Position numbers and translations under genes: made by a program | Notes under the pieces: generated by a model | What the model saw: the letters and a program-made list of their open reading frames with translations, nothing else | Told to the model about the DNA's origin: nothing | Database searches by the model: none | NCBI GenBank assembly: GCA_001430755.1 | Contig: CP013062.1 | Span: 1,050,001-1,082,000, forward strand | Length of the DNA: 32,000 nt | Origin: Candidatus Peribacter riflensis | GTDB taxonomy: Bacteria; Patescibacteriota; Gracilibacteria; Peribacterales; Peribacteraceae | Reading direction: 5' to 3' | In this document: in pieces, positions 1 to 32,000 of the stretch | How the letters are laid out: each line of letters starts with the position of its first letter | Position numbering within the stretch: position 1 is the first letter of the stretch

Positions 1-1
1 A

Positions 2-2926
2 TGCGGCGGATGGATGTTCGACGAGCGTGTGGAGGGCAAGATCTCCACGGTCACCGGAGCACCCGGACGCAAGGGCACTGTCTTTGATGGCGGAAAACTG
101 ATTCCCGAAGTGGCAAAAAGCGGCCTCGCGAAGCGCGAAGAGAAGATAGGGGCACTGGAGGACGGCTTTGTCTTCCCTTCGTCGGGCTTGGCAACCGGCT
201 GGTCCACCGTCTGCCACGTGAATGAATGTGGAAACAGCTATCCCTACATCCGCGAGTGCCCGGGAGAGCCTCCCTGCAGAAACCCGGATGAGTGCCGGGA
301 GATGTGCAGCGAACTCAACGCCTGGCAACGCGTTCACCAGAGCTGCACGGCGGAATGGACGGAATATGATTGGGACGGCAATCCGTTTCAGGTATTTGAT
401 TTTCTGGAGGATACCAGCCCCTGCAAGAACGTCGATAACGGTGACTGGTGCCAACCCGGTGACGAGAACTGGGTCGATCCCCGAACCCGCCTGCAGGATG
501 CGCATCCCGATGCGAATGTATGGTGCGATATCGACGAAATGCTCTACTGCTGCTCAAACGCCGTTGTGGCGAACCGTGAGAACGACCCGGAACGCAACTG
601 TCTGAACTGCAACGGGGACGGGCTCGAGGACCGCAATAATCCCGGGGTGGATTTTAATGGAGAAGTCCCGGCCGACCTGGAACAGACTGGATGCCGTAAA
701 GGAAAGAACGCTCCAAATGGACGGGAGTACGTTTCGATATACAGACGGTTTATGGTGAGCTTCACCCGCAATGCCGTGCCCGTCGTTCCGCGGGATGACA
801 CGCAGCGAACAGATGTCCCCGTCGACTGCTACTGCCGCTATGAGGAATTCGACCCCAAGACGCGCAAGACGCTCGCCAATGATCACCGTTGCATCGTCAT
901 GCTCGAAGAGGAGGAGAAACGTTTCAGGGACATGAAAGAAACACAGCATGGAAAAGGCGAGTACGGCCAGAATTCCAATCTGCCGGATCCCACGTACGAA
1001 GAAAACCGGACACGCGATACGCTCAAAGATCTGTGGGTGAATAATTTCAGCGATACGTTCTCACTCTTGAACGGCAACAAAATCAAGGAATCGCCGAAAG
1101 ACAACCTCTTTCCGCTGCTCCAGCTCGATAACACCAATCTTGTACCGACCGCACAACTCGACAAGACCCGCGTCTTCTCCAGTGGAAGCTTGCTACGCGC
1201 CACCGACGACACGGTGAACACCGATCACACGGGCCGCCGCACGATCGTCGAGTGGTGGCAGGAGCAGGAAACGCAGGCTCACAAGCTCTTCACACCGCCA
1301 ATTCTCCGCCTCATCCTCCCCACGCCCGCCTCAGAAGGCCTGAATCTGACCGATCCCCTGCTGACACCAAAGGGAAACAGCCGTCCTCCAGGCTCGCTGC
1401 GTATCAATCAACAAATCATCGACCTGCAGATCCGCGCAGATCCCGAAGATCTGCTCTCTGAAGTGAGCGCCTACCTCGAGAACGCCCTCCTCATCCACGT
1501 GCAGGAGGAACCCGTCACGCTCGTGGTCCCTCTGGCTTCGCCGGTCGAGCTCCGCGCGCTGGCGCAGGGATGGAAACGATGGGGAGAAGAACAGGGGGAA
1601 GGCGAGGCGAAGTCAAAGGCGGAAGGGGCCGCCCAGAAGTTAGAGGCCTATGCCGAGCGCATCGATCAGGTCCGCGCTCTGCGCAGCGAATTAGCACAGT
1701 ACATCGGACGGCTTCTGACGTATCAGGGAACCATGACACGCGCGATCGGCGAATGGCTCGAAGGAAACCTGGGAGCCTGGGACCGGTATGCAACGGCCTG
1801 GCGGGAGCGCCTGAACCTCCAACCACAGTGGAAGGAAATCCAACAGAAGTACCGCGTATTCCATGACCGGACGAATATGCCGTGGTGTCGCAATGACCGC
1901 TATACGACTCCGATCTACTCGTTCCTCGATCCCTGGATGCCCGGTCCCGATGCCCCGCGCGATCTGGCACTCAACATTGATGAGAACCCTGCGAACGATA
2001 CCGACCCGTACAAGCTGCCGCGTCTCGCCATCGATCCGCTTCCGGACCTGGTCTACGACTTTACGGTCTTCCGCGTCTCCACGGGTACGGTCCTCCTGCC
2101 CGTCTTGCATCCACTGCAGGTCCGGCTGCAACAGTCTCTTCTCAATCCGCCCGCGTTTTATAAGGAACTGGGTGCTGTCTCAGAGCAGCTGGACAAATTG
2201 AACGCGCTTCCCGATCTGCCTCCTGTGCCCACGATCTTCCAGGAGGTTCTCGATCGCCTGCTGCCGAATGAAGTGCTCCACACTTCCTCCCCGACCACCA
2301 TTCAACCCACTCTTCCGGAACTGCCGCCCGAAATCCGCGAAGTACTGGAGCAGATCTCCAGAATTCTGACGGGAATGGACCGGACCTACGGCGAATTTTG
2401 GGAGAGCATCGTGGAGTACCCGGAGCGCGATATCCCCGAGAAGAAATGGGATTGTCAGGGACTGGGCGTCATGCCGTGCGTGCACGTTGAAATGGACCTG
2501 CTGGAGCGCTTCACGCGCATCGGCTCGCGGCCTGCGGTGCAGTTGAAAGAGGATTTCGCCTCTCATGGACTGCTGCGCACGGGTGTCATCAATAACAAGG
2601 CAACCGCCGACAGTCTGCCCAGTTCCCGGCTCTCGCCGCCGACAGCTGTGCCTCCCTGCCCCCGTGAGGATTGGGTGTGCCAGGTATTCAACGCAGAGAA
2701 AACCTACGCACGGGAGGGATGGCGTATCGAGGGAGTGAAGGAGGGAACGGGGAAGGAGGATTTGCAAAACCTCCGGGAACGGCTGCGAAAAGAAACCATC
2801 CCCAACAGCTCGAGCTCTTTCCCCTACATTGTGTATCCCGAAGGGCTGTTGCCCTCTTTCAATGTTCCAGGCCCGTTCATCCTGCCTGCGTACCCCTCAG
2901 GACGAAGTGGCTCCGCATCCTCATGA
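2..2926 (+). CDS. Hypothetical large cysteine-rich protein, 5' end cut by the window edge; gene 1 of a 5-gene coupled operon
   Basis: Frame 2 is open from nt 2, with no stop before the first ATG at 14, so the gene probably begins upstream of the window. It spans more than 970 codons. Its TGA stop (2924-2926) overlaps the next ATG (2923-2925) as ATGA. The N-terminal third is Cys-dense (CHVNECGNSYPYIRECPGEPPCRNPDECREMC...). No family recognised by eye. Confidence 0.75.
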   Translation, partial: CGGWMFDERVEGKISTVTGAPGRKGTVFDGGKLIPEVAKSGLAKREEKIGALEDGFVFPSSGLATGWSTVCHVNECGNSYPYIRECPGEPPCRNPDECREMCSELNAWQRVHQSCTAEWTEYDWDGNPFQVFDFLEDTSPCKNVDNGDWCQPGDENWVDPRTRLQDAHPDANVWCDIDEMLYCCSNAVVANRENDPERNCLNCNGDGLEDRNNPGVDFNGEVPADLEQTGCRKGKNAPNGREYVSIYRRFMVSFTRNAVPVVPRDDTQRTDVPVDCYCRYEEFDPKTRKTLANDHRCIVMLEEEEKRFRDMKETQHGKGEYGQNSNLPDPTYEENRTRDTLKDLWVNNFSDTFSLLNGNKIKESPKDNLFPLLQLDNTNLVPTAQLDKTRVFSSGSLLRATDDTVNTDHTGRRTIVEWWQEQETQAHKLFTPPILRLILPTPASEGLNLTDPLLTPKGNSRPPGSLRINQQIIDLQIRADPEDLLSEVSAYLENALLIHVQEEPVTLVVPLASPVELRALAQGWKRWGEEQGEGEAKSKAEGAAQKLEAYAERIDQVRALRSELAQYIGRLLTYQGTMTRAIGEWLEGNLGAWDRYATAWRERLNLQPQWKEIQQKYRVFHDRTNMPWCRNDRYTTPIYSFLDPWMPGPDAPRDLALNIDENPANDTDPYKLPRLAIDPLPDLVYDFTVFRVSTGTVLLPVLHPLQVRLQQSLLNPPAFYKELGAVSEQLDKLNALPDLPPVPTIFQEVLDRLLPNEVLHTSSPTTIQPTLPELPPEIREVLEQISRILTGMDRTYGEFWESIVEYPERDIPEKKWDCQGLGVMPCVHVEMDLLERFTRIGSRPAVQLKEDFASHGLLRTGVINNKATADSLPSSRLSPPTAVPPCPREDWVCQVFNAEKTYAREGWRIEGVKEGTGKEDLQNLRERLRKETIPNSSSSFPYIVYPEGLLPSFNVPGPFILPAYPSGRSGSASS

Positions 2927-3759
2927 TCCGATTCCGCTCACTGCTCTGGCCCTGCCTGCTCCTGCTGCTCGCGCTCCCCGCGCCGGGCTGGTCGCAGCAG
3001 ACAGCCCAGGCAGATATCGCCAGCTGTCGCAGCCTGGTGGAGTCCGCGCTCTCCAAGGAGCAACGCCTGTACCGCAGCGTGCTCTTCGGCCACACGAAAG
3101 CGGAAGATGCTCCTCCAAGCGAAGTACGGTTCGATACCGAAGGCCGCCCCTGGATCAAAACCGAACGCAATACTTGGCGCTCTGTGTCGCCACGATTCGT
3201 CGATGTGATCTGGCGCGACCCGGTCATGGACGAGAACGATGAACTCCAGCAACGAAAAGGCATCTACGAAACGAGACGCGTGGCCACTTCTGACCTGGTC
3301 CCCCACCTCACGCAGGCGTACCGCGCTCTCAAGTGTCGCAGCACCATCATCTGCAAAACGGTGGAACTTTCGATTGGGCAGGAATCAGCAGACCCGCAGG
3401 AAGTGACCGTCACCGTTCCGGGCTGCATTGAAGAACGCCGACAGACATTTTCGGGGTGCCATCTGGCGGCTGCCGAAGGCAACAAAATCGAAGAGGCCGA
3501 CGTGCTCACGCACTGCCGGCTCGTGCGCGATGACCTCGTGACACGCGAGAGGGATCTGCTCAAGCTCACGACCGAGTACGACGCCGCCTATCGCTCGCTC
3601 CTCCAGCTCTCCGGGCAGACCGACGCCTTTTTGCAGGAATTCCGCTGGCCCATGATCAATTCGCTCCGCAAGGCCGCAGAACTCGTCGGGACGCTGCACC
3701 GCATTCCCTGCTTCATTGCGAGTTGCGACGAAGGCCCTCTCCCGTCTTCTGAAGAATGA
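2923..3759 (+). CDS. Hypothetical secreted protein (278 aa); gene 2 of operon
   Basis: I chose ATG 2923 over the track start at 2671. It yields a classic signal peptide (MIRFRSLLWPCLLLLLALPAPGWS/QQ) and an ATGA overlap with the gene 1 stop, whereas the 2671 start would overlap gene 1 by about 250 nt. The stop at 3757-3759 overlaps the next ATG at 3756 (ATGA). Confidence 0.7.
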   Translation: MIRFRSLLWPCLLLLLALPAPGWSQQTAQADIASCRSLVESALSKEQRLYRSVLFGHTKAEDAPPSEVRFDTEGRPWIKTERNTWRSVSPRFVDVIWRDPVMDENDELQQRKGIYETRRVATSDLVPHLTQAYRALKCRSTIICKTVELSIGQESADPQEVTVTVPGCIEERRQTFSGCHLAAAEGNKIEEADVLTHCRLVRDDLVTRERDLLKLTTEYDAAYRSLLQLSGQTDAFLQEFRWPMINSLRKAAELVGTLHRIPCFIASCDEGPLPSSEE

Positions 3760-4544
3760 ATCTGCGTCCTGTGCACACCATCGGCCTCACGGCCATCCTC
3801 CTTCTGGTGGCGGGTACGGCAGCAGTGATTTCGCAACCCGAAACCCTCACGGGGGTGAGTGTCGCATTCATCCAGAAACAGGAGCAGGAGAACGCAGTAC
3901 TCACGCCCTGCTCCCGTTTCACCGAAGGGTACATGCAGCTGCCATTCGCAACGGGGAACTTCGCTCAGTGGCCGACGCTCTACCATGAGAAGGCAGGCGC
4001 GGTCGTGGAGGAACACCTACAGTCCTTTCTGAAGCCGGCCAAGTGCGATGCCACGACAGGAGCGGAGGCTTTGCCGGCTGGCCCCAAGCTGCAGGAGCTG
4101 GCCCGTATGCTCCCAAGCTGGAAGAACGCAACAGTGAGCCAGACGGAGGTGGGGGCGGTCCTGTTGGAATACCTGCGTGCCTATGAGTGCGCCCTGCAGG
4201 AACGTCTGTACTTCCTCCACCCCGATGCCCTGGAAGAACTGAAAGGCAGACTGCAGAACGCGGGAGCCGAATCGGAGGTAATCGACATTTCAGATCTCAT
4301 CGCAGAGGTGTCGGAAGAGGATAAGACCATCACCCGCGAGTACGCCACCGCCCGTCCGACGCTCCACCGCGCGCTCACGATTGTCGGAGGCCTCGGCCGG
4401 CTCCTGCCACTCCATGGGGAATTGCAGTGCATCGAGCGCGCTTCGCTCGACATTCGCAACGCTCTCGCTCTCGGAGCGGAAGCCAGCGCCTGTTTACCGC
4501 GCATCTGGAATGCCAAGGATCCCCTCCGCGATCTGCAACCGTGA
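3756..4544 (+). CDS. Hypothetical secreted or signal-anchored protein (262 aa); gene 3 of operon
   Basis: The N-terminus MNLRPVHTIGLTAILLLVAGTAAVIS is hydrophobic and looks like a signal sequence. There is an ATGA overlap upstream and a GTGA overlap downstream (GTG 4541-4543 / TGA 4542-4544). Confidence 0.7.
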   Translation: MNLRPVHTIGLTAILLLVAGTAAVISQPETLTGVSVAFIQKQEQENAVLTPCSRFTEGYMQLPFATGNFAQWPTLYHEKAGAVVEEHLQSFLKPAKCDATTGAEALPAGPKLQELARMLPSWKNATVSQTEVGAVLLEYLRAYECALQERLYFLHPDALEELKGRLQNAGAESEVIDISDLIAEVSEEDKTITREYATARPTLHRALTIVGGLGRLLPLHGELQCIERASLDIRNALALGAEASACLPRIWNAKDPLRDLQP

Positions 4545-7003
4545 AGCGTTACGCTGCTGCCATCGGCTTCCTCCTGCTCCTGCTCACGACAGGCAGTGCC
4601 AGTGCGCAGCAGGCGGACGGAGATGTGCGACTCTACGAGAGAATGCATGCCATTACACTGCAAGAGATCGCCCTGGAAAACGTGGATGACGTGATCGTCA
4701 CCTATGTGGTGCAATTAGCGGAGCAGGAAAAGATGATTCCCGCAGGAAAAACCTCATCCGATCTGCGCGAGGCGGTGAAAGCGGCGCTCGAGACGCGCCT
4801 GGACGATTTCTGCGAGATGTACAACGCCACATTCGACGGGTGCCCCGAGGTGTACCAGACATTCCGCGACTGGGCGCGTGATATGATCGAAACGCGCACA
4901 CTCTCGACGGATCTGCTCCATATCGCCACAGGGTATGAAACGGGTGTGAGTGGCGCTATGGGCGAAATCTTCACTATTGCCGAGCGCACCCTCACCATCC
5001 GTCACCTCTGGCGCAGTCAGGATGACGCACTCCTCACTCCCGAAGTGTTCCCCTTGGTTCGGGCGGTCCCACGGCCGGACAGCGTCACGGACGGCATGTT
5101 CGATGATCTGGGATCCGAGCTAAAAATGCACATGCCCGGAGCCGTCTGGCGTTATCGCTATGGCCTCGCTGCGTTCGGCGATTACTGCACTGAAACCACA
5201 GATGCCTCCGAGCTCTTCGAGGCAGTCAGAGAGCGCTCATGTGCCGTGGAAGAAAAGCTCCGCGCCCTGCGCGACGCCTTACCAGCGAACGCCCTGGACT
5301 ACACTCCTCCACTGCAGAAAGGGGAAATCGTCATTTTCCCGCTGCGCAGGCTCGACGATCCCGCGCATGTCGTCGTCTGGATGATGGCAGAGAACATCAA
5401 CGGCAGAGTGGAGCGTGAGGCGGGCGTGGGATGGGATCTCGCGCTCGATCCCGTACCCATCGGCTTCGTGGGCGGAGACTCCTGTGACGCCGGAACCCTC
5501 TCTGAACCCTACTGCACAGTCGTGAACCGCTTCAGGATCCGGCCGGGAGGCCGGTACGAAGATCCGCCCAAGGAGCCCGGCGAGAACGGCGGCATCTGCC
5601 ACCTGCCCTTCGCCCGCGACGGCTATCTTTGCCGCCCGCTCCGGCATGACCGGTGCAACGTCGAGATCGAATACAAAGACCCCCGCTCCATCGTGCTGAC
5701 AGAGTGCAAGCCCTCGCAGTCGAAGCAGCCCATCTCACTGACGGCATCCGGCCCCGATATCTGCCGCACGGGATGGTGGCGGATTCCTGCCAGCTCTTCC
5801 TCCTCTTCCCAGGGTTCCGGAGAAACGGAAAAGAGTTCTTGCAGTTTGTGCATCCCGAAAATGCAATGTGAGAGTGATTGCGAGGGCCATTCGGCCCTGA
5901 CGAATCCGAAAGATGAAGATGGAAAGATCCGCATTTGCATTTCAACGTCCGCGCCCCGCAGCCTGTTGCTCCATAATGTCATCCATGAGCTCGTCCATGC
6001 GCAGCAGCTCTGCAATCTCCCCCCGGGAACAAAGATTTTCGATACGGCGGAGCGCTGCTGCGCCAATGAATACGAAGCCTATCGCGCATCCTGTCGCATC
6101 CTTGCCGAAGACGGTGTGCTGGAGGAGGCGGGCGCCTCCATCGAGGAGTGCGCGGGGGGCCTGGCGAACGTAAGTTGCGAACGGTACGGAGACCGGATCT
6201 GTTCAGAGATCAACACGGTGAACCTGAAACAGAAGATCGATGAAGTGCTGGAACGCCGCGCCAGTGAATCACAGGAAAATTTCCCCACCTGCGAAGAGCT
6301 CATTGGCGAAGGTACGGGATCCGGGAAATTTGATACCCGTCCGCTCTCGATGGTCGAAGCCATGAATATGGCCTGCTCCCCCGGGTGCAAGACGCAGTAC
6401 GAGAACACCATCGGCAACAATCTCTGCTACGTCGGACAGTGCATCGAGCAGTCGGTTGAGCAATCCCGCCTCATCCCCGGACGTATGCCCCTGAATGTGG
6501 CAGACGAAGCCTACCCGTGGGATGCCTGTGCTGCCGAAGACCCCCGGGCAGGAGGAATGATGGCCCTGCCGGCCCTCTCTCCCCCGCTGCCGCCCCCATA
6601 CAATCCGCGGCTCCTCGTAGAATCACTCGATCGCGCGCTGTGCCAGATCAACGGGCTTCCGGCGGCCACGCCGCCGATCTTCTGCCAGTTCGACTACGAG
6701 CGCCGCCTGAGCATTCCCACCGACAACTACGTCACGACCACGCTCAGCTTCACCGACCAGATCGCAGAAAATCTGAATCCGACTGCCTCTCTCCAGCGCA
6801 TGACGCAGAGTGTTTCCACGCGCATCGGAACCGCACTCCTCTCGCGCTACCTCACCTGGGCAGGCCGCTCACTCGCCGAAACATTACGGGCGGGCAACCT
6901 GCTCATGCAGAACATGGAACGAACGGTCTTCCCACGCACTACCTGCCCCCGGAACGCAACCGAAGAGCCCGACTTCTGCCGATCTTCCGCAGCCTCTTAC
7001 TAA
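4541..7003 (+). CDS. Hypothetical secreted cysteine-rich protein with an HExxH metalloprotease-like motif (820 aa); gene 4 of operon
   Basis: A GTG 4541 start gives (M)KRYAAAIGFLLLLLTTGSASA/QQ, a signal peptide with an ASA cleavage motif, and a 4-nt overlap with gene 3. The track start ATG 4427 would overlap gene 3 by 118 nt and has no signal peptide. I count more than 30 Cys by hand. HELVH is encoded at 5984-5998, with NEYEAY about 24 aa downstream. Confidence 0.7.
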   Translation: MKRYAAAIGFLLLLLTTGSASAQQADGDVRLYERMHAITLQEIALENVDDVIVTYVVQLAEQEKMIPAGKTSSDLREAVKAALETRLDDFCEMYNATFDGCPEVYQTFRDWARDMIETRTLSTDLLHIATGYETGVSGAMGEIFTIAERTLTIRHLWRSQDDALLTPEVFPLVRAVPRPDSVTDGMFDDLGSELKMHMPGAVWRYRYGLAAFGDYCTETTDASELFEAVRERSCAVEEKLRALRDALPANALDYTPPLQKGEIVIFPLRRLDDPAHVVVWMMAENINGRVEREAGVGWDLALDPVPIGFVGGDSCDAGTLSEPYCTVVNRFRIRPGGRYEDPPKEPGENGGICHLPFARDGYLCRPLRHDRCNVEIEYKDPRSIVLTECKPSQSKQPISLTASGPDICRTGWWRIPASSSSSSQGSGETEKSSCSLCIPKMQCESDCEGHSALTNPKDEDGKIRICISTSAPRSLLLHNVIHELVHAQQLCNLPPGTKIFDTAERCCANEYEAYRASCRILAEDGVLEEAGASIEECAGGLANVSCERYGDRICSEINTVNLKQKIDEVLERRASESQENFPTCEELIGEGTGSGKFDTRPLSMVEAMNMACSPGCKTQYENTIGNNLCYVGQCIEQSVEQSRLIPGRMPLNVADEAYPWDACAAEDPRAGGMMALPALSPPLPPPYNPRLLVESLDRALCQINGLPAATPPIFCQFDYERRLSIPTDNYVTTTLSFTDQIAENLNPTASLQRMTQSVSTRIGTALLSRYLTWAGRSLAETLRAGNLLMQNMERTVFPRTTCPRNATEEPDFCRSSAASY

Positions 7004-8566
7004 ATGAGACGCCTTGCCACCTTCACCTTCGGCCTTCTGCTCTTCGCCTCCGCCCTGCCAACGGAAGCGGCAGGAGACCAGTACGCCGATCTGGAGCCCG
7101 TGTCGCCGTACGTCCGACGCGTGGTGCGGCGGGTGCAGGCGGGCATGAGCGCCCCTGCGGGTGCAGGCACCACCTCCGATACCGTCCTGCGCCTGTTCTG
7201 GCTCGATAAGATCACCGGCACGATCCTGGGGCTCATCGACACCGATTTGCGCATCGTGGAACACGAGCAGGACCTGAGGGAAAATACCCCCTGTTTACGA
7301 CTCGATACACTCATCCTGGAGGGATGGATGGAGCGGGCGAGACAGAAGAAAAACGATGCCATTCAATCAGGACAGGTGGGCGAAGCGGCGCGGCTGATTT
7401 CGATGCAACGCTACCTGAACAATCGGTACAGGGCGCTGCTGCAAGGTGTGCGCGACCCAACGTACGTCGATGGCGAGGAAGGGAACTTCTATTCCTTCGA
7501 CCCTCCTCCGTATTGGTGCTGCCCCGCAGAGGCGGAGAACGACCAACAGGTGGCATCCTGCAAACAGGTGACCGACGAAGACGGAACGGAGTGCCGGAGA
7601 GAACGCGGTTCTCTCTTCAAGAGACACTACGCATGCGTGCAGGCCGGCTGCAGCGACGGAGGGGGCGGCGGAGGAGAAGATGAAGGGGAGCCCTGTCCGT
7701 TCAGCTCCGATTACCTCCCTCCAACGGGGGTGGGCTACGGGTGCGATCTCTCGGTACTCGAGAGTCGCGGCAGCGCTGTGGAGGGTATCGGCAAGGAAAT
7801 CGAAGGCTTGCAGACACTGATGCGTGATCGCGACACCTTCATCAGCTCCATGGAGGGGGCAAAAGAGATGGTGCTCCGGCTGGAGGCACGCCTGGGAGGG
7901 GGGGTGTCGGATCTCTCGAACTTCGGGGCAGGGGCGAGCAACCGGCGCACGCATCAGGTATTCAATGGCTGCCTCACAGAGAACCAGGAACTGCCGGCGG
8001 GCATCGCCTTCTGGGAGCGCCGCGGCCCCTTCTCCTTCGCCTCCAACGAGAAGGTACTCATGCCCAAGCTGGCGGAGCTCTGGTACAGCTGGGGCCTGCA
8101 ACGGCGTCCGCCCACGTACCTGCGCAACGCCAATGAGATTCCCGAAGGCACCCCCGAACGGGAGCAGGCCGAAGCAATCGAAGGCGGCGGGCTCATCTGG
8201 CTTCTCGGTGCACGCAATGACGTACAGGAGTACCTGCGCGTGGTCAGCCTGCACCAGGCCGAAGTGGAGAGTACGCAGATCGCCAAGACAACCGACGCGT
8301 CACAACGCACCCTGCAGAATCTGTCTGCGCTCCGCACGGAAGTACAGAAGATGGCTCTGACTGTGAAAAGTTCTGACCGTGGATTGAGGAAATTCGTGAA
8401 GAATTACGCAGCGTTCCTGCGGACCTCGTGCATTTTTCGTCCCTGTACCAAGCAATTGGAGCGCGTCCTGAAGATTATCTTCGAGGATGAGTGCTTCCCC
8501 TACATCAACGGAGCCGCCCTCGATGAAAATGTTGCCGAGCGGTGCAAAAATGCCGCAGGACTCTGA
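7004..8566 (+). CDS. Hypothetical secreted cysteine-rich protein (520 aa); gene 5 of operon
   Basis: The ATG directly follows the gene 4 TAA (TAAATG). The signal peptide is MRRLATFTFGLLLFASALPTEA/AG. A Cys-rich patch (YWCCPAEAENDQQVASCKQVTDEDGTECRRERGSLFKRHYACVQAGC) is followed by a GGGGGGEDEGE run. Confidence 0.7.
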   Translation: MRRLATFTFGLLLFASALPTEAAGDQYADLEPVSPYVRRVVRRVQAGMSAPAGAGTTSDTVLRLFWLDKITGTILGLIDTDLRIVEHEQDLRENTPCLRLDTLILEGWMERARQKKNDAIQSGQVGEAARLISMQRYLNNRYRALLQGVRDPTYVDGEEGNFYSFDPPPYWCCPAEAENDQQVASCKQVTDEDGTECRRERGSLFKRHYACVQAGCSDGGGGGGEDEGEPCPFSSDYLPPTGVGYGCDLSVLESRGSAVEGIGKEIEGLQTLMRDRDTFISSMEGAKEMVLRLEARLGGGVSDLSNFGAGASNRRTHQVFNGCLTENQELPAGIAFWERRGPFSFASNEKVLMPKLAELWYSWGLQRRPPTYLRNANEIPEGTPEREQAEAIEGGGLIWLLGARNDVQEYLRVVSLHQAEVESTQIAKTTDASQRTLQNLSALRTEVQKMALTVKSSDRGLRKFVKNYAAFLRTSCIFRPCTKQLERVLKIIFEDECFPYINGAALDENVAERCKNAAGL

Positions 8567-8589
8567 GGAGAAGGCAGCCACGAAGCTGT

Positions 8590-8615
8590 ATACTCCATAC
8601 CAAATACTGCATACT
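8590..8615 (+). repeat. Four ATAC(T) cores phased exactly 7 bp apart, upstream of dnaE
   Basis: ATAC occurs at 8590, 8597, 8604 and 8611 (tATACTcc ATACCaa ATACTgc ATACTgg). The 12-mer ATACTGCATACT (8604-8615) recurs identically at 13177-13188. Confidence 0.6.
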
Positions 8616-8626
8616 GGTTCTCCTTC

Positions 8627-8701
8627 ATGAACACCTCTGATTTCGTCCACCCCGCACCAGTCGCTTCGCTCCGGCGCAGGGCATGCCTCCACCTCACATG
8701 A
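8627..8701 (+). other. 24-codon upstream ORF whose stop overlaps the dnaE ATG; possible degenerate duplicate of the dnaE 5' end
   Basis: ATG 8627 to TGA 8699-8701 encodes MNTSDFVHPAPVASLRRRACLHLT. The stop overlaps ATG 8698 (ATGA) of dnaE, which begins MKATDFVHLHCHS. The nucleotide sequences atgaacacctctgatttcgtccacc and atgaaagcgaccgactttgtccacc are clearly related. Confidence 0.35.
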
Positions 8702-11700
8702 AAGCGACCGACTTTGTCCACCTGCACTGCCATTCGACCTACTCCCTCCTCGAGGCACTCCCGAGCCCGGAGGAAATTGTGGAACGTGCAAAAGAGCTGG
8801 GTCAAACCGCCGTCGGCATCGCCGACAAAGGGTACGTCTACGGGCTGGTGGAGTTCTATCAGGCAGCAAAAAAGGGTGGGCTGAAGCCCATTCTGGGTCT
8901 CGAGACGTACGTGGCGGCCCGCACGCGCTTCGACCAGGAAAGCGGAACGGATACGAAGCGCTACCCACTCGTGCTCCTCGCGGAAAATGAAGAGGGGTAC
9001 TCAAACCTTCTCGCGCTCGCCACGCAGGCCGCGCTCGAGGGCATGTACTACAAGCCGCGTGTGGATGCCGAACTCCTGAGTAAATATGGCAAAGGTCTCA
9101 TTGCGCTCACCGGGCCGATCGGAGGGGCGATCCCGCAGGCCGCGCTGGTGGAGGACGGCGAGCGCATTCAGGAACTCACCGAACAGTACCGTTCGTACTT
9201 CGGCGAAAAGAACCTCTACTTCGAGTTGATGGAACTGACAGGGGTGACCGGGCAGGCCGAGGTGAATCAGCAGCTCATCAGTTGGGGAAAGAAGCTCAAT
9301 GTCCCTCTGGTGGCGACGTGCTCCAGCCACTACTGCCGCCCGCAGGATTCCGAGGCCCACGATGTGCTCCTGTGCATTCAGAAGAACGCAAACGTCGCCG
9401 ATCCAACGCGCTTTTCGATGCGTGACAGTGATTTTTCCATGCGCCCGTTTACGGAGCTGGAGTGTACATTCGCCCACGTACCCGAAGCGCTGCAGAATAC
9501 GCGCGTTATCGCCGACCGCTGCTCCGTCACTCTGGAGTTGGGAAAGTACCGCATTCCCCGTTACCCGGTGCCAAAGGACACCACCGAGGAATCCGAGCTC
9601 TCCCGTCTCGCGGGAGAAGGTTTCGCACAGAGGTACCCCAATGCCACGCAGGAACAAAAGGATCGCCTGAAGCATGAGCTTTCCGTCATCAACAGCATGG
9701 GATTCGCCGGATACTTCCTCATCGTGGCCGATTTCATCAATGAGGCGAAGCGGAGGGGGATTGCGGTGGGACCCGGGCGCGGATCGGCTGCCGGGTCCAT
9801 CGTGTCTTACAGCTTGAACATCACGACGCTTGATCCCCTGGAACACGGGCTCCTCTTCGAGCGATTTCTCAACCCCGAGCGCATCTCGATGCCGGATATC
9901 GATACGGATTTTGCCGATACGCGGAGAGATGAAGTGCTGGAATATGTCCGCGACAAGTACGGCAATGACCGGGTCGTGCAAATCTGCACGTTCGGAACGC
10001 TGGCGGCCCGGGCGGCCGTGAAAGACGTGGGCCGCGCCTACGGCGTGCCGTTTCTCGAAATGAATGCGCTGGCGAAGCTCATCCCCGAACGTCCCGGCAC
10101 GACACTCAAGGATGCCATGGAAACGACGGAATTGAAGGCGGCCTACGACAGCAACGAGACGTACCGGAAAATCATCGACACCGCGTTCAAGCTGGAGGGA
10201 AAAGCGCGCCATGTTTCGGTGCACGCCTGCGGCGTGATCATCACGCCGGAACCCACAGTGCATTTCTCCGCGCTCCAACGCGCTCCCAAAGATGAAAATA
10301 TCATCATTACACAGTACGAGGCGAAGCCACTGGAGGCGCTGGGGCTTCTGAAAATGGACTTCCTGGGACTCACGAACCTCACGGTCATCCAAACCACGCT
10401 GGAAATCATTCAGCGTCTGTACGGCACACAGTTGGATATGGCCAACCTGCCCATGAATGACAAGGCGACGTACGAGCTCCTCCAGCGCGGAGATACGACG
10501 GGCGTGTTTCAGCTGGAATCCGCCGGGATGCGGCGGTACTTAAAGCAGCTCATCCCTACGACATTCAACGACATCACCGCAATGGCGGCGCTCTTCCGCC
10601 CGGGGCCCATGGAATGGATTCCGAGTTTTATCAAGCGCAAACACGGGAAAGAACAGGTGGAATACCTCCACAAGGATGTGGAACCCATCTTCCGCGAGAC
10701 CTACGGCATCGGCGTTTACCAGGAGCAAATCCTGCAGCTCGCGCGTGTGTTCGCCGGTTATTCATTGGGAGAAGCGGATCTTCTGCGGCGTGCCATCGGA
10801 AAGAAAATCAAGAAAGAGCTCGACGCGCAGCGAGACAAGTTCATCGCGGGCGCGGCGAAGAAAGGACATGGGCAGGCGCTGGCAGAGAAGATCTTTGACG
10901 ATGTCATCCTGCCATTCGCCGGATACGGATTCCCCAAAGCGCATGCTGCCGGCTACGCGCGCATCGCGTTTGAAACCGCATACTTGAAGGCGCACTTCCC
11001 GACGGAATTCATGGCCGCGCTCCTCTCGAGTGACGCGCAGCGGACAGACCGCGTAATGATCGAAATTGAAGAATGCCGCCAGATGAGCATTCAGGTGCTC
11101 CCGCCAGATATCAATGAATCGCTCCGCCACTTCACCGCCCTCCCGCCGGAAGGAGCCACACTGGCACACGGGACGGCGCAGAAGGGATCAATCCGCTTCG
11201 GATTGAGCGCCATCAAAGGCATTGGCGACAGCTCGGTGCAGCAGCTCATCGCCGTTCGCGAAGCAGGCGGGAAATTCAAGTCCATCGAGGATTTCGCGCG
11301 GCGCGTTCCCTCGAAAGTGCTCAACAAAAAACTGCTCGAGGCGCTCGTTAAATCCGGCGCGCTCGACTCGCTCGGCGAGCGCAGAGCACTGGTGGAGCAC
11401 TATGAGCTCATCATCGATTACGCTAAATCCAGCGGGAATGTTTCCGCCGCCCAGAGTGACTTATTCGCCTCTGCCGGCACGAAGCTCGACGATGCCACCA
11501 TCGAGTTCCCGCACACTACCGAGGCCACGTCCCTGCAAAAATTACAGTGGGAAAAAGAAACGCTCGGCATGTACGTCAGCAGCCATCCCCTTGCGGGTCT
11601 CAAGAAATACATCGCCAAAAAAGCCCAGCTCATTGCAGATCTCACCGCCAAAGACGCTGGAAAGAAAATCAAGCTGGCGGGACTGGTCGAGAGCATCAAG

Positions 11701-12495
11701 CGCATCACGACGAAGAAGGGCGAGACGATGGCTGTCATCCTTCTGGAGGATCCGACAGGCAAGATTGAGGCGACGCTCTTTCCAAGGGTCTATGGCGAGT
11801 TCGCCAATCTGCTGGAGCTGCCAGATTCGGTGCTCGTTGTAGGAGGGACAATCGATATGCGAGCGGGACAATTGCAGATGCGGGCGGATGCGCTCAAGCG
11901 CGCGGTCCTCTCGACCATGATCACCCATGCCAAAGAGGAAGGGTTCTTCGATGAAGAGGAAGCCAAGCACGGCCTTTCGATCTCGCGCAAGCGACTGGAA
12001 GAGACTGAGCAGGTGGAGTTGGTGGATGAGGAGGGGAATGTCATCGCCGGTGAAACAGTGACGCTGGGGAACAGTCAGAACGGGCAGGACGAATTCCTCG
12101 GCCCACTGGGGCAATGGCTTCTGCAGGGCATGCCGACGACGGAGGTGCTCACGGCACTGGGCTTCTCGGCCCAGGAATCTTCTGAATCGCCTGCACAGGC
12201 AGACTCATCAAAGCCTGAGAAGAAAACCCTGAAGAAAAAGGAGGGCGATGCGCCAACGGAGCCCCGGACCTACTCCACCGAAATCTCCATTCACACGATC
12301 GCGCTCCCGGAGCGCGCGCCAAAAAAACTCCTGCTGGATCTCAAGCACGTGCTCGAAACCTTCCCCGGAAAAGAAAAGGTGCAATTGAAGATCGGCGAGC
12401 AGCTCATTCCCCTCCCGCTCACCATCAACATGTCCACCATCCTCGAAAAGAAGATCGAGGAAGTGCTCAGTGCGTATGCCTCTCCCGCCGCCTGA
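8698..12495 (+). CDS. dnaE: DNA polymerase III alpha subunit
   Basis: It has the PHP-domain N-terminus DFVHLHCHSTYSLLEA and polymerase core motifs (GPGRGSAAGS, MPDIDTDF), and is about 1265 aa long. The start is ambiguous between ATG 8698 (ATGA-coupled to the uORF) and the in-frame ATG 8683 used by the ORF track. The C-terminal ~200 aa include a Ser/Lys/Glu low-complexity linker. Confidence 0.95.
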   Translation: MKATDFVHLHCHSTYSLLEALPSPEEIVERAKELGQTAVGIADKGYVYGLVEFYQAAKKGGLKPILGLETYVAARTRFDQESGTDTKRYPLVLLAENEEGYSNLLALATQAALEGMYYKPRVDAELLSKYGKGLIALTGPIGGAIPQAALVEDGERIQELTEQYRSYFGEKNLYFELMELTGVTGQAEVNQQLISWGKKLNVPLVATCSSHYCRPQDSEAHDVLLCIQKNANVADPTRFSMRDSDFSMRPFTELECTFAHVPEALQNTRVIADRCSVTLELGKYRIPRYPVPKDTTEESELSRLAGEGFAQRYPNATQEQKDRLKHELSVINSMGFAGYFLIVADFINEAKRRGIAVGPGRGSAAGSIVSYSLNITTLDPLEHGLLFERFLNPERISMPDIDTDFADTRRDEVLEYVRDKYGNDRVVQICTFGTLAARAAVKDVGRAYGVPFLEMNALAKLIPERPGTTLKDAMETTELKAAYDSNETYRKIIDTAFKLEGKARHVSVHACGVIITPEPTVHFSALQRAPKDENIIITQYEAKPLEALGLLKMDFLGLTNLTVIQTTLEIIQRLYGTQLDMANLPMNDKATYELLQRGDTTGVFQLESAGMRRYLKQLIPTTFNDITAMAALFRPGPMEWIPSFIKRKHGKEQVEYLHKDVEPIFRETYGIGVYQEQILQLARVFAGYSLGEADLLRRAIGKKIKKELDAQRDKFIAGAAKKGHGQALAEKIFDDVILPFAGYGFPKAHAAGYARIAFETAYLKAHFPTEFMAALLSSDAQRTDRVMIEIEECRQMSIQVLPPDINESLRHFTALPPEGATLAHGTAQKGSIRFGLSAIKGIGDSSVQQLIAVREAGGKFKSIEDFARRVPSKVLNKKLLEALVKSGALDSLGERRALVEHYELIIDYAKSSGNVSAAQSDLFASAGTKLDDATIEFPHTTEATSLQKLQWEKETLGMYVSSHPLAGLKKYIAKKAQLIADLTAKDAGKKIKLAGLVESIKRITTKKGETMAVILLEDPTGKIEATLFPRVYGEFANLLELPDSVLVVGGTIDMRAGQLQMRADALKRAVLSTMITHAKEEGFFDEEEAKHGLSISRKRLEETEQVELVDEEGNVIAGETVTLGNSQNGQDEFLGPLGQWLLQGMPTTEVLTALGFSAQESSESPAQADSSKPEKKTLKKKEGDAPTEPRTYSTEISIHTIALPERAPKKLLLDLKHVLETFPGKEKVQLKIGEQLIPLPLTINMSTILEKKIEEVLSAYASPAA

Positions 12496-13136
12496 TGCGC
12501 ATTCTTCCGGTTTCAGAGGAGGCAACGAATGAGGCGCTGCGGATTCTGGCCGCGGGAGGCATCGTGGCCCATGCCACCGAGACCTGCTACGGGCTCGCCT
12601 GCGATCTCTCAAATCCCGCCGCCGTGACAAAGCTCTTTGCGATCAAGGAGCGATCTTCGGGCCAGCCTGTGAGCGCCCTGTTTCCTTCTGTCAAAGAGGC
12701 GAAGAACTATGTGGCATGGAATGATCGCGCCGAAGCACTGGCGCATCAGCACCTGCCCGGCCCCCTCACGCTCATTCTCCCGTTACGCAAAGACGCCCCT
12801 CTCGTCTTCCCTATCCCTACCCCTACCCCTAACCCTATCCCTAACCCTATCCCTACCCCTAACCCTACCCTCGCCCTCCGCATCTCTTCCCACCCCCTCG
12901 CCCAAGCATTGGCCGCCCGCTTCGGCAAGCCTCTCTCGACAACATCCGCCAATCTGCACGGTCGCCCCAGCCCCTACTCGGCGCAGGAAATCGAACGGCA
13001 GTTTGCCTCCGCCTCTGCACAGCCGGATCTGATCCTCGATAGCGGGGAATTACCTCCTGTGCCACCATCCACCATTATCGATCTCACACAAAGAGACGAA
13101 ACCCGAACAAGACGCCAAGGAGGTCTTTCCGTCTGA
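12495..13136 (+). CDS. tsaC: L-threonylcarbamoyladenylate synthase, YrdC/TsaC type (tRNA t6A37 pathway)
   Basis: The 213-aa product has YrdC-domain hallmarks: ATETCYGLACD, KLFAIKERSSGQPVSALF, LPGPLTLILP, STTSANLHG and PSTIIDLT. ATG 12495 overlaps the dnaE TGA (TGATG). It contains an unusual Pro-rich insert, annotated as the repeat at 12809-12868. Confidence 0.85.
   Translation: MRILPVSEEATNEALRILAAGGIVAHATETCYGLACDLSNPAAVTKLFAIKERSSGQPVSALFPSVKEAKNYVAWNDRAEALAHQHLPGPLTLILPLRKDAPLVFPIPTPTPNPIPNPIPTPNPTLALRISSHPLAQALAARFGKPLSTTSANLHGRPSPYSAQEIERQFASASAQPDLILDSGELPPVPPSTIIDLTQRDETRTRRQGGLSV
12809..12868 (+). repeat. Ten tandem CCCTAN hexamers inside the tsaC CDS
   Basis: The units are ccctat ccctac ccctac ccctaa ccctat ccctaa ccctat ccctac ccctaa ccctac. 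They are read in frame as PIPTPTPNPIPNPIPTPNPT. The complement strand carries ten GGG tracts spaced 3 nt apart. Confidence 0.95.
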
Positions 13137-13155
13137 CGATGACACTCCATCACTC

Positions 13156-13188
13156 ATATGGAATACGTCATACGGTATACTGCATACT
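13156..13188 (+). repeat. Five ATAY cores phased exactly 7 bp apart in the tsaC-nrdR gap
   Basis: ATAT occurs at 13156, and ATAC at 13163, 13170, 13177 and 13184. The array ends in the same 12-mer (ATACTGCATACT) as the array upstream of dnaE. Confidence 0.6.
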
Positions 13189-13408
13189 ATTTCCCCCCTG
13201 CCCGTGGCAGGGAATAAGAAGACCAGCCCCCGCGTCGCCCGCATGGCCGCCCGCCTCCTTAAAAGAGGAGCAAGAGCAGGAAGGTGCGCACGGTTTCGGC
13301 GAGCGCCCTCACACAGGCTTCTGACCGGCGAAAGGCAAAGAAGAGGCGCTGAATGAAAAGGACAGGAGTCTCTTTTGCCGGCCAGGGAAAGCCGGGTAAG
13401 CTTCGGCT

Positions 13409-13855
13409 ATGTACTGCCCTCGCTGCAAAGCGGAAGACACGGCGGTCATCGACTCGCGCCTGGCGGAGGAGGGGCGGGCGATCCGACGGCGGCGCGAATG
13501 CCCCAAGTGCAATCACCGGTTCACGACATTTGAGCGGCAGGAGCTGAGCCATTTGATCGTGGTGAAGCGCGACGGCACGCGCGAGCCCTACAGTCGCAGT
13601 AAGCTCGAACGGGGCATTTGGCTGGCCTGCACCAAGCGGCCCGTCTCGCAGGAGAAAATCGACCGCCTCTTGGGTAAATTGGAAGAGAAGTGGGGAGGCA
13701 ACCGCCGCGAGGTATCGAGCTCGACGATCGGCACCGACGTCATGCGGGAACTGAAGAAACTCGATACGGTCGCTTACATCCGCTTCGCCTCTGTGCACCG
13801 GGAATTCAAGGATGTGGTGGAATTCAAGAAGGAATTGGGGCAGTTATTAAAGTAA
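13409..13855 (+). CDS. nrdR: Transcriptional repressor NrdR (zinc ribbon + ATP-cone)
   Basis: MYCPRCKAEDTAVIDSR...RRRRECPKCNHRFTTFER is the NrdR zinc ribbon. An ATP-cone follows (VVKRDGTREPYSRSKL ... DTVAYIRFASVHREF). The product is 148 aa. Confidence 0.95.
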   Translation: MYCPRCKAEDTAVIDSRLAEEGRAIRRRRECPKCNHRFTTFERQELSHLIVVKRDGTREPYSRSKLERGIWLACTKRPVSQEKIDRLLGKLEEKWGGNRREVSSSTIGTDVMRELKKLDTVAYIRFASVHREFKDVVEFKKELGQLLK

Positions 13856-13963
13856 GGAAAGTAATGTAGGTAAGAAAGGTGAGAAAGGTGATTTCTGCTA
13901 TGCTGGCGCTCGTATTGCCTTCTGTACTTCCCTTACCTTCCTTACGTTCCTTACCTTCCTTAC
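13852..13963 (+). repeat. Two blocks of about four 9-bp tandem repeats in inverted orientation (long imperfect hairpin) filling the nrdR-aspS gap
   Basis: The purine block at 13852-13888 reads gtaaggaaa gtaatgtag gtaagaaag gtgagaaag g. The pyrimidine block at 13927-13963 reads cttcccttac cttccttac gttccttac cttccttac. Hand alignment gives 28 Watson-Crick and 2 G-U pairs out of 37, with a 38-nt loop. The 3' arm ends 3 nt before the aspS ATG. Confidence 0.8.
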
Positions 13964-13966
13964 CTC

Positions 13967-15727
13967 ATGTTACGAACCCACACCTGCGGCGAGCTGACGG
14001 CCAAACATGCCGATCAGCAAACGACTCTGTGCGGCTGGGTACACCGGCGCCGCGACCACGGAGGGCTCATCTTCGTGGACCTGCGGGACCGCTACGGCTT
14101 CACACAGATCGTGTTCGATCCGAAGGATAAGACGACCTTCGCCGCCGCGGAGAAGATTCGCCCCGAGTGGGTACTGAAAGTAACCGGAGTCGTTCGCAAG
14201 CGCGTGGAAGGTGCGGAGCGCAAAGAGAATCCCACGGGCGAAATCGAAGTGCTCGCAGAAAGTATTGAGGTGTTGAGCGAGTCGAAGACGCCGCCGTTCG
14301 AAATCGACCAGGAGAAGGAGGTGAACGAAGAACTTCGCCTGCAGTACCGGTTCCTGGACCTGCGCCGCCCCTCGCTTCAGAAAATGATGCAGCAAAGGGA
14401 TGCGTTCATCGGGCATATCCGCGGCTACATGCATGGCAAGGGATTCACAGAAGTGCAGACGCCTATTCTCGCCAACTCCTCCCCCGAGGGGGCACGTGAC
14501 TATCTGGTGCCGAGCCGCCTGCACCACGGAATGTTCTACGCACTTCCTCAGGCTCCTCAGCAATTCAAACAGCTCCTGATGGTGGCGGGGCTTGACCGGT
14601 ACTTCCAGATTGCACCCTGTTTCCGGGATGAAGATCCCCGCGCCGACCGTCATCCCGGCGAGTTCTACCAGCTGGATCTTGAAATGAGCTTCGTCACGCA
14701 GGAAGACATCTTCAATGCCGTGGAGCCGCTCATGATCGAACTGACCGAAAAGTTCAGTGACAAAAAAATCGTGCAACGGACCTTCCCCCGCTTCACGTGG
14801 AAAGAAATTTTTGACCGCTATGGCTCAGATAAACCGGATCTGAGATTCGGCCTGGAAATAAACGACATCACCGCTCTCTGCAAGGGCTGCGGATTCTCCA
14901 TTTTCGCGGATGCGGTCACGAAGGGTGGAGTGGTGAAAGCGCTGAGGGTCGCCGGAGGAGCGAAATTCTCCCGCAAGGAGATCGATGATCTCACCGATGT
15001 CGCACGAACGTACGGCGCCAAAGGGCTTGCGTGGATGAAACGGACAAAGGGAAAGCTCGAAGGGGTGCCCGTCACGAAATTGGGTGAGGATTTCTCGGAA
15101 AAAATCGCAGAACAGATAGCACTTGGAGACGGAGACATCGCCTTCTTCACGGCAGACAAGTGGCTGATCGCCTGCCGCTCTCTCGGCCAGGTACGCGGAG
15201 AGATCGGCAAGAAACTGAAACTGGCAGACTCCAAAACGGCCGCATGGGCCTGGGTGAAGGATTTTCCGATGTATGAGTGGAATGAGCAGGAGAAAAAGAT
15301 CGACTTCATGCATAACCCTTTCTCCATGCCCCAGGGCGGAATGGAGGCGCTGGAGAAGGACCCTCTCACCATCCTCGCCTACCAGTACGATCTCATTTGT
15401 AACGGCTTTGAAATCAGCTCAGGAGCCATTCGTAATCACCGACCGGATATCATGTACAAGGCTTTCGAGATTGCCGGATATTCAAAGGAAGACGTCGACA
15501 AGAAATTTGGCGGAATGATCCGCGCATTTCAGTTTGGCGCGCCGCCCCACGGCGGCATTGCCCCGGGCATCGACCGCCTCATGATGGTGCTGTGGGAATG
15601 CCCCTCCATTCGCGATATCTATGCCTTCCCCAAGAACGGCAAGGCTCAGGATGTCATGATGGGGGCACCCTCCGTGGTTTCCGACGCTCAGCTCAAAGAG
15701 CTCAGCATCCGCGTAGTGGAAGAATAG
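13967..15727 (+). CDS. aspS: Aspartate--tRNA ligase, bacterial type with GAD insertion domain
   Basis: MLRTHTCGELTAKHADQQTTLCGWVHRRRDHGGLIFVDLRDRYG is the OB-fold N-terminus. Class II motifs are present (FYALPQAPQQFKQLLM, FRDEDPRADRHPGEFYQLD, GGIAPGIDRLMM). The product is 586 aa. Confidence 0.95.
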   Translation: MLRTHTCGELTAKHADQQTTLCGWVHRRRDHGGLIFVDLRDRYGFTQIVFDPKDKTTFAAAEKIRPEWVLKVTGVVRKRVEGAERKENPTGEIEVLAESIEVLSESKTPPFEIDQEKEVNEELRLQYRFLDLRRPSLQKMMQQRDAFIGHIRGYMHGKGFTEVQTPILANSSPEGARDYLVPSRLHHGMFYALPQAPQQFKQLLMVAGLDRYFQIAPCFRDEDPRADRHPGEFYQLDLEMSFVTQEDIFNAVEPLMIELTEKFSDKKIVQRTFPRFTWKEIFDRYGSDKPDLRFGLEINDITALCKGCGFSIFADAVTKGGVVKALRVAGGAKFSRKEIDDLTDVARTYGAKGLAWMKRTKGKLEGVPVTKLGEDFSEKIAEQIALGDGDIAFFTADKWLIACRSLGQVRGEIGKKLKLADSKTAAWAWVKDFPMYEWNEQEKKIDFMHNPFSMPQGGMEALEKDPLTILAYQYDLICNGFEISSGAIRNHRPDIMYKAFEIAGYSKEDVDKKFGGMIRAFQFGAPPHGGIAPGIDRLMMVLWECPSIRDIYAFPKNGKAQDVMMGAPSVVSDAQLKELSIRVVEE

Positions 15728-15772
15728 CCGCACGCCCTCCGTTCGTATCGTCGGGCATTATGGGCCGTTTTG

Positions 15773-15781
15773 TGCTATAAT
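15773..15781 (+). promoter_or_regulatory. Extended -10 promoter TGCTATAAT; predicted leaderless transcript for the 15790 gene
   Basis: This is a perfect TGnTATAAT. Only 8 nt separate the last T (15781) from the A of ATG 15790, and there is no SD. Confidence 0.55.
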
Positions 15782-15789
15782 GACCTGAT

Positions 15790-16776
15790 ATGGCCGAACC
15801 TGTTGATCCCAAGAAGGCCGACCTGCAGAAGCAGCTGGAACGCGCGCAGGAGCTCAGGCGCGCACAGCTGGAAAAGGAGAAGGAACGCCGCGGGGAACGC
15901 CGGCAGGAAGCCGCAGAGCGCGGCGAGCGCCAGCACGCCTTCACAGAGGCGGAACTTTTGGAGCAGGAACGCAAGAAGCGGGAAGTGAAGGAGTGGCAGG
16001 AGGCGGAGGTGGAACGGAAAAAGGCTGTAATTGAAATGAAAAAGAAAAAAGAGGAAGAGAAGAAATTTTGGGAGGACCAGGACGCCAAGCACGCGGAGAA
16101 ACTCAAGAAGCGCGCCGCCTACATGAAGCAGATGCACGAGCAGAACGAACGCCAGATGATGCTGGAACGCCGCAAGAACGCCGCGAAGAAATTGACGGAT
16201 GACACGCGTGAGAAAGCGGAATGGGATGCTTTACGTACACGACAGCAGAGCGAATTGTGGGCGAAGCAGGAGCGCGGAAAGACGGAGATAGGATCCAGAA
16301 AGAAACGCGCGGATGCCGACCAGGAGGAGCAACGCCTGAAAGAAACCGCAGAGGAGGAGGCGCGGCAGAAGAAGACGAAAATCGAAACCCAGAACCGTGA
16401 AGCGATGGCGCGCGTGGAAAATGATATCCGGCGGCGCCGGATGGTGGCCGCGGAACTGCCGCTCCCGCTCCGCGAGGCGGAACAGCGAAAAATAGACGTG
16501 GACGAGCGGCGGGAGCGCGAAAAAATCGAACATGAAAAACGCATGGCGCAAACGGCCATCGATATGGAGGCGAACAAGCGAAAACTGGAGATTGAGCTGC
16601 AGGCACGTCGCAAGCGCGAAGACGCAGCTATCCAGGAGCGTGAAGGCCTGGCGGCAATCGAATCAGAAGAGAAGAGGCGCGGCGATCAGGCAGGCAAAGA
16701 CGCCGTTCATAAAGAGGAAGAGGCTGCCCGCCGCGCCGATCACATCGCGCGGGGAGAGGAAGAAATCCCCACATGA
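15790..16776 (+). CDS. Hypothetical highly charged Glu/Arg/Lys-rich protein (328 aa), predicted long helical/coiled region
   Basis: It is the longest ORF in the region and sits directly downstream of a consensus -10. The composition is dominated by E, R, K, A and Q throughout (EKEKERRGERRQEAAERGERQ...). There is no TM segment or signal peptide. The opposite-strand ORFs here look like shadows. Confidence 0.65.
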   Translation: MAEPVDPKKADLQKQLERAQELRRAQLEKEKERRGERRQEAAERGERQHAFTEAELLEQERKKREVKEWQEAEVERKKAVIEMKKKKEEEKKFWEDQDAKHAEKLKKRAAYMKQMHEQNERQMMLERRKNAAKKLTDDTREKAEWDALRTRQQSELWAKQERGKTEIGSRKKRADADQEEQRLKETAEEEARQKKTKIETQNREAMARVENDIRRRRMVAAELPLPLREAEQRKIDVDERREREKIEHEKRMAQTAIDMEANKRKLEIELQARRKREDAAIQEREGLAAIESEEKRRGDQAGKDAVHKEEEAARRADHIARGEEEIPT

Positions 16777-16814
16777 TGGTTCAGCAACAAAAACGCCAAT
16801 GGACAGAAATTAAT

Positions 16815-16823
16815 TGATATACT
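16815..16823 (+). promoter_or_regulatory. Candidate extended -10 (TGATATACT) upstream of tRNA-Leu
   Basis: The sequence is TGn followed by TATACT at 16818-16823. Use of this promoter would imply a ~130-nt tRNA leader containing two perfect hairpins. Confidence 0.35.
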
Positions 16824-16919
16824 TCCTGCAACCGCTCTTTCTTGCCCCTATCAGATAGCCACGCGCCGAAGGCAGGCTCTGCCTGCCTGGAGGCGCACCG
16901 CTGAGGGAAGGGGTAGCCC

Positions 16920-16950
16920 ATGGATGGGAAACCTGCGGTTTCCCATCCAT
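16920..16950 (+). other. Perfect 14-bp stem / 3-nt loop hairpin 7 nt upstream of tRNA-Leu
   Basis: The sequence is ATGGATGGGAAACC tgc GGTTTCCCATCCAT. A second perfect 7-bp hairpin (GGCAGGC tct GCCTGCC) lies at 16871-16887. Confidence 0.8.
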
Positions 16951-16957
16951 GCCTCGT

Positions 16958-17046
16958 GCCGAGGTGGCGGAATTGGTAGACGCGCCAGCCTTAGGAGCTG
17001 GTCCCGCGCAAGCGGGATAGAGGTTCGAGCCCTCTCCTCGGCACCA
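16958..17046 (+). tRNA. tRNA-Leu, anticodon UAG, type II with long variable arm and genomically encoded CCA
   Basis: The acceptor stem is GCCGAGG/CCTCGGC. The D-arm GTGGCGGAATTGGTAGACGCG is typical of tRNA-Leu. The anticodon stem is CCAGC/GCTGG with loop CTTAGGA. The variable arm is cccgc-gcaa-gcggg, and the T-arm is AGAGG TTCGAGC CCTCT. Discriminator A and CCA follow. Confidence 0.95.
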
Positions 17047-17068
17047 GCAAATAGGCGTGACCATTACT

Positions 17069-17088
17069 TCTCTCCCCTTGGGGAGAGA
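17069..17088. terminator. GC-rich hairpin in the convergent gap between tRNA-Leu and hss; possible bidirectional terminator without a U-tract
   Basis: TCTCTCCCC tt GGGGAGAGA forms an 8-9 bp stem. A second imperfect stem (GTGAGGGG ... CCCTCCTCAC) lies at about 17093-17135. Neither strand has a T-run after the stems, so this is not a canonical intrinsic terminator. Confidence 0.35.
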
Positions 17089-17129
17089 CCGAGTGAGGGG
17101 AGCCGATTGTCGTTGAGAGGAAACCCTCC

Positions 17130-18611
17130 TCACGCTCCCACACCCACATCCAAATTTGGCCGAAACACCTTTCCGTGCGGCCTTTCGTCGGTCAGGAAGT
17201 TCGCAAACTGCCAGGTTTGGCCATCAACCGGCCGGCCTGTAGGGGTCCAATCAATGGGAATGGAAGGGAGAGAGCCCAGATAGGGAGCGGCGGCTTCCAG
17301 AATTTCGCGATGCGGCAGCTGATCGGGAATATTTACGCCCTCGCTGGGATGGCGAATCATCCAGCGCACCGCCGCCATGACCGATGCCGCCACCTGCAAT
17401 GTGGTCGCATTCTGGCCCGGTACATGTTTGCGTGCCTCGTCGATGCTGAGCACCGAACCCATCCACCACGCCTTGAAGTCGTGTCCCATGAGCAGCACAC
17501 CCAGCTCATCAATCCCGCTCTTGATGTCATCACTCAAAATTCTCCAATTTTCCTGCGGAATAAAGTTTCTGGCACGCAGATCCTCAAAGCTGCGAAGGGA
17601 TTCGGCGCAGGGACAATAGGCATAGTGCACGGTGGGTCGGCGTGCAGGTGTGCCATCGTCGTTCCAGAGGGTCAGAGCATCCGAGAGCGTGAACGCCTCT
17701 CCGTGACGGATGATCATGCCGACGATTTCCTGGCTCGGCACGCGCGACTTGACGCACGTATCAATTCCAAAACGCTTGAGACAGATCTGATTCTTCGGCC
17801 CGGCTGCATGAGCATGACCGTCACCGGGCATTGTTTTTTCATGCGTACCCCACCCCATCTCAGCGGGTGCGGTTCCCTCCTCACGAAATCCCTCCACGCT
17901 CCACGTATTGAGGAATGTATTGGGATCACGGGGAGTATGGGCAATTTGCGTATCAATTTCACTGATATGAATCGTCTGCACGTTCAGGAGCGCCGCAAGT
18001 TCGGCAAAGTTTCCGTAACGCACAGCATGGTCGATTGCCTCGCGACGTGAATCATGTGGCTTTTCGCTGACGAGTTTGTCACCGATGTCGATGAGCGCCT
18101 TCTTTGTGAAGTGGGAAACGAGTCCCGGATTCGCCCCATGTTCCAAAACGGCAGTGGGACCGGGCTTGTCCTTCCAGGAATGTATCAGCGCGCGGATCGC
18201 CATGTGGCGGACATAGAGCGTTTGATCGCATGGGTTTGAATGTTCCCTCCCTTCGTATGGATCCCACAATTCGACGGAGGTATTGATGTAGAGCACACCG
18301 TTCCTATGGCACCAATCGAGCAATGCGGTGCAGGAAATATTCCAGGCAAGATCGATGAGCAAATCACCCCGCGAAAGCAGTGCGGCCAGCTGGTCTTTCA
18401 GGTGTTCCCGTGTGAGGCGCTCATGCCGGAATGTCAGCCCCTGCAATAGATAGTCCTTCAGCAGTTCACGGTGATCCACCATATCCATCACTGTGATCTG
18501 TGTGGGTGAAATAGTGAGATTTTTGAGAAGGAGCGGGAGCGTGCACCGGGCAACCCCGCCGAAGCCAAGGATGAGAATGCGACCGGTACATGGAACGCTG
18601 GAAGACACCAT
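17130..18611 (-). CDS. hss: Homospermidine synthase, bacterial type (saccharopine-dehydrogenase-like NAD fold)
   Basis: The 493-aa product has an N-terminal Rossmann motif (RILILGFGGVARCTLPLL). It also carries blocks I recognise from bacterial HSS: EHGANPGLVSHF, NTWSVEGFREEG..AEMGWGTHE, WRILSDD..GIDELGVLLMGH, GQNATTLQVAASV and PIDWTP. Confidence 0.85.
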   Translation of the reverse strand: MVSSSVPCTGRILILGFGGVARCTLPLLLKNLTISPTQITVMDMVDHRELLKDYLLQGLTFRHERLTREHLKDQLAALLSRGDLLIDLAWNISCTALLDWCHRNGVLYINTSVELWDPYEGREHSNPCDQTLYVRHMAIRALIHSWKDKPGPTAVLEHGANPGLVSHFTKKALIDIGDKLVSEKPHDSRREAIDHAVRYGNFAELAALLNVQTIHISEIDTQIAHTPRDPNTFLNTWSVEGFREEGTAPAEMGWGTHEKTMPGDGHAHAAGPKNQICLKRFGIDTCVKSRVPSQEIVGMIIRHGEAFTLSDALTLWNDDGTPARRPTVHYAYCPCAESLRSFEDLRARNFIPQENWRILSDDIKSGIDELGVLLMGHDFKAWWMGSVLSIDEARKHVPGQNATTLQVAASVMAAVRWMIRHPSEGVNIPDQLPHREILEAAAPYLGSLPSIPIDWTPTGRPVDGQTWQFANFLTDERPHGKVFRPNLDVGVGA

Positions 18612-18618
18612 GAAAACC

Positions 18619-18626
18619 AGTGTACA
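18619..18626 (-). promoter_or_regulatory. Candidate -10 (TG-TACACT) placing the hss ATG at the transcription start (leaderless)
   Basis: The minus strand reads TATCTGTACACTggttttcATG. Seven nt separate the -10 end from the A of the ATG at 18611. There is no SD. Confidence 0.4.
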
Positions 18627-18732
18627 GATATTTCAATGTTTGAAGAGACAAACACCAGGGCACTCGCTCCGCGCAATCGGCCAACCGACAAGCGCGCAAC
18701 AAAAAACGCCACGCCCTTCTCTCAACATCACG

Positions 18733-20445
18733 CTATGCAGCGGGCGCCGCGGCCGGGCGTGCCTCTTCGACCAGCTTTTTGTAGAGCGCATCCATGGCAT
18801 CCCGTGCAACCATTGGCGAATGGAATACGCCCAAATTATCCACCGAGATCGCCTGATCGGGGGGCCTGCCGAGCTTCGTGAGTATGACGTTATTGATCGT
18901 ATTCACATGTGCCCACTTGTTCGCGCCCGCATCAGGATCAGCGGTGAGCTGGAAGTGGTCATTGGGCCCCATCGTCAGCTTGTTTAGGGCCGCTGCGAGG
19001 CCGTCTGTGCCGGGAATGGCCCGGAGACTTAGGAGGTCCTGAATGCTGTTGAGCTTCTGAAGGATCTCCGCCCTGCCCGTTTCAACTTCACGCTTCATCG
19101 CAGTGAGTTCCGTCACGTCTGCCTGCAGTTTGTCTCGCTCCTGAGCCAGATCGCTAATGCGCTTATCGAGATCCCGCAGCTCATTCTTCTGTAGATCCGT
19201 CGCGGTGGCGGCTGTCGCCGACGGCCGTCTCGACTCGGCAATACGCTGCAGAGCAGCGATGGAACCGGGGCCGGCGGCATCATTGAGAGCCTTCAGGCGG
19301 TCCTCCTTGCTCGTGAGCAGCTCTGATCCGGTTTTGGCGCCATCTGTCATCTCAGTGACCAGATTTCTGCGCCGTTCGGCACTGGAGGCATTCGATGCAG
19401 ATTCGGCGCCCGGCTTGCCTGCTTCGGGCGATCCTGCGGGTCCTTTCTTTTCACCTGGGTTGATCATCTCTTTCATCTTCTGAACATTCAGAAGTACGAA
19501 ACCGATCAGGCCCATGATCTTGCTGAAACCACGCTCCGCGGGCGAGCCCTCGAGCGCCTTGAGTTCAGGAGGCTTCTTAAAGATGCCATCCGGGTTGCTG
19601 GTATCGATGCCGCGCATCTGCATGCGTGCGAGCATGATGTTCTTGTCGACCTCTGATGCTTTGGTGGCGTCAAATTTTTCCAGCTCTTTCGCGGCACCAT
19701 CCACGATGTCTTTGCGCTCGTCATCCGAAAGCTCGTTGCCCGTTTCCACCATGGTCTGGCGGAGTTGATTCACAAATTTATGCTGGTCTGCCGGCAGCTC
19801 CTTCATGAATTTCTGAAAAGCCTGATCGTTGGTGAGAATGGCCTTCTTCTCTGCCGGACTCTTGGCATCAAAGTTTTCGAAGAACCCCTGCGCCGTCGCA
19901 AGCTCGGGGCTGCCCTCTGTCATACTCGCCATCAGTCTCTCCGCAGCCGCCTTTAAATCAGGATTGGAAGAGAACGCCTGATCAATCGTGGCTTTCTCGT
20001 CTTCGGTGAGCGCGCGGCCTTTTTCTTTTGTGCCAGCGGGCGCCTCTGCGCCAATGGCCAGTTTTCCGTCGGTTCCCAAGGCAAATCTGACATCGGCTGG
20101 TGCGAATGCCTCATTCACCACCTTGAGGGGCTCGGGGGTCGCTACATTCACAAGTTCCTGATGGTAGGTATTCGCTGCGTTCACGAGTGCCGTTCGGTAC
20201 CGCTCCTGCAATTGTGCGCTGTCCTCCGCGGCCCGCTGTACCTGAAAATCCGCCAGCTCCTCGGCTGCGTCGGGGTTCCCATCTTTCACCTTGTCGATTT
20301 GCTCCTGAATCTTCTTCTGCTCGGGGGTTAATTCCGCCGAAGGCGGCGCGCCAGCCGCACTTTCGCCGGGCGCGGCAGCCGGAGCGCCATCAACAAAAAT
20401 CAGTCTCTGCTCCTTCTCTGCTCTGCATTGTGGATGAAACAGCAT
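18733..20445 (-). CDS. Hypothetical acidic, helix-rich protein (570 aa)
   Basis: This long ORF starts 5 nt after the stop of the upstream 116-aa gene. It has no signal peptide. One short hydrophobic stretch is present (FSKIMGLIGFVLLNV), and the C-terminal half looks like coiled coil (LRDLDKRISDLAQERDKLQADVTELTAMKREVE). No family recognised. Confidence 0.65.
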   Translation of the reverse strand: MLFHPQCRAEKEQRLIFVDGAPAAAPGESAAGAPPSAELTPEQKKIQEQIDKVKDGNPDAAEELADFQVQRAAEDSAQLQERYRTALVNAANTYHQELVNVATPEPLKVVNEAFAPADVRFALGTDGKLAIGAEAPAGTKEKGRALTEDEKATIDQAFSSNPDLKAAAERLMASMTEGSPELATAQGFFENFDAKSPAEKKAILTNDQAFQKFMKELPADQHKFVNQLRQTMVETGNELSDDERKDIVDGAAKELEKFDATKASEVDKNIMLARMQMRGIDTSNPDGIFKKPPELKALEGSPAERGFSKIMGLIGFVLLNVQKMKEMINPGEKKGPAGSPEAGKPGAESASNASSAERRRNLVTEMTDGAKTGSELLTSKEDRLKALNDAAGPGSIAALQRIAESRRPSATAATATDLQKNELRDLDKRISDLAQERDKLQADVTELTAMKREVETGRAEILQKLNSIQDLLSLRAIPGTDGLAAALNKLTMGPNDHFQLTADPDAGANKWAHVNTINNVILTKLGRPPDQAISVDNLGVFHSPMVARDAMDALYKKLVEEARPAAAPAA

Positions 20446-20450
20446 GGGAA

Positions 20451-20801
20451 TTAGGGGGTGCTGAACGAAGATTCGATGGAGCGCATTTTCTGCTGGTCAT
20501 TTTGGGAGGCCTTGTCCTCCACAAAATGAATGGCTCCGAGCTTGAATGAGCGCACCTGGGCCTCCTGCTCCTGCATGTGCCGGGCATAGCGCCTCTCATA
20601 TTCCTCCATGGCCTTGGCATACCGCTCTCCGCGCGCCTTCTTCTGTTCGGGCGTCTCATCTTTGTACTTTTCTTTCGCCAAAGGGATCTGATCTGTGGTG
20701 AGTTCCGGCTCAATCTCCTGCATGATTTTGTTATAAATCTCCGCACCGGACTGCGCGACAGGAACCACGGGAACGCCTGCGGAAGACTGGGGGTTGGACA
20801 T
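20451..20801 (-). CDS. Hypothetical small charged protein (116 aa)
   Basis: The ORF lies downstream of a near-consensus sigma70-type promoter and is tightly linked to the 570-aa gene. No family recognised. Confidence 0.6.
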   Translation of the reverse strand: MSNPQSSAGVPVVPVAQSGAEIYNKIMQEIEPELTTDQIPLAKEKYKDETPEQKKARGERYAKAMEEYERRYARHMQEQEAQVRSFKLGAIHFVEDKASQNDQQKMRSIESSFSTP

Positions 20802-20830
20802 GGATATTGTTGTGGCTTCTTTTCTTTGTA

Positions 20831-20859
20831 ATTATACCAAATTTCACAGAAATCTTCAA
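20831..20859 (-). promoter_or_regulatory. Sigma70-type promoter: -35 TTGAAG, 17-nt spacer, extended -10 TGGTATAAT
   Basis: The minus strand reads TTGAAG atttctgtgaaatttgg TATAAT. It lies between the mfd stop (20876) and ATG 20801. Confidence 0.6.
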
Positions 20860-20875
20860 CCTTCTGCGAAATGGC

Positions 20876-23800
20876 CTACTTCTTCTCTTTTGACTTGCCG
20901 CCGAGCATTTCCACCTCCTTTGTGAGTTCCAGAAGCCACTGCGACTCCTCGGCCCCCGCTCTCCTGGTCAGCTCCGCGAACGGCAGGTGCAGATTACTGC
21001 CCGAGATCTTCCACTGCGGATTCTCTTTGAGCAGCTGCATGATCTCTTTGGCCGTCACGCGGCCCGCCAGCGTGAGGACGATGAAATCTTCCCGCGCCTC
21101 ATGTTCCATTTTGATGCGGATGACCCCTGCATGACGACACGCGAGTTTGAGCCGGAGAATAGCGAATAAATTTTTCACAGGAGTCGGCGGCTCACCGAAT
21201 TCGTCACGCAGGTCTTCTTCGAATTCCTTCAGAATGGAGGCATCCTCACTGCCGGCAAGCTTCTGGTACACCGAAATGCGTTCCTGTTCGTCGGTGACGT
21301 AGAAGGAGGGAAGCATCGCCTCCACGGGAAGCAGGATCTCGGCCGAGATCTCCTCTTCCACCTCGCCCTTCTCGCCGGCCTTCATTTCCTCCACGGCCCC
21401 TTTGAGCATGCGCAGGTAGTGGCTGACACCCACGGTGTTCATGGTGCCGGATTGGCTGGCCCCCAGAATCTCGCCGGCTCCGCGGATCTCGAGATCGCGC
21501 ATGGCCACCTGGAATCCGCTACCGAGCTCACAGGCCTCCACAATTGCCCTCAGGCGCTTCTTCGCATCGTCTTGCAGCTTCTGCCCGTGATAGAGGAAAT
21601 AGGCGTACGCCTGCACCTTGCTGCGCCCCACACGACCTCTGAGCTGGTAGAGCTGGGCAAGCCCGAAATGTTCCGCCTCATCCACCACAAGAGTATTGGC
21701 GCGCGGAAGGTCGATGCCATTCTCGATGATGGTGGAACTCACGAGCACATCCACGTTGCCCTTCTTGAATTCCAGCACGCGCTCTTCGAGCTCGTCCGCT
21801 TTCAGCTGCCCGTGCGCCACAATGAACTTCGCCTCAGGAATCAGCATACGGAGCTTGTCGGCAAAAGCATCGATCGTCTCTACACGATTGTGGAGGATGA
21901 AGGCCTGCCCCTTCCGCTTTAATTCGAAGATGATCGCATGCCGGATGAGCGAATCGGAATAGCGCCGGACCTCGGTGATGATCGGCAGCCTGCCCGGGGG
22001 TGGCGTGGTGATGGTGGTGATGTCGCGAAGCTTGTGCAGCCCCAGATTCAGCGTGCGCGGGATGGGGGTGGCCGTGAGGGTGAGAATATCCACCGAGGCG
22101 CGCATCTCTTTGAACTTCTCTTTCTGCTTCACGCCGAAACGCTGTTCCTCATCCACAATCACGAGCCCCAGATTATGAAAGTGCACGTCCTCCTGCAGCA
22201 GCCGGTGCGTGCCGATGACGAGATCCACTTCCCCCTTCTTCAGTCTTTCGAGTGTTTCACGCTGTTCCTTGGCCGAGCGGAACCGGCTGAGCATTTCGAT
22301 GCGCACATTGAACGGTGCCATGCGCTCGCGGAAGTTGTGGTAGTGCTGATCGGCCAGAATGGTGATCGGCGCGACCACGGCCACCTGCTTGCCACTCTGC
22401 ACGGCCTTGAACGCGGCCCGCATGGCCACTTCGGTCTTGCCGAATCCCACGTCTCCGCAGATGAGGCGATCCATGGGGTGCCCGCTCTCCATATCCGTTT
22501 TCAGGTCTTCGATGGCCTTGCGCTGGCCCGGCGTTTCTTCGTACGGGAACGACTCCTCAAACTTGCGCTGGATATCGGTATCCTCGCCAAAGCCGTATCC
22601 TTTGGCCTTGGCACGCTTGGCGTAGAGCAACAGAAGTTCTTTGGCGATCAGTTCGGTTTCCTCCTTCGTCTTCTTCATCACGCGTTTCCACTCATTGGTT
22701 CCGAGACGCGTGAGAATGGGCTCCTGCCCCTCTTCGTAGACGAATTTACTGAGCTTGTCGGCCTGATCCACCGGCACGAAGAGCTTGTCGCCCTCGGCAT
22801 ACGTCAGTTCCAGATATTCGCGCAGCGTTCCATCCACTTCTTTCTGCGTCATCCCTTCGAAGTGCCCGATGCCGTGCTCCATGTGCACGACGTAATCACC
22901 GGGAACGAGCGAGGTGATAAAATCGAGGGCCAATTTCTGAATGCTGCGCTGCTTGCCCGCCTTTCTCAGTGAGAAAATTTCACGATCGGTGAGCAGAGCG
23001 AATTTCAAATCGGGATTCTGAAGGGAGTGGGGGAGCAGTTCGTCTTCTCCGGCACCGATGAGGGTAAGAGTGCCCGGAGTACGCTCCAGATCCGTCGAAC
23101 AGGACACATGCTCCTCTTTGCAAATACCCTTAAGCTCCTCGATGCGCTTGGTGACGACGAAAATCGCCCATTTCTGCGTGAGCTTGTCTTTGACGTCATT
23201 GAGAAAATCGATGAGTGTGTAGAATTTCAGAACAGAAAGGTAGCGCAGGTGCGCGTGGTGATCGTCGGTTTCAGGAAAAGGCGTGAAGCGCAGGGCTGTC
23301 GCTGTCATGGGAAATTCCACATCATCCTGATCATCAATCACCAGAAGCGCTTTCGCGGGAATCTGGCGGACGAGAAGATCTGTTTCTTCGTAGAGCAACG
23401 GAAAGATCTGCATCTCTTTACCTCCGTCCTCCGTTTTCGAAAGATCAATGGGATCAACGGTAAGAATTTTTTCCACCCGATCCATGTCGAAGGAAACACG
23501 ATAGGGGTGGCTGGACTGGATCGGGAAGATATCGAAAACATCGCCAATGCGCCGGTATTCACCGGGAGAAAGATACAGATCCTCCCCATGCTGGTATCCG
23601 CGTTCGATCAGATCCTCCACGAATTTCGTAAAATTGATTTCTTTGCCGAGCGTGAGCGTAAGCATGCGATCCAGGAGCTCGGCGAAGCGCGGAAACGACT
23701 GATCCCACGTTTCACGCGAGCAGAGGAAAATCCCATTCTTCGATTCCTCCCCCTGCGTGAACTGCAGGAATGTTTGCAGAGCATCTGGCAATACTTCCCC

Positions 23801-24055
23801 CTCCTCATTTTCAATGGGATGGAGAATGTGCGTCGTCTGCCCGAAGAATTGCAGCCAGTGCTGCAGGGCCTCCGCTTCTTCCTCCCGCCCGGTGACCAGG
23901 AGCGTGCGCTGGGAATTCTGCTCGAGGAGAAGAGAGAGAAGAAGGGCTTTTGCGGTCTCATTGCTGGCCCCGGAGATCACAAGACGCCGCTCCTTCTTCA
24001 GAAGCTCGGTCAGTTCCCGGTGAGTGTCTCTCCCAAGGAGGAGAGAAGGTTGCAT
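20876..24055 (-). CDS. mfd: Transcription-repair coupling factor
   Basis: The 1059-aa product has a superfamily-2 helicase core (Walker A CGDVGFGKTEVAMRAAF, DEEQRFG) and a CarD/RNAP-interacting region (GDYVVHMEHGIGHFEG). The TRG-type region and C-terminal domain are also present. Confidence 0.95.
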   Translation of the reverse strand: MQPSLLLGRDTHRELTELLKKERRLVISGASNETAKALLLSLLLEQNSQRTLLVTGREEEAEALQHWLQFFGQTTHILHPIENEEGEVLPDALQTFLQFTQGEESKNGIFLCSRETWDQSFPRFAELLDRMLTLTLGKEINFTKFVEDLIERGYQHGEDLYLSPGEYRRIGDVFDIFPIQSSHPYRVSFDMDRVEKILTVDPIDLSKTEDGGKEMQIFPLLYEETDLLVRQIPAKALLVIDDQDDVEFPMTATALRFTPFPETDDHHAHLRYLSVLKFYTLIDFLNDVKDKLTQKWAIFVVTKRIEELKGICKEEHVSCSTDLERTPGTLTLIGAGEDELLPHSLQNPDLKFALLTDREIFSLRKAGKQRSIQKLALDFITSLVPGDYVVHMEHGIGHFEGMTQKEVDGTLREYLELTYAEGDKLFVPVDQADKLSKFVYEEGQEPILTRLGTNEWKRVMKKTKEETELIAKELLLLYAKRAKAKGYGFGEDTDIQRKFEESFPYEETPGQRKAIEDLKTDMESGHPMDRLICGDVGFGKTEVAMRAAFKAVQSGKQVAVVAPITILADQHYHNFRERMAPFNVRIEMLSRFRSAKEQRETLERLKKGEVDLVIGTHRLLQEDVHFHNLGLVIVDEEQRFGVKQKEKFKEMRASVDILTLTATPIPRTLNLGLHKLRDITTITTPPPGRLPIITEVRRYSDSLIRHAIIFELKRKGQAFILHNRVETIDAFADKLRMLIPEAKFIVAHGQLKADELEERVLEFKKGNVDVLVSSTIIENGIDLPRANTLVVDEAEHFGLAQLYQLRGRVGRSKVQAYAYFLYHGQKLQDDAKKRLRAIVEACELGSGFQVAMRDLEIRGAGEILGASQSGTMNTVGVSHYLRMLKGAVEEMKAGEKGEVEEEISAEILLPVEAMLPSFYVTDEQERISVYQKLAGSEDASILKEFEEDLRDEFGEPPTPVKNLFAILRLKLACRHAGVIRIKMEHEAREDFIVLTLAGRVTAKEIMQLLKENPQWKISGSNLHLPFAELTRRAGAEESQWLLELTKEVEMLGGKSKEKK

Positions 24056-24241
24056 GTGCGAAAGAGTTGTGCCCGAGATTCGACTCCCCTCACAAAAAAT
24101 GAGGAGAGGAAATTACCTTCGAGAGACCGCTTCTGCGCCCCGGGCGTTGATGCCACCAGTATAGAAGAAACTGGTGGAAAAGCAAGGATATGAAGAAAGC
24201 TCCGAAAATGTCATGGTGAGCTCTGACGAACCATCGCATTC

Positions 24242-24285
24242 ACGAATTTATCGCACTTCGACAGGGCTCAGTGTGACAAATTCGT
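24242..24285 (-). other. 16-bp imperfect inverted repeat (12-nt loop) just downstream of dnaN
   Basis: ACGAATTTATCGCACT tcgacagggctc AGTGTGACAAATTCGT has 14 Watson-Crick pairs, 1 wobble and 1 mismatch. No U-tract follows. Further hairpins lie at 24153-24177 (CCACCAGT/ACTGGTGG, perfect 8 bp) and 24084-24108. Confidence 0.6.
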
Positions 24286-24312
24286 CGTTGAGAAGTTCTT
24301 GAAATAAGGAGT

Positions 24313-25494
24313 TTATTCCTCCTGAAGTCTGAGCGGCATGATCAGGTGCAGGAAGAGGGGGTTACTGGGGAACCGGAAGACGGCCGGGTGCATGCTGTCG
24401 GTCAGTGTGAGCTCCACCTCGCCCTCACTGTCTGCATGCCCCAGGAAATCGAGCAGGTAGCTGGAGCTTAAGGCGATCTTGTTTGGGTCGCCTTTGATTT
24501 TGGCTGAGAAGGTCGCCTCATCCCTGCCTGCCTGCGTCTGTGGCGTCTTCACATGCACCGCATCCTTCGAGAAGGAGAAGGTGAGGTTGTTGTTAATCTC
24601 TTTCGCGAAATAATGCATGCGTTTCACAATCGGCGTGAGCTCCCGCACAGAAAGTTGAATGGTGGTCTTCTGCTCCTTCGGGATAATTTGCTTGTAGTCA
24701 GGGAATCGCCCGTCAATGAGACGTGAGAGGAGGCGGGTGGGCCCGACGTGCAGCTCAATCTGCTGATTGCTCAGTGCCACCTCGATGGGCTGGAGTGTTG
24801 GTTCGGGCTTCTCTTTCTTCTCTTTGTCCTTTCCCTCCTCTTTCGCTCCTTCTGTGCGCTCGGGCTTGCGGGAACCGAGAATGGATCTCAGTTCCTCCAG
24901 TACCTTTGTGGGGACAATGCAGGAGATGTCGATGGTGGCTGCTTTTGTGGGGATCTTGTACTCCGACAGACGATAGCTGTCGGTTGCGACAAAAGTGAGA
25001 TGGCCCTTTTCTGCGTGCAGATACACCCCCGAGAGAACGGGGCGGAGAGATGTTTTGGTGGAAGCGAAGGTCACGCGCTGAAGGGCCTCGAGTACTGGGG
25101 CCGCATCGAGGGTGAAGGTGGTCTGCTTCTCGATGGGGGTAATGGTGGGATATTCCGAGGCTGCCTCTCCGGCAATGAGGGTTTTGGCATGTTTGGAAGT
25201 GCACTTCAGTTGCGTTCCTTCGCTGGTTTCCAGGAGGACCTCATTGTCAGAATTGTATTGGGCAAAATTGAGAATGGCTTTGGAGGGAATGGTAATTGAT
25301 CCCTCATTCTCAATAGAAGCCTCAAAACTGGTCACAATACTCAACTCCAAATCTGTTGCACTCACCTTGCAGCGTTTTCCTTCTGCCTCGAGAAGGATAT
25401 TCCCTAAAATCGGAAGCGCCTGCTGCCCACTGATGGCCCGACTCACAAGTGTGAGTGACTGAAGGAGATCGGATGTTTTACACAGGAGTTTCAT
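24313..25494 (-). CDS. dnaN: DNA polymerase III beta subunit (sliding clamp)
   Basis: MKLLCKTSDLLQSLTLVSRAISGQQALPILGNILLEA is a typical beta-clamp N-terminus, and the three-domain length fits. The C-terminus is MPLRL. At 393 aa it includes a Lys/Glu-rich insert of about 25 aa. Confidence 0.93.
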   Translation of the reverse strand: MKLLCKTSDLLQSLTLVSRAISGQQALPILGNILLEAEGKRCKVSATDLELSIVTSFEASIENEGSITIPSKAILNFAQYNSDNEVLLETSEGTQLKCTSKHAKTLIAGEAASEYPTITPIEKQTTFTLDAAPVLEALQRVTFASTKTSLRPVLSGVYLHAEKGHLTFVATDSYRLSEYKIPTKAATIDISCIVPTKVLEELRSILGSRKPERTEGAKEEGKDKEKKEKPEPTLQPIEVALSNQQIELHVGPTRLLSRLIDGRFPDYKQIIPKEQKTTIQLSVRELTPIVKRMHYFAKEINNNLTFSFSKDAVHVKTPQTQAGRDEATFSAKIKGDPNKIALSSSYLLDFLGHADSEGEVELTLTDSMHPAVFRFPSNPLFLHLIMPLRLQEE

Positions 25495-25677
25495 AAGGTG
25501 GTTCCCAATAGTAAATAATTAAAAGAAGTATTCTTATAATTCGTCGTAATCATAGACCCTCTACTAAAGTTCATCTTTATCATTGTAGTCTGTGGAAAGT
25601 GAGAGCAATAGTTTCATTTTTTCTTTTTCTTAAGGCCATCTCTATTTTTTGGGCCTCTCTGTGGGTTGTGGAGGAGG

Positions 25678-25686
25678 TGTGGATAA
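25678..25686 (-). promoter_or_regulatory. Perfect DnaA box TTATCCACA
   Basis: The + strand reads TGTGGATAA. The box is embedded in the 14-mer GGTGTGGATAACTT (25676-25689), which recurs at 25823-25836. Confidence 0.7.
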
Positions 25687-25824
25687 CTTGTGGAGAAGTG
25701 GAAGAGTAGATGAGTGGGAAGCCAAACGCTATGTTTATGGCTTTATGGAGCGGAAATACCAAAGTTTACGTGCAGAACACCTGCCTACCTAAGAGGAACC
25801 CATCCACAGGGCTTTCCACAGGGG

Positions 25825-25833
25825 TGTGGATAA
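25825..25833 (-). promoter_or_regulatory. Perfect DnaA box TTATCCACA
   Basis: The + strand reads TGTGGATAA. This is the second copy of the identical 14-mer, 147 bp from the first. Confidence 0.7.
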
Positions 25834-25886
25834 CTTTTGTGTGCAAGATGGCGGGCTTTCCCTCCAGAATTTCTTAAAAAAAGCTC

Positions 25887-27185
25887 TTAAATCTTTTTGC
25901 GAAAGGTTTCCCGCTTGTGGGCCGGGGGAACCACCTCTCTATTTTCGCGGATGGTCATCTCCCCTCCTTTCATCGAGACATAACTCCATTCCGGAATGTC
26001 TTTGTCGACTCTCCCGCCGCTCGAGATAAACGTCCCCTTGCCAATCTTGATTCCCGGGTTGATTACGGTGTGAATACCGAGCCTGCAGTCATCCCCGATG
26101 ATGCACCCGAACTTTTGGAGCCCGGTTGGGATTTTTTCCTCCCCGACCACTGAGGAGATTTCTCCTTCATCCAGGCGCAGGTTGCCCGTCAGGCTCCCAC
26201 CCCCGAAGGAAACATTGGAGCCGATCACACTGTCGCCGATGTAGGTCATGTGTGTCCACACGTGTGAAGCCAATATGGAGGATTTGATTTCCGTGGAGTA
26301 TCCCACCACACAATCCTCTCCAATACTCGCTCCACGGACGAGCGCGTTATTGGCCACGATACTGCGTGCACCGATGATGCATGGGCCGACGATGGCAGCA
26401 TGCGCAAACACGCGTACGCCTTCCTCAATGACCACATTCCCCTCGATCACGGCAGTGGGATGGATCTGTGCCCTCGGGTGAATCAACGGTTTGGTAATTT
26501 TAGAGAGGAGGAACGAGAGGAGTGGGAGCAGATGCCAGGGGTACTTCACGGGGAGCCAGGGACCTTCGTACGGCACGGCGTGGTACGTTTTCGTTTTGAA
26601 GAGAGCGGCGAGCGCCTGTTCGTATCCGTCATCACGTGTGGGTTTTGTTCTTTCCAGTTCGGTGAGGAGCTCCGCAGGATTGTTATGAACATGCGCCACG
26701 ATCGTGACGAGATCGCTCGGTTCCTTCCCTGCCCCCGGCTTTTCCACAATGGAGGAGATGCGTTCTCCCTGCAGCTGCAGATATCCTCCCGGAAAGTACG
26801 TGGGCATCCGTTTGGCGAGCAGGGCTCCGTCCGTCCCTTCCTTCTGTGCTTCTTCCACAAGTGCTTTATAGGCCTGCGGCTCCACAACATCGTTCCCTCC
26901 CACAATCATCACAGGTTCCTTGATCGAGGGGAGGGCGCTTAAGAGAGCCCCGCGCATGCCGAACGAAAGATCCTCCTGCTCAATCACATGTAAATCCGGA
27001 CAGAGTGATTTCGCCTGTTCCACATTGTGGCTGCCGCCCACTACCGTAATTTCGGATATTCCCGCGGCACGCAAATTCTCCACTTGGATTTCGAGGAGTG
27101 TCTTCCCACAGAGGGGGAAGAGAGATTTCTCGGTAAGCGGCCAGAAACGCTTGCTCTGTCCTGCGAGGAGGAGAAGGGCTTTCAC
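25887..27185 (-). CDS. Bifunctional-type sugar-1-phosphate nucleotidyltransferase with C-terminal left-handed beta-helix acyltransferase domain (GlmU-like)
   Basis: A GTG start gives (M)KALLLLAGQSKRFWPLT, a nucleotidyltransferase G-loop variant. The C-terminal half is full of hexapeptide repeats (IEGNVVIEEGVRVFAHAAIVGPCIIGARSIVANNALV..., IGDSVIGSNVSFGGGS). The substrate cannot be assigned by eye. Confidence 0.8.
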   Translation of the reverse strand: MKALLLLAGQSKRFWPLTEKSLFPLCGKTLLEIQVENLRAAGISEITVVGGSHNVEQAKSLCPDLHVIEQEDLSFGMRGALLSALPSIKEPVMIVGGNDVVEPQAYKALVEEAQKEGTDGALLAKRMPTYFPGGYLQLQGERISSIVEKPGAGKEPSDLVTIVAHVHNNPAELLTELERTKPTRDDGYEQALAALFKTKTYHAVPYEGPWLPVKYPWHLLPLLSFLLSKITKPLIHPRAQIHPTAVIEGNVVIEEGVRVFAHAAIVGPCIIGARSIVANNALVRGASIGEDCVVGYSTEIKSSILASHVWTHMTYIGDSVIGSNVSFGGGSLTGNLRLDEGEISSVVGEEKIPTGLQKFGCIIGDDCRLGIHTVINPGIKIGKGTFISSGGRVDKDIPEWSYVSMKGGEMTIRENREVVPPAHKRETFRKKI

Positions 27186-27232
27186 GGGCCTATCGTACGC
27201 TTCGATGGCTTCTGTGGGCCAGTTCTTCCCCG

Positions 27233-28069
27233 CTAAAAAATGAGGACAATATCCCCTTCTTCGGCGGTGGTACGCACCGGGATTCCGGCTGTAGTGAGGC
27301 GTTGCAGTGTTTCCGGATTCGGGTGGCCGTAGTGGTTGTCCTTTCCCACCGAAATCACAGCGAGTCGTGGCGAGACGGCAGTGAGGAATGCGTCCGAAGA
27401 ACTGAAGCGGCTGCCGTGATGCCCGACTTTCAGTACCTGTGCCGACACATCAACGCCGGTGGCGAGCAGCGTCGCCTCCCCCTGCACGCCCAGGTCCCCG
27501 GTGAAGAGAACAGAGCCTGTTCCGAACGATGCGCGCAGGACGATGGAGGCGTCGTTATCGCCGATGAGGGGGGCAGGGTGCGGGGGCCAGAGGATATCGA
27601 GCACAACGCCATCGTTGAGGTCGATATCCCGTTCCGGGTTCGCAGCGACGAGCGGGATTCCCTGCTCCTGTGCGATCGCGAGCAGCACCTGAAACGGCTC
27701 TTCATTATTCCGGATCGCAGGGAGCAGGAGCGCGCCCACTTTGAACCGCCGGAGAATTTCTGGGAACGCAGTGAAATGGTCAGGGTCGGGATGTGAGAGA
27801 ATGAGCAGATCGATGGATTTTTTTGAAAGCGGCAATGCCTTGCCGAGTGCCTCGAGTGCGGAGAGATCGGGCCCTCCGTCGATCAGGATCGTTTTCCCCG
27901 AAGGGCTCACCATGAGTGCGCTGTCTCCCTGGCCAACATCGAAGAACTGCACTGTCAGGTGGCCGACAGGAAGCCGCCGGATTTCCCGGATCAGCACGAG
28001 TGAAGTCACTGCCAGGACCATGCAGATTGCCAGCAGGGCACGTCGATGATGGAGAGGCGTGGTCCGCAT
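27233..28069 (-). CDS. Membrane-anchored metallo-beta-lactamase-fold hydrolase, ComEC C-terminal-domain type
   Basis: An N-terminal TM segment (ALLAICMVLAVTSLVLI) is followed by FFDVGQGDSALM, the metal motif LILSHPDPDH and KVGHHGSRFSS. These match the MBL domain of ComEC/Rec2. The ComEC channel domain is absent (278 aa total). Confidence 0.8.
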   Translation of the reverse strand: MRTTPLHHRRALLAICMVLAVTSLVLIREIRRLPVGHLTVQFFDVGQGDSALMVSPSGKTILIDGGPDLSALEALGKALPLSKKSIDLLILSHPDPDHFTAFPEILRRFKVGALLLPAIRNNEEPFQVLLAIAQEQGIPLVAANPERDIDLNDGVVLDILWPPHPAPLIGDNDASIVLRASFGTGSVLFTGDLGVQGEATLLATGVDVSAQVLKVGHHGSRFSSSDAFLTAVSPRLAVISVGKDNHYGHPNPETLQRLTTAGIPVRTTAEEGDIVLIF

Positions 28070-28116
28070 TGGACCGGCTACTCTACCGCGTGCGTCCGCC
28101 AGAGGCTATGAAGTGC

Positions 28117-29487
28117 TCAGCGGGCTTTGCGGGTCTTCTTCCAGCCCAGGAATGCGCCCAGAGCGGCAAGACCTGCTATGGCGCCCGCTCCGGTCTGTGA
28201 GAGACTCTTGGCTTTGGGGGTGGGTGGGGCGGTCACCGTTGATGCGGGCGCAGAAGACTGTGCGCTTGCGGGCGGCGTGACCGTAGCCGTGGGGGGAGGC
28301 GCAACCTGAGGAGTATTCCATCCGAAGATCGAACGGAAAACACCAGGGGAGGAACGCCCCTCTGCATCGGCAACGTAGACAACGATTCCGAAATTCTGAG
28401 GAGTCACATTGGGGATCTTCACGCCATCGAGGTCCCCCGGCAGGAACTCCGGCACAGAGAAAGTCCGGCCTCCGTCGCGGCTCTGCCGGACGACGATGAA
28501 TGCTCCTTCGGGCGTGCTCGGGTCATACTCCCACTGTCCGATCACCGTGAAGAGCTGACTATTCTGCGGGCTTGCCTGCAGGCGGAAATTGAGAACATCA
28601 GGCAGTTGCCCCGGCTGCTGTGGCAGAGAGGTGGCCGGTGCAGTCACTTCCTGCGGCGGCATCTGGGCGGCCTGTTCCACGGCGCGTGCCGCGCCCTCCT
28701 GGGGGGTGAGGCCGGTCGAGTGCCCCGTGAAGAATGCGGTGCGATCAAGACGGTCCAGCGGGATCATGCCTTCGCCAGCCAGCGGCTCATTTAAGCGGAT
28801 CTGGTAGACCGCGCCCGCAACCTGTCGCACCGTCTGCACCGAGACGTTTTTCCCCTCAATCGTGAGCTGTTCAATGGCGAGAGGTGCCCCTGCAGCATCA
28901 ACGATGGAGAACGCAGAGGGGGCCAGAGAGGGCTCGATGATCGGCGTGGCCGAAAACCCCAGACCCACGCGCGTGGCAGAGAGCGCCTGTGCCGACAGCA
29001 GGTGGAGCGTGTTGCCCGACGGTTCCTGGGCGGAGGGAGGAATCTGTTGCTGGGGCACGGATGAAACCGGAGCGGGTTCCGGCAGAGAGGCGGGAGGCTC
29101 GTTCATGGGTTGGCCCATTGATCGTTGCACTTGTACCTCTTCGATGAAGTACTGGCTCTCTTCCCCCTGCGCATTCACTGCCATGACACTCACGAAGATC
29201 GTGGTGAGCGAAGACGGGACGGAACGCAGCACGTACTCACTCACCGGCCCTTCCGTCGTTTCAACATCATCGTAGTATCCGTCATTTTCCAGAATGGATT
29301 TCTGACTGAAATACACCCGGTACGCAGAGACCTCTCCACCCACCGGCGTCCACCGCACCTGAATGGTGCCATCTTCCTGCGCTTCGGCGTTCAGGCCCGT
29401 CACGCTCTGAGGCGCTTCTGCCAAAGCAGAAAACGGCAGGCTCAGTACGCTCACGACAGCAAGGGCGAAGAGGGAACGACGCATCAT
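28117..29487 (-). CDS. Secreted surface protein with fibronectin type III-like domain and a C-terminal LSQTG + hydrophobic + basic tail anchor
   Basis: The signal peptide is MMRRSLFALAVVSVLSLPFSALA/EA. VTGLNAEAQEDGTIQVRWTPVGGEVSAYRVYFS looks like FN3. The C-terminus is SLSQTGAGAIAGLAALGAFLGWKKTRKAR. Confidence 0.75.
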   Translation of the reverse strand: MMRRSLFALAVVSVLSLPFSALAEAPQSVTGLNAEAQEDGTIQVRWTPVGGEVSAYRVYFSQKSILENDGYYDDVETTEGPVSEYVLRSVPSSLTTIFVSVMAVNAQGEESQYFIEEVQVQRSMGQPMNEPPASLPEPAPVSSVPQQQIPPSAQEPSGNTLHLLSAQALSATRVGLGFSATPIIEPSLAPSAFSIVDAAGAPLAIEQLTIEGKNVSVQTVRQVAGAVYQIRLNEPLAGEGMIPLDRLDRTAFFTGHSTGLTPQEGAARAVEQAAQMPPQEVTAPATSLPQQPGQLPDVLNFRLQASPQNSQLFTVIGQWEYDPSTPEGAFIVVRQSRDGGRTFSVPEFLPGDLDGVKIPNVTPQNFGIVVYVADAEGRSSPGVFRSIFGWNTPQVAPPPTATVTPPASAQSSAPASTVTAPPTPKAKSLSQTGAGAIAGLAALGAFLGWKKTRKAR

Positions 29488-29522
29488 AGGGAAGAGGGGT
29501 GTTTGTCTTTCTGAATATTATA

Positions 29523-31022
29523 TCAGATCTCGCTCTTCCCGCCAAGCCCGAGCGCACGGCGGTGTAGAGCCCCAAGCAGCCCTGCGAGGCCAGTGATCCA
29601 CAGCAGGATTCCCAGTACGGCACCTGCAGCGACGAGGCCGAAGGCCGTGAGAAAATCATTGGCGAGGAACGGGCGTGTGATCCAAAGCCCTACGGCGAGC
29701 AGGAGTGAAAATACGAACCAGCGCACGAAGGCTGTGGGCGGGAACTTCGGCTGGGAGTACCGAAGGGTTGCGGGCAGCAACAGGGCGACGAGCAGGGACT
29801 GAACGATGATGGCCGTCGTAGCCGCTCCGACGAAACCCAACTGCGGAATGAGGATCAAATTGCTCCCGATCGAGAGAGCGGCACCGGTGACGAGTGTGAT
29901 CATGAGGCGCTTCCATTCTCCGTGCACCAGTGCCATGTAGAACGAAAAGAGGATGAAGCCGTACAGGAACATGGGAACGCTGGCGAGCCTGAGAGCCGTA
30001 TCCGCCCCCGGGTGCGCTGCCGTGGAAAGATAATCGCGCGTGGTGAGCATGGCGACGAGGGGGCGCGGCCAGAGGGCCGCGAATAATCCAGCTGTCGTTC
30101 CGAGCAGGAGGAGAACCAGAAAAGTCTTGCCCAGCAGGTCGCTCGTGTTTTCTCCCCGCTCGCGCCGCTCACTCACGACCGGGAGGATGGAGTTCAGCAG
30201 GAACGTGGGGATGAGAAATCCCATCTCTCCCATCCGGAGGACGAAACCGTAGTAGGCATTCTGAATCTGAAAATCAGGACGGAGGAGTGCGATCATCGTC
30301 ATATCGAACTGGCGGCAGAGCGCAAGGAGCAGGTACGCGGTCCCAAAGGGGAGTGCGCTCTGGAGCAGATACCGCATGGTTGGCCAATGCCAGCGGGCTG
30401 CGAAAGTCACAAATCTTCGTGCGTAGATATACGAGAGGATGAGCAGCAGGAGCGCGCCGATGCCGCCAATGAGCGTGCAGAAGTAGAAGAGGTTCACATT
30501 GTCGCTTCCCCGTGCCCCCAGAAAGACGACCATGCCCAACATGGCGGTGGTCAGCAGGCGCTGGCTGACCTCGGCGATGAAGACGTAATTCAGGCGGTAG
30601 TGAATCTGGAAGACGGAGCGCAATGTGCCGGCGAGCAGGGTGAAGAACGGCGTGAAGGCGGCGAGTGTGATGCCGAGAGGCAGAGGGGTGCCGTGCCAGC
30701 TCGGCAGAATCCATGCGAGCAGGATGGCCGAACCAAGCGAGAGCGTCAGGATGATTGAGCGCAGGAAGATGAGGGCGCTCAGTACTTCTTCTTTCCGGTC
30801 CGAGCGGCTCATCTCGCGCACTGAAACTGCGTAGAGACCGAAATCTGCGAGAATGCCGAAGACCTGCAGGTATCCGTAGGAGGAGTTGTAGTATCCGGCC
30901 ATTTCAAGGCTTAAGGCCGTCGCAACGAATTTAATGCCCAGAATCGACAGTGCAGCCATGGTGATCTGGCTGGCCAGTTGCCACAGTGTGGATGCGACGA
31001 TCTTTTTTCCGGCAGAAGGCAT
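29523..31022 (-). CDS. Polysaccharide/oligosaccharide flippase, MOP superfamily (Wzx/MurJ-like)
   Basis: The product is a multi-pass membrane protein throughout. I chose the ATG at 31022 (MPSAGKKIVASTLWQLASQI...). The track start at 31136 would overlap the divergent pyrB start at 31116, and a TACAAT box lies 8 nt upstream of 31022. An alternative ATG is at 31082. Confidence 0.75.
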   Translation of the reverse strand: MPSAGKKIVASTLWQLASQITMAALSILGIKFVATALSLEMAGYYNSSYGYLQVFGILADFGLYAVSVREMSRSDRKEEVLSALIFLRSIILTLSLGSAILLAWILPSWHGTPLPLGITLAAFTPFFTLLAGTLRSVFQIHYRLNYVFIAEVSQRLLTTAMLGMVVFLGARGSDNVNLFYFCTLIGGIGALLLLILSYIYARRFVTFAARWHWPTMRYLLQSALPFGTAYLLLALCRQFDMTMIALLRPDFQIQNAYYGFVLRMGEMGFLIPTFLLNSILPVVSERRERGENTSDLLGKTFLVLLLLGTTAGLFAALWPRPLVAMLTTRDYLSTAAHPGADTALRLASVPMFLYGFILFSFYMALVHGEWKRLMITLVTGAALSIGSNLILIPQLGFVGAATTAIIVQSLLVALLLPATLRYSQPKFPPTAFVRWFVFSLLLAVGLWITRPFLANDFLTAFGLVAAGAVLGILLWITGLAGLLGALHRRALGLGGKSEI

Positions 31023-31030
31023 CGCAGCCG

Positions 31031-31036
31031 ATTGTA
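31031..31036 (-). promoter_or_regulatory. Candidate -10 TACAAT giving a leaderless flippase mRNA
   Basis: The minus strand reads TACAAT cggctgcg ATG, an 8-nt spacer to the start codon at 31022. Confidence 0.4.
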
Positions 31037-31115
31037 CGCGAAGAAAACGGGCCTGTCCCCCTCTCTGTCGCGGTGTAGACATCGCCCTGCCGCCGTCATA
31101 CGCTACTACCACCTT

Positions 31116-32000
31116 ATGCCGCTCCCCTTCCGCCACCTCACCTCAACGAAGCAGTTCTCGCGCAGTGATACAGATGCAGTACTCCAGGTGGCGGAGAAGA
31201 TGGAAAAGGTGCTCGCGAAGGGCGGGAGTGATCTGCTCGCGGGCAAGATTCTCGCTGCGCTCTTCTACGAGCCCAGCACCCGCACGCGCCTGAGTTTTGA
31301 AACGGCCATGCAGCGGCTGGGCGGCAACGTCATCACGGCCGACGGACTCCAATTCAGTTCGATGTACAAGGGCGAGACGGTGGAAGATACGATGATGGTG
31401 GTGGGGCAGTACGCCGATCTCATTGTCATGCGGCATCCCGAACAGGGCAGTGCCGATCGCGCCGCGTCGGTCTCGCCGGTGCCGTTCATCAATGCGGGAG
31501 ACGGGCCAGGGCAACACCCCACACAGGCGCTGCTCGACCTCTATACCATCCAGAAGGAGCGCGGCACGCTCGACGGCATTCACATCGCCATGGTCGGTGA
31601 TCTCAAATTCGGCCGCACGGTGCACTCCCTTTCCTTCCTGCTGGGTCTCTACCGCGATATCCGTTTCACACTCATCGCGCCCAAAGAGCTCGTCATGCCG
31701 CCGAAGGTGACGAGCTTTCTCAAAGAGAAGGGCATTTTCTATACCGAAACAGAAAATATGGAACAGGGGCTGGATGCCGATGTGCTCTACATGACGCGCG
31801 TACAGAAAGAGCGATTCGAGAAACCCGAGGAGTACGAGCGGCTTAAATTGAAATACATCCTGCGGCCCGAACAGGTGAGCGGTCGTTCCGTCACCGTGCT
31901 CCATCCGCTTCCGCGTGTCGGGGAAATCACTCCCGATGTCGATGCCCTCCCCAATGCCGCCTACTTCCGGCAGGTCCGTAACGGCGTAGTGGTCCGGATG
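31116..32000 (+). CDS. pyrB: Aspartate carbamoyltransferase catalytic subunit, 3' end beyond window
   Basis: This gene is not listed in the ORF track. The open frame from ATG 31116 translates to MPLPFRHLTSTKQFSRSD...LLAGKILAALFYEPSTRTRLSFETAMQRLGG...VMRHP...DGPGQHPTQALLD...HPLPRVGEITPDVD...AYFRQVRNGVVVRM. These include the ATCase signatures STRTR and HPLPR. The frame is still open at nt 32000. Confidence 0.93.
   Translation, partial: MPLPFRHLTSTKQFSRSDTDAVLQVAEKMEKVLAKGGSDLLAGKILAALFYEPSTRTRLSFETAMQRLGGNVITADGLQFSSMYKGETVEDTMMVVGQYADLIVMRHPEQGSADRAASVSPVPFINAGDGPGQHPTQALLDLYTIQKERGTLDGIHIAMVGDLKFGRTVHSLSFLLGLYRDIRFTLIAPKELVMPPKVTSFLKEKGIFYTETENMEQGLDADVLYMTRVQKERFEKPEEYERLKLKYILRPEQVSGRSVTVLHPLPRVGEITPDVDALPNAAYFRQVRNGVVVRM

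Follow-up and report, generated by a model that had tools for sequence, protein, structure and literature searches.

Organization and Conservation of the Operon

The window considered here, a stretch of 32,000 nucleotides from the genome of Candidatus Peribacter riflensis, an uncultured bacterium of groundwater, opens with five closely joined genes on the + strand. Of gene 1 (2..2926), which encodes 1029 aa, the window contains the 3' 975 codons; the missing 5' end is supplied by a metagenome contig of identical sequence, on which the gene starts 164 nt upstream of the window (full gene 1 at L001:5297-8386). It is followed by gene 2 (2923..3759; 278 aa), gene 3 (3756..4544; 262 aa), gene 4 (PeribacterA2_1005; 4541..7003; 820 aa), whose GTG start overlaps the stop codon of gene 3, and gene 5 (7004..8566; 520 aa). 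Re-reading of the window bore out the five open reading frames described in a first-pass annotation as well as their junctions, which read ATGA, ATGA, GTGA, and TAAATG in the order of genes 1 to 5. The GC content of the operon is that of its flanks in the window. Scans for promoters and terminators produced weak consensus matches only, with two promoter-like sites 5' of gene 1, and showed no + strand terminator 3' of gene 5.

A comparison of gene order across genomes found the arrangement of genes 1 to 5 kept in 39 loci of GTDB Peribacteria species and in three distant metagenome loci, that is, in every examined locus whose contig extends far enough, and the operon is flanked by ssb and dnaE in all of the loci examined. 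The junctions across the syntenic loci are mostly overlaps of -4 or -1, and synteny and overlapping junctions persist together down to 24-30% identity. This retention of both order and overlaps sustains the earlier view of the five genes as a single co-inherited unit.

Records that carry the operon are titled Peribacter, Peribacteraceae, Peribacteria, Peregrinibacteria, or unclassified Patescibacteria/bacterium, with no other names among them, and the source names of the 33 homologs of gene 1, where given, are all Peribacter, Peribacteraceae, Peribacteria, or Peregrinibacteria. A search of 1.84 billion proteins with gene 4 gave homologs in 309 representative clusters at E<=1e-3. Genes 1 and 4, the two families searched for copy number, are single-copy, and 24 contigs, drawn from several samples, carry the gene 4 protein in identical form, so that strain variation of gene 4 was not seen. 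The distribution is best read as vertical inheritance of an operon restricted to the class Peribacteria (CPR/Patescibacteria). A literature search for a description of the operon found none.

Sequence Relationships of the Five Products

The products had been described as belonging to no recognizable family, and this holds for Pfam, NCBIfam, PHROGs, PADLOC, and the PDB, in which curated thresholds are unmet; the exception is a sub-threshold similarity of gene 4 to zincins. Pfam scans of the individual family members returned nothing but scattered chance matches for genes 1, 2, 3, and 5, and genes 2 and 5 have no consistent match in either Pfam or the PDB. Sequence and profile searches of the PDB with the five proteins and with the isolated zincin-like domain gave nothing at E<0.06, and the five proteins have no match in PHROGs at E<=0.1. 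Their sole match in PADLOC pairs gene 3 with a model for type I MTase (MTase_I) and is at chance level (E 0.01, 12 bits).

The C-x4-C pairs near the C termini of gene 2 (C263/C268, invariant) and gene 5 (C476/C481) are borne out as conserved features; the shared ancestry of these two genes that the pairs had been taken to hint at is not supported, with an hhalign probability of 2%. Paralogy among the five genes more generally was rejected, as hhalign of the ten pairs together with self-comparisons produced signal-peptide matches only, the best pair being gene 2 with gene 3, at a probability of 16% that derives from the signal peptide.

Export Signals, a Proposed Membrane Tether, and Cysteine Content

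By a heuristic reading rather than a SignalP prediction, hydrophobic N-terminal cores with AxA-like sites are present in genes 1, 2, 4, and 5, preceded by a positively charged n-region and followed by small residues at -3/-1, the full gene 1 N terminus being the signal peptide MHARAPYVVPVVAGLLMAASLHVLSASA. Putative type I cleavage sites, also heuristic, fall between SASA and I, GWS and Q, ASA and Q, and TEA and A, respectively, and the signal peptide of gene 2 looks cleavable. Export signals are kept in 24/31, 37/38, 35/37, 27/32, and 33/42 orthologs of genes 1 to 5, and the exceptions look like mis-called starts. Beyond these N-terminal signals, the five proteins have no further transmembrane segments. 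The earlier assignment of Sec signal peptides stands insofar as all five carry hydrophobic export signals and requires amendment for gene 3, which on the same heuristic reading resembles an uncleaved anchor.

Codons 5-28 of gene 3 (3768..3839, + strand) encode a hydrophobic helix that in the P. riflensis clade lacks an obvious AxA site and is predicted to be a signal-anchor or transmembrane helix; its 19-residue Kyte-Doolittle mean is 2.14, and close relatives reach 2.4-3.0, with K/N-rich residues after the helix. About 12 of 37 orthologs, deep-branching and of the L030-L044 group, have a lipobox instead (LAGC, LTAC, LTGC, or LSAC, at positions 16-41) directly after the hydrophobic core. The gene 3 of the window lacks a lipobox of the form L-[ASTV]-[GAS]-C, its first cysteine not occurring before residue 52. 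Judged by these motifs, lipoprotein status fits part of the gene 3 family and not the P. riflensis copy, and gene 3 is likely the membrane tether of the assembly, with an anchor type that switches between lipobox and TM-like helix. Two other routes to the surface were considered and rejected. For sortase anchoring, a C-terminal LPxTG is absent, the sole LPPTG being internal (gene 5, aa 238), and there are no C-terminal hydrophobic segments; for type IV pilins or pseudopilins, the five N termini lack the G-(F/M)-xxx-E motif, and no pilin match was found in Pfam or NCBIfam.

Cysteine makes up 2.3, 3.2, 1.9, 4.0, and 2.7% of the products of genes 1 to 5, against 0.83% for the 14 other genes of the window. 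The unusual richness in cysteine noted earlier therefore stands relative to the window, but the published genome-wide mean is 1.67% (PMC4736985), so that gene 3 is barely enriched and, the whole genome being rich in cysteine (PMC4736985), the argument from composition is weaker than was first held. Cysteines are nonetheless the best-conserved residues of the five families, with 17, 8, 5, 25, and 8 columns conserved at a level of at least 80%; those of gene 5 accompany a CPFxSDYLPPxxxGYGCD core. The counts for genes 1, 3, and 4 are odd, which hints at disulfides between subunits. Conserved disulfides probably stabilize all five products.

Predicted Structures of Genes 1 and 4

The AF2 model of gene 1 (m9d7683c60cae; pLDDT 72, pTM 0.61) predicts a beta-rich, cysteine-bridged N-terminal head (residues 45-355; pLDDT ~90), then a segment left unfolded, a helix of 70 residues (574-643) plus a hairpin, with a further helix at 646-663, and a mixed C-terminal region. 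Despite its confident fold, the head is the least conserved part of the protein, whereas the segment after it, which fails to fold alone in AF2, is well conserved. Foldseek comparison of the model with the PDB and BFVD gave no match at E<0.1.

Gene 4 comprises a signal peptide, a helical N-domain, a cysteine-rich linker, and a zincin-like domain, followed by a C-terminal region in which one helix spans 65 residues. Its AF2 model (m1fb9539fb523) has an overall pLDDT of 65 and pTM of 0.40, and the zincin-like part reaches a pLDDT of ~85. That domain (aa 438-580; 5852..6280, + strand) is predicted to combine three beta strands with two helices, the first bearing HELVHAQQxC and the second CCAxExEAY. 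The HExxH sequence already noticed in gene 4 is real and conserved: HELVH (aa 482-486; 5984..5998, + strand), a putative zinc-binding and catalytic motif, sits on predicted helix 473-491, and a putative third ligand, E510 (nt 6068-6070), sits on predicted helix 503-523. Conservation among orthologs is 28/32 for H482, 29/32 for E483, and 30/32 for both H486 and E510. The complete HExxH...E motif is intact in 36/43 loci and degenerate in 7/43, so that the only enzymatic clue in the operon is not universal.

Similarities of this domain to known zincins are weak. Peptidase_M76 matches gene 4 below threshold in 8/32 orthologs at E<1, with a best E of 1.9e-4 in one member; against the PF09768 gathering score of 25.2 bits, the P. 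riflensis domain scores 12.4, and no ortholog was seen at threshold. DUF6782, YgjP-like, M91, and SprT-like families also match below threshold, and all of the domain-level matches cover the HExxH position; scores for the domain are 12-16 bits where the Pfam cut-offs require 25-27, and none of the families reaches its gathering score. PDB sequence and profile searches with gene 4 and the isolated domain gave no match, and Foldseek with the gene 4 model gave none in the PDB at E<0.1, its best zincin match, a local one to SPRTN (6mdw), having a probability of 0.91 but an E of 0.48. With the minimal zincins of clan MA (M76/Atp23, DUF6782, SprT-like/SPRTN, YgjP-like, and M91) the predicted domain shares a short sheet, the HExxH helix, and a following Glu helix; unlike them, it forms part of a protein of 820 aa whose remaining sequence is unmatched. 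Atp23 has a cysteine-rich zincin domain situated in an oxidizing compartment, which the cysteine-rich and apparently extracytoplasmic domain of gene 4 resembles.

Selective Constraint and Rate Covariation

All five genes are under purifying selection, with dN/dS of 0.05-0.26, similar to murB and tsaC, and the proteins diverge about twice as fast as those of neighboring housekeeping genes. Evolutionary rates co-vary among the five after cubic control for dnaE and ssb distance (partial r 0.48-0.73), as compared with a mean partial r of 0.13 between the five genes and the linked controls murB, tsaC, nrdR, and hyp154, a control set that includes no unrelated exported protein. This covariation could come from a shared compartment instead of contact.

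A Candidate Envelope Complex of the Peribacteria

The same order in all examined relatives, combined with the lack of any known match, makes the operon look like a real uncharacterized cell-envelope complex. In the reading that we favor, of which we are about half persuaded, the five products form a membrane-tethered, probably disulfide-stabilized, extracytoplasmic hetero-oligomeric complex specific to the Peribacteria. The multi-subunit assembly proposed in the first-pass annotation is, on the basis of conserved coupling and rate covariation, plausible. We infer the complex itself, its topology, its disulfides, and its function; the products modeled are those of genes 1 and 4.

On this interpretation, five unrelated products would be exported by Sec and then assemble outside the cytoplasmic membrane, with overlapping stop and start codons helping to balance subunit production. 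Gene 3 would tether the complex, as a lipoprotein in deep-branching lineages and, in P. riflensis, through its N-terminal anchor helix. The large beta-rich head of gene 1, which is more variable, would face outward at the end of a long helical stalk, gene 4 would contribute its zincin-type domain and a second long helix, and genes 2 and 5 would be cysteine-bridged accessory subunits. In most lineages the zincin domain would be a working protease, whereas in those that have lost the motif it would serve for binding or as a structural module. The whole would represent a constitutive cell-envelope or surface structure of presumed symbionts, whose likeliest job would be contact with, or processing of, outside material, either a partner cell surface or the organism's own exported proteins. 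Proteolysis alone is a less likely function than surface contact or envelope maintenance. As four of the five proteins offer no clue to function, this assignment is loosely constrained. Of the roles first suggested, that of a variable adhesin is weakened, as the strictly syntenic and constrained pattern (dN/dS 0.05-0.26), with genes 1 and 4 single-copy, is unlike that of a fast-turnover adhesin; proteolysis as the core role is weakened as well, since gene 4 stays under purifying selection while HExxH...E is degenerate in 7/43 loci.

A possible, if doubtful, alternative is an envelope-biogenesis or quality-control machine that matures, folds, or trims the cell's own many cysteine-rich exported proteins, or else wall or S-layer components. 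Gene 4 would then act like mitochondrial Atp23 (M76), a zincin rich in cysteine that works in an oxidizing compartment both as a protease and as an assembly chaperone. In favor of such a machine are the presence of the operon at all examined loci, strictly syntenic among the housekeeping genes murB, ssb, and dnaE, the single copies of genes 1 and 4, a dN/dS like that of housekeeping enzymes, and the identity of gene 4 on 24 contigs from several samples. Peptidase_M76 is the best weak Pfam match of gene 4, although that similarity is below threshold and confined to the region of the HExxH helix, and retention of the protein where catalytic residues are lost fits a chaperone-like role. The genome also invests heavily in cysteine-rich exported proteins (PMC4736985). 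The roughly twofold faster divergence relative to neighboring housekeeping genes and a gene 1 head that is large and variable, as expected of an exposed domain, argue against it, and no Dsb, sortase, or PBP partner is linked to the operon.

The HExxH...E motif in 36/43 loci, the zincin-like predicted topology, and the weak zincin matches could alternatively mark gene 4 as a secreted metalloprotease, used for nutrients or for attack on the host envelope, with the other four products as accessory chaperones, inhibitors, or binding or anchoring factors. An organism that cannot make most amino acids (PMC4736985) might profit from such an enzyme. We regard this as unlikely because the motif has been lost repeatedly, even between relatives that are 93% identical (L019 and L021), while dN/dS stays at 0.08, because the zincin domain accounts for ~140 of ~2,900 encoded residues and reaches the threshold of no known protease family, and because nothing in gene 1, which is the largest product and the best folded, relates to proteases.

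Envelope genes that are unrelated are often co-transcribed, and the five families are indeed unrelated, so that five independent exported proteins might simply share one transcript and never assemble. Order and overlapping junctions kept throughout the class at 24-40% identity, rate covariation specific to the five genes, a conserved segment of gene 1 that is unable to fold alone, and a membrane tether in just one of the five make this quite improbable.

A more far-reaching reading would make the operon a host-contact organelle, spike-like, disulfide-locked, and tethered, in which the gene 1 head and helix are remote structural analogs of class III viral fusion glycoproteins and the complex would engage, pierce, or fuse with a partner membrane. 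The top-ranked Foldseek matches of gene 1 in the PDB are VSV and Chandipura G, about a dozen rhabdovirus G models recur near the top of the BFVD search, and the predicted gene 1 structure and rhabdovirus G are alike in their richness in cysteine, their long beta hairpins, and their long central helix. The matches are insignificant (E 0.15-3, probability <=0.10, TM <=0.12, rmsd ~20 A), however, and gene 1, unlike class III viral fusion glycoproteins, has no C-terminal transmembrane anchor. The resemblance, drawn from a predicted model, is a lead only, and the organelle built upon it is a long shot.

The remaining proposal, a mobile, phage-derived, or defense cassette, would suit unknown proteins of lineage-restricted distribution and is effectively refuted by the fixed ssb-dnaE position in all lineages, by the absence of any PHROGs match at E<=0.1 and of any tblastn match of gene 4 among 50,697 phage and 72,556 plasmid records, by a lone chance-level PADLOC match, and by a GC content equal to that of the flanks and the export of all products.

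Significance and Comparison with Known Systems

Peribacteria are uncultured and metabolically dependent on other cells. The operon, which all examined members of the class possess and which is exported, constrained, and co-evolving, is a well-defined candidate for mediating that dependence, encoding proteins that at the level of the searches made here are unlike any described. Cryo-ET, metaproteomics, and heterologous expression thereby gain a concrete target. Lineage-specific unknowns abound in CPR genomes, and until a function is assigned the finding is one of promise more than of surprise. If the favored complex is a new surface machine, it would add a lineage-defining envelope structure and several new folds to CPR biology; the fusogen-like reading, if true, would mean that an episymbiotic bacterium had invented a machine like a fusogen from five protein families without relatives elsewhere.

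Among characterized systems, the P1 / P40-P90 operon of Mycoplasma pneumoniae encodes co-transcribed large exported adhesins that form a membrane-anchored surface complex in a reduced-genome, host-dependent bacterium. The relationship is one of analogy only, the likeness lying in coupled large exported proteins in a reduced genome; the Mycoplasma adhesins carry their own transmembrane anchors, the number and sizes of the subunits differ, and no search gave sequence or structural similarity.

Closer at hand, Anantharaman et al. (2016) described in Ca. Peribacter riflensis a set of large extracellular proteins rich in cysteine, including a 14-gene cluster, for which a role in attachment was proposed and which are also described as a source of strain variation (PMC4736985). 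That set and the five-gene operon share a genome, and both are exported and cysteine-rich (PMC4736985). The five genes are absent from its Table S4, and membership in the published set was therefore rejected; the proteins listed there are mostly >1,000 aa with weak pappalysin or FG-GAP annotations and contain 2.4-11.4% cysteine, mostly 5-11% (PMC4736985), as compared with 1.9-4.0% in the operon products. In contrast to the published set, gene 4 shows no variation across the contigs read, and the operon is conserved throughout the class.

Organization and Distribution of the Operon

Five plus-strand open reading frames are present where the first-pass annotation had placed them: gene 1 (2-2926, open to the window edge), gene 2 (2923-3759), gene 3 (3756-4544), gene 4 (4541-7003), and gene 5 (7004-8566), joined, as it had also read, by ATGA, ATGA, GTGA, and TAAATG junctions. 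The missing start of gene 1 is supplied by a metagenome contig identical to the window (L001), on which the gene begins 164 nt 5' of the window and encodes 1029 amino acids, with the putative signal peptide MHARAPYVVPVVAGLLMAASLHVLSASA preceding a predicted mature N-terminus of IEVDE. As this start has been located and is preceded on L001 by a divergent ssb, the operon comprises exactly five genes in 8,730 bp. Its GC content (57-62%) is near that of the flanks, and dnaE (8683-12495), tsaC, nrdR, and aspS lie downstream. The gene 4 product matches PeribacterA2_1005 of Candidatus Peribacter riflensis at 100% identity; Anantharaman et al. 2016 (PMC4736985) described the complete genomes of this member of the CPR/Patescibacteria. 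Genes 2-5 and dnaE all lack a Shine-Dalgarno-like motif (GGAG, GAGG, AGGA, or AAGG) within the 20 nt upstream of their starts (2903-2922, 3736-3755, 4521-4540, 6984-7003, and 8663-8682), so that reinitiation at the overlaps would be a reasonable route for translation of genes 2-5.

When one genome per GTDB species was scanned with a degenerate pattern, 39 loci were recovered, every one of them in Peribacteria, Peribacteraceae, Peregrinibacteria, or unclassified Patescibacteria MAGs; three metagenome contigs encoding distant homologs of gene 4 (27-34% identity) were added to these. The co-occurrence in conserved order that the first-pass annotation had left to be tested is found at every locus whose contig reaches far enough: all five genes keep the same order, with overlaps mostly of -4 or -1, and the block always lies between a divergent ssb and dnaE. 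Searched exhaustively with an HMMER profile of gene 4, a set of 1.84 billion representative proteins gave 309 clusters at E ≤ 1e-3, the best 150 of which are full-length or fragmentary orthologs. In one distant lineage (locus L005), positions 14112-15698 encode a protein with a pair of ABC_tran ATPase domains, and this gene shares a 4-nt overlap with the stop of gene 5. Other lineages have small, unrelated insertions separating gene 5 from dnaE.

Relation to Known Families

The five proteins match nothing in Pfam, NCBIfam, PHROGs, or PADLOC at curated thresholds and nothing in the PDB by sequence or profile, and in these searches the earlier impression of no recognizable family holds. The families are also unrelated to one another, which leaves the shared ancestry hinted at for genes 2 and 5 from their C-x4-C pairs unsupported; because of this mutual unrelatedness, the pairs, conserved as they are, are convergent or trivial and no sign of common descent. 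The sole link to a known kind of protein is the zincin-like domain of gene 4, and this domain falls short of the membership threshold of every family. The operon does not belong to the set of cysteine-rich giant proteins reported for the P. riflensis genome (PMC4736985). No paper describing it was found in the literature searched. By exclusion, and with structure models covering genes 1 and 4, the operon lies outside every system tested, although lineage-specific unknown operons are frequent in CPR genomes.

A Zincin-like Domain in Gene 4

The HExxH element noted in gene 4 is confirmed as part of a strongly conserved pattern, HELVHAQQxC...CCAxExEAY, in which H482 is kept in 28, E483 in 29, and H486 and E510 each in 30 of 32 orthologs. 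In the AF2 model (overall pLDDT 65, pTM 0.40; pLDDT ~85 over residues 440-580), three strands are followed by the HExxH helix and then by a helix bearing E510, a predicted order that is the minimal zincin layout. Pfam scans of each ortholog gave sub-threshold matches to zincin families only (M76 in 8 of 32, best E 1.9e-4; DUF6782 in 6 of 32; also M91, YgjP-like, and SprT-like), and in a domain-only scan every match to those families spans or includes the HExxH position. The sole high-probability local match in Foldseek is SPRTN, a minimal zincin (probability 0.91, 83 columns, E 0.48). We conclude that the zincin-like domain of gene 4 belongs to an unclassified family.

At 7 of 43 loci, which come from separate clades (L004, L020, L021, L029, L040, L041, and L044), the HExxH motif (window 5984-5998) has degenerated to the forms KDxxH, HYxxR, HGxxR, QSxxQ, AAxxR, KExxV, and FAxxH, with gene 4 and the operon remaining intact. 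Comparison of L021 (HGLVR) with intact L019 (HEMVH) gives 93% identity and a dN/dS of 0.08. Given these degenerate loci and the dN/dS of L021, catalysis cannot be the sole selected function of gene 4.

Predicted Structure of Gene 1

The AF2 model of gene 1 (pLDDT 72, pTM 0.61) comprises a confidently folded β-rich head (residues 45-355, pLDDT ~90) with strands of 10-15 residues, which is less conserved than any other region of the protein, and, after it, a 70-residue helix with a return helix at 574-663. Model residues 361-440 (window ~965-1200) are well conserved, with mean top-residue frequencies of 0.45-0.69 per ten-residue block, at pLDDT 26-46. This pattern suits an exposed head and a partner-bound linker in the model, and residues 361-440 may be a partner-binding segment. 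Foldseek searches of the PDB and BFVD gave no significant match; both lists are headed by rhabdovirus G and class III fusion glycoproteins, by arrestins, and by a pore-forming toxin (probability ≤0.1, TM ≤0.12), an unexplained lead rather than a result.

Export, Anchoring, and Conserved Cysteines

On a heuristic reading, genes 1, 2, 4, and 5 encode classical n/h/c signal peptides whose hydrophobic core is kept in orthologs, and none of the five proteins has a further transmembrane segment. The earlier assignment of signal peptides thus stands for genes 2, 4, and 5. Gene 3 differs: in P. riflensis and close relatives it begins with a very hydrophobic helix of 18-20 residues, after which come polar or basic residues, and a cleavage site is not evident. 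About 12 deep-branching orthologs (L030-L044) have a lipobox at the same position (LALAGC, LALTAC, LLTGC, and similar), so that the gene 3 N-terminus (window 3756-3840) exchanges a lipobox in deep lineages for a TM-like helix without Cys in the P. riflensis clade. As both hold the protein on the membrane, we infer that gene 3 tethers the assembly. None of the five proteins has an LPxTG sorting signal at its C-terminus.

Cysteine makes up 2.3, 3.2, 1.9, 4.0, and 2.7% of the products of genes 1-5, respectively, compared with a mean of 0.83% in the 14 other genes of the window, and to this extent they are unusually rich, as had been claimed. Because the whole genome is itself unusually rich at 1.67% (PMC4736985), the five products are modestly enriched, and that of gene 3 marginally. 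The same study reports one disulfide-formation protein, and the five genes are absent from the 20 high-cysteine proteins of its Table S4. More telling than content is conservation: a large share of the invariant columns is Cys in each family, and this conservation fits structural disulfides of exported proteins. The number of Cys columns conserved at ≥80% is odd in genes 1 (17), 3 (5), and 4 (25) and even in genes 2 and 5 (8 each); the odd counts could reflect intersubunit disulfides, a free thiol, or a metal site. Another exported protein of the window (28117-29487, minus strand), which has a weak fn3 match and an N-terminus resembling a signal peptide, has zero Cys, and the genome's exported proteins are therefore not uniformly Cys-rich.

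Selection, Co-evolution, and a Proposed Assembly

Distant orthologs of the five proteins keep 29-38% identity, compared with 70% for dnaE, 64% for ssb, 60% for gltX, and 56% for murB, so that the five genes evolve about twice as fast as their neighbors. Between close relatives they are clearly under purifying selection, with dN/dS of 0.05-0.26, the range of murB and tsaC. A mirror-tree analysis correlated the residuals left by regressing pairwise distances on the dnaE and ssb distances, each entered as a cubic polynomial. Partial r is 0.48-0.73 (mean 0.65) within the five genes, averages 0.13 between them and murB, tsaC, nrdR, and an unknown 154-aa neighbor, and averages 0.02 among these controls; as the distances are not independent, the correlations carry no P-value. 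Such a pattern would be expected of interacting subunits, but could alternatively arise from rate shifts common to all exported proteins.

The operon is a real, clean, and testable feature, whose five products are exported on the heuristic reading, co-inherited, co-regulated, under selective constraint, and co-evolving. They would come together on the membrane's outer face as one disulfide-stabilized complex anchored by gene 3, in which genes 1 and 4 would contribute their long helices to a stalk, the gene 1 head would point outward, and the gene 4 zincin domain would cut or grip a ligand. This general model, with a role in contact or processing preferred, is given about an even chance. Two roles compete, an outward contact structure of a presumed symbiont and an envelope maintenance or maturation machine like Atp23. 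Its strict universality, the single copy found for the two families searched, absence of strain variation, and housekeeping-like dN/dS speak against a fast-turnover adhesin and favor a core structure, whereas faster divergence and the variable, well-folded gene 1 head argue for exposure. A biogenesis machine of the Atp23 kind is the leading rival, at something over a one-in-five chance by our estimate. A protease with accessory proteins is improbable, and independent proteins forming no complex are slightly more so. A mobile or defense cassette can be dismissed almost entirely, as phage and plasmid collections gave no match to gene 4 and PHROGs and PADLOC nothing at curated thresholds.

Other Features of the Window

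A 390-bp low-GC gap (25495-25886) upstream of dnaN (24313-25494, minus strand), where a 1-kb block has 47% GC compared with ~58%, contains three DnaA boxes, two of them perfect and one mismatched at a single position (25678-25686, 25689-25697, and 25825-25833). DnaA-box matches number 8 in the window compared with 3.0 expected. The gap is probably oriC; no dnaA adjoins it in the window.

Among equally close relatives (loci L006-L013), the identity of aspS (13967-15727) to P. riflensis is bimodal, 87-93% in L006, L007, L011, and L012 and 60% in L008, L009, and L010, and neighboring genes lack this bimodality; aspS may have undergone xenologous replacement in one sublineage. An open reading frame at 15790-16776 (plus strand) encodes a 328-aa K/E/R-rich protein without Cys, in a block with an AT skew of 0.445; neither Pfam nor NCBIfam gives a match to it, and the only distant ortholog found is in L003, at 32% identity. 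A single tRNA-Leu gene (16958-17046, plus strand) lies between this charged reading frame and a saccharopine dehydrogenase-like gene.

Follow-up and report, generated by a model that had tools for sequence, protein, structure and literature searches.

The DNA analysed here (the window) was a stretch of 32,000 nucleotides, which corresponds to genome positions 1,050,001–1,082,000 of the uncultured groundwater bacterium Candidatus Peribacter riflensis. The genome is a single contig of 1,248,026 bp with a G+C content of 58.5%. For the five complete genomes of this organism, an average of 1,248,071 bp and 58.5% GC is given in the passages of the genome paper considered here (Anantharaman et al., 2016, PeerJ, PMC4736985). 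Inside the window, dnaN and a gene encoding a GlmU-like enzyme are separated by an intergenic spacer, which occupies positions 1,075,495–1,075,886 in genome coordinates. The coordinates of these elements in the window are as follows:

24313–25494, − strand: dnaN (DNA polymerase III beta clamp), immediately downstream of the proposed origin; all three Pfam beta-clamp domains
25495–25886, no strand: whole intergenic spacer, proposed oriC; 392 bp, 59% A+T versus about 41.5% A+T in the genome
25887–27185, − strand: GlmU-like bifunctional sugar-1-phosphate nucleotidylyltransferase/acetyltransferase, upstream neighbour of the spacer; Pfam NTP_transferase and Hexapep

The dnaN product gave 243.7 bits against TIGR00663 (cut-off 137.65). 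The best NCBIfam match of the GlmU-like gene was TIGR03992 (archaeal-type GlmU), with a score under its cut-off. The domain matches and the coordinates of both genes agree with the initial annotation of this DNA, in which dnaN was preceded by a GlmU-like gene on the same strand. No dnaA gene was found inside the 32-kb window.

Two minor observations were made on these genes. The Pfam match of the central beta-clamp domain of DnaN was limited to residues 132–208 (profile positions 5–82 of 116), which is consistent with an insertion in the protein after approximately residue 208. In addition, the whole spacer is enclosed by a perfectly complementary 11-nt inverted repeat with arms at 25496–25506 and 25926–25936, the first abutting the dnaN start codon and the second lying within the 3′ end of the GlmU-like gene. 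About 0.04 pairs of this kind would be expected by chance in the stretch containing the spacer.

DnaA boxes in the spacer

Seven DnaA boxes with at most two mismatches, two of them perfect, were identified within 243 bp of the spacer:

25591–25599, − strand: DnaA box CTTTCCACA inside the AT-rich region; two mismatches, about −100 from dnaN, column conservation 0.83
25667–25697, − strand: head-to-tail array of three DnaA boxes, TTCTCCACA, TTATCCACA (perfect) and TCCTCCACA; column conservation 0.81, 0.90 and 0.69, respectively
25667, − strand: degenerate box, member of the three-box array; two mismatches
25689, − strand: degenerate box, member of the three-box array; one mismatch
25800–25808, + strand: weak box-like 9-mer CCATCCACA; two mismatches, column conservation 0.25, not conserved
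25812–25820, + strand: inverted DnaA box CTTTCCACA, facing the distal perfect box; two mismatches, column conservation 0.69
25825–25833, − strand: distal perfect DnaA box TTATCCACA; −339 from the dnaN ATG, aligned columns 73% conserved (59 sequences)

Both perfect boxes (25678–25686, in the array, and the distal one) are on the − strand and belong to a direct repeat, whose 17-nt copies are 94% identical and start 147 bp apart, the 14-mer GGTGTGGATAACTT being identical between them. The remaining boxes, exactly five with one or two mismatches, are distributed on both strands. The initial annotation had described the two perfect boxes inside identical 14-mers, together with at least five degenerate boxes in both orientations. 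As the boxes, the repeat and the genes were all found where that annotation had placed them, its observation stands.

The distal perfect box is a probable high-affinity anchor, and the 9-mer at 25800 is possibly without function. The boxes of the array are separated by gaps of 2 bp and it has, therefore, a period of 11 bp. All three are oriented to the AT-rich tract and dnaN, and by column conservation the array is the best-conserved part of the spacer.

The frequency of DnaA boxes in the window and in the whole genome was also determined. The window contains 8 boxes with at most one mismatch versus 2.97 expected, and none of 100 shuffles reached 8. Among the 376 intergenic regions that measure 100 bp or more in the 1.25-Mb genome, the spacer ranked first, with seven boxes of at most two mismatches and three of at most one. 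The clustering is thus non-random, as had been proposed. Perfect boxes are limited to five in the genome: two in the spacer, two near dnaA and one at 768 kb. The box form of this lineage, T[TC]NTCCACA, has 125 matches genome-wide and its top cluster is the spacer (4 in 170 bp). Outside the spacer, the genome-wide scan never gave more than 2 matches per 400 bp. Another box cluster, at 508.5 kb, tied with the spacer in the count of boxes with at most one mismatch, but it is inside an 11.6-kb coding frame and was no longer a cluster when scored with the lineage box form; it was consequently discarded.

AT-rich DNA and the putative dnaN leader

The part of the spacer between the array and dnaN comprises the following elements:

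25495–25590, no strand: second AT-rich tract, 70% A+T, up to the dnaN start codon; 68% A+T in relatives
25538–25553, − strand: conserved 16-nt motif ATGATTACGACGAATT; column conservation 0.74 in 59 Peribacteria sequences
25600–25666, no strand: first AT-rich tract, candidate DNA unwinding element, directly downstream of the array; poorly conserved

When the 40-mers of the 32-kb window were ranked by nearest-neighbour stability, the least stable was located at 25502–25541 and the fourth least stable at 25607–25646. Both results support the earlier proposal that the AT-rich tract beside the boxes is a candidate unwinding element. Given the polarity of the array into this AT-rich DNA, opening would be expected in either 25600–25666 or 25495–25590. 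In relatives, the first tract retains 62% A+T but not its sequence.

The second tract presumably carries the dnaN promoter and leader. The 16-nt motif, placed about 45–60 nt before the dnaN start, is conserved about as much as the DnaA boxes and may be a promoter element or a binding site; to our knowledge, it matches no known motif. Both this motif and the box at −100 may belong to the dnaN promoter. A scan of the dnaN strand with the promoter consensus gave nothing above shuffles.

The presence of DnaA-trios was studied following the rule for the basal unwinding system (BUS) described in PMC8287927, by searching for at least three trios (3′-NAN-5′) at no more than 16 bp from a DnaA box and on the strand given by the polarity of the box. 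The test depends on this strand assignment, which follows the E. coli and B. subtilis sequences. Neither the array nor the −100 box of the window is followed by such a run. Among relatives, a run was present in 18 of 59 sequences versus 35% in shuffled sequence, which means no enrichment.

Conservation of the locus in Peribacteria

The relatives compared are named in public records as Candidatus Peribacter, Peribacteraceae, Peribacteria or Peregrinibacteria. The order GlmU-like gene, spacer, dnaN and mfd is kept in approximately 58 Peribacteria genomes, down to about 55% DnaN identity, and in none of them is dnaA within 3 kb. The dnaA gene of relatives was found on another contig or at 519–591 kb from dnaN, and at 4 kb in one genome of the same class. 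The spacers of the 58 relatives are 335–971 bp long, with a G+C content of 29–52%, AT-rich and box-bearing.

The distances of the boxes from the dnaN start recur at about −340 (accompanied at 14 bp by an inverted partner), −280, −203/−192/−181 (the array) and −100. Most relatives have a box with no or one mismatch at about −340 to −320, most have the inverted partner of this distal box, and TTTTCCACA is likewise present at −95 to −102 in most of them. The median distance between the array and the dnaN start is 202 bp in 58 genomes, and A+T richness climbs toward dnaN. When 59 sequences were aligned, identity to the window was 70% in the columns of its seven boxes versus 43% elsewhere in the spacer; the value of the box columns was not equalled in any of 5000 random placements.

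A short palindrome with the consensus GGCTTCATGAAGCC was also seen in many relatives at about −250 from dnaN, with the distal boxes on one side and the tandem array on the other. Its copy in the window (approximately 25725–25760) is degenerate.

We considered that this conservation could be due to a structured RNA or a dnaN leader instead of to protein-binding DNA sites, since the spacer is partly conserved and lies upstream of dnaN on the transcribed strand. However, it matched no Rfam family, the sole hit having an E value of 0.61 and being far under the gathering score, and its predicted fold was no better than those of shuffles (z = +0.38). Moreover, the columns that are conserved correspond to the 9-mers of the DnaA boxes, in both orientations. 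On the Rfam and folding results this explanation was rejected, and we give it practically no credence.

Strand asymmetry and probable position of origin and terminus

The minimum of the raw cumulative GC skew of the circular genome is at 1,063,258, with the curve being nearly flat at 1,065–1,075 kb. As local coding effects can move the raw minimum, two further estimates were made. In the first, skew in 1-kb bins was fitted with the coding strand as covariate. For GC skew, the best origin was at 1,073–1,074 kb (approximate 95% interval 1,057–1,074 kb), and for AT skew at 1,069 kb. In the second, the 60 most strand-skewed 8-mers were chosen at more than 100 kb from either switch, so that the tested zone was held out, and their cumulative orientation turned at 1,077,662. 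The four asymmetry estimates bracket the spacer, from 12 kb to its left (the raw GC-skew minimum) to 2 kb to its right. The resolution by skew alone is about ±10 kb because the skew is shallow for some 100 kb around the origin. In the zone of 1,050–1,085 kb, the spacer is the sole intergenic region with more than two weak boxes. The initial annotation had contemplated that the skew switch might map elsewhere, for example next to a distant dnaA; it maps to the spacer locus and away from dnaA. A repeat family presumed to be polarised by replication was also considered as a further marker of the origin, but BLAST gave no additional copies of the element and this approach was abandoned.

At the opposite side, the cumulative GC skew peaks at 492,463, and the skew fit placed the terminus at about 492 kb. 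The terminus is also marked independently of skew. The single tyrosine-recombinase (xer) gene of the genome is located at 489,456–490,382, and 36 bp upstream of it, at 490,418–490,445 and 2 kb from the skew maximum, there is a perfect 11-6-11 palindrome whose core is dif-like. With the origin in the spacer and this dif-like site at 490.4 kb, the replichores measure 585 and 663 kb (47 and 53%).

Passages of the genome paper report that the origin and terminus of Ca. Peribacter riflensis were placed by GC skew and were not apparent from gene predictions, and that short repeats and DnaA-box-like sequences are found near the origin (PMC4736985). These passages give the region without coordinates, and it is likely the spacer described here.

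Gene orientation was the caveat raised in the initial annotation. The genes at 25887–31904 are indeed on the − strand, head-on to the fork moving right of the spacer, and the + strand block ends at about 16.8 kb. The head-on genes are real, but they do not weigh against an origin at this position. Despite clear GC and AT skew, replication-linked gene-strand bias is absent from the genome, with 49% of 1036 crude gene calls co-oriented, and head-on genes are uninformative because of this lack of bias.

The dnaA locus

In most bacteria, the origin is next to dnaA. The single dnaA gene of Ca. Peribacter riflensis is at 616,245–617,705 on the − strand. It is separated from the spacer by 459 kb and from dif by about 127 kb, in accordance with the earlier statement that the dnaA-dnaN pairing is broken and that dnaA should lie elsewhere. 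Its product has domains I, III and IV (DnaA_N, Bac_DnaA and Bac_DnaA_C) and gave 460 bits with TIGR00362 (cut-off 343.9). As judged from these matches, the genome encodes a complete and functional-looking DnaA initiator.

The dnaA frame overlaps the end of a gene for an M50/RseP-type membrane protease, and the pair spans 616,245–618,908 (6245–8908 of the stretch L003). Upstream of rseP-dnaA there is a spacer of 110 bp with an inverted pair of DnaA boxes and no AT-rich tract; this pair looks like an autoregulatory operator rather than an origin. The rseP-dnaA gene pair was present in 16 of the 16 Peribacteraceae loci examined, with inverted boxes in most of them, and rseP-dnaA with inverted boxes recurs in most genera of the family searched.

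An origin beside dnaA (about 617–619 kb), with the cluster at dnaN being secondary, was also weighed. Of the five perfect boxes in the genome, two (at 618,838 and 621,133) are near dnaA, and the inverted pair ahead of rseP-dnaA is conserved in the family. Nevertheless, the site lies mid-way in a uniformly skewed replichore and is separated from both dif and the skew maximum by only about 127 kb; replication from it would divide the genome into arms of about 127 kb and 1,121 kb. Furthermore, the rseP-dnaA spacer offers just two boxes, and the second perfect box is 2.3 kb further, within a long open reading frame (L003 9823–11349) with no Pfam match. We therefore rejected an origin next to dnaA on the grounds of skew, of unbalanced replichores and of a spacer that is not AT-rich, and we regard it as highly improbable.

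The spacer as probable chromosomal origin

All the above indicates that the spacer is very probably the single chromosomal oriC of Candidatus Peribacter riflensis. This reading is based on a box cluster beside DNA of low duplex stability, on a skew switch that coincides with the spacer and a terminus located opposite, and on the encoded DnaA, the conservation in relatives, the polarity of the array and the literature. The initial annotation had called the locus upstream of dnaN oriC-like, and the boxes, the skew switch, the opposite terminus and the conservation all favour that proposal.

The cluster could also serve solely as a dnaN promoter under DnaA control or as a site that titrates DnaA, left from an ancestral dnaA-dnaN arrangement, with replication starting at an unrecognised site elsewhere or nearby. 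The boxes are at no more than 340 bp upstream of dnaN and the conserved −100 box would suit a promoter regulator. Operator-type pairs of DnaA boxes do exist elsewhere in the genome, such as the inverted pair upstream of rseP-dnaA, and the failure to detect a DnaA-trio module points in the same direction. Nonetheless, seven boxes and a phased array beside the least stable DNA exceed the needs of an operator, that of dnaA having two boxes in 110 bp. The rest of the intergenic regions at 1,050–1,085 kb hold at most two weak boxes, and the switch zone offers no other candidate for the origin. Boxes are coupled with strong A+T richness nowhere else in the genome, and all the skew estimates bracket the spacer. 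An exclusively regulatory or titrating cluster is, in consequence, improbable. A promoter role is not needed as an alternative to the oriC reading, and DnaA control of dnaN is likely a second role of the locus.

If the spacer is oriC, initiation could be envisaged as follows. DnaA produced from the distant rseP-dnaA operon would first occupy the two perfect boxes, whose separation of 147 bp represents about 14 helical turns. ATP-DnaA would next fill the weaker boxes, notably those of the three-box array with its 2-bp gaps, and the resulting DnaA oligomer would open the AT-rich tract that separates the array from dnaN, where two replisomes would be loaded. The forks would converge across the circle, in the vicinity of dif and the neighbouring xer gene. 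The boxes of the spacer would probably also bring the dnaN promoter under DnaA control. In this scheme we infer from characterised origins that DnaA binds, in which order it fills the sites and where exactly the DNA is unwound.

A more speculative proposal is that Peribacteria open their origin without the DnaA-trio module, which is widely conserved, and that the terminus-proximal rseP-dnaA could, in these ultra-small bacteria, link the supply of initiator to late replication or to the state of the envelope. The fixed three-box phased array, the box within the AT-rich tract and the conserved 16-nt motif would fit such a trio-free grammar, and under it the motif at 25538–25553 could bind a lineage-specific origin factor. 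We consider this proposal unlikely.

Comparison with characterised origins

In cyanobacteria, both in Cyanothece ATCC 51142 and in most of the 68 in DoriC, oriC is directly before dnaN and dnaA is not its neighbour; their preferred DnaA box is TTTTCCACA, and DnaA binding to the Cyanothece origin, which has three boxes, was shown in vitro (PMC4674748). The Peribacter locus has the same layout of an intergenic box cluster and an AT-rich stretch followed by dnaN, with dnaA not adjoining. Besides, the dominant cyanobacterial box is also the commonest central box of the array in Peribacteria relatives. In contrast to cyanobacteria, Peribacter belongs to an unrelated lineage, the candidate phyla radiation, the upstream neighbour is GlmU-like and binding is predicted from sequence. 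Seven boxes are present in the spacer, including a fixed three-box phased array, versus the three of Cyanothece.

In Bacillus subtilis, the unwinding region incC is located between dnaA and dnaN and its BUS consists of boxes 6 and 7, DnaA-trios and an AT-rich element (PMC6669920, PMC8287927). In both organisms, one or more distal boxes are followed by boxes in tandem (a pair or an array) that point to dnaN, then by AT-rich DNA and finally by dnaN. Lying about 140 bp upstream, the distal Peribacter box is reminiscent of the distal box that takes part in looping at incC. Unlike B. subtilis, the Peribacter locus has neither dnaA nor a second (incA/B) cluster, and no run following the DnaA-trio rule was detected in it.

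Several features of the Peribacter spacer are also similar to those of E. coli oriC. In the latter, the R1 box is oriented toward the DUE and dnaA is 42 kb from the origin. A 2-bp-gap spacing there guides the cooperative filling of weak sites. Arrayed low-affinity sites with such gaps in E. coli oriC were reportedly described by Rozgaja et al. in 2011. Likewise, in Peribacter dnaA is not adjacent, a perfect, putatively high-affinity box faces the candidate DUE, weaker sites have 2-bp gaps and this candidate DUE is T-rich on the strand opposite to that on which the boxes are read. On the contrary, the Peribacter spacer lacks GATC and 13-mer repeats as well as recognisable IHF or Fis sites, its flanking genes differ, and the distance from dnaA to the origin is not 42 kb but 459 kb, with dnaA being terminus-proximal.

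Taken as a whole, the finding is correct, well supported and known in kind, as dnaN-adjacent origins with a distant dnaA had already been described. The genome paper had, in the passages considered here, pointed to the same neighbourhood, and the general understanding of bacterial origins is unchanged. Those passages of PMC4736985 do not mention that the origin adjoins dnaN, how its boxes are arranged, that the locus is conserved class-wide, or that dnaA lies in an rseP-dnaA operon near the terminus; the dif site is likewise absent from them. What is newly added is the anatomy of the spacer, its conservation in the examined Peribacteria, the absence of a detectable trio module, the terminus-proximal rseP-dnaA and the dif-like site. 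The origin of a complete reference genome of the candidate phyla radiation is thereby narrowed, very probably, to a 392-bp spacer whose layout is common to the Peribacteria examined. This should be useful for metagenomic growth-rate (peak-to-trough) estimates, for assembly checking and for reading strand-polar repeats.

Finally, the coding sequence flanking the proposed origin (20429–27084 in the window) was found to be enriched in DnaA-box-like 9-mers, with 10 of the 125 T[TC]NTCCACA matches in about 7 kb, and the clusters of this box form ranking second to fourth in the genome are all at no more than 5 kb from the origin.
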